A stretch of DNA of 64,000 bases from Candidatus Bathyarchaeota archaeon (GCA_963806535.1 CAWDYC010000008.1:1-64000); one strand, 5' to 3'; shown: positions 1-64,000, numbered from the stretch's first letter. Notes: generated from the sequence alone by a model not told the origin. Program-made: numbers and translations.

Positions 1-458
1 TTAGGGTTAGGAATTGCCATTAGAATCCTTTCATTATTTAGAGAAAGAAAACCCCGCTATCCATGGGAACGTCATCGTTAAATTCTGCCAAAAAAATTTG
101 TTTCTAAACTATATTCTAGATCACAAAAAGAAAAACTCATATTTTATTTAAATATCATAAATATAATATAAAAAGTCTTTATCTAGTCTAGTAGTAGGTA
201 GTTGCTGAAAAATTTGTTTTGATCTTTAACTTTTGAAGGCTGTTCAGTTATTCCGAAACTGAAATTTGTAGCGTTTTTTCCTGTGCACCCGCTAAGTGAG
301 CTGTCCCGCCCTGAACAAAAGAACATTTCTCCCCCGGTTTACTCCTTCAGAAACTTTTTGCTGCAGTTCTGCAGCTGGCAGCGTTAAGATTCTGCTGGAA
401 AAGAAGAACGGAGAAGCCGGCTATTGCTTTTTATAGTTACAGGTTCTAAGAAAGTAAG

Positions 459-1449
459 ATGAGGCAGTGGAAATTGGATCAATCAATAATTTCCAGGCTT
501 GTTAACATAAAAGCTATTTATGACCATTCATTAAGGTTGTTGGAAAATCCAACTCCTTTGGAAGGAGCTCTAGCTTTAGTTCTAATGGATAATTCGCTTG
601 AAGCAATGCTTAAGCTGGTTTTGGACGAAGTCAATGAAAACCCAAAAAAAGACCCCAGTTTTCCTGTGCTGCTTGAAAAGGTTCTGCAAACTGAGCAGTT
701 AAAGGACTTAAAAAGCTACCAGATTTCTTTAATGGGTCTTCGTGCAGCAAGAAACGGTTTTCAACATCAGGGAATCGTTCCCGACCTCAATTCTGTTTTA
801 AATCAATTCAAGCCCATTACCGAAACGTTTCTTCAAGCAGTGTCAAAACAAAAAATGGGAATTGAGTGGACCAACGTCTCTTTATCCCTTTTGATAAGAA
901 ACGAGGAAATCGCTGCCATCATCAAGAAGTCGGAGCAGGAATTTTCAATCTGCAATTATGTGGCTGCTGCAGCCTATTTGATCTCCGCTTTTGAATTGAC
1001 AAAAGCGGTTGCCACGCTCTACATTTTTGGTTCTGGCCTTTCCACTGCAAGAGAGGGCTTGAAAAAGTACCGCAAAGACGACCCACTCGTCAAATATGTA
1101 ACGACTTTGGACGAGGAAATTGAAACGTTTAAGCTGGGACTCAACTACAAAGATTTCAGGTACTATCTTGATGTGGCGCAGTATGCTGGAGTAAAGAGCA
1201 TTCTTGATGACCTTCCGAGCTCCAATGAAGACGAAGCAGTTAAAGAAATAATGAAAAAAACTAGACTCAGCTCCATTACTAACTAACGATTTGCTGAAGG
1301 AATGGTGTATTTGCGTTAATGACTTCATCCTCAAGTTTATATTGCGAACAGAATCCAATCCACGAATTACAGTAACACTCTTCCAGCAATTAATGAAAGG
1401 TGTAACCGACGCCTTAAGCAAGATTTCAAAGGCTCCAAAATCAAACTAA
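459..1449 (+). CDS. HEPN-motif protein (putative RNase/defence effector), frameshifted near 1260
   Basis: Helical protein with DNSLE..L and R-N-G-F-Q-H (Rx4H) motifs. Removing one A from the run at 1254-1260 extends the frame (KLDSAPLLTNDLLKEWC...) to TAA at 1449. Confidence 0.6.
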
Positions 1450-1581
1450 TTTTTGCCTTATTAGGCAATAGAAACAAGCTTTTAAGCCAATTAGCCAATT
1501 CTTGAAGATTTTTTATCTCTACTGACACTATAAATAGTATTATGAGCTTTTGTTCGAGAGCAGCAAGAATTTTCTTTAAAT

Positions 1582-1779
1582 TTGGAGCGAGCTGCAAAGA
1601 ACATGATAGTTCCTTATGTCAAGCCGAAGCATGATTATTGCATAGGCTGCAAAATAAAGCAGACCTGCGATGGCAACAACCCTCTATGTAAAGAGCATCC
1701 ACCTAAAAGTAAGGGTTCAACTCCGACTTATGCGGAATTGGCAGAATTAGAAAAAAAACGTGACAGAGACGAAAAGTAA
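1582..1779 (+). CDS. Small Cys-rich hypothetical protein
   Basis: CIGC-x5-C-x6-C pattern; the true start may be the downstream ATG (MIVPY...). Confidence 0.4.
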   Translation: MERAAKNMIVPYVKPKHDYCIGCKIKQTCDGNNPLCKEHPPKSKGSTPTYAELAELEKKRDRDEK

Positions 1780-1973
1780 ATGCTTAAAGAGACTTAGGAA
1801 GTTGGAAATGCAACTTTACGTTTGTCAAGCTCAATTAGTTGAGCACTCTTTTAGATATCTAATCAAATTCTGGGATTCTAACTTTGACAGGAAAATAAAA
1901 ACGCTGATATTTTTATGATTCAACTTTGTGTAACCTGCGACAGCTGACGTCTGGTCAACCTTTTTCACAGTTT

Positions 1974-2529
1974 CTAATTTGCTTTTTGACTAAGATTTGC
2001 TCCGCACTCAGAACAAAACTTCATATCGGCGGCAACTCTTTTATTACACTTTGGACAAATAAGCAAGATCTTTTCTTGAGCGCCTGCCCTTGTCGATAAT
2101 TCACTTTTTACTTGCCGAACACCCAACCCGCATTCTGGACAAAACTTCACGTTTTGAGACATTCGGTAATTGCAATTTGGGCAGATAATCAGAATATTGT
2201 CATCAAGATTTAACGGAGCTACCGAATTTGCTTCAGATGAAGCAGCAGCTATTGGTTCATTGTACCGATATCGTCGAATAGGTGCAGCGATAGGTGGGGA
2301 AGCAACGGCCCCATAGATACAAATGACCAAGCCGATAAGTGCAAAAATACCGCCGCCTAACGCCATAAAAGAGAATTGTTGGGCTTGAGCTGGCATCTTG
2401 AGGCGAAGTTGCCTGTGCTATCTGACCTATTGAAGTGCTGTATTGTTGCATGCCCCAGTAACCTATTCCGAATACTACAAATCCGATTATTAGAAGAACT
2501 GCTCCTCCAGCCAATATACCAGCTTTCAC
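1974..2529 (-). CDS. Membrane protein with two double-zinc-ribbon (DZR) domains, frameshifted near 2395
   Basis: ORFs 2257..2529 and 1974..2396 join into two TM helices plus CPNC..FCPECG and CPKC..FCSECG. Confidence 0.75.
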
Positions 2530-2546
2530 TTTTTCTCTTCCTCAAT

Positions 2547-3074
2547 CTATGTTTTGGTTGATTTTATTCTAAGGTCAGCCCCACATTCAGGACAAAATTT
2601 TGAATCAGCGGAAATTTTACTCTTACACTTCGGGCAGATTGCCAATGTCTTGTTAGAGTTGGTTAAATGCGCTGGCAACATCGAATCGATGTTGACCGCG
2701 TGCTCTCTCAAAGTGTATATGTTATTGGCGGCTTCTTCCACAATGTTCATCTGCGAACGTTGGTTGATAAAGAATCGAAAAGCGGGACTCTGCATGTACC
2801 CTGAAACGTCTTCAAAATCTATGAAAAGTATTTTTTGACCGCCCATCATCTGAATGCCGCCTGTTGCGACGATTCGTGTTCCCTTCACTTTACTCAGAGG
2901 AATTTCCATGTTTACTTGAGGCGATTTAAAGGAAATGTGGTTCTCTGGTTCTCCAGACAAGTTCAAAATACCGCTTACTTCCTCGCCGAATACCACGTGT
3001 TTCATGTGGCCGCCGCAATATTTGACGTTATACGTCCAAGATTCTTGTTCCGCTTTTTTGTCTGAGTTTGCCAT
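2547..3074 (-). CDS. Beta-rich (PH-like?) protein with C-terminal zinc ribbon
   Basis: CPKC-x9-FCPECG at the C-terminus; co-oriented with the DZR gene. Confidence 0.7.
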   Translation of the reverse strand: MANSDKKAEQESWTYNVKYCGGHMKHVVFGEEVSGILNLSGEPENHISFKSPQVNMEIPLSKVKGTRIVATGGIQMMGGQKILFIDFEDVSGYMQSPAFRFFINQRSQMNIVEEAANNIYTLREHAVNIDSMLPAHLTNSNKTLAICPKCKSKISADSKFCPECGADLRIKSTKT

Positions 3075-3240
3075 TTCAGTTTGACCTTTAGCTTGTACAC
3101 CGTTGTAATAGTGTTGGGGGTCATACAGCTTTTAAGTTTTGCCACCCTATTGAGAATCTGCGGAATTGAAGCCTCTTTTCTCAGTGGATCAACAAATAGT
3201 GTTTTATATTCTCTATTCAAAACAATCAAGGCAGCAGCTC

Positions 3241-4473
3241 TTACAGATTCAACTCTCCTTTCCTGAACTTATCCAGTAGTTTCCGGGCAAGCGCGATTTC
3301 TTCATTGGTCAACTCTTTCTCTTGTTTCTGTCTGAAAGCGGCAAAATCCAAAGTCTCAAGCGCCTGTGCCTTCCTGAATGTCTCCTGCCAAATTGGGACC
3401 ATCTGCATAACATAACTCAACTTGTATCCGCAATCATGGCCCAAATATAAGTCGCAGAGTCTCTCGTTGATGCCACAACTGCCAAGGATGCTGCTTGTGT
3501 ACGCTCGCATATCGTGGGGCTTCATATAGAACCCGCTGCGGCCAGCTGCAGTCCTGAAAAGCTGATAAATCGTGTGGCGAACTACTGGCGACACATATTG
3601 GATCCCAGGTACTCCCCAGGGTCCAACTTTGCTCCTGGTATATTGATGCGTGAAAATGTATTCTTCCTTCCTTAGAGGTCGCTTCAATACTTTTTCTTCT
3701 ATATTCCGTATCATGTTGAGCTCCATCGCTAAGGTGTGTGTTAAGAAACTGACCTGCCTCAGGTCTTCCCGGTAATATTCGCTTTCATGTCCTTTTTCTG
3801 GCTTGATCACGAATGGACTGTAGCGTTCTATTTTGGGGAAAGTAAGTATGTTCTGCCATTTGGGAAAAAAGTCTTCACCGCATGTCGGGCAAATTTGAAA
3901 TTGACCGTCCCTTACCGGAACTGAGAGGAAAAAGTCAAAATAGAGCTTACTGTGAAAAGTGAATCCTTCTCGGAACATTGTTAATTGATCTACGGATGGA
4001 GCTTCCTTTATTTTTGGCTTGTAAGTATACTTCACTTTAACTAGAGGGGTTCTGCTGTTTGAGAAATAGCTTTTGACAGTAGTGACAACACTGCTGATCA
4101 CGCTGCGTGGCATCTTCTGTTCTTTTGCCATGTCTCGCCAGGCTTCTAACAGCTTCTCTGCAGGGTAGAATCTGAGGTTTTGATTTTGGCTAAGTTTCAG
4201 ATCCAAAAGCTCTGTTGGGTTCAATTGGACACATTTCAGGAAATACCCGATGTTTCGTTTGTATATGTTTTGACTAGTAGCAACGACGTTGCCAAGCCAA
4301 CCCTTGATATCTGAATTAAGAGCTAACTTCTTCAAGTATTCATCGGTTACTGCTCCCTTCCTCTCTAGTATCCGTACTCGACCCAGTATTTTTTCGAAAG
4401 TGGCTTTGTCAACGTTTATGTAGCTAATGCGCGAAAAAGCGTCGCTTTCGCTAAAATCCGAGTTTTCCTTCAA
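3241..4473 (-). CDS. Tyrosine recombinase/integrase
   Basis: Catalytic residues in the expected order: R (VPVRDG), K (PEKG), HxxR (PHDMR), LGH, Y (LSY). The N-terminal region is helical (core-binding-like). Confidence 0.85.
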   Translation of the reverse strand: MKENSDFSESDAFSRISYINVDKATFEKILGRVRILERKGAVTDEYLKKLALNSDIKGWLGNVVATSQNIYKRNIGYFLKCVQLNPTELLDLKLSQNQNLRFYPAEKLLEAWRDMAKEQKMPRSVISSVVTTVKSYFSNSRTPLVKVKYTYKPKIKEAPSVDQLTMFREGFTFHSKLYFDFFLSVPVRDGQFQICPTCGEDFFPKWQNILTFPKIERYSPFVIKPEKGHESEYYREDLRQVSFLTHTLAMELNMIRNIEEKVLKRPLRKEEYIFTHQYTRSKVGPWGVPGIQYVSPVVRHTIYQLFRTAAGRSGFYMKPHDMRAYTSSILGSCGINERLCDLYLGHDCGYKLSYVMQMVPIWQETFRKAQALETLDFAAFRQKQEKELTNEEIALARKLLDKFRKGELNL

Positions 4474-4582
4474 CTAGGACACTCTCCTTCAAAAGCAAAG
4501 GCGCTAAAAAAAGAAAAAGGGATATTATGCGGGAGATGCAAGTTGGAGATATGTCTAAAAGGCTTTCGGAAGATAACTGTAA

Positions 4583-4789
4583 ATGAAGCCTACGCTGATT
4601 GTAAAATGCACAAAATGCGGCGGTTTAATGTTAATAGCTAAGGGACAAAAAACAAAAATTTGTCCATACTGCGGCACACAAGTAAATCTGCTAAAAGTAC
4701 AAAAAGTGGCTTCTGCAGCCAATGCTCTTGAAGCCTCCGAAATGCTCCGCAAACTAAAAAGCGAACAAGGATTTAGCCCCAAACTTTAA
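4583..4789 (+). CDS. DUF1922-like zinc-ribbon protein
   Basis: CTKC...KTKICPYCG in a 68-aa archaeal-type protein. Confidence 0.75.
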   Translation: MKPTLIVKCTKCGGLMLIAKGQKTKICPYCGTQVNLLKVQKVASAANALEASEMLRKLKSEQGFSPKL

Positions 4790-5730
4790 CGTACGTGCCT
4801 TAGCATTTCGCAGCATTTGCACAAGTCCAGCGCCGAAGGTTCGCCGCACTCCGTGCATGTTCTAAATTTTTCTTTTTTAGCTGTTTCCTCTAAAGCAGGT
4901 CGTAAGCGCTCTATTGCTTTGAAAACTGTAAATTTTGTTCCCGCATGTTTTGATTCCATAAGGTTGATCATGCCACGTATGTCATTGCGCAAAGCTTCTG
5001 AAGCGTATGGGCATGGGGTATCTTGGAACTTTATTTTTTTGACGTAAGCATAGAGGGCGCTTTCTTTTTCGGGGATTTCGCAGAAAGGCTTAATCTTTTG
5101 GACTAGAAGCGGATGAACCTCGCTGGTTACGGGTTTTTCCTTAGCCAAACGCATTATATCTCCATGGAAAATATTCATAAGAACTGTTTGAACCTCGTCG
5201 TCTAAGGTGTGGGCTGTTGCAACTTTGTTAGCTTGGACCTGCCTTGCTCCAGCGTTTATGGCTTTTCGACGCAAAACTCCGCAGTAAGCACAAGCTGTTA
5301 ACTCTGTTTCGCCCTTGCTACGTACTCTAGAAACTATTTCGTCCAAAGTGAAACCGTAGAGTTCCTTGAACGAGACAATGTGATGTGGAATTTCAAGTTC
5401 TTTGCAGTTGGCAGCCGCAATTTCTAATGCTTCATTCCTGTAACCATCTATGCCCTCGTCTACGGTCACGGCAGTAAATGTGGTTTTTGGGCGAAACCGT
5501 TTCAACTTCGCCAAAATATGCAATAGACTTAGGCTGTCTTTGCCTCCTGAAACAGCTATCGCCAAGTGGTCATTAAAGCGGAGCATATGATAACGGCTTA
5601 TTGTTGCTCTAACTTTGTCTTCCATAGATTGGGCGAAGCATTTTTTGCATAGTTTTTCACCAGAGTATTCTCTGCTAAAAAACGGTTCATTGCGTTTGCA
5701 AGAGGTACATAACGGAAGACGTTTTAGTCA
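4786..5730 (-). CDS. tRNA 2-thiolation protein TtuA/Ncs6 family (TIGR00269-like)
   Basis: PP-loop SGGKDS, CAYC, HTLDD, CPY and a C-terminal Zn finger. The N-terminal CTSC...CKKC finger lies upstream of the listed ORF, with a frameshift near the start. Confidence 0.9.
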
Positions 5731-5910
5731 AGATTTTCAGCTAAAAGGTTAGATTCTAAATGGTTAAAAGAGTTTTTGATGTTCTTTTATTCTTTTCAGC
5801 GTTAAGGAGCGTCTTTGAATCAATTTATAATCAATGGGAAATTACGATAAATATTAATCATCGCAGAAAGATTACTAAGTAATTAATTAATTTAGAGTTA
5901 GAATCCATGT

Positions 5911-6656
5911 TTGAATTTCACCCCACACTTGCAGTTAACTTTCTTAAGCGATAAACTGAAGTTGTACAATTTCAGGGCACGAATATCTTCGTCTATTCTC
6001 TACAACAAGTCGAAAAACTGCAAAGATCCAGATGAATATTTAGATTTAGCTAACAAAATTTTCCAAAATATTCCTTTAAAATATGTAGGTTGGTCTATTC
6101 GACCTGGCCAAGTTACGGAAGAAATTCAAGGACTTACTTTCAATAGTCCAGAAATTGAAGGTCAGCACAATGCTTGAAATTGGCACGTGGAATGGAGGCA
6201 CTCTTTTTCTGTTCGCAAGAATGGCAAATTCAAACGCCAAAATCATTAGTTTAGACATGCCAGGTGGAGAGTTCGGTGGAGGATACGAGAAATTTAAAAT
6301 GCCTTTTTTCACAAACTTCGCTCAAGAAAATCAAAAAATATATCTGATCAGAGCAAGCTCACATTTAGCTTCGAGTTTACTCAAGGTTGAAAGCATTTTA
6401 GAAGGCAGAAAAACTGGATTTTCTTTTTATTGACGGCGACCACAGATATAACGGAGTTAAGAAGGACTTTGAAATGTATAGTCCACTTGTACGCAAGGGT
6501 GGTCTGATTGCTTTTCATGACATCCTTAAAAACCCGATAGAAACGAGATGTGAAGTCTACTTATTCTGGAACGAAATTAAGAAGTCGTATAATTATCAAG
6601 AGATAGTTAATGATCCACATCAAAATTGGGCAGGTATTGGCTTAATTCATACTTAG
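5911..6656 (+). CDS. Class I SAM methyltransferase (Methyltransf_24-like), two frameshifts
   Basis: LEIGTWNGG, IDGDH and GGLIAFHDI motifs spread over three ORF fragments. Confidence 0.8.
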
Positions 6657-6733
6657 TGATTCTACAAAATAGTTATCCAATATTTTATGAAAAGTTGATT
6701 AATACAATCCATCAAAATTAAGTATTGATAACG

Positions 6734-7439
6734 ATGGCGGTTAAACCAAGCAAAAACTCAAGCTTCACAGAAGTAACTTATATTAGCAGAACGTTGGAGG
6801 CAACTATCTGATTACCGTGAAAAAGCCGTTGAAATAATAAGCGCTTTAGAAAAATTTCACCTATTTGCAGTAACTCATGGAAGCATTGCTAGAGGCGACG
6901 TTACCAAAAAAAGTGACGTTGACGTTTTCATTCCTGAAACACAAAACAGTTTTCTTGTAGAAACAGCTTTAGAAAAAGCCGGCATAAAAATTAATACTCG
7001 CCTAATAGTTCAAGCCACACCAAACTACGCTATGAAAGCCCACATTGAAATCGACGAGCAAACAACGATTTCTTTTCCGCTTATGCAGATGCGAAGAGTT
7101 GAGAGGGAATTTTATCGATTCGGCGGAGAAGTAAACCTCAGCCAACTTAAAGCAGACAATAGAGTACCAGGTGTGGACAAACGATTAATGCTTATTGAAC
7201 CAACAGAAAAAGGACATACTGAAAGCAGCGTCATCGGCAGAGAAGAATCTGCAGCCAAAATCCTCGGTATTTCTACAGAAACCGTTTTGGATCGGGTTCA
7301 CGCTCTCATGAAACGTGACTCTGTGGGTAGAACGGGAGTTTTCGTTAAAAAAGAGTTGACTCCGGAAGAGACTTTTGAATTGGCACTTAAAAAACTGTCA
7401 GAAATCAATCCTGCTGTTCGTAGAAGAATGAAAAAATAG
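6734..7439 (+). CDS. Archaeal nucleotidyltransferase-domain protein (COG2413-like), frameshifted near the start
   Basis: HGSIARGDV..SDVDVF in frame upstream of ORF 7032; RVPGVDKRL and GRTGVF motifs. Confidence 0.8.
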
Positions 7440-7441
7440 GT

Positions 7442-8008
7442 TTAAGGGGCGGGGTAGTAGATAAGTTCTTTTTCTTCAAGTAACGCCTGAATTTTGTCGA
7501 CTGCTTCGTAAACCTGTTCTTCTTTTTTAGCGCCAACGCAAACGAGTTTTCCAGCTGAGAAGATTAGAAACACAACTTTAGGTTCCGCCATTCGGAATAC
7601 TGCGCCTGGGAACTGTTCCGGCTCATACATGACTTTGTCAAGCTTATAGACTAAGCTTTCAAGGTCAATTTCTCCGCCGAGTTCAGCTGATGCAACAATG
7701 TTTTGGATCATTACGACTGGTTTTTCTGTAATTTGGATTCCTTCGCCTCGAAGTTCTTTAACAACTTTTTCTACTGCACTTCGAGATTCTTTCTCGGATT
7801 TAGCTCCGGTGCAAACCATTTTACCAGTGCCGAAAATTAGAGTGGCTGTTTTAGGTTTTTTTAATCTGAAAACTAAGCCTGGAAATACGCTTGGGTTGTA
7901 TTCTGTTTGAGGGAATTTTTCAACGATTTTTTGCAGGTCAATTTTTTGATTAAGTGATACAGATGCTACTATGTTTTGTATATTTATGATCGGTTTTCTT
8001 TTGCTCAT
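7442..8008 (-). CDS. tbp: TATA-binding protein
   Basis: Duplicated NIVAS...YNP/YEP..FPG...LIF..GK.VC.GAK repeats. Confidence 0.97.
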   Translation of the reverse strand: MSKRKPIINIQNIVASVSLNQKIDLQKIVEKFPQTEYNPSVFPGLVFRLKKPKTATLIFGTGKMVCTGAKSEKESRSAVEKVVKELRGEGIQITEKPVVMIQNIVASAELGGEIDLESLVYKLDKVMYEPEQFPGAVFRMAEPKVVFLIFSAGKLVCVGAKKEEQVYEAVDKIQALLEEKELIYYPAP

Positions 8009-8138
8009 GTCAACTCACACGCAAGACTATTTAAGTAATAGAGGGGTATATAACGTCATCTATTTATAAACCCTATATAAATGGCGTTTATCCATAGATT
8101 TAAGCATTCTGTTCTGTAATACACAGCTTCTTAAGAGT

Positions 8139-9221
8139 TCAACTGTTTCCGCCTACGGTTAAGCGATTCAATGTTCGATTTTTTCGATGGCGTTTGTACA
8201 ATAATAAAGAGACAGCGACAATGAAAACTGGGACAACTGTGAGAGCTAATATTAGGACAAAAGGAGAAATAACGTCGGGCTTAGCTAACTCTAAAGATTC
8301 TAATGGAGGGGGCGTTGAGTTTAGCGTGCGTATTGTAACATCCAAATGATAAGGGGTTGTTAGCGGATAGTAGTCAGTAATACTCCCGCCAATACAATAA
8401 CGGGTATCGTATATGCCAGTGTTGCCTATCGGTTTTGCATTTGGGTTTTTAATGGAATAGTCGCTCCAGTAGTTACCAACAGAACCATTGTCGAACCTGT
8501 TCTTGGAAAGATTTTGAGGATCTGTATACATCATTGGCCTAATTTTGCTCATAAAATTGTTCAGGAAAACAACGTTTGATTCCATTTTTGACCCGTACAT
8601 GCAAATGTCGCACGTCGTGTTGTCTCCTTCTAAGAGGTAGAAAGTATTTCCCTTAATGGTGGTGAAGTTTGTACCCCACAGGTCTACGTTTGTAGAATAC
8701 AAAATGTTATCTGATATGATATTGTAATTACCGTGCAGACTAACAAGCCCACGAGTGATGTTATTTTCTGTTACAGCGTTGTTGTTGCCTGCTACATCAA
8801 TTTCAGTAATGTTGGAATGTATTTGCGTAACAGTGTTATAAGAACCGCTAATGCTGATTGATGTAGAAAAGCCTTCTACGTTAACATTTGTTATGTCGAC
8901 TTGGTTGGCTTCCACTTTTATGCCTGTACTCGAGGAGTGTAGGTTACCTGTTATCCAGTAGTCCGAGCCGTTAAAGACGATATTACTGCATTGAATATCT
9001 AAGTAACAATTGTTGAGGTCCCCAGTTAACGTGTATACTTTTCCATTTACGGCAATGGGAACAGAATTTAACTTGCTTTGAATGCTTCCATTGCTTGAAA
9101 TAGTGATGACTGTCGCCACATCGGACAATGGTATTTTTGAAACATAACCAAGATGAATTATAGACACTAAAATGAGCAATGTAGTCACAACGGAAATCGC
9201 TGCCACTACCACTTTTCTCAT
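8139..9221 (-). CDS. NosD/pectin-lyase-like beta-helix surface protein with C-terminal TM anchor
   Basis: Signal peptide, YTLTGDL, Asn/Ile-rich repeats, GNYWSDY...GIYDT, TM helix plus KRHRK. Confidence 0.8.
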   Translation of the reverse strand: MRKVVVAAISVVTTLLILVSIIHLGYVSKIPLSDVATVITISSNGSIQSKLNSVPIAVNGKVYTLTGDLNNCYLDIQCSNIVFNGSDYWITGNLHSSSTGIKVEANQVDITNVNVEGFSTSISISGSYNTVTQIHSNITEIDVAGNNNAVTENNITRGLVSLHGNYNIISDNILYSTNVDLWGTNFTTIKGNTFYLLEGDNTTCDICMYGSKMESNVVFLNNFMSKIRPMMYTDPQNLSKNRFDNGSVGNYWSDYSIKNPNAKPIGNTGIYDTRYCIGGSITDYYPLTTPYHLDVTIRTLNSTPPPLESLELAKPDVISPFVLILALTVVPVFIVAVSLLLYKRHRKNRTLNRLTVGGNS

Positions 9222-9303
9222 AATGACTCATACCGATAGTTTTCCCTAAAAGCTTATGCTAAAAACAAATGGGCCATTAATTTAACATTGATTCTTACCC
9301 GAG

Positions 9304-10395
9304 CTACTGTGCAGTTGTATCATGATATAGTGGGAACCGGAGCAGGGCTGCTATTCCGCCAAGAGCAACCAACTTTGACCCAGCTTCATGCTCTGTACTT
9401 AAAACAGACACATTTGCTCGCCGTTTCTCCACATCTCGCATAAGCCCTTCAAGTTTCAACCGCTGTTTCTCGTCAGCATCACGAAGAGCCGTATCAGCCA
9501 CCACCAATTTCTCAATAGCTCCCATGTTAGCGGCGTTTTCTACTGCGTCAAAGCCGTACGTTACTGTACCTTCGCCCTTGCCTAATCTTTTCATAACTTC
9601 TTCAATTATTTCTGTTTCCTCGACAATGCGCAGTTGATGCGATGCACGCAATAATACGCCCGAACGAAGTGCTTCGTAGATGCCTGATGTACCTCCATTG
9701 TTAACGCTTTTTACATCTGCAACAGATTTGGACATTTCTCGGGCTTCTTCAGCAAGATACTTAGCAAAATCGCCCTTGACAAAACCAGCACCTATTATCA
9801 CAATTGGACTGTGATTTTGACTCCAAAGCTGTTGGAGGCTGTTGACTGCCTTGCGAAAATATGCTTTTGTGCCTTCAACCCGTTTGTCTGCTTCATGTTT
9901 ACCTGGAAGTTTAGTGCGTTCTTCCACCTTGATTTCTACGCCATATTGTTTGGTCTCGGCTATAGCGAAGCCTTCATCGTCTATTGATATGATTAACATG
10001 GGTTTTTCGGTTTCGCTTGCCCGCTCAAGCCTATCTAAAATGTGCTGAGGCCATTTTTTCTTCACTATGGTTACGGGCTGATTCAACGCTATGCTAAGCG
10101 TGTGATGGGCACCGGTGGGTATAATGTCAGGTGCATGACAGATTAAACCGTGAACCCGAAGTTTGCCAAGAAATTTGTCCCAGCCAACTGAGATCACTTT
10201 GACACCCATGAAGGCTGAAACTCGTTCGCCACTTTTGGGACGCGATGCCTCTGTGTCAGTTTTTATGGCTCTTGAACTGTAAGCGTAGACCTCATCGCCA
10301 GCATAGATGATGTTGTATAGATGCCATAGGTCATCTGGCGAGTCAGGAACCACTTTGACGAAATCTTGCTCTATATTTTTCTGAACAATCTTCAC
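9304..10395 (-). CDS. pelA: mRNA surveillance protein Pelota
   Basis: DDLWHLYNII, LRVHG, GAHHTL and LGGIAALLRFP motifs. Confidence 0.95.
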   Translation of the reverse strand: MKIVQKNIEQDFVKVVPDSPDDLWHLYNIIYAGDEVYAYSSRAIKTDTEASRPKSGERVSAFMGVKVISVGWDKFLGKLRVHGLICHAPDIIPTGAHHTLSIALNQPVTIVKKKWPQHILDRLERASETEKPMLIISIDDEGFAIAETKQYGVEIKVEERTKLPGKHEADKRVEGTKAYFRKAVNSLQQLWSQNHSPIVIIGAGFVKGDFAKYLAEEAREMSKSVADVKSVNNGGTSGIYEALRSGVLLRASHQLRIVEETEIIEEVMKRLGKGEGTVTYGFDAVENAANMGAIEKLVVADTALRDADEKQRLKLEGLMRDVEKRRANVSVLSTEHEAGSKLVALGGIAALLRFPLYHDTTAQ

Positions 10396-10936
10396 TACTT
10401 ACACTTCTCTAAATAGTTGCGTCACCAAGAAATAAAAACATACCATATCAACACCTCAGAGCCTATAGATAATGCTACAATAATTCAATATAGAACTCCT
10501 TTGAAACCGCTTCTCTAAAATTACGTTTTTTCCGGGGTTTTCCGACTTGTCGTTACCCCATTCGCATCTGTTTGCTTCTGATTGCATTTGTTTCCGCCAC
10601 ACGCAAACGATTTAAACTTGACTTTTCCAAGCCTTTCGTTTAATATTTAGTCTATATGAATTAGCACAAACAATTGGAAGTCATTTTCCTAAGCAGCTAA
10701 TAAATTGGCAAAGTCGTGTTCTGGGCTGCAAACCCAATTATTGGTCTCCACGGAGAAAGCTATGCACTGTAACTCTTCTCTCCTAAAAATAATGTCGCTG
10801 AGAAAGACATTCGAATACATAATTGTAAACTTAGCTGTTTGGTGCAGCCCTAATCAAAGTAAACAAACCTTGACTAAGCCCAGTCAAGAAATTTTTACGA
10901 ATATCCTTTTATCGCAAACGCTTCCAAGGAGTAAGC

Positions 10937-11791
10937 ATGGGTAGTAACAGAAAAAGTTTCGCATTGTTGCTTGTTCTGTTATTCACAATGTCCTTAGTTT
11001 TGCTGCTATCTTTCACTGTAAAAGCACAAACCAGGACACTAGTTGTTCCCGACCAGTATTCAACTATTCAAGACGCTATTAGCAATTCAAACATTGGAGA
11101 TACGGTGTTTGTTAAGCATGGAATATATAACGAAACTTTGGTTATTGATAAGGCAATATCACTCGTTGGAGAGAACGAAAACTCAACAATAATAGATGCT
11201 AAACAAGTTCACTCCCAAGTAATTCTTATTGAAAGCAGCAACGTAATTGTTGCTAACTTTACTTTAGGAAACAGCGGATATACCCCACCAACCAATTCTG
11301 GATGGGAACAGCAGAACGGTGAAGGTGACGGAATAAGAATAATCTCACTTTTTCCCTATTCACAAAATATAACAGTTACTAATAACACAATTGTTAGTTG
11401 CCCATTATGGGGCATTGACATTGGCATATCCTTTTATGACAATGTTTCAAGCAACTTAATTATTGGTACAGGGCTCGGTATTCAGGCCGGATGCTTAAAC
11501 TCAACCATTAAAAATAACATTCTTGCCAATTCAAGTATTGAACTTAAAACAAAGTTTGAAGTGATTGGAGAGCAAACATATGATGTAAATAAGAGCGATA
11601 ATATTCAAGGAAACCAAAACATAACACTTGCAACCATTCCAACCCCCTTTCCGTCAATATCCCCTCGCCCTGCGCCTTCCACAACTTTACTTTTAGTTAC
11701 GGTTAGTACCTTAATAGTAATCGCAGTCTTGTTAGCTGTTAATGTTATTCTGCTTCTTAGAAGGCATCGAAATGCGAAATTAGCTGTTTGA
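10937..11791 (+). CDS. NosD-like beta-helix surface protein with C-terminal TM anchor
   Basis: VVPDQYSTIQDAI...GDTVFVKHGIYNE, Pro/Thr linker, TM helix plus RRHR. Confidence 0.8.
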   Translation: MGSNRKSFALLLVLLFTMSLVLLLSFTVKAQTRTLVVPDQYSTIQDAISNSNIGDTVFVKHGIYNETLVIDKAISLVGENENSTIIDAKQVHSQVILIESSNVIVANFTLGNSGYTPPTNSGWEQQNGEGDGIRIISLFPYSQNITVTNNTIVSCPLWGIDIGISFYDNVSSNLIIGTGLGIQAGCLNSTIKNNILANSSIELKTKFEVIGEQTYDVNKSDNIQGNQNITLATIPTPFPSISPRPAPSTTLLLVTVSTLIVIAVLLAVNVILLLRRHRNAKLAV

Positions 11792-12163
11792 TAAGTCATT
11801 CAGAAAAAATTCGGAGTAGCTTCGAAAAACCAAGCTTGATTAGAAAAGAGGTTTAGTCGAAGTTGCGTGTTGCTTTGCGTTTTTCCACTTCTTCGTAGAA
11901 ATGAAACTCTTAGGTATAATCAAAGTTTATAGCTCAATAATTAAACCTAAACTCAAACGAAAAGTTTGCTAAACTTTAAACAAAAAAAGAAACCCAAAAC
12001 ACAAAAAACCATGAGTGAGCAAAATCATATTGTTTAGAGTAGGATCCCCCCCCTCCGTCTCTGTCTGTCTATCTACCGTCAAAAAAATTGTAGAAAAATG
12101 AAAGAATTGTTACGAAAAAACTTTTGCCTTTTGATTAAAAAAGAAGAGGAAGAAAAAGTCCTC

Positions 12164-14410
12164 TTAAATGAGGTGTAGCAGGTTTATGAACAGCGGGATG
12201 AAGACAATTGATAGTGTGCTTAGCAATTTTATGAGTACGTGTAGGCTTGGTCCTGCTGTGTCTTTTAATGGGTCACCAACTGTATCGCCTACTACTGCTG
12301 CTGCATGTGCAGGTGAGCCTTTGCCACCATATTTACCCGTTTCAATGAATTTCTTTGCGTTATCCCAAGCTCCTCCACCAGTGTTCATGAACAATGCTAA
12401 TGGAACAGCTGATATTGTTGCACCGATCACAAAGGCGCCAACTGCTTCAGCGCCTAAGAGGACACCGACGATAATTGGCACAATCACGAGGATTAGTCCT
12501 GGAAGCACCATGCCTTTTAGCGCGGCTTTTGTGCTGATGTCTACTGCTTTACCGTAATCAGGTTTGCCTGTTCCTTCCATAATGCCCGGGATTTCTCTGA
12601 ATTGGCGTCTGACTTCATCAACCATTTCTGCAGCTGCCTTGCCTACTGCACTGATTGCTTGAGAGGAGAAGAAGAAGGGCAGCATTGCGCCAATGAAACC
12701 AGCGATTAAAACAGCAGGGTTTGAGATGTCTACGGCAAATGTCGCAGTGCTTAGATAACCTGAGTGAGTCGTTGCGTATGTTGAGACTTCTGAAGCATAT
12801 GTTTGGAATAGTAGTTGTGCCGCAAGCAGTGCTGAGCCAAGTGCAAAGCCTTTTGTTAATGCTTTTGTTGTGTTTCCAACGGCATCTAATGCCTCCATGG
12901 TTGATTCTGCACCACCTTCGCCTGACATTTCAGCTATTCCTGCTGCGTTGTCGGCGATTGGTCCAAAGCCGTCTAAGGCCAATACCATGCCCATTACTGC
13001 GAGCATACCCATTGTTGCAAGTGTAGTTCCATAAATTCCACCTATGAAAGGTGTAATATGAGCTGCATGTGTGACATTCCACGAAATGGCGAATTGTGTA
13101 CCGAAGTAGTAGGATGTTATAAGAGCAACAACTAGCGAAACTATGGGTAAGGCCGTTGTTTCGAGTCCTACTGCAAAGCCTGTAATTATGTTAGTTGCGG
13201 CACCTGTCTGGCTTGCTTTTGCTATTCGTCCAACTGGACCTCGGTCACTACCAGTATAGTAATCTGTAATGTAATCGATTGCTACGCTTGCGGCTAAGCC
13301 TGAAAGTAAGCAGAAGTATAGATAGAAGAACGTCATTGAGAAGTCTCCGTTTCCTAATAGGAAAATTGTTGCGAACAGAAACAGAATACCTGAAACTATT
13401 GTGGTTACCATGAGGCCTTTTCTTAATGCTTTCATTGGATGCTTTGCCTCTGCCTCGTTAAGCTTCACGAAAGGCATTCCAATTAAGGTTGCAAAGATTC
13501 CAAGAGCTCGAGCAATAAGCGGGAAAACCAAGAATAACAAGTTTCCAGTGGCGATGCTGATTAAGCCACCGATAATCATTCCGCCGATGTTTTCCCCAGT
13601 GGCAGATTCAAACAAATCTGCGCCTCTTCCAGCGGAGTCACCAACGTTGTCGCCAACGTTATCAGCGATTACTGCGGGGTTGCGTGGGTCATCTTCAGGA
13701 ATCCCTGCTTCAACTTTGCCCACCAAGTCTGCTCCAACGTCTGCAGCTTTAGTATAAATTCCGCCTCCAAGCTGGGCAAACAAAGCGATTAAGGAAGCAC
13801 CAAAACCCATACCTACGATGCCGCTTGCAGCTGACCGGCCTAAAGTTGAGGCGTCAGAAACACTTAGTGTGCCAAACATGGCATTGTAGCCACCATAAAG
13901 CAAGAATAGAAAACTTACACCCAAAAGAGATAAACCAACAACAGCCATACCCATCGTGGCGCCACCATAAAACGCCGTTTTAAGAGCTTTTTCAGCTCCA
14001 TCTTTTGCCGCTGCAACTGTGCGAACGTTCGCTTTGGTCGCGTTATCCATAGCTATGTAGCCAGCAGCCAACGATGCAATTGCACCAACTAAAAAGGCTG
14101 CAGCGGTGCCTATACCGTAGGGTGGCTTATTGAAGGGTCCGCTGGGCAAGGCTACCCAGAGCAGTACAAAGACAACTACTGTGATTATAGCGATTGTCGT
14201 GTACTGCCTCTTCAAAAAGGCATATGCGCCTTCCCGAATGGCATTTCCTACTTCCTGAGCTTTTGGACCACCGGCGCTCATTTTGCCTATATGATGCATA
14301 AGCAAAAGTGAAGCAAGTACGGCGATAACACCAGCTATTGGTGCAATCCAAAATACAAGGGGGGATGGTGATTCAGTTGATGTTGCTAAAGCTTGTAAGG
14401 GTATGAACAT
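12164..14410 (-). CDS. hppA: Membrane-integral H+-translocating pyrophosphatase (K+-independent type)
   Basis: GGGIYTKAADVGADLVGKVE, DNVGDNVGD, GNTTKA and GDTVGDPLKD motifs. Confidence 0.96.
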   Translation of the reverse strand: MFIPLQALATSTESPSPLVFWIAPIAGVIAVLASLLLMHHIGKMSAGGPKAQEVGNAIREGAYAFLKRQYTTIAIITVVVFVLLWVALPSGPFNKPPYGIGTAAAFLVGAIASLAAGYIAMDNATKANVRTVAAAKDGAEKALKTAFYGGATMGMAVVGLSLLGVSFLFLLYGGYNAMFGTLSVSDASTLGRSAASGIVGMGFGASLIALFAQLGGGIYTKAADVGADLVGKVEAGIPEDDPRNPAVIADNVGDNVGDSAGRGADLFESATGENIGGMIIGGLISIATGNLLFLVFPLIARALGIFATLIGMPFVKLNEAEAKHPMKALRKGLMVTTIVSGILFLFATIFLLGNGDFSMTFFYLYFCLLSGLAASVAIDYITDYYTGSDRGPVGRIAKASQTGAATNIITGFAVGLETTALPIVSLVVALITSYYFGTQFAISWNVTHAAHITPFIGGIYGTTLATMGMLAVMGMVLALDGFGPIADNAAGIAEMSGEGGAESTMEALDAVGNTTKALTKGFALGSALLAAQLLFQTYASEVSTYATTHSGYLSTATFAVDISNPAVLIAGFIGAMLPFFFSSQAISAVGKAAAEMVDEVRRQFREIPGIMEGTGKPDYGKAVDISTKAALKGMVLPGLILVIVPIIVGVLLGAEAVGAFVIGATISAVPLALFMNTGGGAWDNAKKFIETGKYGGKGSPAHAAAVVGDTVGDPLKDTAGPSLHVLIKLLSTLSIVFIPLFINLLHLI

Positions 14411-14597
14411 GTTTTTAACACACGTTTTAACAAGCCATGCGCATTTTCTTTATATATTTTTCTAACAGATTTATGTGTTGTAATGTATAAATCTGGATTT
14501 TAAATCAACGAACAAGATTTTAAGCGAGACAAATTTGGTTGCATTTTTAAGGAAGCTGCAAACATATCTCAGTAAGTCTGTCTTTAAAAGGGATTAA

Positions 14598-15728
14598 GTG
14601 ATGCCTTCAAAATTGATAGTTGTCAAAGTTGGCACTAGCGGTATAACAACTGGCGAAGGAAAACTTGACGAAGAAGAAATGCGAAAACTAACCAGTGAAA
14701 TTGCCGCGGTGATAAAGCAAGGCGACAAAGTTGTGCTTGTAACTTCTGGAGCGGTAGCTGCAGGCATAGCTGAACTCGGCATCCCCCTTAAACCTAATGA
14801 TGTGGTCTTTCAACAGGCTGCAGCGGCAACAGGTCAAAGCGTTTTGATGGCAAAATATCGTGAGCTCTTCAAAGAACACGGCTTAAAAGTTGCTCAAATC
14901 CTGCTAACCGCCGAGGACCTATCTAACAGAGCTTCGTATAGGCATACCTGCAACGTGTTAATGATGCTTTTAAAATCAGGCGTTATTCCGATAATTAATG
15001 AAAACGACGTAACTTCAGTAGCTGAACTTAAGCTAACCGAAGGTTACAAAGTCAACTTTAGTGATAACGATATGCTTTCAGTTCTTGTCGCAGGCGCAAT
15101 CGGCGCAGACATGAACATCATCCTTTCAGACGTTGACGGTTTATACACAGCTGACCCCCAACAAGCAGGCGCAAAACTAATCAAAACTGTAGACAACATA
15201 ACTCCAGAGTTAAAAGCCTCTCTTAACGGAAAAAGCAAATTAGGCAGGGGTGGAATCCAAAGCAAAATTAAGGCAGCAGAAATCGCTACATCATGCGGCA
15301 TCACGCTTGTGATTGCAAACAGCAGAAGAGAAAACGTTCTGGCTGATATTCTCTTAGGAAAAGATGTTGGCACATATTTCAAGCCCCAGAACCCCATGCC
15401 GTTTGTAAAACGTTGGATAGCGTACGGAGCTGCAGTTAAAGGTCAAATTCATGTAAACGAAGGCGCAAAGAAAGCCATTCTTGAAGGTTCAAGTTTGTTG
15501 CCTGTTGGGGTAACGCGTGTTGTTGGGAACTTTAACGTTGGCGACGTCGTCAGCTTAGTTGACGAAAACAAAGTTGAATTTGCAAAAGCCAACCCCAACT
15601 ATGCAAGCGGCGAATTAAATCTGATTAAAGGATTACAAGCCATAGATGTTCAAAAGAAACTTGGATCCAATAAACCTAAAGAAGCGGTTGACCATAGAAA
15701 TATTCACTTAATCGGGGAAGAAAAATGA
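14598..15728 (+). CDS. proB: Glutamate 5-kinase with PUA domain
   Basis: VVKVGTS, TSGAVAAG, INEND, SDND and a C-terminal PUA domain. Confidence 0.95.
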   Translation: MMPSKLIVVKVGTSGITTGEGKLDEEEMRKLTSEIAAVIKQGDKVVLVTSGAVAAGIAELGIPLKPNDVVFQQAAAATGQSVLMAKYRELFKEHGLKVAQILLTAEDLSNRASYRHTCNVLMMLLKSGVIPIINENDVTSVAELKLTEGYKVNFSDNDMLSVLVAGAIGADMNIILSDVDGLYTADPQQAGAKLIKTVDNITPELKASLNGKSKLGRGGIQSKIKAAEIATSCGITLVIANSRRENVLADILLGKDVGTYFKPQNPMPFVKRWIAYGAAVKGQIHVNEGAKKAILEGSSLLPVGVTRVVGNFNVGDVVSLVDENKVEFAKANPNYASGELNLIKGLQAIDVQKKLGSNKPKEAVDHRNIHLIGEEK

Positions 15729-16969
15729 TAACTGAAATATGCCAGAGAGCAAAGTCTGCTTCAGTTGAAATGGCGAAGCTTTCAGCGGATGCTAAGAACA
15801 CGGCGCTTTGCAGGATGGCAAATGCCCTTGAAGCGAATGCTGAGAAAATTTTGACTTGCTAACAAGGCAGATGTGGAAGCGGCGAAAGTTAAAGGGCTTA
15901 AAGCGTCGTTGCTGGATCGTTTAGCTTTAGATCGAGAAGAAAATTCAGGGTATGGCTAAGGATATGCGGGAAGTCTCAGCCTTAGCTGACCCCATCGGTA
16001 CAATTCTTAGCACTTGGACAAGACCCAACGGCTTGATAATCAGCCAAGTCCGTGTACCGTTAGGTGTTGTAGGTGTAATTTACGAGTCACGACCTAACGT
16101 AACTTCAGATTCTGCAAGCATCTGCATCAAATCGGGCAATGCTGTTATTCTTAGGGGTGGCTCTGACGCTTTACAGTCAAACGTAGCCATTGGCGATGTC
16201 CTACGTGACGCTTTATCGGCGACAGCAGTGCCTGTTGACGCTGTTCAAGTGGTGAATTCGCCTGACCGCAAAGTTGCAGAAGAAATGATGCGTATGCGTC
16301 AATACATTGACGTGCTTATTCCTCGTGGAGGCGCCGACTTAATCAAAACGGTGGTTGAGACTTCGCGAATTCCAGTTATTGAAACGGGAACAGGTAACTG
16401 CCACATCTACGTTGAAGAAGACGCAGATTTGGAAAAAGCAACTCCGATTGTGATTAATTCTAAATGTCAAAGACCTGGAACTTGCAACGCTGCAGAAAAA
16501 CTTTTGGTTCACAGCAAAATCGCCAAACGTTACCTACCAATTGTCATTGCAGCTCTACGAAAAGAAGGCGTTGAAGTTAGAGGTGACGAAGAAACCCGAA
16601 AAATCGTTTCAGAATGTGAAACTTGCAACAGAGCAAGACTGGTACACTGAATACTTAGACTTAATTATGGGCGTCAAAGTCGTAAAAAACGTTGAAGAAG
16701 CTATAGCACACATCAACAAATACGGCACGAAACATTCAGACTCTATCCTTACAGCAGATTTCGACAAAGCAATGAAATTCATAAAAGAAATGGATTCAGC
16801 TGCAGTCTACTGGAATGCTTCAACACGATTCACAGACGGAAACCAATTCGGCTTAGGCGCAGAAATCGGCATCAGCACCCAAAAACTCCATGCAAGAGGA
16901 CCCATGAGCGTACAGCATCTAACAACAACAAAATATGTTGTTTTAGGCAGCGGACAAATACGAAAATAA
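15725..16969 (+). CDS. proA: Gamma-glutamyl phosphate reductase (several frameshifts)
   Basis: [31 protein letters not shown] and [12 protein letters not shown] motifs; the start overlaps the proB stop. Confidence 0.93.
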
Positions 16970-17247
16970 AGGAGCTAAACCTGGATGAGTGGAGAAACCT
17001 GTTACTGACTTCTACTTCAATATGCATTTTTGCGTTTTGAAAAGCGATAAACCAAGTCAGGTTTAAATACAAAATTTTCTTAGTTTCCGTGACATCCAGA
17101 TTAGAAAACTGTTTTCAAGCGATTAATTGTTTAGAAATAAAATTAAATAAGTGGCTTTTTAAGAGTTGAGTTTTAACTTATTATTTCAAACAATTTTTTA
17201 TATCGTCACTCCAAAGTGAAGCGTAATCAAGTTTAGGAGAAATTAAT

Positions 17248-17902
17248 TTGGGTAACCGATTCATCAATCATGGAAAAATAAAGAGCAAGAAGAACCATCA
17301 TTAACATCAAAAATTAAAAGCATCGGCAAACCAGCCGAAAACGTAAAAGACCAAATCAACATGGTTATTCAACGTATAGACACTCCAAAATAGATCATTA
17401 GAAGCCGCAATACAACGTTTTCAAAACCGAGATGCCGCCATCTTCCAATCTGTGGTAAACGCAATGGCAAACAGAGACACAGGCACGGGCAAACATATAT
17501 GCCAACGAGCTGGGAGAAATACGCAAAGTAGAAAAAATGCTGATTCAAGAATCCCTTGCTTTGGAAAGCGTGTCTATGCGTCTTAGAACTGTTTCGGAAG
17601 TAGGCGATCTAGTTACGATTTTAGGTCCAGCAGCAACCGTGTTAAATACTGTTCGTTCTGGAATGTCTGGTGTTTTACCACAAGCAAGTCAGGAACTTGA
17701 AAGCCTCGGAAGCTTACTAGGGGACATTTGTACTCAAACAAGCCAATCTTCAGAGTCGCCAGTAAATATTGGAGCAGCAAACGAGGATGCATTAGCAATC
17801 TTGCAGGAGGCAGAGGTAGCCGCAGAGCAGAGGATCAGAGACCAATTTCCTGAAGTGAGTACGGGAGTTGCAGTGAATAAAAGAACAAGCTTAGAAGCTT
17901 GA
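17248..17902 (+). CDS. Snf7/ESCRT-III (CdvB-like) protein, frameshifted in the 5' half
   Basis: ANIYANELGEIRKVEKML...LALESVSMRLRTVSEVGD...EDALAILQEA coiled-coil signature of archaeal CdvB paralogs. Confidence 0.8.
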
Positions 17903-17950
17903 TTTCTTTTTCCCAATCATATTTTTTCTTTGTTTTTAGAAATAGAAAAA

Positions 17951-18494
17951 GTGAAGTACTCGCCTCTTCCGAGGCGAGCATCCACATCTAATTTTTGTTG
18001 ATATATTCTTCTATTTTCGCACTAGTAACAACGCCTGCAGTCCTTACAGCATAACCCTCAGACCACAAATGCCCACCCCAAAGCTGCAACCTAATTTCAG
18101 GAAACTCCTCAAACAGCAGTTTAGAAGAATTACACTTCAAAACACGCACCATCTCAGGTATACAAAGCTTTGGACGAGCAGAAACAAACACATGAATATG
18201 ATCGCCATGATGAACTTTAGCAGCTAGCAGTTGAAAGCCGTGATTAGTAGCAATCGTTTTAAGTACTTCCTCCAATCTAACCTCAACTGAGCCCAAAAGT
18301 ACCTTGCGCCGGTATTTAGTGGCCCAGATAAGGTGGTAGTTGGCTTGGTAGGCACATGATCTTGCTTTCTCCAGGTCTCTCACCTCCTTATCTAATGGTG
18401 ACAGACCTATCGTTTGGTAGAACTAATAGAACTGCGGGTTAGACGCATTCATCCTGCCGCTAACGCGGCAGGTATTCTGCTAGGTTTTTTATAA
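17951..18494. mobile_element. Minimal IS200/IS605-family element (tnpA only)
   Basis: Terminal hairpins CTCGCCTC-ttcc-GAGGCGAG (17959-17978) and CCTGCCGC-taac-GCGGCAGG (18453-18472) flank tnpA. Exact ends are approximate. Confidence 0.85.
17988..18383 (-). CDS. tnpA: IS200/IS605 Y1 transposase
   Basis: YHLIWATKYRR, HUH motif DHIH, LWSEGY and catalytic Y in EYI. Confidence 0.95.
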   Translation of the reverse strand: MRDLEKARSCAYQANYHLIWATKYRRKVLLGSVEVRLEEVLKTIATNHGFQLLAAKVHHGDHIHVFVSARPKLCIPEMVRVLKCNSSKLLFEEFPEIRLQLWGGHLWSEGYAVRTAGVVTSAKIEEYINKN

Positions 18495-18541
18495 AGGCAT
18501 GCCCTCGAGCGTTTCTTTGCTTGCTTGGTTAAGTTGTTTTC

Positions 18542-20059
18542 TTAGATTGCTGGCAGGGATGGAATGATTGTTTGCAGTTGTCCTACGACGGGGTGGATTA
18601 GGTTCAGCACGATGTTTGGGAATAAGCCTAAGACTATCAGTGTGAAAGCCAAGACAAAGACGGGTATCAGGATGCGTTTTGATTCCTTTATTGCGGTTTC
18701 GTCTTTGGCTTTTTTGCCGTACATGACATAGATTAATCTGAATATGTATGCGGTTTGCAAGACGCTTGTCAAAACTCCGATTACAGCTAGCCAACTTAGG
18801 TTCGCTTCGATTGCAGCTGTGAAGACTAAGTATTTACCTATGAATCCGCCGAATGGTGGAACCCCAGCAAAGGATAATCCAGCCATTACTAGAGCTAGGC
18901 AAACCAGCGGCATTTTCTTTCCTAAACCTGCGAAGTCATCCATGCTTTTGAAGCCATGGCTGTTTAGAATGGCGACGGCCATGAAAGCGAGTCCTGTGGT
19001 TATGCCGCCGATTAAGAAGAAGTAAAGATTGCCAAGTAGACCTAGTGAAGTTACACTTGATATTGCGACAAGGTTGTAGCCGACATCGGCAACACAGATG
19101 TACGCCACCAAACGCTTTACATCATTTTGTATAAGCGCGAATAAGTTGCCGATAACCATTGATACCGCTGCTAAAGCCGCTAGCATCAAAGTCCAATCTA
19201 AAACTGCACCGGTACCTTTGGGGACTATGATATAGAGTAATATTCTGATCAGGATGTAGTAGCTGCCTTGGTCTACGAGGGCTGAGAGGAAAGCTGCTGA
19301 TGGTCCTGGGGCTGCGGTATACGCGTCAGGTAGCCAGAAGTGGAAGGGCACGATTGCAGCTTCAATTGCGTAGCCTGCTGCTATGAATATGAATGCTATG
19401 ATTAGCACGTTATTGCTGCTTAGTGTTGGTAAAATTTTACCGAGTGATAAGTAATTTAGTGTTCCTGTTAAGCCGAAAACAAGTGAGTAACCAAAAAGTA
19501 TGAAGGCTGAGGCAATTATAACCATGATGAGATATTTTAGCGTTGCATTTAATGAGAACGCATTTTTCTTATACAACATCAGGAAGGCTGCTCCCGCTGT
19601 TGCAGCTTCCCAGAATATAAAGAATGTTAGCAGGTCACCTGCAAGAACTGCCCCTAATATGGCGGCTGTGGTCATTAGCATTATTGCGAAGTAACGCTCT
19701 GAAGGTCGTTCATTTGAGCCTACTGCAAACACGGTGTAGATTACGATTACAGCGGCGATTGCAACTATTATTATTGACATGTAAATAGAGATAGCATCTA
19801 CAAGAAAGGCGCTTGAAAATGGCGTTGAGTTTAAGCCTAAATTAAGAATCGGCGGTGACGAACCTCCACTATATAGGTTAGAGCTAAGTGCCAAATTGGC
19901 TACAGCCGCGCTTGCAATGGCGAATACCGCGATGAACCAACCAAGAGTTAAGGCAGTTTTGTTGGTGCTTTTTCTTATTAATCTGAAAACAGGGATAGTG
20001 AGTAATGCTGCGATTACTAGAGTTATTATCGGTAATATGACGTCTATAATTGCAACCAT
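18542..20059 (-). CDS. NuoN-like antiporter subunit
   Basis: Proton-antiporter domain: FFIFWE, KY, VPFHFWLPDAY, KRLVAY, GVPPFGGFIGK. Confidence 0.88.
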   Translation of the reverse strand: MVAIIDVILPIITLVIAALLTIPVFRLIRKSTNKTALTLGWFIAVFAIASAAVANLALSSNLYSGGSSPPILNLGLNSTPFSSAFLVDAISIYMSIIIVAIAAVIVIYTVFAVGSNERPSERYFAIMLMTTAAILGAVLAGDLLTFFIFWEAATAGAAFLMLYKKNAFSLNATLKYLIMVIIASAFILFGYSLVFGLTGTLNYLSLGKILPTLSSNNVLIIAFIFIAAGYAIEAAIVPFHFWLPDAYTAAPGPSAAFLSALVDQGSYYILIRILLYIIVPKGTGAVLDWTLMLAALAAVSMVIGNLFALIQNDVKRLVAYICVADVGYNLVAISSVTSLGLLGNLYFFLIGGITTGLAFMAVAILNSHGFKSMDDFAGLGKKMPLVCLALVMAGLSFAGVPPFGGFIGKYLVFTAAIEANLSWLAVIGVLTSVLQTAYIFRLIYVMYGKKAKDETAIKESKRILIPVFVLAFTLIVLGLFPNIVLNLIHPVVGQLQTIIPSLPAI

Positions 20060-21603
20060 TAGACAGCGCCTCCGAATGTCACTGTTTGAATTAGGTGAAG
20101 GAAGAACGTTGGGTAAATACCCACAAGAACAACCAACACTACCAAGATAGCTAAGGACAGTTTCATCCAGTTAGATACATCAACGATTTTATGCGGTACT
20201 TCGCCCTCAGCAATTTCTTCAGCTGCAGGTTGTCCAAGATAAACTTTTGACGTGAATCTCAGCATATAGGCGAGCGAAATCACTGTAGCTATGAGCATAA
20301 GGGCTGTCGGTATAATGTAGAAGTTGTCGAGTTTTATTACTTGGAAAGCCCCAACGAATATTAGGAATTCACTAATGAAGCAAGCGAATGGCGGTGCCCC
20401 CGCAATGCTTAGAGCCGCAATTGTTGATGATACAGCTGTAAACGGCATCTTACTCGCTAATCCACCCATTTTGCGGATGTCTCTTTTTTCTGTTTGATGC
20501 ATTACTCCTCCTGCGGTAAGAAAGAGAAGCCCTTTGCTTACAGCATGACTCACAATATGTAGTACCGTTCCAGTTATTGCAAGAGTTATTGCTGCTGATC
20601 CTGCTAAGACACTAACAGGGAAAAGAGATAGCCCGAACATTATGTAACCCATGTGAGCAATGCTTGAGTATGCAATAAGCCGTTTGATGTCGGTTGAAAC
20701 CAACGCGATTAGGGACCCAAAGAAGGCAGAGAGTACACCAACTATTGCTAAGGCGTAAAGGAAGTCTGTTCCAAATGTTATGCCGACCGCTGGGAAAACC
20801 ATGCCGAGTGAGAGGCGTAGAATTGCGTAAGCTCCTGCGCTAATTATGACACCACTAAGTAAAGCTGACATTGGTGCTGGAGCTTCGGAGTGAGCATCAG
20901 GAAGCCATATGTGAACGGGTATGACAGCCATTTTAACGGCGAATCCAGCAGTTAACGCAATAAGAGTCCACTTTACAATATCCGAACCTGCCATCCCCAT
21001 CAAAGCTTTTTGGGCTAAAAACATGTCAGTTTGTCCGCCTGTCGCAACGTAGACTGCTCCGATACCTAACAACACGAAAACTGCACCTGCATGTGTCCAT
21101 ATGAAAAGTTTGAAAGCTTGCTTGTACGAGTCTCTATATCCCCACTCGCCAACTATAAAGTAAGCTGGGACAAGCATAAGTTCCCAGCAGAAATAGAATA
21201 AAATCAGGTTAGATGTTAGGAAAACACCTACCATCCCAACGGAAAGCATAGCTAACAATGCATAGTAAGCGGCTAGATGTTTTTTGCCAGCCATGTAAGT
21301 TATGGAGAAAAGCGATGCAACTAGAATTAAAACAAGGCTGATTATGGCTATGGAAACACTAATGCCATCCGTGAAAAGTGTAAATGACGTATTTATGACG
21401 CTGATCCATGAATAGCGTTCAACCCATTGGTGGCTTGCACTGTTGAGGACTGTTGGAACAGTAGTTAAAACCAAAATGATGTTAACTAAGGCAATTAATG
21501 CGACAAATATTGCGGCTGCTTTTGGCGATTTCTTTCCTGTTAAGTAAACAAACGGGATGCTTATGGTTGGAATAGCAAATACTGCTAGAAGAGCTGGAAA
21601 CAT
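20059..21603 (-). CDS. NuoM-like antiporter subunit
   Basis: LFYFCWELMLVP, AVKM..PVHIWLPDAHSEAP, KRLIAYSSIAHMG, FISEF. Confidence 0.9.
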   Translation of the reverse strand: MFPALLAVFAIPTISIPFVYLTGKKSPKAAAIFVALIALVNIILVLTTVPTVLNSASHQWVERYSWISVINTSFTLFTDGISVSIAIISLVLILVASLFSITYMAGKKHLAAYYALLAMLSVGMVGVFLTSNLILFYFCWELMLVPAYFIVGEWGYRDSYKQAFKLFIWTHAGAVFVLLGIGAVYVATGGQTDMFLAQKALMGMAGSDIVKWTLIALTAGFAVKMAVIPVHIWLPDAHSEAPAPMSALLSGVIISAGAYAILRLSLGMVFPAVGITFGTDFLYALAIVGVLSAFFGSLIALVSTDIKRLIAYSSIAHMGYIMFGLSLFPVSVLAGSAAITLAITGTVLHIVSHAVSKGLLFLTAGGVMHQTEKRDIRKMGGLASKMPFTAVSSTIAALSIAGAPPFACFISEFLIFVGAFQVIKLDNFYIIPTALMLIATVISLAYMLRFTSKVYLGQPAAEEIAEGEVPHKIVDVSNWMKLSLAILVVLVVLVGIYPTFFLHLIQTVTFGGAV

Positions 21604-21607
21604 TTTG

Positions 21608-23554
21608 TTAAAGTCCTCCTATCGTTAATATTATCAGCACTACGATTAAGATGAAACCAACTACTGCTGCTGCAATGTAGTTTTGAACTGTTGTTGAGGG
21701 CACTTTCTTCAATTTGGAAGCAGCAACCACCACTCCTGCTGCGAAGCCTGTTGTCAAATGATTTGCTGAATCTTCAACATATTTAACCCCGTCAGAAATT
21801 TTGGTAAGTCCTTTAACTAAAATGCCGTAGAAATCGTCAAAGAAATAAGCGTGCTTTAGCATCGTTGCAATTGGATTTGACCCTCCTCCAACGCTTCTTA
21901 TGCCCATTGAGTTTCTATAGTATGCCAAGTACACAAGCAAGCCTGTCGGTACGAGAATTGCTAAGAAAATTGGTGTTTCTATGTCTATAAATGAGCCAAA
22001 TATTGAAATTCCGAGGTTGTCTAAATGCATAAAGTTCACAACTAAAGGCATAGCTAGCCCCCAAATAATGCATAAACCTGCAAGAATTGCAGCAGGAATC
22101 AGCATGACTCTTGGAGCCTCATGGACATGTTGCTTTTGCAAATGTTCTGATTCTTTACCCATGAAAACAAGACTAAACATCCGTATACAATAAGCAAATG
22201 TAATTGCGGCTGTTACGTAAAGCAGGATTGCCTGAATTGTGCTAGCTGCCGTTACGCTTGAAATAACTAAACCTTTGCTGAAAAATGCTGCAAATGGGGG
22301 TAAACCGCTCGTTGTAATAACCATTATTGCCATCAAAATGAAAGTGATTGGCATTGCTTTTCTAAGTCCGCCCATCAAACGCATGTCTCTTGTCCCGATT
22401 GCATGAATAATACCTCCAGCTAAGAGGAATCCGAGACCCTCGAAGAAGGCGTGACTTACCATATGGAACAAACTGGCGAACCAACCAACAGATGCAGATA
22501 TTGACACTGATCCTCCAGTGAAAGCTGAGCCTAAAGCAGCCATCATAAATCCGATTTGGCTGACAGTTGAGTATGCAAGAACTCCTTTGATGTCAGTTGT
22601 AGTTATGGCCAATGTAGCGCCAACAAGGGCAGTTAAGACTCCAATCCACGTAACTGTTGCAAACCAATATTGCGTTCCCAGCGCCGAGATTAGTGGGGCA
22701 GCGACTGAAGCGATGAGTATGAATCTTGCGAGAAGGTAAACACCTGCTTTGACCATTGTGGCCGCGTGTAAGAGCGCGCTGACTGATGTTGGTGCCTCCA
22801 TTGCGCTGTAGAGCCAAGTGAATAATGGGAGCTGAGCGGACTTTGCAATTGCACCACCCAAAACTAAGAAGAAAACCACAACCATCAGGTTCAGGTTCAA
22901 GGTCCCAGCGCTAGCGGCTGTTGAAAGTGCTTGTATTACATCTCGGAAGCTAAATGACCCAATGGCTTGTCCACCAATCATAGGACCAGCATATAGTAAA
23001 CCTATGGCAGCAAGAAGCGATATGTCGCCGATGCGCGTCATGATGAAAACTTTTACACCGGCATTAATTGATTCGGGACGTTTATACCAAAATGCAATTA
23101 AGGCGTAAGAGCATAAGCCAACCATTTCCCAGAAAATAAACATTTGAAGCAAGTTATCTGAAATTACAAGGCCAATCATTGAGCCGATGAAGAGAAGGAT
23201 TAGGAAATAATATCTTGTTAATCCTTCTTCACCTTTCATGTAGCCCCAAGAGTAAACAGCGATGATTAAGCCGAAGAAAGCAATAAGACAAGTGAACAAA
23301 ACGCTCAAAGGATCAATAAATACGCCAGCATTGAGACCCGGAATCCAACTAACATACGATGACGCTTCAACCTGCCCATTGCCGAAAAAGACCCCAGGCA
23401 CCAACGAAAACGCCATAACTGCTGTGACAACAGCGATTGCTATTACAAAGTAGTTTCGGATCTTATCGCCTTTTTTCGCGACAACTGGAACGAACAGGCA
23501 CGCAACGAGTGGAATTACCCAAACAAGCCATGCAGCAATACTATCAAACGTCAT
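21608..23554 (-). CDS. NuoL-like antiporter subunit
   Basis: KSAQLPLFTWL..AMEAPTSVSALLHAATMV, LAYSTVSQIG; C-terminal amphipathic helix plus terminal TM. Confidence 0.92.
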   Translation of the reverse strand: MTFDSIAAWLVWVIPLVACLFVPVVAKKGDKIRNYFVIAIAVVTAVMAFSLVPGVFFGNGQVEASSYVSWIPGLNAGVFIDPLSVLFTCLIAFFGLIIAVYSWGYMKGEEGLTRYYFLILLFIGSMIGLVISDNLLQMFIFWEMVGLCSYALIAFWYKRPESINAGVKVFIMTRIGDISLLAAIGLLYAGPMIGGQAIGSFSFRDVIQALSTAASAGTLNLNLMVVVFFLVLGGAIAKSAQLPLFTWLYSAMEAPTSVSALLHAATMVKAGVYLLARFILIASVAAPLISALGTQYWFATVTWIGVLTALVGATLAITTTDIKGVLAYSTVSQIGFMMAALGSAFTGGSVSISASVGWFASLFHMVSHAFFEGLGFLLAGGIIHAIGTRDMRLMGGLRKAMPITFILMAIMVITTSGLPPFAAFFSKGLVISSVTAASTIQAILLYVTAAITFAYCIRMFSLVFMGKESEHLQKQHVHEAPRVMLIPAAILAGLCIIWGLAMPLVVNFMHLDNLGISIFGSFIDIETPIFLAILVPTGLLVYLAYYRNSMGIRSVGGGSNPIATMLKHAYFFDDFYGILVKGLTKISDGVKYVEDSANHLTTGFAAGVVVAASKLKKVPSTTVQNYIAAAVVGFILIVVLIILTIGGL

Positions 23555-23868
23555 TATGCTTCAGCCTCACTTTCGGTTTTTTCCTGCATTTTTAGAATTT
23601 CGCTAAGATTGCTTGTCCCATACTTTTTCGAGACAATAACAAGTAACGCCAAAATTATTGCGCTGACCGCGGTATCTGTTGAAAACGCTAATATTAGGAA
23701 TGCTTGTCCTAAACCTTGAGCCATCGAAGAAGCCAGCATTACGAAATTCAACGTGGCAGCGGTGGCGATTAACTCTACAGAAATGAATACTTTGAGGAGT
23801 TGCCGATTGGTTAGCAAGCCATAGATTCCGATTCCCAGCATCACCAGAGACAAAATTACGAAGTCCAT
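23554..23868 (-). CDS. NuoK-like subunit
   Basis: Three TM helices, GIYGLL...ISVEL. Confidence 0.85.
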   Translation of the reverse strand: MDFVILSLVMLGIGIYGLLTNRQLLKVFISVELIATAATLNFVMLASSMAQGLGQAFLILAFSTDTAVSAIILALLVIVSKKYGTSNLSEILKMQEKTESEAEA

Positions 23869-24329
23869 TATTTAGCACCCTTCTTCTTTTCATACAGAAC
23901 GATAGCTATTCCAAGCGCAACCGTGAGAACAACAAGAGCTTGTAAAACGACGTCAACACCTCTTAGGTTCCACAAGGCATCGCCAAAAGAAGCATCAGTT
24001 GTTGTTGCTGATGAACCTGAAAATGAAAGGAAAATCGCGGGTAACGATAAAACTATACCAATACCAATTAAGGCAAAGGTCTTTTTAGGTGAAGCTTTCT
24101 TTGTCGGTTTGTCGCCTAGCATTTCTCCTGATAAGAATAGAATGGCTAACGTTCCTATACCCACGACAAACTGGAAGATAGCGGCAAAAACTGAGCCGTT
24201 TAAAATGTAAAGGATTGCTGTAAAAATGAAAGTGCCTGATAGAGCGGCAACTGAATAAACCATTTCATCAAGAAATAGGGCCAAGCAAGCTGAAACTATT
24301 AATCCGATTGAGATGATTTCAAGGATCAT
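23868..24329 (-). CDS. NuoJ-like subunit
   Basis: About five TM helices, FAAIFQF.VG.G; lies between the I and K genes. Confidence 0.8.
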   Translation of the reverse strand: MILEIISIGLIVSACLALFLDEMVYSVAALSGTFIFTAILYILNGSVFAAIFQFVVGIGTLAILFLSGEMLGDKPTKKASPKKTFALIGIGIVLSLPAIFLSFSGSSATTTDASFGDALWNLRGVDVVLQALVVLTVALGIAIVLYEKKKGAK

Positions 24330-24826
24330 TTTTTGGTAACTTCCTTAGCGTTTGGTTGTGGCTTACAGATTAACGATGACTTATCAGTTGTGGCCAACTC
24401 AAAGAGATCAGAATCTTTAATTGCCTTTCTGGGGCAAGTTTCAATGCATTGATAACAGAAGATACATTTGTTAAGATCAAATTGAGGTCTTCTTTTTCCG
24501 TCGACCTCAACAATTTCAATTGCATTCGCTGGGCAATCTCGCTTGCAGACGCTACAGTTGACAGTAACAAGTGACCTTACATCAAACGCTAGGTTAGGAT
24601 CGCCTCCGGTTCCGCTAAGGTCTACAACATTACATGAATTTACTTGGTAACTGGTCTTGCCGCGGTAGTCTTCGGGTAGTTTAGGCTTAACAAATGGATA
24701 TTTTGTTGTGGCTGGCTTAGTAAAAAAATGAGAGAATGTTCTTCTAAACATTGGAGATATGCGTGATTTCTTTGTCTTCTTTTTGGTCTTCGCGGTCATT
24801 TTTTTTACACCAACGGATATACCCAT
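24326..24826 (-). CDS. NuoI/EchF-like 2x[4Fe-4S] subunit
   Basis: T.KYPF...YRG, CSVCKRDCP..AI and CIFCYQCIETCP..AI. The true start is probably about 24799. Confidence 0.9.
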   Translation of the reverse strand: MGISVGVKKMTAKTKKKTKKSRISPMFRRTFSHFFTKPATTKYPFVKPKLPEDYRGKTSYQVNSCNVVDLSGTGGDPNLAFDVRSLVTVNCSVCKRDCPANAIEIVEVDGKRRPQFDLNKCIFCYQCIETCPRKAIKDSDLFELATTDKSSLICKPQPNAKEVTKK

Positions 24827-25809
24827 GTTACTAGAGCAACAGTTAGCATTAGCGAAAGTATTGCGGCGGGTAACATTATTTTCCAGTTAGCTGATAATAC
24901 CTGATCAATTCGTAACCTTGCAAATAGGGTAGTTATGTACTCAGTGATTATCACTATTGCCAGCAGTTTAAGCACAAACCACAGAGAGTACCAGAATGCA
25001 GGAACGCCGAAGAATACCGGTCCATATGGACCTCCAAGGAACAACTCAACCACTAGGGCTGAGCCGAAGACGATTTGCACGTCGCGAGTCAAATGGAGGA
25101 AAGCTAATTTTGCACCAGTATATTCGGTTTCTAATCCACCGACCAGTTCACTTTCTGCGTCTGGAACATCAAAGGGATCTTTTTCGAGTTCTGCTTGCAT
25201 AGTTATTATAAATAGTATAAAAGCCCATGGCGCCAAAAGAATAATTGGTACAAGTTGTCCTGAGGCTAAAGTGACGCCAGAAGCTATTGTAAATATGCTT
25301 AAGCTTCCTACGATAAATGCTGGTGTTAGAGCAATTAAGAAAAGCGGTATGTCATAACCTAAGAACTGTGTTAACACTCTTGCAGCGCTTATTGTACCGT
25401 ATGGATTGCAGGATGCCCATCCTGAAAGGAAAAGGAGAAAACTGGCAATTGTTGAAAACGCCAAGATAATAATTAAATCGCCGTTAAATCCACCTGTTGA
25501 AATCACGCTGGAACCATCAACGGGTAAAAAGCACATTGCAAAAACCATAATTGTAAACGCTACGAGAGGTGCAAACTTGAAAACGATTCTTTTAGCTTCT
25601 CTTGGCTGAATATCTTCTTTTGTTAAGAGTTTAATGAAGTCGGCTAATGGCTGAAAAATTCCAGCTGGTCCTGCGACCATTGGACCAACTCTGTTTTGTA
25701 TGCGGGCTTCGATTTTTCGTTCAAGCCAATCGCAGAACAACGTCAGCAGCAGTATGAATGCGAAACCTGGGAAAATTAGTATTCGTAAGATCAGCCATAT
25801 GTCAATCAT
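24805..25809 (-). CDS. NuoH/EchB-like membrane subunit
   Basis: ERKIEARIQNRVGP, QPLADFIKLLTKE, PFD.PDAESELV.G..TEY and RLRIDQ motifs. Confidence 0.93.
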   Translation of the reverse strand: MIDIWLILRILIFPGFAFILLLTLFCDWLERKIEARIQNRVGPMVAGPAGIFQPLADFIKLLTKEDIQPREAKRIVFKFAPLVAFTIMVFAMCFLPVDGSSVISTGGFNGDLIIILAFSTIASFLLFLSGWASCNPYGTISAARVLTQFLGYDIPLFLIALTPAFIVGSLSIFTIASGVTLASGQLVPIILLAPWAFILFIITMQAELEKDPFDVPDAESELVGGLETEYTGAKLAFLHLTRDVQIVFGSALVVELFLGGPYGPVFFGVPAFWYSLWFVLKLLAIVIITEYITTLFARLRIDQVLSANWKIMLPAAILSLMLTVALVTWVYPLV

Positions 25810-25813
25810 CGAA

Positions 25814-27403
25814 TCACCTGTCTGTGCATGAGAAGCATGGGTCTAAGCTAACAAAGTTTGGCGGAACATCAGCTATACTCTCACCAATTGCGGTTTTCAG
25901 GAACGATGGAATATTAGCGAATGTTGGAGTCCGCACTTTAACGCGTTCTGGAGAAGACGTACCGTTACTCTTAACATAGTAGAATAGTTCTCCTCGTGGT
26001 GCTTCGTTACGACTAATAGCTTCGCCTGAAACCACATTTCTGGGAGCGTCAATTCGGAAAGGCCCTGTCGGCATATGGTCAAGTGCATACTGGATTATAT
26101 TGATGCTTTCTTCAACTTCGTCCATGCGCACATTCATTCGTGCCCACGTGTCGCCTTCGGTGTAAACTATTTTTTTGAAGGGAATTTGGCCGTATGCTTC
26201 ATAAGGATCGTCTTTGCGCACGTCAATATCATATCCTGATCCTCGAGCTACTGGACCAACAACGCATAGTTTTATTGCGTCTTCGCGCGAGAGGGTGCCT
26301 ACATTTTGCATGCGAGCTTTTATGGAAGGTTCATTTCCGTAAACTTTTCTGTAGAACGGCAGCTTTTTCCTCAAATCTTCTAAGGTTGTTCTAATTTTTG
26401 GAAAATCAGTGTCTTTTAGGTCTCGTCTTACTCCGCCTACAGTCATAAGGGAAGCGTAAACGCGGTTACCGCTAGTTAACTCTATCAAGTCCATGATTGG
26501 TTCTCGGTCTCTCCAGAAATACTGGAACAATGTTTCGTAGCCAATTTCTAATCCTGCATGACCCAAAGTCAGTAAGTGACTGTGCAATCTGTTGAGTTCT
26601 AGCGCTACTACACGGAGGTATCTAGCTCTTTCGGGAACCTCAGTTTTTAATATCTTCTCTGTTGCAGCAACAAAACCATACGCGTGGCAAGCGTTGCAAA
26701 TACCGCAAATTCGTTCAACCAAGTAGACGTCTTGGATGTATGATCGAGATTCAGATGCTTTTTCTATGCCTCGGTGAACGTAACCGATTCGCGGTTCAAC
26801 CTTAGTTACGGTTTCTCCATCAACTGTAACAACGAATTTTTCTGGTTCCAAAAGTGCAGGGTGTTGTGGACCAATAATAATTTTTACAAGTTTGCTAATG
26901 TCCTGAAGTTTTGGTTCTTCAGGTGCGGGATTCAGTTTCACCTCAGCTGCTTTGACATCTTTTCTTAATGGATAAATTCCTTCAGGCCAGTTTTCAGATA
27001 ATACAAGGTGACCTTTTAGTTCGTTGCCTACAAAGATTACGCCTAATAGGTCTGATACCTCAAATTCATGAAAAGTTGCACCTGGAATAAGGTCAACTAT
27101 TGTTTGAATTTTCGGGTTATTTTTCGGAACTTCTGCGCGTATTGTTACGAAATCGTTTGAAGTATGTGTATGATACAAAATACCTAAGTTAGCTCCAAGG
27201 TCTATTCCAGTTATGGCGGTAATTCCAGTTTTTTCATCAGCGTCCAGCATGGCTTTGAGGACGTCTCTATGTAAGCCGTTATTGACGTTTATAGCGGCAG
27301 AGCCAAGTTGACCGAGTTGAATCTGGACTTTGTCGCCAAGTTTGGATTGAATTACATTAATTATATCGATTTTATTGTTTGACATTTGGTTTTTCCTCCT
27401 CAA
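25814..27403 (-). CDS. Group 4 [NiFe]-hydrogenase large subunit fused to a NuoC-like domain
   Basis: N-terminal E..DLLG..F.G...YPLRKD (NuoC/EchD), GPQHP, HRGIEK, L1 ERICGIC and L2 DPCFSCTDR-stop. Confidence 0.93.
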   Translation of the reverse strand: MRRKNQMSNNKIDIINVIQSKLGDKVQIQLGQLGSAAINVNNGLHRDVLKAMLDADEKTGITAITGIDLGANLGILYHTHTSNDFVTIRAEVPKNNPKIQTIVDLIPGATFHEFEVSDLLGVIFVGNELKGHLVLSENWPEGIYPLRKDVKAAEVKLNPAPEEPKLQDISKLVKIIIGPQHPALLEPEKFVVTVDGETVTKVEPRIGYVHRGIEKASESRSYIQDVYLVERICGICNACHAYGFVAATEKILKTEVPERARYLRVVALELNRLHSHLLTLGHAGLEIGYETLFQYFWRDREPIMDLIELTSGNRVYASLMTVGGVRRDLKDTDFPKIRTTLEDLRKKLPFYRKVYGNEPSIKARMQNVGTLSREDAIKLCVVGPVARGSGYDIDVRKDDPYEAYGQIPFKKIVYTEGDTWARMNVRMDEVEESINIIQYALDHMPTGPFRIDAPRNVVSGEAISRNEAPRGELFYYVKSNGTSSPERVKVRTPTFANIPSFLKTAIGESIADVPPNFVSLDPCFSCTDR

Positions 27404-27944
27404 TTATGGGTTGAGCTTCTTGAGCAGCTATAACAACTTCGGGTGGGGGAATAGCATTTTTCGCTTGTTCTGCCTTTAGGGCTTCAGCTTGTTTTTCTTG
27501 TTTTGAAAGTTTTTTTGGTTTAGGCGGATTCAAAGCGTTTAAGAGTTTAACTACGCCGTCCAGAATTGCTTCTGGCCGCGGTGGACACCCAGGTATGTAT
27601 GCGGTAACTGGAAGTATTTTGTCTACGCCGCCTACTACGTTGTAGTTACCTGCGAAAACTCCGCCGCTGCAGGCACAAGCTCCGATGGCTACGACAAATT
27701 TGGGTTGTGGCATTTGGTCATAGACTCGTTTTAACCGTTCTGCGCATTGTTGTGTGACGCAGCCGGTAACCAAAAGAACGTCTGCATGTCTTGGTGATGG
27801 TTCGAGTTTTACGCCGAAGCGTTCTACGTCGTATTTTGGTGTTAGTAGGGCAACTATTTCTATATCGCATCCATTGCAGGCGCCTGAGTTGAAGTGCAGG
27901 ACCCATGGCGATTTAACTCGTGCCCAAGTTACTGTGTTAGTCAT
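27372..27944 (-). CDS. Group 4 hydrogenase small subunit (NuoB/EchC-like)
   Basis: GACNGCDIE (CxxC), SPRHADVLLVTG, GACA and IPGCPPRPE motifs. Confidence 0.93.
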   Translation of the reverse strand: MTNTVTWARVKSPWVLHFNSGACNGCDIEIVALLTPKYDVERFGVKLEPSPRHADVLLVTGCVTQQCAERLKRVYDQMPQPKFVVAIGACACSGGVFAGNYNVVGGVDKILPVTAYIPGCPPRPEAILDGVVKLLNALNPPKPKKLSKQEKQAEALKAEQAKNAIPPPEVVIAAQEAQPIIEEEKPNVKQ

Positions 27945-28289
27945 TTATTCTTTGCCTCCTTCTAAAAGAACCAAGCCTGCGGCAAGAATTATGCCAAGGT
28001 AAAGAATTAAGAAAAGTGGGTTTGTACCTGTTAATGCAAAAGCCGCAAAAGCGAGAACTAATACGGCTGAATCAAAGATTACAAAGTAAATTAGATATTT
28101 ATATAGGGATACATTAATTTTTAATCCTGGAAAAGTGGCTTTTTCTCCACAAGCGTACGCTGCCTGCTCATTTTCGCTTATGGTGGTTTTAGGCGCTGAA
28201 CGTTTGCCAAATGTGTAAATTGCAAAGGTTGAAACAAAAATTAATACAAATGCGATGAGGGCTTCAAGCAGCAATTGACATCTCTCCAT
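27945..28289 (-). CDS. NuoA-like subunit
   Basis: Three TM helices, YACGE, Y.IYFVIFD. Confidence 0.85.
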   Translation of the reverse strand: MERCQLLLEALIAFVLIFVSTFAIYTFGKRSAPKTTISENEQAAYACGEKATFPGLKINVSLYKYLIYFVIFDSAVLVLAFAAFALTGTNPLFLILYLGIILAAGLVLLEGGKE

Positions 28290-28669
28290 TAATACCTTTA
28301 TGATTAATCATCAAAGCTTCCTCAAGGGTATAGTCAAATCTGAGAGTGATATATCCAGAAGCGTCTCTATGAACACATATAAATTTATCTCCAAAGAAAC
28401 TGTACAAAAAACTAATCTTACCGACAATATGCGGATGATTGTCTATGCTAAAAACAGCGTCAGCAGGATTGATGCAGGCTATACCCTCACGTTCAGCTCT
28501 TTCTTCTCCCATACTACCCCGAGCTAGTTTTCAATAAAGCTGTGCTCTTAGATTTAAATATTAAGAACAGAAATAACGCAAACATCATGGTTTCTTGCTA
28601 AGTTTCAAAAATATAAGTACGCTATTCTGTTTCAGTGGTTCCATGCCATCTTCTTTCCAAGTAAAGGAA

Positions 28670-28827
28670 TCAAGCTGAAACGTACGTTCCTCCTGAAAGC
28701 GAGTTAACAAAACCTAGATCAGCTAAACTAAGAGCTGCCGCAGAAACGGCGGTAACAATTATTATAATTATTAAGATTAGGAATAAGGAACTGAGTCCTT
28801 GGTTTTTTCTGCTTAGCTTTCAGCCAT
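28670..28827 (-). pseudogene. Short ORF/fragment with class III (prepilin-like) signal peptide
   Basis: Reads M(AEK)LSRKNQG/LSSLFLILIIIIIVTAVSAAAL... if one A is restored. Not in the ORF track. Confidence 0.35.
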
Positions 28828-28940
28828 AAAATTTGGACCTAACCTTATTAATAATTCAAGGCAGGTTTCCTTAATAAATTTGGCTTAGCGATCGCCTATA
28901 TCTTCCTTAACCAGATATGCAAATAAGTGTTAGTTAAATT

Positions 28941-30053
28941 TTAAACTGAGATTTCCTCTGTTAAACCAGCTTCGGGATAGGAAAATAGATGTGCTTTTTC
29001 TAACGGGTAAGTTATTGTGACGTCTTGTCCGATTTCAACCCATTCTTCAGTCAACGACGGTCTATTAATTACTAAGCGATCTCCGTTTTCAAGCCTAATT
29101 TCATAACGCACGAAGGTTCCTTCAAAAGTTATTTTGTCAATTTTTCCGAACAATGCGTTTTCAGTGGAGATATGCCCTGTTTTCATTTCACATGTTTCAG
29201 GTCTTATTGCCAAAACAATTCTTTCGTCCTGTTTTATTTCAGTGTTTTGGGCTTTAATCTTTAATCCACCTCGCAACTCTATTTCAGTGTAGCCATTTGT
29301 CTTGATTATGTAGCCTTCCAAGAAGTTTGATTCACCGATAAAGTGAGCAACAAATAAGCTGTTGGGATGCATGTAGAGTTCTTGAGGGCTTCCAATTTGT
29401 ACGATTTTTCCTTTTTTCATAACGGCAATTCTATCTGAAATTGACATTGCCTCGGCCTGATCGTGCGTTACATGTATTGCTGTAAGTTTGAGGTCTTTAG
29501 CCATTCTTCGAATTTCATATCTGATTTCATTTCGAACTTTTGCATCCAACTGCCCTAATGGCTCGTCCAAAAGCAGGGTTTTGGCGCCTGCAGCTAACGC
29601 TCGGGCAACAGCTATTCTTTGCATCATGCCACCACTAAGTTCGCTGGGATAAGCGGTTAAGCGTTCGTTAAGTTTAACTAGCTCCAAAACTTCGTGCCCA
29701 ATAGTATCAGCTTGTTTCTGATCGTAATTTTTCACTTTAGGACCATAAATGACGTTTCCCCAAGCAGTCATATGAGGGAAAAGAGCGAAGGTTTGGAACA
29801 CAAAGCCTACGTCGCGATCTTCTGGTGGATCTTTATCGACCCGCCGATCGCCGATGAAGATTTCGCCGCTGTCGGGTTCAATGAGCCCAGCTATAAGCCG
29901 CAAAAGGGTAGTTTTGCCACAGCCGCTAGGTCCAAGCAGTGAGAAATATTCCTTGTCCTTTATGGTTAAGCTAACATTGTCTAAAGCATAAATTTTTCCG
30001 TATTTTTTTGTTAAGTTTACGACCCGGATATCAGGCATAGGACAACTCTCCAA
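28941..30053 (-). CDS. ABC importer ATPase (PotA/FbpC/WtpC-like, TOBE domain)
   Basis: GPSGCGKT, LSGGMMQR, LLLDEP and VTHDQ motifs. Confidence 0.93.
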   Translation of the reverse strand: MESCPMPDIRVVNLTKKYGKIYALDNVSLTIKDKEYFSLLGPSGCGKTTLLRLIAGLIEPDSGEIFIGDRRVDKDPPEDRDVGFVFQTFALFPHMTAWGNVIYGPKVKNYDQKQADTIGHEVLELVKLNERLTAYPSELSGGMMQRIAVARALAAGAKTLLLDEPLGQLDAKVRNEIRYEIRRMAKDLKLTAIHVTHDQAEAMSISDRIAVMKKGKIVQIGSPQELYMHPNSLFVAHFIGESNFLEGYIIKTNGYTEIELRGGLKIKAQNTEIKQDERIVLAIRPETCEMKTGHISTENALFGKIDKITFEGTFVRYEIRLENGDRLVINRPSLTEEWVEIGQDVTITYPLEKAHLFSYPEAGLTEEISV

Positions 30054-30088
30054 ATGAAGCTGTTTTATTGCATTTATTAGTTATCATT

Positions 30089-31798
30089 TTAGACCTTTCC
30101 TTTTCTAGTTAAAAGCCTCAATACCAGCAGTATTACGAAGCTTAGCAGTATCAAGATGCCGCACGCCAAACCAACAGTTAACGAGTCAACTCCTGGAATT
30201 GGTTTTGTAACACCTCTAAGTGAGTTAACCCAGTTGACAATCAGCACAGGCGCTGTCTGCAAATTTGAAGAAACAGCCAACGTCGCACCAGTTTCACTTA
30301 CACTTCTAGTGAAAACGATTATTGCACCTGAAAGGATAGAGTATTTTGCAAGTGGCAGCACTATTGATCTGAAAACTGTAAGAGGCTTAGCTCCAAGTGT
30401 TTTTGCTGCTTCTTCCATATCAACGCTTATTCTCTCCATTGCTGCAGACATGGATCTTACAAAATAGGGGTAGGTAATAGCTAAATGGGCAAAAACCAAC
30501 AACAAAAAAGCAGGTATCCCCGGGATCCCTTGCCAGAAAAATTTCAGGGAAATGCCTAAGGCGATTGATGGAACGATAATAGGGATATTGATTAAGTTGT
30601 CGAGGATTGCAGAAGGCCATTTACCAAATGTTTTACGTGAAAGCAGTATTGCCATTGGTATGCCAAGAATAATTCCTAAGACGGTTACAATGGCTCCTAA
30701 ACCGTAAGACAGAAGCAAGCTCTGCCAAAAGCTAGTCCATATACCCGCTCCAGTTAAAGCCTGAATTAGCGGGGTGCCATTAACAACGGCTTGGAAAGCG
30801 GGCAATGCAACAAAAAGTGAAGGAACCAAAACTAAAAATACAAAAACAAATAAGGCAATACTATTTCTTGACCAGGCCCCTTTTTTGTAACTGAGTTTTT
30901 TCTCAAAAACTGGTAAGCCATGACCAAAAGGCAACTTTATTTTTTGACCCAAAATACGTATTAAGGCAAAAAGGGCAAGCGAAACACCGATTAATATTAA
31001 GCTTGCAAAAACAGTTGCACCTTCATAGGTTCCTACGGAGATTGCGCCTGTTTTGAACTCATTACTTATTGTTTGCAGGAAAACAGGACCATTCATGAAA
31101 ACAGCTCCTGCCACAATGAACGTTGCGCCCGTTTCAGAAAGTGACCGCGCGAAAGCTAAGGAGAAAGCTGCAATCAGGGATGGTTTTGTAATTGGAAAAG
31201 TAACTGTTCTAGAAGCGGTTAAAGGGGGAGCACCAAGCGTTCTTGACGCCCTTTCATATTCCATTTTATAATCAAGCATCGCCCCAACCATTATGCGGAC
31301 AACGACAGGAAAAGAAAAAGTGAAATGCAAAAGCATAACGAGCAACCAACCTGGAGAAACAAGTGATCCTCCAAAAAATGCGGATATGCCTCCGCCAGAA
31401 CTCCAAAACAGCAAAAGCGAATAACCCAAAGCGGCGGTCGGAACAACAAAGGGCAAATCGGCCAAAGTATCGAGAACACTGAGCCACTTTGATTTTCCAC
31501 GAGTAATAAGCCAAGCTAAAGGAACCCCCGCAAGGATATCTAAAGCGGCTACGATTAAACCAATAGTAAATGAATTTGAGATTGCGCCTAATGCTTTGTT
31601 CATTAAGGCAGGTTGGCTTGTGATATTACTAATCGTTGGTGCTTTAATTAGAATGCCGATAATGGGTGGAATAAGAATTATTGCGAAGAAAATTATGACG
31701 GCGGAAAGATAGAGGGTGTACTTTAAGGGTTTTTTCGAGGACAATGCATTGAGCTTGTTCCACAGTTTTTTAAGCACAGTGCCGCTCCTTTTTCCCAA
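30089..31798 (-). CDS. ABC importer fused double permease (FbpB/ModB-like)
   Basis: Two EAA-type loops (ERASRTLGA, EEAAKTLGA) and RS.SETGAT repeats. Confidence 0.9.
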   Translation of the reverse strand: MGKRSGTVLKKLWNKLNALSSKKPLKYTLYLSAVIIFFAIILIPPIIGILIKAPTISNITSQPALMNKALGAISNSFTIGLIVAALDILAGVPLAWLITRGKSKWLSVLDTLADLPFVVPTAALGYSLLLFWSSGGGISAFFGGSLVSPGWLLVMLLHFTFSFPVVVRIMVGAMLDYKMEYERASRTLGAPPLTASRTVTFPITKPSLIAAFSLAFARSLSETGATFIVAGAVFMNGPVFLQTISNEFKTGAISVGTYEGATVFASLILIGVSLALFALIRILGQKIKLPFGHGLPVFEKKLSYKKGAWSRNSIALFVFVFLVLVPSLFVALPAFQAVVNGTPLIQALTGAGIWTSFWQSLLLSYGLGAIVTVLGIILGIPMAILLSRKTFGKWPSAILDNLINIPIIVPSIALGISLKFFWQGIPGIPAFLLLVFAHLAITYPYFVRSMSAAMERISVDMEEAAKTLGAKPLTVFRSIVLPLAKYSILSGAIIVFTRSVSETGATLAVSSNLQTAPVLIVNWVNSLRGVTKPIPGVDSLTVGLACGILILLSFVILLVLRLLTRKGKV

Positions 31799-31986
31799 AG
31801 GTAAATTCTTGTTAAATCCAAACTAACTCGATTGTTCAAGTATATTAGCTGTATCTTTAAGCGTGCTTTTTTCTCCATATTTTCGAGTTAAAATATATAG
31901 CTCAATAGGTGAAGCACTAAACTATAGTGGCTTGGACTCCTAAATAGTAGAAGGGTTTATCAGTTTTAGATTTCAATTTTCAATCA

Positions 31987-32217
31987 GTGAATTTTATGGA
32001 AGAAAAACACAGGATAATGAAAAAATCTTTTGATACAAAAATGCTTGTGGATGGAAAAGAGTTGCCTTTGAACAATTTTGTTCAAGAAACAATTGGCAAT
32101 ATTATGGCTGGGTTTTCCAAATCGCTCAAAGGAATCGATGCTGAATCTGAATTGATTGAAGTAAAAATTACGCGGTTACATAAACCGATGGATGTTGACG
32201 CGCATCTTTACCCTTAA
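31987..32217 (+). CDS. Stand-alone domain resembling the C-terminus of archaeal MobB
   Basis: VDGKELPLNNFVQE.I...M.GF..SLKG. Confidence 0.55.
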   Translation: MNFMEEKHRIMKKSFDTKMLVDGKELPLNNFVQETIGNIMAGFSKSLKGIDAESELIEVKITRLHKPMDVDAHLYP

Positions 32218-33002
32218 CTTACTACTTTTCTAAATTGATATAATGTTGCACTCATTGTTATTACGGCAACTAGCCCGATGACTCCCCATGCAGGCAGTAT
32301 TGTTCCCCATTGATAACCGTTGACGATCAATGCTCGGGTGGCGTCAACGCAGTAGCTTACAGGGTTAAACATTGAAACAGTTTTTACCCACGAGGGCAGG
32401 AAATTAAGCGGTAACAGCGCTGTACTTAGGAACAACAATGGGAAAGTGATTACTCCGCCAATCGCGAAAACCGTCTCAGAACTTCTGGTTTTCATGCCTA
32501 ACGCTAAAGAGATTCCTGACCACGCAAGGCCAAAGAATGCAAGTGTGAAGAAAATAAGCAGAATTCCGACAACCCCCGTGGTTACACTAAATGGAGTGTT
32601 TTCTCCTGCGCCTAAGACGTATGCTAACCCAAGAATTAGAGCTGTTTGGATAACCACTCTAAAGGCATCGCTGCTTAATCTGCCAAGCAGAATCGCAGGG
32701 CGACTCAATGGTGTCACGAGCATTTTCTGCAAAAACCCCGAGTCAATGTCGGCCACTATCGAGTTTCCCGACTGCAGTGCGCTTCCGAACGCGTTTTGCA
32801 TTACAATTCCAGCAGATGCAAACTCTAGATAACTTACTCCGTGTGGCAATATGCCCAAACCAGAAAGCCCCGAAAAAATCTGCGTGAACAGTACGAGGAA
32901 TAGAATGGGTTGGAAGAGGGAAAAGAAGAGCAATATAGGGGTTCGAACGAGTTTTGTCATGTACCTTATGAATATGTAACGGGTATCAGAGAGCAAAGTC
33001 AT
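32214..33002 (-). CDS. ABC-2 type exporter permease (DrrB-like)
   Basis: Six TM helices, LVTPLSR.AILLG and NPVSY.VDA.R. Confidence 0.9.
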   Translation of the reverse strand: MTLLSDTRYIFIRYMTKLVRTPILLFFSLFQPILFLVLFTQIFSGLSGLGILPHGVSYLEFASAGIVMQNAFGSALQSGNSIVADIDSGFLQKMLVTPLSRPAILLGRLSSDAFRVVIQTALILGLAYVLGAGENTPFSVTTGVVGILLIFFTLAFFGLAWSGISLALGMKTRSSETVFAIGGVITFPLLFLSTALLPLNFLPSWVKTVSMFNPVSYCVDATRALIVNGYQWGTILPAWGVIGLVAVITMSATLYQFRKVVS

Positions 33003-33005
33003 TTT

Positions 33006-34014
33006 TTACCGCCTCCCTCCAAACATTCTACCAGGAGCCTTGACGAGTTCTTCAGCTCGAATTCTTTTGCCAGTGTGCTTCAAAAAGACATCATCAAGCG
33101 AAGGCGAAGAAAACGTTACTGACGTAAGCCGAATGTCGCTGCTGTCTAGCGCGCGTACTATATCAGCAATTAGCAGACCTGCGTTTTTGGCGAAAACAGT
33201 AAGGCATTCTTCAGAATCCACAATTTCACTGACACCAGTCATTGATTTGATGATTTCTTTTGCTTTAGCGCTGTCTTCTTTGCAGTTTTCAAGAACAACT
33301 CTGATGGAGTCTGCGCCAATTTCACGTTTTAGCTCGAGTGGTGAGCCGCTTGAAACTATTTTTCCTACATCAATAATTGAAAGTCTTTTACATAGCTTAT
33401 CGGCTTCTTCTAGGTACTGCGTAGTTAGAAAAATTGTTATTCCTTCTTCTTTGTTTAATTTTTCCAAATAACTCCAGATGGCTGAACGGGATTGCGGGTC
33501 CAAACCAGTAGTAGGCTCATCTAAGAAATAGGAGTTTGGGCTTGTGAACCAAAGCAGTGGCTAGGTCCAGACGTTTTTTCATGCCGCCAGAGTAGTTTCT
33601 AGCGCGTTTTTCGGCGGCTTCTTCGAGACCTACGAGAACCAAAAGTTCGTTAACTCTTTTTTTGATTTCATCTCCATTCATCTGGTGGAAATGACCTTGA
33701 AGCGTGATATTCTCTCTTCCAGTAAGGTCACCGTCCACGGTTGTTTCTTGGCTTTGAACCCCAATGATCTTACGGATAGTGGCCGATTGTTTATCAACAT
33801 CATATCCAGCTATCGAAACAGTGCCAGATGTTTTCCTTAGAAGTGTGGTTAGAATCTTGATCGTGGTGCTTTTTCCTGCTCCGTTAGGTCCAAGAAAACC
33901 AAAGAATTCTCCTTCAGCCACCCTAAAAGAGATGTCATCAACCGCTTTGGTACCGTCAGAATAAACTTCAACCAGATTCTTTACGGTAATAATGTCGTCC
34001 ATAAACCTAACCAC
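33006..34014 (-). CDS. ABC exporter ATPase (DrrA-like), frameshifted near 33520
   Basis: GPNGAGKST, YSGGMKKR, DEPT.GLDPQSR across two ORFs, PSLDDVFL. Confidence 0.9.
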
Positions 34015-34121
34015 AACTAGTTTTGCAATTGATAAAATAACTATATGTGATTGCTAGCTAGCTACAACAGCGAGAAAGCGTAAGAGCAAAATAGAATTTC
34101 ATGGAGACGTTTTAATTCTAT

Positions 34122-34391
34122 TTATTTAATAATTAGATTACCTGAATGCTTTGATTTAGGCTTGTAGATAATGATTTGAATTTCCTCTTCTATTACCGCC
34201 AAATCATGTTTTCTAGTAATTTCTTTAATTTGTTGCCTACATTCATTATTCAAAACCGTTTTTATTCTAACTTTGTATCCAGTTGAAATAGTATCTTTAA
34301 GATTTGGCTCAACCAAAATAAATGAATTTGAATCCATTTTACATCTTGCGAGTAGTTCCTTCAGGAAAGAACTTGCTTCTTGCTTGTTCAT
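34122..34391 (-). CDS. Small conserved hypothetical protein (paralog of 35141)
   Basis: Shares EA.S.LKEL...Y...IK...DLAV.E...[YF]KP with 35141..35359. Confidence 0.75.
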   Translation of the reverse strand: MNKQEASSFLKELLARCKMDSNSFILVEPNLKDTISTGYKVRIKTVLNNECRQQIKEITRKHDLAVIEEEIQIIIYKPKSKHSGNLIIK

Positions 34392-34529
34392 TTTAGGGCT
34401 CTCTAATCATTAAAGACGCTGTTTATTTTTAAGATTTTGGATTTTCTTCTTATTATTTGTAAATATCCGATCAAAACTACATTTAGAAAAATCAAAAAGG
34501 TTAGAAGATTCTGGTAAATTGCTATTGAG

Positions 34530-34733
34530 CTATTTTTCGCTTCTGCACTTCTTTTCTTCGTTCATCAGTTCAGCCAAAGTGGAGGTAACGTAGGCTGAGA
34601 AGCTGTGAATGCCTTTTTTTATTGCATATTCTTCTTTGACTTTGAGCCATTCCTTGAAGAAGTAATCGTAAACTTCAGCTTTTACAGTTATACTTTTGTA
34701 GCCTTTCTTAGGCGTTTTTTGTTTCCCTCTCAA
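34530..34733 (-). CDS. Putative ribbon-helix-helix DNA-binding protein
   Basis: PKKGYKSITV strand followed by two helices (SFSAYV). Confidence 0.65.
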   Translation of the reverse strand: MRGKQKTPKKGYKSITVKAEVYDYFFKEWLKVKEEYAIKKGIHSFSAYVTSTLAELMNEEKKCRSEK

Positions 34734-34795
34734 GTTAGTTAGCGTACGTATGTTTATTTAAAGTTTCATGATAAACCAGTTTTTCTTCGTCATGC

Positions 34796-34830
34796 TTCAC
34801 CGTTAATTATATATTTAATTGTACGGTAAA
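34796..34830. promoter_or_regulatory. TATA box inside an imperfect inverted repeat (candidate operator)
   Basis: TTCACCGT-taattatatatttaattgt-ACGGTAAA between divergent RHH genes. Confidence 0.4.
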
Positions 34831-34852
34831 GTACTTGGGAGATTGGTAATTT

Positions 34853-34999
34853 TTGCCACGTAAAGGATACAAATGCATAACAGTAACAGACAAAGTTCAT
34901 GAAGACATCAAGAAAAGAGCCAACGAAACCAACCGCAACATAAGAGAATACGTAGAATACCTACTTACCAACGATAAGGTTGCCAAGAAAAGAGCCTAA
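34853..34999 (+). CDS. 48-aa ribbon-helix-helix protein (not in ORF track)
   Basis: TTG start after GGGAG; MPRKGYKCITVTDKVHEDIKKRANETNRNIREYVEYLL. Confidence 0.7.
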   Translation: MPRKGYKCITVTDKVHEDIKKRANETNRNIREYVEYLLTNDKVAKKRA

Positions 35000-35140
35000 G
35001 CATAGATCACATCTAACCATATTTGTTCATCGAGTTTTTGATTTGGGCTAAGTCTGCTAGCTTAATCCGCCGTTATGTCTTCGGGTTCAAATTGGAAAAA
35101 TCTTATAAGTCTTGTACGTTCATAAGCAATCGGTTGGCTC

Positions 35141-35359
35141 ATGCAAAGATACGAAGCAATTTCTCTACTAAAAGAATTAGACGCCGAACATTTAATTCAC
35201 CCATCGATGGTGCTCATTGAACAGAGAAAACCCGACAGATACGAACTCCAAATAAAAGGTTTTTATGATTTGGAATTAATCAAGGGATTTGCTAACCAAT
35301 ATGATTTAGCGGTTAAAGAAGATACAACAAAGGGATATTTGGTAGTTTTTAAACCTTAA
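35141..35359 (+). CDS. Small conserved hypothetical protein (paralog of 34122)
   Basis: Shares the motifs listed for 34122; TTATAA box upstream. Confidence 0.75.
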   Translation: MQRYEAISLLKELDAEHLIHPSMVLIEQRKPDRYELQIKGFYDLELIKGFANQYDLAVKEDTTKGYLVVFKP

Positions 35360-35450
35360 AAGTCAAGAATCGGTTTTATGTAACCTGAAACTTGAAAAGT
35401 TACTAAGTAATTTCAAAAACCCGAATTATGCCTCATTTCATTTCTTTTGT

Positions 35451-35826
35451 TTAATTTTTTCCTTTTGCAGATCCATTTCCTTTAGCCATACAATCCATTA
35501 TTTGCGAGCATAACATACACTCTTCAGGCATTTGCTGTTTGTGTTCCTTTTCACTCATGAATCCAAAATAATGTTTGCAGTCGGGTATTGTCTCTTGGTT
35601 TTTGTTGGGTTTTTCTTCGTTGATATCAGTTTCGGTACTCGTTTCTTCTGGCACATTGCCGCTTTCGATTTCAGGGAGGGTTATTTCTGTTAAGCAATAT
35701 GGGCATGCGTAATAGGGTTCTTTTGAGCTCTGTTGACGGTTTAGTGTTTTTAGTGGATTAGTAATAACTCTCTTGCATGCGTTATTGGGGCAGGTTAGCG
35801 TTACATTGTTTCTCGTTTTGGATCAC
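35451..35826 (-). CDS. Cys-rich two-domain metal-binding protein
   Basis: The frame extends upstream of the listed ORF (CPNNAC...YYACPYC) and ends in CKHYFG...C..C....C. Start uncertain. Confidence 0.65.
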
Positions 35827-36230
35827 CTTGCATAACTCTGCAATTATAAACTAAGAGTTAGCCTGCATTCAATATATTACGTCTTACTATATAATATTTG
35901 CGATGGGGGAACATAAAAAAAATCGAGACAGATATTTAGCCGTAGATTTGTACTTCAATAGACTTCGCCGAATTATAGAAGACCATTTATATACATATTT
36001 AGTATTCCGATTTAATATATTAAGACAAATTACTCAAGGAATTCAAAAATGCCGACACTTAAAAGCGATAACTTTGAATCGCAACAAGAAAAGGTGTCAA
36101 AATTGGACCATAAAATAGCCTGCCTAACTGAAGAAGTACAACTCATTGAAATGACACTCGATCTACTAAACTTAAAAAAACCACCTGATTAAGGGAAAAC
36201 CATAATGCCCCAATAAGAAGACTGTGTTGT

Positions 36231-36666
36231 TTGCTGCTCAGTCTATGCGTGATTATTGGTCCACTTGGAATTGTGCATGCAACAACGGAAAGCCTCAACG
36301 TTGAAGCGAGCAAAGAACTTGTTTGCAAAATAGATGTCTGGTCCCAAGATAAAGTTCATCTAGCATTTGTAACCACGGGTCAATCATCTAGCAACTTAAG
36401 TTTTTCAATGAAGCATCCAAACTCTACGGTCACTAATCTTGGTGAGCTAGACCAATACTCTACCAGATTTACATCTGACGTCCAGGGAATATGCGAGTTG
36501 CATTTTGACAACGCTAATTCTTCTGAAAGCTCATTCGTAGCCCTCACTACAATGTCGAACACTACTTTTTCGGAATGCCCGAAATGATAGTTGTTTTAAT
36601 GGCAATAGTAGTTCTATTGATGGTCTTGTGTCAGGTTACATCATAATGGGTAAGTACACTAATTGA
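36231..36666 (+). CDS. Secreted beta-sandwich (GOLD-like) protein with C-terminal TM, frameshifted
   Basis: Signal peptide, FSMKHPN...F.....G.CELHFDN, and a hydrophobic tail in a shifted frame. Confidence 0.55.
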
Positions 36667-36886
36667 AGAAACGCCCTCAAATACGTGCCTGGTTTCTTGG
36701 TCGATCTACTGATGGAAACTTAAAAGCTTAGCAATTTTGCCAATGCGAAATAAATAAAAAGATCAGTATTCTGATAATCATCATATTTACAGATTCACAA
36801 TAGGCGTTAATATAGTCATTTGAGTGGTTACTTTGTTTTAAAGGCTACATAATTCGCCTCAAAAAAATGATCCTCAGTAAAGTTAT

Positions 36887-37243
36887 ATGAAAATGAATAC
36901 GGGACAACAAAAGTTTGACCAGTTATTTCTTGAAGCTATCGACGAAGTGTTATCCTCTTTAGGCGAACCGGTAAAGAATCACTTGTATACCCATTCGAAA
37001 AACGATTTTTTAATTTCAAAGGATGAACTCCCACAAAAAATAGAAGAATTTTCCAATTTTCTATTCAGAATTTTTGGCTCAGGCGCCCACCATCTTGAAA
37101 TAAAATTCATGCAAACGCTATATGCAAAGATTAGAGCTGACCAAAATGTTAAACATAAGCCAATTGTTTTCAAAGAAATTGACCTGACCTTCTTAAATTA
37201 TGTAAATAAAATGCGAGAGAGCTTTGAGATTTCAAGGCACTAA
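36887..37243 (+). CDS. NitrOD5/DUF3227-like helical output domain protein
   Basis: LEAIDEVLSSLG..VK..LY...IEEFS..L..IFG.GA..LE; paralog of 41834. Confidence 0.7.
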   Translation: MKMNTGQQKFDQLFLEAIDEVLSSLGEPVKNHLYTHSKNDFLISKDELPQKIEEFSNFLFRIFGSGAHHLEIKFMQTLYAKIRADQNVKHKPIVFKEIDLTFLNYVNKMRESFEISRH

Positions 37244-37308
37244 AGAGCGCCAAACCTAAATTAGCTTAAAGTTACCAAGTTTGCATTTTTTTCGCATTTT
37301 TAGTTGAA

Positions 37309-39609
37309 TCAGAAATGGTAAAATTCCTTGAGTGTTCTTTGGCTTTGTTCTCTTATCGCATCATAAATTGAATTAGTTGTGTAACCTTCGAAGCTAAGCA
37401 GGTTTGCAGCTGACGAGTAAAGAAGCATAAGATATTTTGCTGTATCTGGCTCCACACCTTTCTCGATTAGTTGAGCTGCTTTAACTCTGCGTTCATGCCG
37501 CTTATCTTTGGAATGAGTAAAAAGGAACTGTACACTATTTCCTGCATGAACTTCTGTGCCTTCTTTGATTAGGTGCTCAGCGGCGATGACTTGGCTAACG
37601 TGTTGGCGGTATCGTTCTGGTTTTCTTGACATACGTTTGGCTATTATCAAGTCCTCAACCGGCACTTCACCATCTATGAGTTTTTGCCGATATCTTCGCA
37701 CCACATTCAAAGCCAAAGGAATTTGTTTGCGTAATTCAGCTGTGTTATTAGCCGTTGCCATCGTGTCAATCATTTCTGTCTGTGCTTCAAACACAAAGCG
37801 CGGCGTGTCTCTTCTGCGGATTTCTAAGCCTCTTATTTTGATTTTGCCATCTTCCATTACCCCATAGTAACGGTTTAGCACACCTACCCTTGAGTGCATT
37901 CTGGAGGGCAAGAAAACGATCCATTTGTAGCGACCCCCAAAGCTAATGGGTATGTCTGTTTGCTTAGTTATTGTTTTGCAGAGGTTTTCGTAGTCGTCTA
38001 AGCTAGCGTCTGGTTTTTTGAGCCAAAGTGAATCCACAATGCCATGAATTACTTCAAATCCCTGCTCTTCTGCGGTATGTGACGCATTTAGTAGTGCTTC
38101 TCTGCCAAAAGCACAAACTCCAATGTGGCCATCTACTGTGCCGAATTTGGCGTTTTTGTAGCCAAGGTAGCCAAAACAGGTAACTAAGATCCATTTAAGG
38201 GCAATCTGCCGATTATCGTAGACTTCTCTTAGGTGCGGGTCGGAGGCTCCTTTTTTCATTTTCTTGTAGTAAATACGTTTGTCTACTACGAATCTTAGAG
38301 TTTTAGGGACAATACCAGTGCGTTTGTTGCATATGTGATAGTTTAGTTCTGGAATGCGTATGTGCGAGTCTTGGCAACATTTGCAAAGAACCGTTTCGGC
38401 GGAGATGTTTTTGTCTGCCATTATGCTGGGGTACATGCTACTGAAGTCCACTTCGCCGACAAAATCGTGGGCACCTACTTTGGGTTCATATACCATTCCT
38501 CCGCGGTCGCCAACGAGGAGATTAAAGGCGGATTTGAAGGCTTCAGGGATGCTTTTGTTTCTTGGAATAAGTACATCGTCTTTTATGGCTTGGTAGAATT
38601 GGAGCGAGGACATACTTGAGCCTATAGAATTGCGTGCGGCAGTATGCAGAGGCACACGACAAATTCTGGCAATCTCTATCAACCCGTCGAGTCCTGCCTC
38701 AGATAAAATGAATGTGTTGCTTTGGTCGATGTGGATTCTTCCATAAAGACGGATGGGGTCAGCTCTGTAAAAGGTGCGTCCATATGAGAAGAATGTTTTA
38801 CCAGAAGGCGTTTTCGAGGAAAAAGGTGTATCATCTCTGCTTAAAGTAAACTTGTCAATAACATTGTTTATAGTTGCTCGCTCTGTTAGGTAGGGAAAAA
38901 GGTGTGAATCGCCGCCAGAAGTCACCAATATGTCTGGGTCAAGTTCTTTGACTACTTTCACTAGCTGAAGAAGTTTTTCCGCTTCATCATCCGAGTCAAT
39001 TTCTATTTCTTGCCGCTCTTGGCAAACCTGAATTATACCGATTGAGTCTTTAAAGTCAGCGATTCTTTTCTTTTTGGCAATCTCTACCTCTAATTTCAAA
39101 ACTCTCAATGGCGGAACAGTATAATCAGTGCTGACTACAGAATCAAGTAGTGTGTATTGGAGGCTTGGTTTTTCCACTTTGACTTCTACAAATGCAAGAG
39201 GAAAAATGTCGTGGCTAAAAAAGTAGGCTCGGTCGCCTTTCAAGTCGCAGTTAGAAACCTGATAACGCAAAAAATCGCCAAGTCTAAGAATATTATTCGT
39301 CAGAGCCATCGTTCTTCTGCAGTCTCTAAGCTCAAGCTCCAGCACTTTGCTTTTCTCAGAATCTGTAGGCTGAGCATACTTGTAGGTAAAACACCATTTT
39401 AGCACGTCTGGGTTGTTATAGAGTTTGCCAATTAAGGGATCAATGCATTCTTGCTTTGATGAAACGTAAATCTTAGGATGAAACCTGTCGGTAAAGCGGA
39501 TTCTTTGACCAGTCTCGCTAATAATCCAGACTGAGATCTCACCTTCGCTAGAAGGGTAGGCATCAAGTACCCAGCCTCTAATTTTGCAAGAACTACTAAT
39601 TGACAGCAC
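37309..39609 (-). CDS. Family B DNA polymerase, PolB2/Dpo2 type
   Basis: DFSSMYPSI, KWILVTCFGYLGY, HGIVDSLW (replacing YGDTDS), degenerate Exo motifs, C-terminal PIP-like QRTLKEFY. Confidence 0.92.
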   Translation of the reverse strand: MLSISSSCKIRGWVLDAYPSSEGEISVWIISETGQRIRFTDRFHPKIYVSSKQECIDPLIGKLYNNPDVLKWCFTYKYAQPTDSEKSKVLELELRDCRRTMALTNNILRLGDFLRYQVSNCDLKGDRAYFFSHDIFPLAFVEVKVEKPSLQYTLLDSVVSTDYTVPPLRVLKLEVEIAKKKRIADFKDSIGIIQVCQERQEIEIDSDDEAEKLLQLVKVVKELDPDILVTSGGDSHLFPYLTERATINNVIDKFTLSRDDTPFSSKTPSGKTFFSYGRTFYRADPIRLYGRIHIDQSNTFILSEAGLDGLIEIARICRVPLHTAARNSIGSSMSSLQFYQAIKDDVLIPRNKSIPEAFKSAFNLLVGDRGGMVYEPKVGAHDFVGEVDFSSMYPSIMADKNISAETVLCKCCQDSHIRIPELNYHICNKRTGIVPKTLRFVVDKRIYYKKMKKGASDPHLREVYDNRQIALKWILVTCFGYLGYKNAKFGTVDGHIGVCAFGREALLNASHTAEEQGFEVIHGIVDSLWLKKPDASLDDYENLCKTITKQTDIPISFGGRYKWIVFLPSRMHSRVGVLNRYYGVMEDGKIKIRGLEIRRRDTPRFVFEAQTEMIDTMATANNTAELRKQIPLALNVVRRYRQKLIDGEVPVEDLIIAKRMSRKPERYRQHVSQVIAAEHLIKEGTEVHAGNSVQFLFTHSKDKRHERRVKAAQLIEKGVEPDTAKYLMLLYSSAANLLSFEGYTTNSIYDAIREQSQRTLKEFYHF

Positions 39610-39955
39610 TCAAATTCTCCCCAAAGCATTAACAATTAAACCCTGGCTTTCTCCTTGGTCGTTTGGTCGTAAACCAAAGGACTTGCGCTTATTCTCAAAA
39701 TTCTTTAAAAAAGAATCGCCCAAACGACTTAAGCGATAAGTGGAGAGGTCTGTGAAAATGAATGAACCTCGCCAAACTGGACACGTTTCTAAGAAATGTG
39801 TCCGTGCACCCCAATACCCAAATGTTTCATCTAACGGCTAAATAAACGTCGAAATCAGAACCAGAAATATGTCCTTTCAGTGCTTCCGAGGTCTTGGATT
39901 GATGTCATGAAAAAACTCAGAACAGCTGTGCCGGCAAAGAGCAAGTCATTAAGCT

Positions 39956-40081
39956 TTATCTTGACTTTTGTCTTTCTACTCTTTCAAGTTTTTTCTTCTT
40001 GCGGGCATCTTCCCGCTCTTTCTTTTTTCGAGGCTGAGGTTTTCCCCGATCTTGTTCTCCTGTTTCTCCTCTTTTACTCAT
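39956..40081 (-). CDS. Possible 40-aa highly basic protein
   Basis: MSKGETGEQDRGKPQPRKKKEREDARKKKKLERVERQKSR after removing one A from a run. Confidence 0.35.
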   Translation of the reverse strand: MSKRGETGEQDRGKPQPRKKKEREDARKKKKLERVERQKSR

Positions 40082-40190
40082 CGCAAAGCCTGCCTTCAGA
40101 TAAAATGAACTACTCATTCTCCTTTGTAAATCTGTTCCTTGTCTTCTACAAACAATTCAATAGAGTTTTAGAGAAAGAAAACAAAGAAGA

Positions 40191-41166
40191 CTAAAAACAC
40201 TCTTTTTGATTGGGTGTTTCAATCTTCAGCTGCTTCTTTAGCGCCTTGTATCTGTTTCTAACTGTAACTTCTGTGACTCCAGCTGCTTCCGCGATGTCTT
40301 TTTGCGTTATCTTTTCGTTATTCTGAAGACAAGCTATGTATAGTGCAGCTGCAGCCATGCCCATCGGATCTTTTCCTGCTGAAAATCGTTTTAGTCTAGC
40401 CTCTCTTAGTATTGCTATGGCAGTGCCTTGTGTTTTGCCTGACACTCCGTTCTTTTCCGCAATTTTTGAAACGTAAGTTAACGGGTCAGAAATTGGCATG
40501 TGAAAATCGAGTTCTTGAAGCAGCAGTCGATAGCATCGGGCAACATCTTTCTTATCTACAAGACTAGCTTCAGAGATTTCGCGAAGGGTTCTGGGTGATC
40601 CGCTTTTGCGGCAAGAAGCATAAATTGCGGCTGCTGCGACTGAGTTAATTGATCTTCCCCGGACTAAGCTTTGTCTAATGCCCTGCGATAAATTACTGCG
40701 GCTTTTTCTTTTATGGGTGGTGAGATAGAGACTTTGCTTGATAAACGTTCAAGTTCAGCCATTGCTTGGGCAAGGTTTCGATCGATGGATGAATGCACTC
40801 GACTGCGTATTTGCCATTTTCTAAGACGCCACATCTGCAACCTAGTGGAAATGGGCAGTTTTCTTCCAAATGCGTCTCTGTCAACTTGGCTAATGGTTGT
40901 GGATAATCCTTTATCATGAATTGAATATGATGTAGGCATACCAACGCGGCTTCTTGAGGTTTTCTCTTCCTGGGTAAAAGCACGCCATTCAGGCCCTTTA
41001 TCTAACATCTGCTCATACAAAACAAGACCACAGTCACCACATATGGTTTCACCTGAGTCATAATCGTGAACGAGATTTTTGCTTTAGCATTCTGGGCAAT
41101 TATCAGTTAAATGTATGAAGCTTCTTTGGGGCTTCTTTGGTTATACTTACTTGGTGTTATACTCAT
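40191..41166 (-). CDS. tfb: Transcription initiation factor IIB, frameshifted
   Basis: CPEC..CGDC Zn ribbon, GPEWRAF, RLRKWQ.R, two cyclin repeats, GVTEVTVRNRYK. Confidence 0.95.
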
Positions 41167-41352
41167 TTTTCCAACTCAATTTACTTGCCCAGAATCGTCA
41201 CTAAATCATAAAATCCCCACGTTCGGCACTTAGAAAAGTGATAATGCGATCTGCGCATACTAAATATGTGAAGGTGTACCTATTATACATGACTTGCATT
41301 TTAAACAATTATGATGGGCGACATTGCTTGCTTCCATCTCAAGTTTTGATAT

Positions 41353-41832
41353 TTACCTATCAGCGTACATTTTTTGCCGCGCTGGACTTTGCATGTTTGG
41401 GTGCATGGCTCTTGTTTCAATGAACTCAGCTACCTTTTGTTCGCAGAAATTCTTTTCTTCTTTCTGTAATCTCAACTGCTCTTTCACCAAGTTGAGTAAT
41501 TTCTCAACGTCAACAGGCTTAATCAAATACGCGTCGGCTTTCTTGTTTAATGATGATATTGCATTCTGCATTGACGGGTAACCTGTAATCATTATTTTTC
41601 TCGTCTTAGGCACATTGCTTTTCATCAGTTTCAATAAGTCTACACCTTCCATGTCAGGTAATCGAATATCCAAAAACGCAACGTTGTAAGACGTTTTTTG
41701 AGTCATTTCGATGGCTTCATTACCGGTCGTTGCCAAATCAACAATGTACCCTTCATTTTCAAGAATGAATTGCATAGTTCTCCTAATCGGCTCGTCATCA
41801 TCAACGACTAAGACTCTAACATACTTGTCCAA
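41353..41832 (-). CDS. Response regulator receiver protein
   Basis: VLVVDDD, phosphoacceptor LDIRLPDMEG, ITGY and KP motifs. Confidence 0.92.
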   Translation of the reverse strand: MDKYVRVLVVDDDEPIRRTMQFILENEGYIVDLATTGNEAIEMTQKTSYNVAFLDIRLPDMEGVDLLKLMKSNVPKTRKIMITGYPSMQNAISSLNKKADAYLIKPVDVEKLLNLVKEQLRLQKEEKNFCEQKVAEFIETRAMHPNMQSPARQKMYADR

Positions 41833-41833
41833 T

Positions 41834-42430
41834 TTATTCGCCTCTATTTCTTTCTACGCTACAATAATTTTTACGTGCGCTGTAGACATATTCAGTAAAA
41901 GATATGTCATTTATTATCCATTTAGATAAAGGCCATCTGTACTCGGTAAATTCAACATTGACTTTTATTTTCGAGCAAAGATTTTGAATAAACATGATCT
42001 CGAGACGGCTAGCTCCAAAACCAAAAATTTTGTGCACAATATCGCTAAATTTGTCGATTTGCTGAGGAATTTCATTTTTGGGAATGTTAAAGTTATTTTC
42101 TAACTGAAAGTACACCGTGTTTTTGACTGGTGCACCTAACGTTGTTAATGCTTCATCAATTGCTTCGATTAGGCATTTATCAAATTTTCCTTGCGCTAAA
42201 ATTTCGCTCGGTAATGATTCATTTTTGCTGCCAACCTTTGTTTCTTCTGTTTTCTCTGATTCAAAAACATCTGTTCCAATAATGATGCGTTTGCTATATG
42301 AGGTTGAAGTTATTTTTAATGAATCTTTGATATTCTTTTTGTTCAGAAACTTTTCCTCCTGAATTCTTTTTTCTCTATTTGTCTTTTTGTTGAACAGTTT
42401 TGCTGTTCTGCTTGTATACAATATGTCCAC
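41834..42430 (-). CDS. NitrOD5/DUF3227-like domain protein with N-terminal extension
   Basis: IEAIDEALTTLG..VK..VY..LE...IP..I..FS....IFG.GA..LE. Confidence 0.7.
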   Translation of the reverse strand: MDILYTSRTAKLFNKKTNREKRIQEEKFLNKKNIKDSLKITSTSYSKRIIIGTDVFESEKTEETKVGSKNESLPSEILAQGKFDKCLIEAIDEALTTLGAPVKNTVYFQLENNFNIPKNEIPQQIDKFSDIVHKIFGFGASRLEIMFIQNLCSKIKVNVEFTEYRWPLSKWIINDISFTEYVYSARKNYCSVERNRGE

Positions 42431-42777
42431 TTTCGGACATATTATTGTATATTATGTATTGATAATCAATAATCATTAATATAAATCTTCCTAAGTGAGT
42501 AATTAAGCTACTCAAACCCGCGATGCCTGAGAACTTTCCTTTTTGAGGTGAGTCTTATTTTGGAACATATCGTCGTTTTGTGACTCATGTTTGAAACAAC
42601 ATTTGTTTATTTACAAAATGAATATTTTCTTATTAAAGAAAGGGACGGCTTTGAAGAAGGACAGCCAAGTTACCATCAGAATAAAAGATATGAATGATTG
42701 TGTAGAATCTGACATAATGACAGTTTAGACCATCTCTGAAAACTTTAAGAAAGTAAATTTGAAACCATCCCTAAAAT

Positions 42778-43488
42778 TTGGTTGATCGTGAAAAAATGTT
42801 TCGTCAAAAATTTGAACCATTAACTGAGGCATTTATTGCGGCACTTAACGAAGAAGAAGGCGTTGGGGCAACCATATCTGAGTTGTCAGAAAATGTAAAT
42901 TTGCATCGTATTCTGGTAATTGATGGTCACAGTGTTGATCGGACAGTTGAAGTCGCTAAAGATCATGGCGCAGAAATCGTTTTTCAAGATAGAAAAGGCA
43001 AGGGCGATGCATTAGCTAAAGCCGTTGAAAATATGGGCGAAAACGTAGAGTACGTTGTTATCACTGATGCCGACTTTACATATCCAGCATTCTATGTTCC
43101 AGAAATGATTGAAATACTGAAAGATTTACCAGAAGTAGGCATGGTTTGCGGAAACAGATTTAGCAAAGAGACTGAAGGAAAAGCTTTTCAGGGCAGGTTT
43201 TTGTTTGGAAACAAAATGCTGGCGTTTGCTCACAATCTTCTTAATGGCGTAGATTTACAAGATCCATTGACAGGGTTAAGGGTTATACGTGCGGATATAT
43301 TGAGAAAGTGGATAATTAAATCCAAAGGTTTTGACATAGAAGTAGAGTTAAATCATCAAGTATACAAACAAGGATTCAAAACACTCGAAGTACCGATAGA
43401 GTATCGCGAACGATTAGGCGAAAAGAAACTCAAAATGAAACATGGCGTAACGATCTTGAAAAGAATTATTTACGAAAGTTTCTATTAG
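42778..43488 (+). CDS. GT2 glycosyltransferase (DPM1-like)
   Basis: ALNEE, DG.S.D.T, GKG.A, DAD and GFDIEVE motifs. Confidence 0.92.
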   Translation: MVDREKMFRQKFEPLTEAFIAALNEEEGVGATISELSENVNLHRILVIDGHSVDRTVEVAKDHGAEIVFQDRKGKGDALAKAVENMGENVEYVVITDADFTYPAFYVPEMIEILKDLPEVGMVCGNRFSKETEGKAFQGRFLFGNKMLAFAHNLLNGVDLQDPLTGLRVIRADILRKWIIKSKGFDIEVELNHQVYKQGFKTLEVPIEYRERLGEKKLKMKHGVTILKRIIYESFY

Positions 43489-43855
43489 TTATTTTTCCAA
43501 GAGACTTTGAAAGTTTTCATTTGAACTGGATTTTCTGGACAAGTTTTTAAGAAATACTCTAATAATAAGAAAAATTGAACATTAATGCCTTTCGTAAATT
43601 AGATTTGGCGCAGGTTTGGCCTGGAAGATCAAGAAGCAGAGTTTTTTTGACATCAGTGGTGCGTTGTTCATAATTAGTTGATGTGTTAGTTTTCAACATT
43701 ATGCCTTCATAGGACAGGCAACGCCGGAACAAATAATTAATTTCGCGGAAGCCTTAGCAGAAAGCGAATAAAGATATTACGGTTTTGGAAATATTACGTG
43801 TAACAGAATACGGCTATTATATATTAATACTTAATATGAAATCAAGGCGAATTGA

Positions 43856-44248
43856 ATGTTCAACACATACGAAAAAGATCTTGACTTAGATTCAGATAAA
43901 ATAGCCTCAAAGGCAAAAACGGTCCCCCAAAAACTCGAAACACCACAAACAACCGACCGATCGAAACAAAAAGATTATCCACAATTCCAGGACTCATCAA
44001 GTTCAATTAATGATTTAGACCTTTTGGCCGCTCTACAAAAAATGAAAGCAGAAGAACAAGAGCTTCTAGAACAAAAACAACGCCTACTAGCAACAGAACA
44101 AAACCTTCACAGCAAACTCATCAAAGAAATGGATAAAAAGAAAACAGCCATCAACAACCTAAAAACCGAAATTCCAGACATCATAAACAGATGCAATGAC
44201 CTATCACAAGCTCTTGGAGCGCTAGCATCTGAAACTAGCCCTACGTAG
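43856..44248 (+). CDS. Coiled-coil protein (paralog 1)
   Basis: SSINDLDLLAALQKMK.EEQELL...INNLKTEIP shared with the next gene. Confidence 0.75.
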   Translation: MFNTYEKDLDLDSDKIASKAKTVPQKLETPQTTDRSKQKDYPQFQDSSSSINDLDLLAALQKMKAEEQELLEQKQRLLATEQNLHSKLIKEMDKKKTAINNLKTEIPDIINRCNDLSQALGALASETSPT

Positions 44249-44312
44249 TCAGATTTTTTGCATTTCCGGATGTCGAACTATGATGTATTAACGGACCGGA
44301 TAATTTGAGTGG

Positions 44313-44798
44313 ATGATAATGGGCAAAGAAAACGAAAATATCAACATATTCATAATAGAAGATGATTACCGAAGAAGCAAAGCAAAACAAAATGCTCACG
44401 ACGATTTATCAAGAAAACCGGAGCCAATAATACTAAATAAACAAAACCATGAATCCGTAATTCAAGAATTAGAAAAAATGCATTCAAACTTCGAAGCGGG
44501 TCAAGAGCCTGAATCGCTTCAAGAAACTGAAGTAACCAAACAAATAAACCCTTCCCAAATTGCTGATTCACCAAGTTCAATAAACGATTTAGAACTGTTG
44601 GCGTCTTTGCAGGAAATGAAAACAGAAGAACAAGAGCTTCTGAAACAAAAACAACGCTTACTATCAAGAGAGCAAGACCTTCGCAACAGACTCGTTAAAG
44701 AGTTAGACAGAAAGAAGACGACCATTAATAATCTAAAAACCGAAATTCCAGCCATCACAAACAGATGCAAAGGGCTCTCACAAGTACTCGGAGAATGA
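44313..44798 (+). CDS. Coiled-coil protein (paralog 2)
   Basis: Tandem paralog with a closely similar C-terminal region of about 75 aa. Confidence 0.75.
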   Translation: MIMGKENENINIFIIEDDYRRSKAKQNAHDDLSRKPEPIILNKQNHESVIQELEKMHSNFEAGQEPESLQETEVTKQINPSQIADSPSSINDLELLASLQEMKTEEQELLKQKQRLLSREQDLRNRLVKELDRKKTTINNLKTEIPAITNRCKGLSQVLGE

Positions 44799-45306
44799 GC
44801 AGGTAAAAGCTCAGCGCGACTAATGTTTTGATCTTCAAAAAATAATGTCTAATGGAAACAACGCCCTTACCATCCATCTTAATTTTGATATGCACAAATC
44901 ACTGGATGGCGATAAATACGAAAAGCGTTAGAAAAATCTTACGGAACAGCTGTTCCAATACCAAAATGCCTCATTAAAAAGCAAGTACAAAAAAAGAAAA
45001 TTACCTTCTAATTGCATTTTTACATAGAAAAAATTGAGGACCTTGAGTTTCGTCTAAACTGCTATTCTACTTGCCGAAACCATATACTGTGTAGGTTTTC
45101 ATATTAATTTCCCATTATTTTGTTAGGGACTGATTAAGTCTTCTAGCGCCTAAAAGCTATAAAATTTGTCATAAAAAAATTGCTTTTTGTAAATCTGGGT
45201 ACTCCTCTTTTTTTCCAAAGCTAACTCAAATTCAACTATTCAAGGATCAATTTTTTTTGTGATTTTTCTAAGTAATTTCATGAACCTTGTCTATTTTGTC
45301 TTTAAT

Positions 45307-45429
45307 TCAATCCGTTGAACGATATTTTCCGCAATACCGATAAGGACCATAAATGCAGGTTTTGCTTTCAGCCTGATAAAGACTACAAACCTTGCGGTTT
45401 GGGCAAGCGCCAAGAACATGGTTTAACAT
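45307..45429 (-). CDS. 40-aa Cys-rich microprotein (not in ORF track)
   Basis: MLNHVLGACPNRKVCSLYQAESKTCIYGPYRYCGKYRSTD, four Cys. Confidence 0.45.
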   Translation of the reverse strand: MLNHVLGACPNRKVCSLYQAESKTCIYGPYRYCGKYRSTD

Positions 45430-46036
45430 TTGCTGGGCTGATTTCAAAATCGCGCCTCTTAAGTCGTCCTCACTTGCATTAAACTTCGTTTGTGTTTTTA
45501 AGGCGTATTTCGATTACTGAAATATGTCAATGCCTAAACTAGAAAAAGTGCTGCTCCAAATTTCTTACCTCAACGTTTCAGGCTATTGAGAAAATATATA
45601 CAATTGTAGGCGAGACCTCTTGATTCACTAAAGCTTAAATTTGTTTTTTCCTGAAATACATTACTTAGGCAATTTAACTATGAAGACAGTGGATATCGTT
45701 GGTATTGCGGGATATTGCATAGCCATAGTTGTTTTCTTTTGCCCGAAGTCTCTTCCTTCATAAATATTCTGAACTTTGTTTTTAGAGTTCCAATCATTTT
45801 GGCTTTTATAGTCACACCTCTTAGTCCATCAATATATTCACGTTATCTTAGGCCGAAAGAAATTTCAGATAATTACCCCTTCGACCCCTTCACCTACTAT
45901 CCAAGTCAGTGTGAATAGACTTGTAAATGGAGATGTTCCTTGCATTCAAGAGTTTTTTCCGCATCTTCTTTGCCACTACAGAAACGCTAAATAAAGACAT
46001 GAACATGAACTATCAAGACGGTCGCTGAACCAGAAA

Positions 46037-46070
46037 AATCCATGTATTTGCGGTTGTAGTCTAGTTTGGT
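46037..46070 (+). repeat. 34-bp direct repeat (33/34) with 48090..48123
   Basis: aatccatgtat[t/g]tgcggttgtagtctagtttggt. Confidence 0.9.
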
Positions 46071-46095
46071 TTAGCACTTCTCTGCCGATATTGAC
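46050..46095 (+). pseudogene. 5' relic of tRNA-Gly(GCC)
   Basis: The first 21 nt are identical to the tRNA at 48103. It decays through CTGCC and has no T-arm or 3' acceptor strand. Confidence 0.8.
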
Positions 46096-46227
46096 ATTAA
46101 CTTTTTCGTGTTTTTGCCTCTCTTTTTTTTCTATTTAGGATCAGAACTAGAAAAGATGAAGTCAAGTTTCAAAATTGGGGAAACAAATCCGCAAATGTAT
46201 ACAAAGCAAATCTTAATAACAAGAAGC

Positions 46228-46249
46228 AAAACCAAAAAGCACATAAATA
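46228..46249 (+). promoter_or_regulatory. BRE/TATA promoter of tRNA-Gly #1
   Basis: aaaaccaaaaagcacataaata, identical to 47997..48018. Confidence 0.75.
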
Positions 46250-46354
46250 GCTCCCGAGTCTGAAACAGCGGCGACACGACACCAGCGATTGAATAACGCC
46301 AAGACGAGAACCATAGTTTATTAAGAAGAATTTAGATTGTTGCGTTAAGCCACT

Positions 46355-46431
46355 GCGGTAATAGTACAGCTTGGTTAGTACATAGGCTTGCCAAGTCTAG
46401 GACCCGGGTTCAAATCCCGGTTACCGCACCA
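46355..46431 (+). tRNA. tRNA-Gly(GCC) #1, CCA encoded
   Basis: Acceptor GCGGTAA/TTACCGC, D-stem GTAC/GTAC, anticodon arm TAGGC-TTGCCAA-GTCTA, T-arm CCGGG-TTCAAAT-CCCGG, ACCA. Confidence 0.93.
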
Positions 46432-46450
46432 AACTTCCAGTTGAGTTCCT

Positions 46451-46846
46451 TTATTTCTTGTCGGCGTGGCGTCTCAAGATTTCCAAATCGCTTTTTTTAG
46501 GTTTTTTAGTGTGTTCCAAGTTTTCCAAGTCAAATTTGTCGGTGACGTCTTTGAATCTGTGACCGCATTTGATACAGTCGAATATTTTGATGGTGACGAA
46601 TCCAGCGTAGCCGTCGTGCTTCCAGTCACGATTTACGCATCCAGCGTATCCGACAAGCTGCCAACTGGGGGGTTGAATTGTGTCACAGTGGGGACATTTG
46701 ACTTCAAGGGCTTCAACGTACCGACTATATTTCTTCCGTAGATATTGTCGGTTCGTAGCTTGGTCGTTCAGGTTTTCTATCAGTTGATTACGTTTCATTG
46801 TGTCTGGTTCCTTTTTCCGCACGGCTCTGATAACTGTCCGTTTCAT
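46451..46846 (-). CDS. Zinc-ribbon hypothetical protein
   Basis: CPHC...CIKCGHRF. Confidence 0.65.
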   Translation of the reverse strand: MKRTVIRAVRKKEPDTMKRNQLIENLNDQATNRQYLRKKYSRYVEALEVKCPHCDTIQPPSWQLVGYAGCVNRDWKHDGYAGFVTIKIFDCIKCGHRFKDVTDKFDLENLEHTKKPKKSDLEILRRHADKK

Positions 46847-46911
46847 TTCGGGTGCTTAACAGCTTCGGCTTCTTTTGGTACATCTTCGCCCTCAAAGGAA
46901 AAATGACTAGT

Positions 46912-47101
46912 GTGAAGCTGTGGTTTCGCCTTTGCGTTCTGAAACAGTTTTCTTGATGTTCAAACGACTTTGAAAGTATATTGCGAAACGGCGGTATCGC
47001 TATTTTTCTAAATGACGCAACTGTGGCTTCGCAATAGACGCCTTTTTGTCGTTGCTGACATTACGAAGTAATATTCTGATAAGGAGAAACGGTGGTTTCG
47101 T
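46912..47101. repeat. Four imperfect 18-bp palindromes, consensus GCGAAAC-N4-GTTTCGC
   Basis: 46912 gtgaagctgtggtttcgc; 46983 gcgaaacggcggtatcgc; 47015 acgcaactgtggcttcgc; 47084 gagaaacggtggtttcgt. Confidence 0.75.
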
Positions 47102-47170
47102 GATACAGTTACGGAATCCGCAACAAACCTTTTAAACCGAAATTGACTGAAATGAATCTGCGATGCAAAA

Positions 47171-47737
47171 ATGGGTGCTGATTCTGGTTCGGGAAAGGGA
47201 AAAACAGGTGAAAGCCCAAAAGCTGACGACGGAAAAATGAAATGTCTGCTTGACGGGCGAAGAAACTGTATAGTTTTCTTTAAGAAACCCGATTGGGTGG
47301 GTGCTAACTGGTTATGTATTTGTAGGAACTGTCCTAAGAAAGGCTATTCTTTGGATGCTGCAAAACAATTAGAGTGCCGTCAGCAATACGAAGAACACAA
47401 GAACCTGTATCCCTTCGATTATATGCGACCTGACATTTCTGTTGAGGATCACGTAAGAGGCTTAGGGTTTGAACCAGACTTGATTCCAGATTTAGTTCGA
47501 GAAGAAGAGGCGATTGCAACACTCGTCAAGAACCTTCATGCAATAATCGGAAGCAAATTGGGAAAAATCGACAACAAGCTTCTATTCTTCATCATCGAAC
47601 TAACCGATTTAATGGTTCGAATGCAGAAAAACGGATGTAAATTACCCGAAAACGTCATCGACTATTTGCTAAAAATGCCTGAATTTCTGTCAGAACTAGA
47701 AAAGTGTAAGAAAGATGGAACTAGACTGCAGGGCTAG
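47171..47737 (+). CDS. Hypothetical protein with Cys-rich N-terminus
   Basis: CLL....C...CICRNCP followed by a helical domain; 188-aa ORF. Confidence 0.65.
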   Translation: MGADSGSGKGKTGESPKADDGKMKCLLDGRRNCIVFFKKPDWVGANWLCICRNCPKKGYSLDAAKQLECRQQYEEHKNLYPFDYMRPDISVEDHVRGLGFEPDLIPDLVREEEAIATLVKNLHAIIGSKLGKIDNKLLFFIIELTDLMVRMQKNGCKLPENVIDYLLKMPEFLSELEKCKKDGTRLQG

Positions 47738-47996
47738 GTCTCGGTTACCGCACTTTCCTCATTTCAGATTATTCCAATTCAAACCTTTCTCAAGCACTAT
47801 AAGTCCTCTGGAAATATGTTCAGCTCTTTAAGATCTACTTTGGCAGTTCACCGAAATTCATTAACAAATGGCTTTAGGCTGACGAAAAGGAACTCAAGCA
47901 GTAAACGATGGTTAGCAACTGGCAAGAGAAGAGAAAATCACCTATACCTCTACAAGAAATAAGTCAGGTCAGCGGCAACAATAGACCCCGATTAGG

Positions 47997-48018
47997 AAAA
48001 CCAAAAAGCACATAAATA
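47997..48018 (+). promoter_or_regulatory. BRE/TATA promoter of tRNA-Gly #2
   Basis: Identical 22-mer to 46228..46249. Confidence 0.75.
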
Positions 48019-48102
48019 ACAGCACAATCCATCACATCAGCGACTCGACGTCAAGGTGTGTATAACGCCAGAGGTTGTAGTTCAATAAGAATCCATGTAT
48101 GT

Positions 48103-48180
48103 GCGGTTGTAGTCTAGTTTGGTCTAGGACATCAGCCTGCCACGCTGACGACCCGGGTTCAAATCTCGGCAACCGCACCA
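48103..48180 (+). tRNA. tRNA-Gly(GCC) #2, CCA encoded
   Basis: Acceptor GCGGTTG/CAACCGC, anticodon arm TCAGC-CTGCCAC-GCTGA, T-arm CCGGG-TTCAAAT-CTCGG, ACCA. Confidence 0.95.
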
Positions 48181-48257
48181 AAAACTTCTCCAAAACTGCG
48201 TAATCTTAACTTTTGAGCATAAAACAATCAAAATTAATCAAGCACTTCAATTCAAAA

Positions 48258-49208
48258 TTACTTCATTAAGAGCTCTTTGCCTTTTTCAAAAACATACGCG
48301 AATTCAGCATAAATTCTGAGGTAATAAGCCCAATATCCTTTCCACTTTCCGTATTTCTCTGCAATCTCACATACCTCGTCATTTGTAGCTTGTTCATCTT
48401 TTCCGCCATAAATTCGGCCGACATCTAAAGCAAGCTGTGGATCCACGTTTGACAGCTCCTCCATTCGTCCCAGACCCCGTATCATTATAAAGTTGGCTGA
48501 CCAATCGCCAATACCTTTGATATCCGTTAACCAGTCATGTACCTCATCATAAGGCCCTGATCTAAGCCATTTCTCATCAACCTTAGAGAATGCTTCAGTA
48601 ACGGCTGATAGGTACTCTGCTTTTCTCTTATTTGCCACCAACACGGGCTGTTCGGCCAATGCGGCCGCCAGGTTAGACGACTCAGGAAAAGAATGATATT
48701 CAACGCCTTTGACGTCAATTTGACCGCCCACTCTATTGACAATGTTTTCTTTCATTTTATGAGCTACAGCCATAGGTATCCGTTGAGCTAGAATTGCCCA
48801 ACATGCAATTTCAAAAGGAGTCAAGAACTTTACTTGTTTATGGCCATAAAATTTTTTGACTGCGGGTTGTATGTAATGGTCTTTTTGGGCTACTGCGTAA
48901 AACTTTTTCAAGTTGTCTTGAAGGCTTAGAAAGAAACTTATCCTATCGGCAATCGACTCCTCAACTTCATCTGTAAACTTTGCTTCAGAGTAAGCCGTGA
49001 ATGCTAACTCTGGTTTTTCAATAGTTCCCTTGCCCGATACCTCAAATGCGATGGTTCTTCCATTTGCTTGTATGGCTTTTGTGAAAGTAGCGCTTTTTAC
49101 GTCTTGTTCATTTTTCATTGGACTAAAATCAGAGAGAAACTCTAATGATTTTGAGAAATCAAAGGGGGCAACAGGATTTAAGATACTCTCAAAAGAATAA
49201 AGATTCAA
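48258..49208 (-). CDS. alkA: DNA-3-methyladenine glycosylase II (AlkA-like, HhH-GPD)
   Basis: TPFE...WAILAQ, FPE, HhH IKGIGDWSA, catalytic D (NVDP), W.GY.AYYL. Confidence 0.88.
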   Translation of the reverse strand: MNLYSFESILNPVAPFDFSKSLEFLSDFSPMKNEQDVKSATFTKAIQANGRTIAFEVSGKGTIEKPELAFTAYSEAKFTDEVEESIADRISFFLSLQDNLKKFYAVAQKDHYIQPAVKKFYGHKQVKFLTPFEIACWAILAQRIPMAVAHKMKENIVNRVGGQIDVKGVEYHSFPESSNLAAALAEQPVLVANKRKAEYLSAVTEAFSKVDEKWLRSGPYDEVHDWLTDIKGIGDWSANFIMIRGLGRMEELSNVDPQLALDVGRIYGGKDEQATNDEVCEIAEKYGKWKGYWAYYLRIYAEFAYVFEKGKELLMK

Positions 49209-49280
49209 GAAAAAACACCTAATTTAGTGTTATTAAAACCGATATTTTAAAGAATCGCATGATAGACGCAAAGCTGTTCA

Positions 49281-49308
49281 GGTTTGCAACTCGGCAGCCG
49301 CATCAAAA
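49281..49308 (+). repeat. Degenerate copy of the tRNA-Gly #2 3' end (att-like)
   Basis: ctcggcagccgcatcaaaa vs ctcggcaaccgcaccaaaa (17/19), preceded by GGTT at the T-loop position. Confidence 0.7.
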
Positions 49309-49758
49309 TCCTTTTTCAACCTTCATTTATTTAAGCCGTATAAGGATTGAATCTAATCATAAAGTCTGATTTATGAAGGATATTAAGTCAAAACCGCAAA
49401 AACTCCGCTAAAACTAAACTTGACAAACTTTGTTAAGTTGGTTTGGAAAATTCTTTCCAAAGTTGACAATTAACGTTAATGAGTATTTCAAAAAGCTATA
49501 AAACAGATTAAGTGACCTATGCAAATTATGAAATTGCACGCGAAAATAGAAAGAGTGAAAATATACAACTTGGCGAAAAAACATTTGGTAGCTATTCATA
49601 GAAATTCAAAAAACCACTACGCTATGCCTTATTGTCACCTTCATATACATTTTTTAAAATTTGTTCTCCATACAATTTTCTCATAAGGTGAAGAGAAAAT
49701 TTTCCATGAAGCTATTACGAAAGGACGTTTTGTAGGACGTTCGATTCTATTTCAAGAA

Positions 49759-50460
49759 ATGAAAAATAACTACTCAGCGCAGCTAATAATTGCGGCGTTA
49801 AATGAAGCACCCGGAATAGGTCTCACAATAACAGAGATGAAAACCATTCTCGATGACATACCAGTTTTGGTAGTTGATGGCAAAAGCAGTGATCGCACAG
49901 TCGAGATAGCTAAAAGTTTAGGCGCAAACGTTGTTTGCCAAGATGGTTTTGGCAAAGGAGACGCCCTATCTAAGGCTCTTGAATATTTGGATCTGAATTT
50001 AGATTATATCATTCTAACTGACGCAGACTATACTTATCCTGCCGAACACGTTCCAGCTATGATAAGTTTACTTGAAGAAAACCCGCTTGTAGGTATGGTT
50101 TGCGGAAACAGGCTCGGCGGCATTATTGACAAAGAAGCTTTGCACACCATTTTTCACACTGGCAACAAGCTGCTTGCTTTTGTATATAACATGTTGAGTG
50201 GATCGTCGCTTCAAGATCCTTTGACTGGATTGCGAGTGATACGCGCCGAAATCTTGAGAGATTGGATTCCAAGATCAAAAGGCTTTGATATTGAAGTCGA
50301 ACTAAATCATTTAGTAGAGAAGCGTGGATTCGAAATTCGAGAAATACCAATTTACTATAGAACAAGGTTGGGCGAGAAGAAACTAAAAATTAGTCATGGA
50401 ACTAGTATATTGAAAAGGATATTGTTAGAAACCGCTCTAATCAAAAGTATTGAAAGGTAA
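49759..50460 (+). CDS. GT2 glycosyltransferase (DPM1-like), paralog of 42778
   Basis: Same motifs as 42778: TDADYTYPA, GMVCGNR, LQDPLTGLRVIRA, SKGFDIEVELNH. Confidence 0.92.
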   Translation: MKNNYSAQLIIAALNEAPGIGLTITEMKTILDDIPVLVVDGKSSDRTVEIAKSLGANVVCQDGFGKGDALSKALEYLDLNLDYIILTDADYTYPAEHVPAMISLLEENPLVGMVCGNRLGGIIDKEALHTIFHTGNKLLAFVYNMLSGSSLQDPLTGLRVIRAEILRDWIPRSKGFDIEVELNHLVEKRGFEIREIPIYYRTRLGEKKLKISHGTSILKRILLETALIKSIER

Positions 50461-50519
50461 CATAATTCTATTTGCAGCCATGGTCTCAATAAACTCTGTT
50501 TTGAAAACTATCAAACGTA

Positions 50520-50813
50520 TCAAAATTTCTTCATCTTAAGACTTGTCAGGTAATAAATCCTGCACAATTTCCTCATTACCCACCCAACTTGCACCACAAT
50601 TAGGACACTTGTCAAGTTTTTCATTGTAAACTGTTCCGCAGTACGAACAACGAATTTTCGGGCTCCTCCCTCAATCTTCATTTCCACTGAACCGTCTTTT
50701 AGCATCAAATCAATGTTTTCAGCGTTTGCCCACTCTTTGAGTGCCACAGTTGCTTTCCATCGCGTATTGCCGTTTTCATCTGTATACTGAGTGAAACCTC
50801 TTTCTTCCAGCAT
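50520..50813 (-). CDS. Hypothetical protein (possibly a fragment)
   Basis: ORF co-oriented with upstream small genes. Confidence 0.4.
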   Translation of the reverse strand: MLEERGFTQYTDENGNTRWKATVALKEWANAENIDLMLKDGSVEMKIEGGARKFVVRTAEQFTMKNLTSVLIVVQVGWVMRKLCRIYYLTSLKMKKF

Positions 50814-50822
50814 TTTTTGGCG

Positions 50823-51068
50823 TTAAATGGAAGTTGCATTTTGAAAAGCATTCAGAATTGCTGGTTGATTGGTTGTTGGCGGTTTAGGATGCTTCTTTGT
50901 TTGGTGAGAGCTGTAAATTGTCCACGCTGCAAATACGGCTACAAAGAAGCCTCCAATCACGAAGGGCCAAAGATCATAATAAGAATATACAACGGACAAT
51001 CGGATGGCAAGAATTAGCAATAGAACGCCGACATAAGTGTAAATCTCGTTTTTGATTTTTGAACTCAT
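50823..51068 (-). CDS. Small two-TM membrane protein
   Basis: Two hydrophobic segments; the start overlaps the upstream stop. Confidence 0.55.
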   Translation of the reverse strand: MSSKIKNEIYTYVGVLLLILAIRLSVVYSYYDLWPFVIGGFFVAVFAAWTIYSSHQTKKHPKPPTTNQPAILNAFQNATSI

Positions 51069-51456
51069 TATTTCACCAGTAAAGACATGAAAGCAAATGT
51101 AAACATGAATTCTGTTAAGAATCTCAGAACGTTGTTGCTCTCTCGAAAACCAGCAAGTTGAGATATCCCATCAACACCATCGGAACCATCAGCAATACGA
51201 CAGCATTCGCTGGAATGTGTACTTGAAAAAGAGCCATCCAAATAAGCCCAAAAAAACCCATTAATAATCTTGTACATCTGGAACACAAAGGACTTCTGTA
51301 CCCAAAGAAAGTGAAGCTTCTTTCTGGTCTTCTATGACAGAATGCTAAGCCAAGCTTTGTTTCTCTAACGTTGATGAACATAATAGGACCAGCATTTGCA
51401 TCCCATTTGAATTCAAAAAACTTTTTCCTGACTGAGGACGACCGAACCCCAATCAA
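51068..51456 (-). CDS. DUF2085-like membrane protein, frameshifted
   Basis: CHRRPERSF...PLCSRC and DG.SQL.G.RESNN.LRF.T motifs. Confidence 0.8.
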
Positions 51457-51583
51457 AACGAAGTCATCTTCAGTATGAGCAATAAACTTCTAAATCTTAA
51501 CTCTATCGGGATCAAGAATTTGGAGCACTCTTGGAGGGAAGACAAAAATTTAGATTGATTTGATGCGAAGAAATTGTCTTGGC

Positions 51584-51853
51584 TTATTGTTTTGCCCCAT
51601 CGCCTATACGAATAGCTTTTTGTTTTAAATCATCTGTTGCGTAGAGTTCAATTTTACCGCAATTTGGACAAACAAAAACATACATGGGAACCATTGTTTC
51701 GCCAACTTCCGCCCATTCTCCGAAAAGCAGCTTCATTCCGCCGCTCGTTCCACCAACTCTGAAATTTGCCGTATAAACATATTGAGCATTTTGCCCACAG
51801 AAAGTGCATTTTCTAATGTTTGCGCTCATTTGGTTCGCCTGTATTAATATCAT
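51584..51853 (-). CDS. Zinc-ribbon protein
   Basis: CTFC...VCPNCGKIELY. Confidence 0.7.
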   Translation of the reverse strand: MILIQANQMSANIRKCTFCGQNAQYVYTANFRVGGTSGGMKLLFGEWAEVGETMVPMYVFVCPNCGKIELYATDDLKQKAIRIGDGAKQ

Positions 51854-51955
51854 CTTTTTCTCGTAAATAAGTACAATTGTTTCTGTGTTGGTTCAAAATA
51901 ATGTTACCTTTTTTAGAGACGGCTGCCGATTAACCGTTTAAGGGGACAAAATATT

Positions 51956-52207
51956 ATGACTGAAGGAAAAATTGAGCAATTAATTAAGCAAAAAAGGGCT
52001 TTTTTGAAGTCATCAGTAAAGGATTATTCTGCAGGCGGTAATGACATGCTTGATGATGTTGGAGCACTGATTGAAGAGGCAAAAGCAGAAATTACCAATC
52101 GACTGGACCTTGCAAGCTGTTTAAAGGAAGAGTCAGAAGTGGCTTGGCGCAAAGAATGCATTTCAGTATTCGAAGATTGGCTTGAAAAGTGGTTCGGTAA
52201 ACCCTAA
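51956..52207 (+). CDS. Hypothetical helical protein
   Basis: GGGGA RBS; ends in WLEKWFG. Confidence 0.6.
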   Translation: MTEGKIEQLIKQKRAFLKSSVKDYSAGGNDMLDDVGALIEEAKAEITNRLDLASCLKEESEVAWRKECISVFEDWLEKWFGKP

Positions 52208-52261
52208 TTTTTCAAAAATCATCTTAGTCAACCAGTAAGGTTTTTCAGCGCGAGGCTAAAT

Positions 52262-53267
52262 ATGGAAAAAGAAAAGCCCAATAAAGCACTCAGCAAAATC
52301 AAAGTTATTCCTTTGGCAGCCGAAAGCTTCGGTGTCCGATCCATGTGCACAATGGTAGAAACCCCAGACGTTACCTTGCTTTTGGATGCTGGAATATCAC
52401 TTTGCCCCTACCGATTTGGCTTGCCGCCTCATCCAATCGAGTTTCAGACAATAATTAGATTGCGCAAAAAAATAGCTGAAGCCGCAAACAAAGCAGAGGT
52501 TGTAACAATCAGTCATTATCACTTTGACCATCATACGCCATCATTCGAGGATTGGGTTGTAAACTGGACAGAAGCAAATGAAACCGCACAGCAAATTTAT
52601 GAGGGAAAAAAGGTGCTTATGAAAAATCCCCGGGACAAAATAAATGCTAGCCAAAGGGAAAGGGCGTGGGTTTTCCAAAAGACAGGAGGCAAATATGCTA
52701 AGAAGTTGGAATCGGCGGATGGAAAAGCATTTGCTTTCGGCAGTACACTTGGTGCGATTTTCTGAATCTGTGGTTCACGGCTCTGACGATGCGATGCTCG
52801 GTTGGGTGATAATGGCGATAATTGAGCATGAGGGTGAACGGTTCATGTTTGCACCTGACATTCAAGGACCAATGTCAAAGCATACGTTTGAGTTGATTTT
52901 GGAGGCGAAGTCAGACCTTATTATGCTTGGTGGACCGCCTCTTTATCTTGCAGGTTCAAGAGTTGACATGAATCGGATTAATGAAGGCTTAAGCAATTTA
53001 GAAGGCATTGTGGAAGCGGTGCCAACAGTTATTGTTGAGCATCATGCGTTACGAGACGAGGCTTGGAAGCAAAAAGCAATGTCTATTTATCTGAAAGCTC
53101 AGGCCACGGATCATAGAGTTATGACTGCAGCAGAGTACATAGGTAACGAAAACTTCTTCTTGGAATCCAAGCGTAAGCAACTCTATCTTGATTTTCCACC
53201 TTCAGATGAGTTTAAGCAGTGGATGAAGACATTAAATAATGAAAAAATCGCGAAACCGCCAATTTAA
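52262..53267 (+). CDS. UPF0282/COG2248 metallo-beta-lactamase-fold hydrolase, frameshifted
   Basis: AAESFGVRSM, SHYHFDHH, DIQGP, GGPPLYL and HHALRD motifs. Confidence 0.88.
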
Positions 53268-53279
53268 GGATGAAAAGCT

Positions 53280-53959
53280 TTGTTTGAATTGAGTTTAGCC
53301 GCTTTTATTGCTTCATTTGTATTGGTTGTTTTGGCGGAGATGGGGGATAAAACCCAATTTTTAGCTATGTCTTTCGCCACTCGACACAACGTCTACAAAG
53401 TAATTCTCGGAATCTTCTATAGCCATTGTCGCCTGTTTTGCAATAACTGTAGCCGTAGGTCAATTCTTAACAACAATCATACCCATCGACATAATATCGT
53501 TAGCTGCTTCACTTTCATTCATCGGTTTCGGCTTATGGACCATTAGAGGAGACAAACAAAAAGTTGAGAATAAAAAACCTTCTCGATTTGGAGTTACTCG
53601 CAACCGTAGCCATAGCATTTTTCATTGCGGAGTTCGGCGACAAAACCCAACTTGCAACCATCAGTTTAGTTGCACAATACCAGAACGCAATAAGCGTTTT
53701 TGTTGGAGCGTCCATTGCAATGTTGGTTGCTGATGGCTTGGGAATAATTGTCGGAGTAGTTTTTTGTAAGCGAATTCCAGAGCGGACTTTCAAGTGGCTT
53801 TCAGCAGTCAATATTTGTGATATTCGGGTTAATTGGTTTATATGAAGTTCTGCCTGCCAAAATTGGATTAGACTACACGGCAATAACTCTTGTTGTACTG
53901 ATTGTTTTTTCAGTCTCTGCAATGTTGATTCTGGCAAGAAAACAAAGAATAACAAATAA
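53280..53959 (+). CDS. TMEM165/GDT1 (UPF0016) Mn2+/Ca2+ transporter, frameshifted
   Basis: Two EMGDKTQ/EFGDKTQ motifs. Confidence 0.9.
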
Positions 53960-54209
53960 TTCGCAGAAAGCATAACCTTGCAAGGATCCAAACACCAATA
54001 ATAAAAGCCAAATCTAAAAAAAATTCGATAGAACAAAATGGTCAGCCTTTTATAGAATTTTAAAAATTAAATTTGGCAAATGCAGACTTAACCTAACGCA
54101 AACTAAAATTTTCGGAAGAGAGAGGGGGAACATGGCGCTTGCGTTTCAGTTAACCGTTGATTTGCCAAAACGCTTCAGATTTTTTTAGAATCCTATGCGT
54201 TTTCTACAC

Positions 54210-54975
54210 TTAATAGTGTGGCTTTGCAATAAAAATTGATGTGACTGTACTAGCACTACAACAAGTTACAACGTGTTTTTTAGGTCTTCGAATGGGCATA
54301 AGGGCAGCTTTCGCAGCACCTTTTTTTGATGTTGATGTTCTAGGCTTTAACATGACAACGGCTTTCTTCAGATCCAAAGGAGTAATTATCCTAAAGAACG
54401 TTTTGAAATCTGGATCCAACTGCTCAATCACCATCGTTGACATGTAGCGAACCCCATGCAATCTATCAACTATAGCTTCTACATCACGCTCACCGTTTGC
54501 CAACGCTTCTTTAGCAGCCTCCAAAGCCAACTTTAGTATTATAAACGGCATGCAAAGCTTCAACCTCACAATCAGGCGATCTTGCAATATCCGCTGATTT
54601 GCCCACGCCACAATCAAAAAGCAAAGTCACCACATCTTGGGAAACAAATGGGGAATCAAACGGCAAAAGCAATGAGTATTTTCCCTCAGCCGCTTCAAAA
54701 CCTGCCAAAGCAGCACCTAAAAGCCCCATTGATTCATCAGCATCACAAACAAATCTAACCTTAGGCGAAACAATTTTAGCGTACGAATCTGCGCGTTCTT
54801 TCGAGGTGGTGACAATAATTATTTCTTCAGCAATGCCTTTCACAGCATCAACAACATATTTCAACAAGGGCTTATTATCCAGAATCAATAACCCTTTGTC
54901 TTCCCCGAATTTGCTCGAGGAATCAACTGCTAAAATGATTACTGATTTATCCAAACAGCAAACGTCTCCAACCAT
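54210..54975 (-). CDS. mobA: MobA-like molybdenum cofactor guanylyltransferase, frameshifted
   Basis: IILA...SSKFGEDKGL, G.LG, DSPFV and EALHAVY motifs; the LAGG loop is degenerate (LAVD). Confidence 0.75.
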
Positions 54976-55036
54976 AAATTACAAAACAAGTTAAAAAACA
55001 TACGGAGAAGAAAAAAGAAAAAGAAAATGCTTTTTA

Positions 55037-55820
55037 CTAGTTTACTTCGTTGTCTTCTATTTTTCTTGCCATTTCAGCCAATATCTTCGTGAATGGGTGG
55101 TCTGGTTTGTCTTGAACGAAAATCAGGTTTCCTTCAGCTCGTAGTATCTCACAGAAGCAGGGTAAAATGCCGAGCATAGGGACTTGGTATATCTGTTTTT
55201 ATTTTGGCAGCCATTTCAGCTTTCTTAGATGTTGCTGAGGGATCAAGTACCTTGTTCATGACTAAGCCTGTTTTCTTCTCAAACAGATTGTATAGTTCTT
55301 TTAGCATGCGTTTTGTTCCGTCTACGTCAGAGCGGTCGCCAGTGGTTGCTACAACTACGAAGTCAGCTGCGACAATAGCGTTTATTGAGGAATATTGTAA
55401 GCCTGGGCTTGTATCAAAGAACAAGTAATCGAACCCTTGTTCTCCAATCAATGATTCTCTGAGGGCAAGGAGTCTGCCTAAGGCCCGCATTTCCCATTTG
55501 CGATCTTTTGAGGACATGTCACGAATTGCTTCAGTTGCGGGATTTGCTAAACCAGCATAGAACTTTCCGTTGCCAGATATTTTGCTACTTAAGATCTAAT
55601 AAGTACATTGTCAACATCGGCAGTTGCTGTTCAAATAATCGTTAAACCAAACTTCAGAGTTTTCAGCTTTTAATATGGCAAATAAGCTTGGTGCTCTAAA
55701 GTCTAAATCGAAAATAGCAACTTTTTTGCCATCTTTAGCAAAGGTTGCGGCTAAATTGACTGATAGAAGTGTTTTTCCTGTTCCGCCTTTATATGAGTGT
55801 ACTGCGATTATTTTTCCCAT
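55037..55820 (-). CDS. MinD/ParA-family ATPase, frameshifted
   Basis: Deviant Walker A KGGTGKT, DLD, DTSPG and NK motifs. Confidence 0.88.
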
Positions 55821-55826
55821 AATATC

Positions 55827-56210
55827 TCAACCTTGTGTTTCCCTATCAATGAAAAAATACGCTTTTCTTCCCTTGCGCTCTTTTTTAAGGTAACCCATGA
55901 TTACGAGCTGATTAAGATACGCGCTTTCTACTGCTCTTGCTCGACTTGTTTGCCCAGCGATTTCTTCAGCCGTTGCTCTTGCGCATCTGCAAATTGCCAT
56001 GGCTGTTTTTCGCAGGTGATCAGGCATCGAGAGAAGTGTCATAACATCAAGAGATGCATCAGGCAGACCAGGCGCAGACTTTTGATTGTCACTGCCAGTT
56101 TTCTGAATTTCAATAATAACTTCCATCTTATCATTTAACCGCTCAAGACTTTCTTCAATCTTTTCAAGAATATTCAAAGGTCTTTTGGTTATTGCTTGAT
56201 CTTTAATCAT
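55827..56210 (-). CDS. Winged-HTH regulator with N-terminal coiled coil
   Basis: ATAEEIA..T.RARAVESAYLNQL..MGYL...RKGRK.YF. Confidence 0.8.
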   Translation of the reverse strand: MIKDQAITKRPLNILEKIEESLERLNDKMEVIIEIQKTGSDNQKSAPGLPDASLDVMTLLSMPDHLRKTAMAICRCARATAEEIAGQTSRARAVESAYLNQLVIMGYLKKERKGRKAYFFIDRETQG

Positions 56211-56374
56211 TAATTACCCTCGAAGTGTTTTGCAGGTATACAGATAGTGACTGAAAACTGTTTATTAAGTATTACGATACAGTAATACTGATTTCAAAAC
56301 AAGAAAAAAATCTATTCATCAATTTTGCAAGCTAATAAATTAATTAAATTAGAAAACAAAACAAGAAAAAGTGT

Positions 56375-56719
56375 TTAGTAGGGAATCATTACTTGACTTC
56401 TTGCTTCCTCTACTATGGGTAAGACTTGTTTTAGCTCTTTGAAGTATTTCAGAACAGTTATTCCTCGTTGTGAAACGGCGTAAACAACCCGTCGTTTTCC
56501 AACGGTACGTTCTTCAACCAAGCCTTGCTTTATGAGAAAATCAAGATATTCCTTGAGGACACTGCAGTTAACGTTAGCTTTGTACATTACATGTGTTAGC
56601 TTTAGCGGTCCTCTTTGTGCCAGAACTGAAAGAATATCGACATACATTTCTAGTTTTGAACGACGCACTTCTTTATTCCTCTTGTTTTCTCCACTATTCA
56701 TGTTTTTAATATAAATCAT
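56375..56719 (-). CDS. Archaeal winged-HTH regulator (HTH_45-like)
   Basis: RRSKLEMYVDIL...THVMYKANVN...YLDFL...GLV. Confidence 0.88.
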   Translation of the reverse strand: MIYIKNMNSGENKRNKEVRRSKLEMYVDILSVLAQRGPLKLTHVMYKANVNCSVLKEYLDFLIKQGLVEERTVGKRRVVYAVSQRGITVLKYFKELKQVLPIVEEARSQVMIPY

Positions 56720-56759
56720 TTATGTATTACTAATCTGCATATAATCCATATGCACACTG

Positions 56760-56939
56760 CTAATTATCGGCTTTTCTGCTTGCTTGGTTTAACACATTTA
56801 ATCTATTTTCGAATGCAGTAACCATGTCATCTAGCAATATTTCACGCAATTCTGTCGTCAATCCGTTGATTTCCGAATGAAAAACATCAGCTAATTTAGA
56901 TTCTATTTGTTTCCGATCTTTACTTGGAATTTGTTTCAT
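56760..56939 (-). CDS. 59-aa helical protein (not in ORF track)
   Basis: GGAGG RBS; MKQIPSKDRKQIESKLADVF...ILLDDMVTAFENRLNVL. Confidence 0.65.
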   Translation of the reverse strand: MKQIPSKDRKQIESKLADVFHSEINGLTTELREILLDDMVTAFENRLNVLNQASRKADN

Positions 56940-57391
56940 TTACTTTCCTCCAAATTATCCTTAGCACCCAATTAGTCGAACGGTATTTAACTAACTTATG
57001 AAGCCAATCTATGAATCTAAAATTAATACTAAAAATAAGAAACGTGAAAGTTAACGGCAAGCATTTTCGACGGTTCTTATCTCAGACCATACATCATGTG
57101 AAGCAGTGTAGTTGTCTGAATTTTATTTTAAGTGCGAATTTCAGCACCATAAATTTATTGCAAAATGCACCAATTAAGCGTAAAACAGATTGTTATACAT
57201 ACAATTCGTCGATTGCAGATATCATTTTAAAAGAAGTTGTTGTCGTTCAGCAATCACATATTAATTTAAATGTGCTTGAGTATCATACTGCAGCGAAGGC
57301 GCAGATTTACATGCCACCATAACGTAGTTTTAGGAAGTTGGTTTTTATATGTTAATTTCTAACTAAGGAGAAATCTTGGAAAGTCCTGCTT

Positions 57392-57586
57392 ATGAAAGGA
57401 TACGTTCTAAATGATCAAGTAAGAGCTGAACAATGTGAAAACTGCAAATCAAAAAGTCAGGTATTAACAACTAACTTTAGCAATCCTAACTTGTTTTTGT
57501 ACGGATGCAAAGACAGCAAATGCAGGCATAGACTTTTGCGGCTAGATTTTGATTTAGAAGAAATTCCTCAAATTGCGAACAGCTAA
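57392..57586 (+). CDS. Small zinc-binding protein
   Basis: CENC...CKDSKC. Confidence 0.5.
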   Translation: MKGYVLNDQVRAEQCENCKSKSQVLTTNFSNPNLFLYGCKDSKCRHRLLRLDFDLEEIPQIANS

Positions 57587-58005
57587 ATTTTTAGCAAGAA
57601 AGCGCCTGCATTTTCGTCGTGATTATTTCGAACAAAACTCTATTTAATTCTCTAGTTGTTTCATCATCCAACAACATCATAAAAATAGTCTTTCCCCTCT
57701 AATTTCAACGTTGGTTCAAGTTGGGACAGTACAGAATTCTAGCTTAGCTTTTTCAGGAATAGTCTGAATCACTTTGGCATCAGGAATGTTAAATAATCCT
57801 TTCATGGCGCCTGTCCAATCTGCAATCAACAAGTACTATTACCTTGACCAAAAAGGTTTTGCAGGCATTATTAACCAAGTGGATATATTTTGTTTCGAGG
57901 AAGTCTAAAATTGAAAATTCAAATCGTTTGATAAGTAATCGTTAAGTAAGAGTTTAATGTTGAAATGCACCCAACAGGCGACGTTTCTTTAAATGAATTA
58001 GCCTT

Positions 58006-58656
58006 ATGGCACTTTTAATTGGAGCAGCACTCGTGGGGGGACTGCATATGTCGGCTCCTGACCATTGGGTTACTCTTTGCCTTTTAGGGCAATCATCAAA
58101 ATGGAGCCGAAGAAAACTCTTTAACATTTCTCTTATCACTGCAGTGGGTTCTGCATTATTTTCGGCTGGGCTAGGATTAGCTATTGTTGCGTTAGGAGTT
58201 GTTTTTTCGAGTTTAGTTACATTTTATCTATTTTTTCCATAGGTTAATAATGCTTGCAGTGGGTTGCTAATTGGAATCAGATCATTATTTGAAAAAGAAA
58301 CACGGGAAGTCATTCCTGAACAGAAATTATCAGTCCGACAGAGAAACAATAGTACAACAAAGCTCAGTGGAATCATCTATTTTGCTGTCCTTGGAGCAGC
58401 GCTGTGGCTTGACATTAGCATTACACCTGTCTTTCTAGCGGCAATTCCTGCTGGCTTAATTTTTGGACTTTACCTCGTCTTAGTATTTGTGGTAACTTCA
58501 ATTCTTTTTCAGTTGATCCTGTTTCAAGTTGGAATAAGAGGATTCACCAACACATTTGAACATATCCAAGAAAAATAGAATGATGAAATCATGGGCTTCG
58601 TTATTGCGGCAATAGGAAGCTAAATCATATTTACTGCACAAGCTCTGGTAATTTAG
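58006..58656 (+). pseudogene. Ni/Co transporter-like (NiCoT/UreH type) gene with a frameshift and two in-frame stops
   Basis: GGLHMSAPDHW (Hx4DH) and multiple TM helices; TAG at 58576 and TAA at 58621 interrupt the hydrophobic tail. Confidence 0.65.
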
Positions 58657-58788
58657 AGGCTTCTTGATTCTCTAAATTTGATTTCCAAAACTTCATTTGC
58701 CTTAGGCGACTGGAAACAGAGCTTTTCAAAGAAATGCTTTACCACCACATTTTAATATCTTAGATGGCTCAATTTTTTAGGTGAAAAA

Positions 58789-59234
58789 ATGGAAAGCATA
58801 ACACCTTTTATGATACCTGAAAACGATGCAAATAAAACCCGTAAAAAAATAGCAGTTGAATTTCTCAGTTTAGTTGGTTCAGGAAGACCAAAGGATGGAC
58901 TACATTTTTTTGCCTCTGACTGTAAAACTCACAACCCATATGTCGTGGGCGGGATGAAGGAATTAATCGATGCAATGATTGCAGTTCAAAAACAAGGCTG
59001 CTGAAGGAATTATAAAAGGGTCAAAAGCAGATTTTAAATTAGGCATAAAGCAGGTTCTTGCTGATGGTGACCTAGTTGCGGTGCATACAATAATTTCAAG
59101 TTCCAAACCAAGTGAAGGAGGATTAAGGCAAGTTCATCTTTTCCGTTTTAGCGGAGATAAAATTGTCGAGTACTGGGACATAACCCAAGACAGTTCATGA
59201 AAACATGCCTAACGCAGTCGAAGCATTCTCCTAA
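58789..59234 (+). CDS. SnoaL/NTF2-like protein, frameshifted
   Basis: HNP...G, ADGDLVAVH, FRFSGDKIVEYWD. Confidence 0.85.
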
Positions 59235-59369
59235 TAGATAATAAGGCAAGCAACAAAACGTTTCCCAGAGATAAAAAAATTAGTTATTGTGTAGTTACAG
59301 CCACAAACCGTTAAGTTCAAAGCTTTCAAGCATTATATAAGCATAAACAAGTTCTTGGAAAGATGAAAA

Positions 59370-59937
59370 ATGAGTCAACAACCCACCGAAGAAAAAAATT
59401 TGGAAGTTGCAACCCTTGCCGCCGGCTGCTTCTGGTGCACAGAAGCCGCTTTCCAGATTATAAAGGGAGTTGAGAGGATTGAGCCTGGATACACAGGCGG
59501 AAATGTGATCAATCCGTCTTATGAGCAGGTTTCAACTGGCACGACCGGTCATGCTGAGGCAGCGCAGATATATTTTGACCCTAAAGTAATCAGTTACAAA
59601 GAAATTTTGGAGATTTACTTTGCAATGCATGATCCCACTTCAATAAATCGCCAAGGCGCAGACGTTGGAACACAATATAGATCAGCAATTTTCTACCATA
59701 ACCAAGAGCAGAAAGCAACAGCTGAAGCATTAATTGCAGAATTAAGCAAGGAAGGCATTTGGAACAAACCCATAGTTACCAGCGTTGAGCCGCTTGAAAG
59801 TGTTTTACAAAGCTGAAACCTACCACAAGGATTACTACAAAAAACACCCAAAAGAGCCATACTGCCAAGTTGTAATTGCCCCAAAAATCGCCAAACTACA
59901 ACAACGGTTCTTTGATAAAATCAAGGTGCCATTGTGA
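59370..59937 (+). CDS. msrA: Peptide methionine sulfoxide reductase A, frameshifted near 59805
   Basis: GCFWC, GHAE, HDPT, GTQYRS and AETYHKDYY...YC motifs. Confidence 0.95.
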
Positions 59938-60510
59938 TAACAGAAAACAACTCTCAACCAGCGCAGACGAAGTCTTAAGACAAATTGAAGCGGCATCAGA
60001 AAAGCGAGTTTCTGCCAATTATAGGATCCATAAATGGCAAGATCTTGGCTCAAGAAATACGGAAAGCTAAACCCCAACATGTTTTGGAAGTCGGCACTTT
60101 GATCGGTTACTCAGCGATTCTCATGGGAAAAGAATTAGATAAAAACTCGGAGATAGTGACGATTGAGATTCATCGCGATGAGGCAGAGATGGCTGGAGAA
60201 AATATTGTTAAGGCAAACATACCAGCTGAAAGTTAAGATTATCACGGGTGACGCCTTAAAAGTGATTCCAACTTTAAAGGGCATTTTTGATTTTGCCTTT
60301 ATTGATGCCGAAAAAAGTGAGTATTTCCAGTACCTTAAGTCAGCAGAGGATAAACTTTGTAAAGGGGCGGTTGTTTTTGCTGATAATGCTGGAATCTTCT
60401 CTGACCAAATGTATGATTATTTGGATTATGTCAGGAATTCGGGCAATTACAAGAGCAGGTATGTGCAAGTAGGCAACGATGGCGTAGAAATTAGTGTGAA
60501 GCAAAGTTAG
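59934..60510 (+). CDS. O-methyltransferase (Methyltransf_3/YrrM-like), frameshifted
   Basis: VLEVGTLIGYS, GDAL, FDFAFIDAEK and ADN motifs. Confidence 0.88.
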
Positions 60511-61391
60511 CGGGTAACATTAAACAATTTTACCTGAATGTTTTAATGATTGCGACGGTTTTTTGTGTTTGGGTGGGCGATGACGACTCTGGCCCCGAAG
60601 ACTATACTGGATGATGAGGATCTTGAGTGCGGAAAGGTAAAAATAATAACCTAAAAGTTAGCAGTTTTGCCTTCAAGAGCCTACCTATTTTTGTAGACGG
60701 ACGTGACCTTCTTTTACTTTTTGTCTTTTGACTGTTGGATTGGTAGGTTAAAATGTTGTAGTAAAATAGCGTCTCAAGTGTCTAGTATGCAACTGAAAAC
60801 TGACTTTTACAGAAAAAAAACAAAGCAATTCATGTTTTGGGATGCCAATTAAATTATCCTTGAACCGATTTGCGCGGTGAATCTGTTAATCTGATTTGAC
60901 ACTCATAACAAAAAGCTTCCTCTACAACCCATTCAACTATATCATTTTCGGATGTCGGTTTTTTCTTCATTCTGTATCAAATATACTAATTTAGTTAGCA
61001 ACTTAAGGACTGTGAACCTCTAATTAGTATTTGAAATTCCATTTTTGGAAGTTGACAATCGCTACGTAAATAGCACTAATTGCCGTTTAACGTCATAACA
61101 AAACTAATCAACAAGCCCTTTTTCTCGTTTATTTTTGATTCACGAAAAGAAATATCAATAGGCATACTCAAATAATCATGTTACAATAGTAAACAAAAGG
61201 TTGAGAATATCTTGAGAAACAAAGGAAACAAGTACTATCAAAACACTCATGGAAACGTTTTCAAAAGGAAAACAAACGATAAAAACCGAAAGAAAAAAAT
61301 ATTAATGAAGAAAAATTCGAAAGTTATTAGAGCTCCAGTGGCTACTACTGACCCTGTTTAAAATGAATTGAGTTCAGGGTCATACAATAAA

Positions 61392-61784
61392 TTATTTAGA
61401 TGCGGATTCTGCAATTTCCACAATACCCGCGATGTTTTTAAGTAGCTCGTCCGGAATATTGTGGCGTTCTTTTAGATAATGCGGAGTGTTATAAGTTACC
61501 CATACTTTTCCTTGTGCATCTTCAGAAACCATAATTTTCAGCGGGAAATCTAGAGCAAGAGTAGGTGCGGCAATCATCAAGGGGGTACCTGCTTTTGGGT
61601 TACCAAAGATGAGCAATTGGGTCGGGTTCATTTTTAAGCCAGCATTCTGGGCATCTGCGCTAAAATTTATGGTCGCGAAAAGGGTAAGTCCTCGGGACAT
61701 GACAGTGGATTTTAGCCGTTCAAATGTGTCTCCGAAAGAATGTTCACTTTGCACCTGCACGATTCCTTTTTTAAAAGTTGACAA
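61392..61784 (-). CDS. DUF302 family protein
   Basis: LLIFGNPKAGTPLM...LDFPLK. Confidence 0.9.
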   Translation of the reverse strand: MSTFKKGIVQVQSEHSFGDTFERLKSTVMSRGLTLFATINFSADAQNAGLKMNPTQLLIFGNPKAGTPLMIAAPTLALDFPLKIMVSEDAQGKVWVTYNTPHYLKERHNIPDELLKNIAGIVEIAESASK

Positions 61785-61817
61785 TCGTGAATCACTATAA
61801 ATGATTTACTCTCGCAG

Positions 61818-62708
61818 CTAATTATTGCTTTTGCGATGAGATTTTAGCGCTTCAATCATTTGCCTGCTATTCACTAAAATCAGCGAAACCAACATTACCA
61901 GCGGTATCCAAGCGGGTGTATAAATAGGCGTTGAGCCACCCGAACCAAAAACCATATCCACAAAACCCTGTGAAGTACCTGGATAAAAAACCATAAAATT
62001 AGTCCCTATTAACGCTATGATCATAGGAATGAAAGAAGCTTTCAACTTGCCTTTATTATAGAAAAGAAACAGAGGCAACGCCAAAAGAGCAAATCGCGGA
62101 TCAAACGCTCCCAATGCAAAAGCGACCCCTGAAAGAACAGGTCGACCTTTATAGCCAAAATAAAATGAAACAAGCAAAAGAAAAGAAAGAAAAATTTTAG
62201 CTTGACCTTCTGCCCAACTCATAAAATAACTCACAGATAACCCTCTACCCGGCATCGGGTAAGGCAACAGCAGAACAAGAACTAAAATCAAGAAGGCAAT
62301 AGCCGGATTTTTCTTTTCGAGCAGCGTATAAAGCAGAAATGCCATCAATGGGAGAAGGGCAAACTGGAACGCATCAAAAAACCAGAATGCTGGATAATAG
62401 CTAAGGTTGATGAGTGGAGAAATCAGAACGAGGAAAGAGGGCAGGTACTTGTAAGGTGTTAAGGAAGGGTATATGGTTGGTTCGCCGTCAGCTAGGTGGC
62501 CAGTGGTGAATATTTGGGATGGATTGTGAAACATTCGCCAAGTTGCTATGTAGTAGACGGAGAAATCCCGTGGCAGGTCTGCTCCGCCTATGTTGAGCGG
62601 ATGATTCATTGTTGGGTAAGCTACGGAAAGTGTGTAGAAATTTAAGCCTATTATGATAATAATTGCTAAAGCAAAAAGAAGTTTTTTCGACTTAAGACAG
62701 TGAAACAT
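61818..62708 (-). CDS. GT-C/GT87-like multi-TM glycosyltransferase
   Basis: DFSVYY, YKYLP and GQ motifs, about nine TM helices. Confidence 0.65.
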   Translation of the reverse strand: MFHCLKSKKLLFALAIIIIIGLNFYTLSVAYPTMNHPLNIGGADLPRDFSVYYIATWRMFHNPSQIFTTGHLADGEPTIYPSLTPYKYLPSFLVLISPLINLSYYPAFWFFDAFQFALLPLMAFLLYTLLEKKNPAIAFLILVLVLLLPYPMPGRGLSVSYFMSWAEGQAKIFLSFLLLVSFYFGYKGRPVLSGVAFALGAFDPRFALLALPLFLFYNKGKLKASFIPMIIALIGTNFMVFYPGTSQGFVDMVFGSGGSTPIYTPAWIPLVMLVSLILVNSRQMIEALKSHRKSNN

Positions 62709-62863
62709 GCAAAGCTACAGTAGCGGTTCTCGTTCTTTGCTTATTAGCATTTACCCTTCGTTATAATTTTAGCTAAAATGTCTGGTTCTCTTACCTACTA
62801 GTACATTCGCTTACAAATACTGTTAAAAACTGGGCAAAACAATAACTTGAGTGGGGTGAAACA

Positions 62864-63511
62864 GTGACCTTGCAAAAGTCTTCGCTTGCGTTGCTTCTAT
62901 CGTTTGTTATTATTTTCTCTTTTGTAGCCGCTATTCAGATGGAGAAAAATAATGTATTAGTGAACAATGCAATCAGTCGTTTAACAGCATTCTCGGAAAA
63001 TCAAATAGCTTACCAAGACGTTGCCAAAGAATCGCCTGTTTCAATAATTAATAGTTCATCAACCCGACTAGCTGTCTACGATTTTATCTCTGCTAATCCA
63101 GGAGTTCAATTCAGAGGTATCTGCGCCGGATTAAGCATTGCTATTGGAACGGCAGAATTCCATTTAGGCGTGCTCAAAAAAGCTGGATTAATTTCATTTG
63201 TTCGGGATGGTAAATATAAGCGATTTTTCGTTTCGAAAAAATTTTCGTTGAAGGAAATGAAGCTAATTTCGCTTTTGCGCCATGACACGATAAGAAACAT
63301 TATCAAGAAAATAGGCACCGAGAAAGCAGTTCCTCACAGCAAATTAGCGTCTCATCTCTGCATAACTTCTCAAGGCTTAACTTGGCAAATTAACCGACTT
63401 AGAGAAGAAGGTATTATTAATGAAACCAGTAATGGAATAAGAATTACTTATTCCTTAAACGAAACGTACGTTCAGGTGGTGCCTGAACTCCTTTGCATAA
63501 TAGAGCAATGA
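62864..63511 (+). CDS. Tandem winged-HTH regulator with N-terminal hydrophobic helix
   Basis: R..VYDFI.ANPG..FR.I...L....G...FHL..L plus a second wHTH. Confidence 0.8.
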   Translation: MTLQKSSLALLLSFVIIFSFVAAIQMEKNNVLVNNAISRLTAFSENQIAYQDVAKESPVSIINSSSTRLAVYDFISANPGVQFRGICAGLSIAIGTAEFHLGVLKKAGLISFVRDGKYKRFFVSKKFSLKEMKLISLLRHDTIRNIIKKIGTEKAVPHSKLASHLCITSQGLTWQINRLREEGIINETSNGIRITYSLNETYVQVVPELLCIIEQ

Positions 63512-63655
63512 TGCAGAGTCTTTTCCGCCACTATTAATAAAAATATTTCAGATACCTCAACTTAAGAGATTAAAGGATCAACCATGTAAGCAAATGTACC
63601 TCAACTATATTATCAATTACAATTAACGTCTTTCTGAGTGAAAGAGGAAGTCGAA

Positions 63656-64000
63656 ATGCTCAGCAGACGAAGATAGCATGGTTTATACGGAAGCTTTGGA
63701 AAAAATCTACCAAATAGGCTCCGAAAAAATTGATAGTTCTAAAAGACATAACCTTGTCAATACCCAAAGCAAAATTTATCGCTCTCTGTGGACCATCAGG
63801 TTCAGGCAAAACTACTTTACTAAACATCATTGGCGGAATTGATAAGCCAACAAGCGGCAAAATTGTTGTGGCAGGTCAAGATTTAACTGTTAAAGATGAA
63901 GATTTTCTGTCAGAATTTCGATGCAACAATGTTGGTTTTGTTTTCCAAGCCTATAATCTTGTTTCAACTTTAACGATGGCTGAAAATGTTGCTTTTCCAA
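63656..64000 (+). CDS. ABC ATPase (LolD/MacB-like), partial at window edge
   Basis: GPSGSGKTTLLNIIGGID.PTSG...GFVFQAYNL. Confidence 0.85.

Follow-up and report, generated by a model that had tools for sequence, protein, structure and literature searches.

A probable integration hotspot at two tRNA-Gly(GCC) genes of a Candidatus Bathyarchaeota archaeon, with integrase-less remnants and a small element that carries orf188

The DNA analyzed here, referred to as the window, is a stretch of 64,000 nucleotides from a Candidatus Bathyarchaeota archaeon. Its coordinates are used throughout, and features lie on the + strand unless stated otherwise. ARAGORN identifies two tRNA-Gly(GCC) genes, tRNA1 (46355-46431) and tRNA2 (48103-48180), that score 67.0 and 64.8 bits with the Rfam tRNA model, whose gathering score is 29. 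A 5' tRNA relic and, after short gene sets, a repeat of the 3' end of each tRNA complete the arrangement, all of which had been described in an earlier note and is borne out by ARAGORN, Rfam and repeats beyond chance. The promoter and leader of tRNA1 (U1, 46225-46354) are 84-93% conserved 5' of tRNA1 among congeners and recur as U2 (47994-48102), the leader of tRNA2 in the tandem arrangement, in the form of a 77-nt repeat of 73% identity (46225-46301 and 47994-48070). The native trailer of tRNA1 (post1, 47754-47993) follows the tRNA directly in congeners with an empty site. The note had taken the repeated promoter-leader-tRNA units for part of a capture system; the repeat is real, but it also occurs in congeners without any cargo, and stems from a duplication of the tRNA unit in tandem that took place long ago. 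Our comparison set consisted of 119 congeners, which together with the genome of the window make 120 genomes of the genus. Across these the locus is very variable, with empty, filled, deleted and accreted states, so that the turnover expected from such a comparison was indeed found. The distant congener G241, for example, shows the order of the window but no cargo.

The direct repeats were evaluated against chance. The last 15 nt of tRNA1 before CCA (attL core, 46415-46429) recur at 47739-47753 (att1R) with 14 of 15 positions alike, and the 3' end of tRNA2 (48165-48180) recurs at 49290-49305 with 14 of 16. At one mismatch or less, the 15-nt pair accounts for the only two matches in the 64-kb window, with 0.00 expected from 100 shuffles; the 16-nt pair does so at two mismatches or less, with 0.01 expected from shuffles. 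In the 2.95-Mb assembly the cores occur only in glycine tRNA genes, at both 3' repeat sites and in a single two-mismatch match (C4:102781), and a search of the same 2.95 Mb yielded no second att-like site. Both short repeats are devoid of a T-arm, and each is closer to its own upstream tRNA, as previously claimed: GGTTACCGC is exact, while GGCAGCCGC deviates from GGCAACCGC in one position. A third direct repeat, 47 nt long (89%), involves the 5' part of tRNA2. These repeats are att-type scars of site-specific insertion and not a product of chance.

The segment between tRNA1 and att1R (46432-47738) is a true insertion of 1,307 bp at the tRNA1 3' end, and ten congeners do not carry it. In 6 of the 15 tRNA1 loci compared (G023, G021, G020, G016, G010 and G024) the site reads GGTTACCGCAC and continues with the homologue of window position 47754 onward, and further empty sites are found in G292, G300, G241 and G321. 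As the empty sites read ..ACCGCAC followed immediately by TGTC, the CCA encoded in tRNA1 must have been supplied by the insert. Note that the insert is flanked exactly by the tRNA1 end and its copy, with the native trailer after the copy. This bears on an alternative in which the relic and the short 3' repeats were left by unequal duplication of tRNA-Gly genes, without any integrating element. Both tRNAs and U1/U2 are old tandem duplicates, and G233 has two copies of tRNA2 that are 850 nt apart, but the empty sites, the precise placement of the insert ahead of the native trailer and the foreign ORFan genes that it brings all contradict this account. We consider it extremely improbable, and two further junctions described below also speak against it.

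The insert, termed the orf188 mini-element, matches 6 of the 120 genus genomes, its own included. On the - strand, orf131 (46451-46846) encodes a 131-residue protein with a CxxC..CxxC pattern, possibly a zinc ribbon; it is specific to the window copy, is missing from the copies in G307 and G315, and found no covering contig in four soil or wetland runs. A conserved non-coding stretch (46903-47139) contains a 30-nt inverted repeat along with three CTGTGGTTTCG-like words, which start at 46914, 47017 and 47086. Among degenerate copies, it is this part of the element that survives most often (G283, G303, G001, G012 and G307). The hallmark gene and sole conserved gene of the insert is orf188 (47171-47737), which terminates 4 nt short of the att core and whose product of 188 residues combines a Cys-rich N-terminal part with a helical C-terminal part. 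The left end, CCAAwCTTCCAGTT, is common to the window, G307, G315, G303, G001 and a metagenome contig, L108. In the latter, the left end follows a tRNA-Gly(CCC) gene with an unrelated flank, and orf188 is 95% identical over 649 nt. No att core follows orf188 there; other DNA takes its place, marking a longer relative of the element, and the contig ends after 1.9 kb.

Neither orf131 nor orf188 gave a match in Pfam or to a PHROG integrase. A split integrase of the SSV type was considered and rejected, as the two end ORFs are without integrase similarity and lie on opposite strands. The position and orientation of orf188 beside the core, as seen for integrase genes, its retention in all complete copies, its putative DNA-binding, Cys-rich N-terminus and the lack of a known integrase in every copy could nevertheless suggest that the mini-element is autonomous, with Orf188 acting either as a small site-specific recombinase of a new kind or as a recombination directionality factor. 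With 166-188 residues the protein is too small for a tyrosine recombinase fold, however, it matches no motif, known family or fold, and its structure model is poor (pLDDT 54). This makes such a role for Orf188 very improbable.

The degree of divergence sets orf188 apart from its surroundings. At four-fold sites, 9-15% differ between species, versus 46-73% in well-sampled flanking genes. With respect to the window, orf188 differs at 7/47 four-fold sites in G307 and at 4/44 in G315. The corresponding values for flanking genes with more than 30 sites in G307 are 26/42, 17/37, 20/37, 27/46 and 12/35, with 5/11 in a sixth gene, and the three well-sampled flanking genes in G315 yielded 20/33, 19/39 and 64/88. 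Contigs of the four soil or wetland runs, all of which were used in the form of contigs, cover positions 46972-47754 at about 95% or more. The best run contains 0.09 of the sampled words of the stretch, and neither an excised circle nor an empty-site read or attP turned up in this material. Several of these contigs retain the sequence from orf188 through its stop codon to the core and then continue unlike the window. Judged by these comparisons, orf188 has been exchanged between species recently, and the 1.3-kb integrase-less insert seems to have moved between species recently as well; the exchanged unit may be the orf188 gene rather than the whole element. The earlier proposal of tiny elements that still move without an integrase of their own thus finds indirect support for the insert at tRNA1, through the spread of orf188, but is not supported for the segment behind tRNA2.

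That second segment contains a single gene between tRNA2 and att2R, an AlkA-like DNA glycosylase gene of 316 codons (48258-49208, - strand) with its own promoter, located in a conserved block at 48251-49257. Its product scores only 21.2 bits with Pfam HhH-GPD, under the cut-off of 26.2, but aligns with the 3-methyladenine DNA glycosylase of PDB entries 2jhj/2jhn at E 1.7e-19 over residues 37-303 of 316. The similarity to a characterized AlkA is thereby full-length. The junction att2R (49276-49305) is composed of an element-side arm, GTTCAGGTTTGCAA, and the 16-nt copy of the tRNA2 3' end (14/16). We found the combination of arm and core at 18 sites in 16 of the 120 genomes, versus 0 for the reversed control, and it lies 3' of tRNA2 at distances of 1.1 kb (window), 2.9 kb (G321), 4.5 kb (G020) and 12 kb (G290), with changing cargo. 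This recurrent joining of a tRNA end to a conserved non-tRNA arm is the first of the two junctions at odds with simple tRNA duplication. For the alkA segment itself no empty site was found among the 119 congeners; the closest relative, G013, retains a 92-nt remnant of the alkA 3' end behind tRNA2. The flank after att2R has no homologue in the 119 congeners except for a multi-copy repeat of about 100 nt further downstream, and alkA orthologues occur in six different contexts without the arm and core motif. The segment looks like a decayed remnant that is bounded by a recurrent attR motif, and not like a mobile cassette.

The third scar lies upstream of tRNA1. The relic (46034-46080), which forms the core of this 5'-side att scar, consists of a 16-nt leader and the first 31 nt of a tRNA2-like gene. 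Its 47 nt are 89% identical to 48087-48133, a segment that includes the tRNA2 5' part. The 34-bp repeat already known to bracket the tRNA1 unit is contained therein and is 97% alike. Joined to the relic is the conserved X tail (46081-46140) with a degenerate palindrome (consensus TGTCGAyATCGACA), TTCGTGTTTTTGC and a T-run, presumed to be the left end of an element family that targets the tRNA2 5' part. In the S-type region upstream (45976-46033), a promoter-like box, AAACGCTAAATAAAG, overlaps with what is left of the 3' end of an integrase gene, namely its final, decayed codons (..YRNAK and stop) at 45976-46006. This region is found directly 5' of intact tRNA2 in G013, G019, G020 and G233. Full-length copies of relic plus tail number 23, three of them in the genome of the window and 20 in 20 congeners. 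In G292 the order is U1, tRNA1, post1, U2, relic plus tail, 11.6 kb of additional DNA, and tRNA2; the 11.6 kb encode a DNA_primase_S protein and a 184-residue PF00589 fragment (32.2 bits, cut-off 27.1) that belongs to the integrases of phrog_216. In the window and in G020, G233, G019, G013 and G007, the DNA upstream of either tRNA2 or the relic shows a recognizable C-terminal tail of this integrase (GFEYV..YRKAK and stop). A relic joined to a conserved non-tRNA tail, which in G292 bounds an element with primase and integrase fragment, is the second junction that mere duplication fails to account for. In G013 the S-type region is joined to intact tRNA2, and the 2-kb block that the 47-nt repeats enclose in the window is missing, which is what recombination between the two repeats would produce.

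Split tRNA halves, as found in Nanoarchaeum and Thermoproteales, have a 5' half with a promoter-like box upstream and extra sequence after it. The relic resembles them in being a tRNA 5' part with just these neighbors, and relic plus tail might thus be a functional small RNA gene, either for an RNA that resembles a tRNA 5' half and has a hairpin and T-run terminator, or for the 5' half of a split tRNA. The three copies in this genome and those in 20 congeners conserve the D-arm-like sequence, the palindrome and the T-run, one of five hairpin pairs shows a compensatory change (in three sequences), and some copies lie away from tRNA2, with diverged 'acceptor' ends and unrelated upstream DNA. The predicted hairpin, however, has only 5 bp with a covariation term of -0.15 kcal/mol, its stem is mismatched in the copy of the window itself, and relic plus tail find no match in Rfam. 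In contrast to split tRNAs, no 3' half to go with the relic was seen, the tail is common to copies with different 'acceptor' ends, and the copies at tRNA2 are positioned exactly where an attL should be, in line with an att junction. An RNA gene is hence hardly probable.

The search for an integrase confirmed that none is present inside the locus: the small ORFs have no Pfam match, and of the eight places with PF00589 in the genome none is located at 34-52 kb of this contig. With both junctions kept at the tRNA1 and tRNA2 inserts and no integrase detected with Pfam, these inserts have the make-up of a CIME. A helper integrase with a matching att elsewhere, as postulated in the note, was not found in the assembly; an intact integrase of the G292 type is absent from it, and only short relics of it adjoin four other tRNA genes. 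Likewise, no autonomous relative of the orf188 element was found in the 120 genus genomes, viral_contigs and genome_contigs, and viral_contigs contained no attP-like word. In the segments that relatives carry behind tRNA1 or tRNA2, Pfam revealed no integrase in 24, 17 and 19 ORFs, so that much of what is observed could be due to ordinary decay and to homologous exchange.

Carried further, the three segments would all be dead remnants of formerly autonomous integrated elements from which nothing is mobilized any longer, the near-identity of orf188 resulting from homologous recombination, gene conversion or strong constraint. No copy has an integrase, the L108 version is longer and has no att after orf188, and outside orf188 the three mini-element copies are only 47-75% alike, as diverged as the background. 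Integrase relics are found close to many further tRNA genes of the genome, and the loss of integrases after integration, along with tandem integration, is documented for archaea (PMC8371274). Decay leaves unexplained that divergence at synonymous sites is 3-6 times lower in orf188 than in flanking genes, and that in G315 and in contigs of other runs the right end, from orf188 to the core, continues into unlike flanks. The element in L108 is located at another glycine tRNA, where the flanks are not shared, and homologous exchange would require homologous ones. On balance, decay as the sole explanation is rather unlikely.

In our view the tRNA pair is probably, in this genus, a hotspot of site-specific integration of the tyrosine recombinase type, with three independent events that involve three element families. 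One family would have recombined with the tRNA2 5' part, leaving the integrase 3' remnant, the leader, the tRNA2 5' part and the conserved tail at 45976-46140; with intact tRNA2 this junction forms the 47-nt direct repeat around the 2-kb block that includes tRNA1. The 1.3-kb element with orf131, the repeat-bearing non-coding stretch and orf188 entered the last 15 nt of tRNA1, duplicating them and bringing a new CCA end. Its movement, whether in trans or in cis, may be due to the integrase of an autonomous relative, since orf188 and the att-adjacent end have spread between species far later than the genomes diverged. A third element would have entered the last 16 nt of tRNA2, of which alkA and the right junction with arm and core would be left as a decayed, CIME-like remnant. 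The three scars belong to three element families, one of them directed to the tRNA2 5' part, and the serial cassette-capture platform proposed before is not upheld. All told, we regard the locus as a tRNA integration hotspot of the ordinary kind, whose remnants are CIME-like and lack an integrase, and in which the orf188 mini-element is the sole part of interest. A more far-reaching reading would make the orf188 unit a minimal integrative element of 1.1-1.3 kb, comprising the hallmark gene, the repeat-bearing non-coding region and an att core that matches glycine tRNA 3' ends. It would be active today in Bathyarchaeota-like archaea of soil and wetland, hopping between the tRNA-Gly(GCC) and tRNA-Gly(CCC) genes of different species as the satellite of an unseen helper or by means of Orf188 as a new small recombinase. 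We hold this to be unlikely.

Integration hotspots at tRNA genes and decayed islands without integrase are textbook matter. Among archaeal elements, att sites are short, with a median of 17 bp, the 5'-distal tRNA region is the less common target, and arrays may arise when one site is used repeatedly; direct repeats of 8-26 bp, cryptic integrated elements and tandem arrays are described for Thaumarchaeota (PMC6563490). Insertion in 3'-distal and more rarely 5'-distal position, short repeats, re-use of sites and integrase loss are all shared by the present locus. Its inserts differ in being integrase-less, in measuring only 1.1-1.3 kb and in carrying no more than one or two genes; in addition, both of the adjacent isoacceptor genes have an insert of their own, and three junction families are found within 3.3 kb. 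CIMEs and the accretion of genomic islands are reportedly known from Streptococcus through the work of Pavlovic in 2004 and Bellanger in 2011. As described in PMC5704250, CIMEs retain attL and attR at a tRNA 3' end but have lost the genes for integration and transfer, and can be moved when a related element integrates alongside. The att junctions kept at a tRNA 3' end and the absence of integration genes are common to both cases; here, however, the host is an archaeon, conjugation genes are absent, mobilization is hypothetical and an integrase may have been missing from the orf188 element from the start. Integron cassettes are also very small, recombinase-less units with one gene beside a recombination site on a fixed platform. 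They are mobilized in trans, as may be the case here. An integron cassette system as such was rejected, as no integrase adjoins the tRNA pair and the junctions are tRNA ends rather than imperfect palindromic attC sites; the genes, moreover, have their own promoters and no folded site resembling attC was seen.

An archaeal element that is barely larger than one gene, with clean att junctions but no recombinase, is unusual, and there are indications that the mini-element spread recently from species to species and from one glycine tRNA target to another. Should mobilization in trans apply, archaea would have an equivalent of the CIMEs, satellites or integron cassettes known from bacteria. In Bathyarchaeota, for which genetic tools are lacking, the element would then also help to track down the helper integrase and its att rules. 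The locus itself constitutes a compact natural series, across 120 species, for the growth and shrinkage of tRNA-linked islands.

The two tRNA-Gly(GCC) genes of the window, tRNA1 (46355-46431) and tRNA2 (48103-48180), were identified with ARAGORN and Rfam and are 77% alike. The 3' end of tRNA1 has a 15-nt copy at 47739-47753 (14/15 matches) and that of tRNA2 a 16-nt copy at 49290-49305 (14/16), and a 47-nt repeat of 89% identity, made up of a 16-nt leader part and the 31 nt with which tRNA2 begins, links 46034-46080 to 48087-48133. All repeats listed in the earlier note are thus present, and for the 3' cores of tRNA1 and tRNA2 only 0.00 and 0.01 second copies, respectively, are expected in shuffled windows. 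Within the 2.95-Mb assembly both cores occur in glycine tRNA genes, in the copies behind tRNA1 and tRNA2 (att1R and att2R) and in one match with two mismatches on another contig, and nowhere else. The interval from tRNA1 to its copy holds orf131 (46451-46846, minus strand) and orf188 (47171-47737, plus strand), for which no family was found in Pfam or PHROGs. The sole gene between tRNA2 and its copy, alkA (48258-49208, minus strand), encodes a product that aligns over nearly its full length with the 3-methyladenine DNA glycosylase 2jhj (E 1.7e-19). The statement that no integrase lies inside holds, as PF00589 was detected neither within the repeat region nor up to 12 kb on either side. With a TFIIB-type factor, a family B polymerase and introns in tRNA genes, the genome looks archaeal.

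The locus was compared across 120 species genomes of the genus. Two conserved gene blocks flank the tRNA pair, one ending near window position 34083 and the other at 51841-57550, and the interval between them is different in every genome. The tRNA1 site is empty in ten congeners; both the cargo turnover and, for the tRNA1 insert, the empty sites anticipated in the earlier note are borne out. Near 34.1 kb, where the variable region has its left border, the search for an att-like relic was negative. A gap of 125-140 nt separates the two tRNA genes in G023 and G021, and in G241, G321 and G292 the order is U1-tRNA1-trailer-U2, followed by tRNA2 or its 5' relic, where U1 and U2 denote the promoter and leader upstream of each gene and the trailer is the native sequence behind tRNA1. 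The 77-nt 'promoter-leader' repeat, together with about 60 nt further upstream, precedes both tRNA genes in these relatives. The promoter, leader and tRNA therefore constitute an old tandem duplication outside any cargo unit, and not part of a repeated cargo unit as had been proposed.

Further features were noted at the locus and in its variable surroundings. G283 (L051, contig C5) carries tRNA1 twice, the copies being some 2 kb from each other, oppositely oriented and followed by the same variant trailer (..ACCGCACTCAAATAATTCCAG), which suggests that an inversion or duplication took place at the hotspot. In five relatives (G016, G010, G007, G004 and G292; loci L022, L023, L025, L026 and L085) tRNA2 contains an intron of 27-29 nt at a non-canonical place in the anticodon stem, after position 31-32; tRNA2 of the window has none. 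Homologues of window 37309-39609, with 66-68% nucleotide identity, are also located near tRNA1 in G315 and G283. A 235-nt direct repeat (44000-44234 and 44574-44808, 79%) spans two adjoining paralogous ORFs (43856-44248 and 44313-44798). These belong to a segment of 3.5 kb, 42474-45975, that is missing from the closest relative, G013. At 33006-34014 an ABC-transporter ATPase is apparently divided between two 165-aa ORFs, one with the ABC_tran and one with the DrrA C-terminal domain, which suggests a frameshift or an assembly error.

The relic at 46034-46080, leader plus the 5' part of a tRNA2-like gene, is followed by a tail (46081-46140). The tail and the D-arm part of the relic recur twice in the own genome (C4:438720 and C3:458563) and in 20 congeners, and the tail consensus includes the palindrome TGTCGAyATCGACA, then TTCGTGTTTTTGCG and a T-run. 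RNAalifold found only a 5-bp hairpin in relic plus tail, with one pair changed on both sides in three sequences. The two further copies (C4:438720-438805 and C3:458563-458645) have 'acceptor' ends GCTGTCG and GGGTTG and no tRNA gene nearby; the one on C3 precedes, by about 150 nt, a gene from a multi-copy family of secreted proteins, and members of this family adjoin copies in several congeners. The idea that the relic ends at the tRNA2 intron site was rejected, as by inspection the similarity seems to extend to the anticodon.

In G292 the order is U1-tRNA1-trailer-U2-relic and tail, then 11.6 kb, then an intact tRNA2. The 11.6 kb encode a DNA_primase_S protein and a 184-aa integrase fragment (PF00589, 32.2 bits; phrog_216) that is located 88 nt before tRNA2 and reads towards it. 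Such an arrangement is that of an element inserted in the 5'-distal region of a tRNA gene, a mode of integration that passages in PMC6563490 describe as known but uncommon. The integrase end GFEYV..YRKAK-stop is legible just in front of tRNA2 in four congeners (G020, G233, G019, G013) and in front of the relic in the window and G007, so that the region S (45976-46033) represents the decayed right end of a G292-like element. In the window the decayed right end is fused to the core and to the tail of the left end, a junction that looks like an attP or the seam of two tandem elements. The distant congener G241, which has no cargo at all, shows the same order as the window (S-relic-U1-tRNA1-trailer-U2-tRNA2), and the arrangement is thus old. 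In G013, about 90% identical in the flanks, S is joined to an intact tRNA2, as expected from recombination between the two 47-nt repeats, and tRNA1 was not detected there with the query used. The 2-kb block with tRNA1 and the orf188 element can accordingly be deleted. Broken or short integrase relics of the G292-like type are further found at C3:472426-472981, C3:124972-125037, C5:51948-52049 and C5:335768-335962, where they adjoin tRNA-Ser(CGA), tRNA-Leu(TAG), tRNA-Ser(GGA) and tRNA-Arg(TCG); old integration has therefore left scars at many of the tRNA genes in this genome.

Downstream of tRNA2, the 16-nt copy is preceded by an arm (att2R, 49276-49305, including the core), and in three congeners the motif GTTyAGrTwTGCAA is joined to CTCGGCGACCGCA. 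A search for this arm-plus-core pattern returned 18 sites in 16 of the 120 genomes and none in the reversed control. Whenever the pattern is on the same contig as tRNA2 it lies downstream in the same orientation, at a distance of 1.1 kb in the window, 2.9 kb in G321, 4.5 kb in G020 and 12 kb in G290. The DNA in between is unlike in each of these four, comprising small ORFs in G321, a phosphofructokinase and a PEP-utilising enzyme in G020, and regulators, a TIR-domain protein and a polyprenyl synthetase in G290; a Pfam integrase was found in none of it. We read the arm plus core as the probable right-hand junction of a single family of elements that target the 3' end of tRNA2 and whose bodies would have decayed and been replaced. 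A helper of this type would be expected to use an attP of the form ..GTTCAGGTATGCAA followed by CTCGGCGACCGCACCA.

The gene alkA itself occurs in five further congeners at 75-80% nucleotide identity and in a sixth at 67%, each time as a block of about 1 kb with gene and promoter in a different context; in G009 it follows tRNA-Leu(TAG) at a distance of 115 nt, likewise in convergent orientation, and in G001 and G012 it is frameshifted. G013 retains only 92 nt of the alkA 3' end behind tRNA2, and no repeat flanks the 450 nt in between. No empty site was found for the alkA segment, and the flank behind the copy has no homologue in the 119 congeners, so that this scar rests on the motif family and the statistics. 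Beyond it, a stretch of about 100 nt with an internal palindrome (TTTGGAAAATTCTTTCCAAA) at 49411-49513 matches 45 of 119 congeners (71-93%, up to five per genome) and occurs once in the own genome; a MITE-like repeat and a conserved regulatory element or small RNA are candidate explanations.

Behind tRNA1 the empty site is directly visible. In 6 of the 15 loci compared and in four more congeners the gene ends in ..GGTTACCGCAC and runs straight into TGTCATTATTTCAG..TTCAAACCTTTTTCAAGCA, which is homologous to the window sequence starting at 47754, directly behind the 15-nt copy; 46432-47738 is therefore a genuine insertion that duplicated its target. No CCA is encoded in the native tRNA1; the insert supplies it. 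DNA of the insert matches 6 of the 120 genomes, the own included, and its left end CCAAwCTTCCAGTT follows tRNA1 in G307, G315, G303 and G001. In G307 and G315 the whole element measures only about 1.1 kb and ends in orf188, stop and core. Among the copies orf188 alone is well conserved (88-90% nucleotide identity); G307 and G315 have other sequence in place of the orf131 region, and similarity in the non-coding middle is 47-70%. The non-coding stretch of the element in the window includes three CTGTGGTTTCG-like repeats. For a helper of this element, the attP would be expected to read ..GGCTAGGT, CTCGGTTACCGCAC and CAAwCTTCCAGTT... A kinship of the att1R and att2R arms was considered and rejected, as the CTGCAG of the att1R arm is part of the orf188 end. 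A 15-nt exact repeat, TCAGAACTAGAAAAG, is present directly after the relic tail (46141-46155) and in the 3' end of orf188 (47690-47704), with a BLAST E value of 0.002 in a 30-kb search; it may be the trace of an older orf188-type element, or chance.

At four-fold degenerate sites orf188 of the window differs from G307 at 7 of 47 and from G315 at 4 of 44 positions, with a range of 8-15% among four copies. Well-sampled flanking genes at these loci show differences at 34-73% of their four-fold sites, and the conservation of orf188 thus reflects more than selection at the protein level. On L108, a JGI metagenome contig, orf188 is 95% identical over 649 nt with the same left end, located behind a tRNA-Gly(CCC), and the upstream flank is unrelated to that of the own genome. 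Eleven sequencing runs were matched, each at no more than 0.09 of the sampled words, and four, representing other populations, were compared as Logan contigs. In these soil and wetland runs 46972-47754 is covered with few differences and orf131 is uncovered, and several contigs retain orf188, stop and core before continuing into other sequence. From these comparisons, the orf188 module with its att-adjacent end has been exchanged between species, and between two glycine tRNA targets, far more recently than the genomes split. As a caution, divergence in the rest of the element equals that of the background, other DNA rather than a core follows orf188 in L108, and the excised form is not among the Logan contigs of the four runs. 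Joints in these contigs, e.g. from 46429 to 48051 or 48103, were rejected as an excision signal, having sides of 21-36 nt and probably stemming from tandem tRNAs of other organisms.

No copy of the element contains a recognisable integrase. Among 1.84 billion representatives orf188 has seven matches at E <= 0.001, namely its own cluster, three short fragments and three long repetitive proteins that match in many short stretches. Its best score in the ESM Atlas, 0.84, is below the usable range, and its AlphaFold model has a mean pLDDT of 54.2 and yielded nothing at E <= 0.001 against the PDB in Foldseek. Neither orf131 nor orf188 was found in 200 other genomes sampled from the family, viral_contigs returned no orf188 relative and no exact match to the left-junction word, and the scan of genome_contigs for orf188 retrieved only two MAGs, both titled Candidatus Bathyarchaeota. 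Judged by these searches, orf188 is an ORFan restricted to this lineage.

The best-supported interpretation is that a duplicated tRNA-Gly pair was repeatedly used as an attachment site, and that att scars around short integrase-less remnants remain. The proposal of the earlier note is upheld for the att-type insertion scars but not for a dedicated platform for serial cassette capture. The locus differs from an integron-like platform in having neither a platform integrase nor attC; nor did it test as an SSV-type split integrase. The overall phenomenon is ordinary and already known: passages in PMC6563490 and PMC8371274 describe archaeal elements with short att sites, one-site arrays, use of 5'-distal tRNA parts and integrase loss after integration, and in PMC5704250 the term CIME is found for bacterial elements that kept attL and attR and lost the integration genes. 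The orf188 element alone exceeds the ordinary. It is about 1.1-1.3 kb long, with clean junctions and one conserved gene directly beside the core, lacks a recombinase and has apparently been shared recently among four organisms or more, with two different glycine tRNA genes as its sites. Among the papers found on integrated elements of Thaumarchaeota and mobile elements of Bathyarchaeia no title or abstract describes such an archaeal element, although a printed account may still exist. The orf188 mini-element is thus what is new here, as a variant of a known phenomenon.
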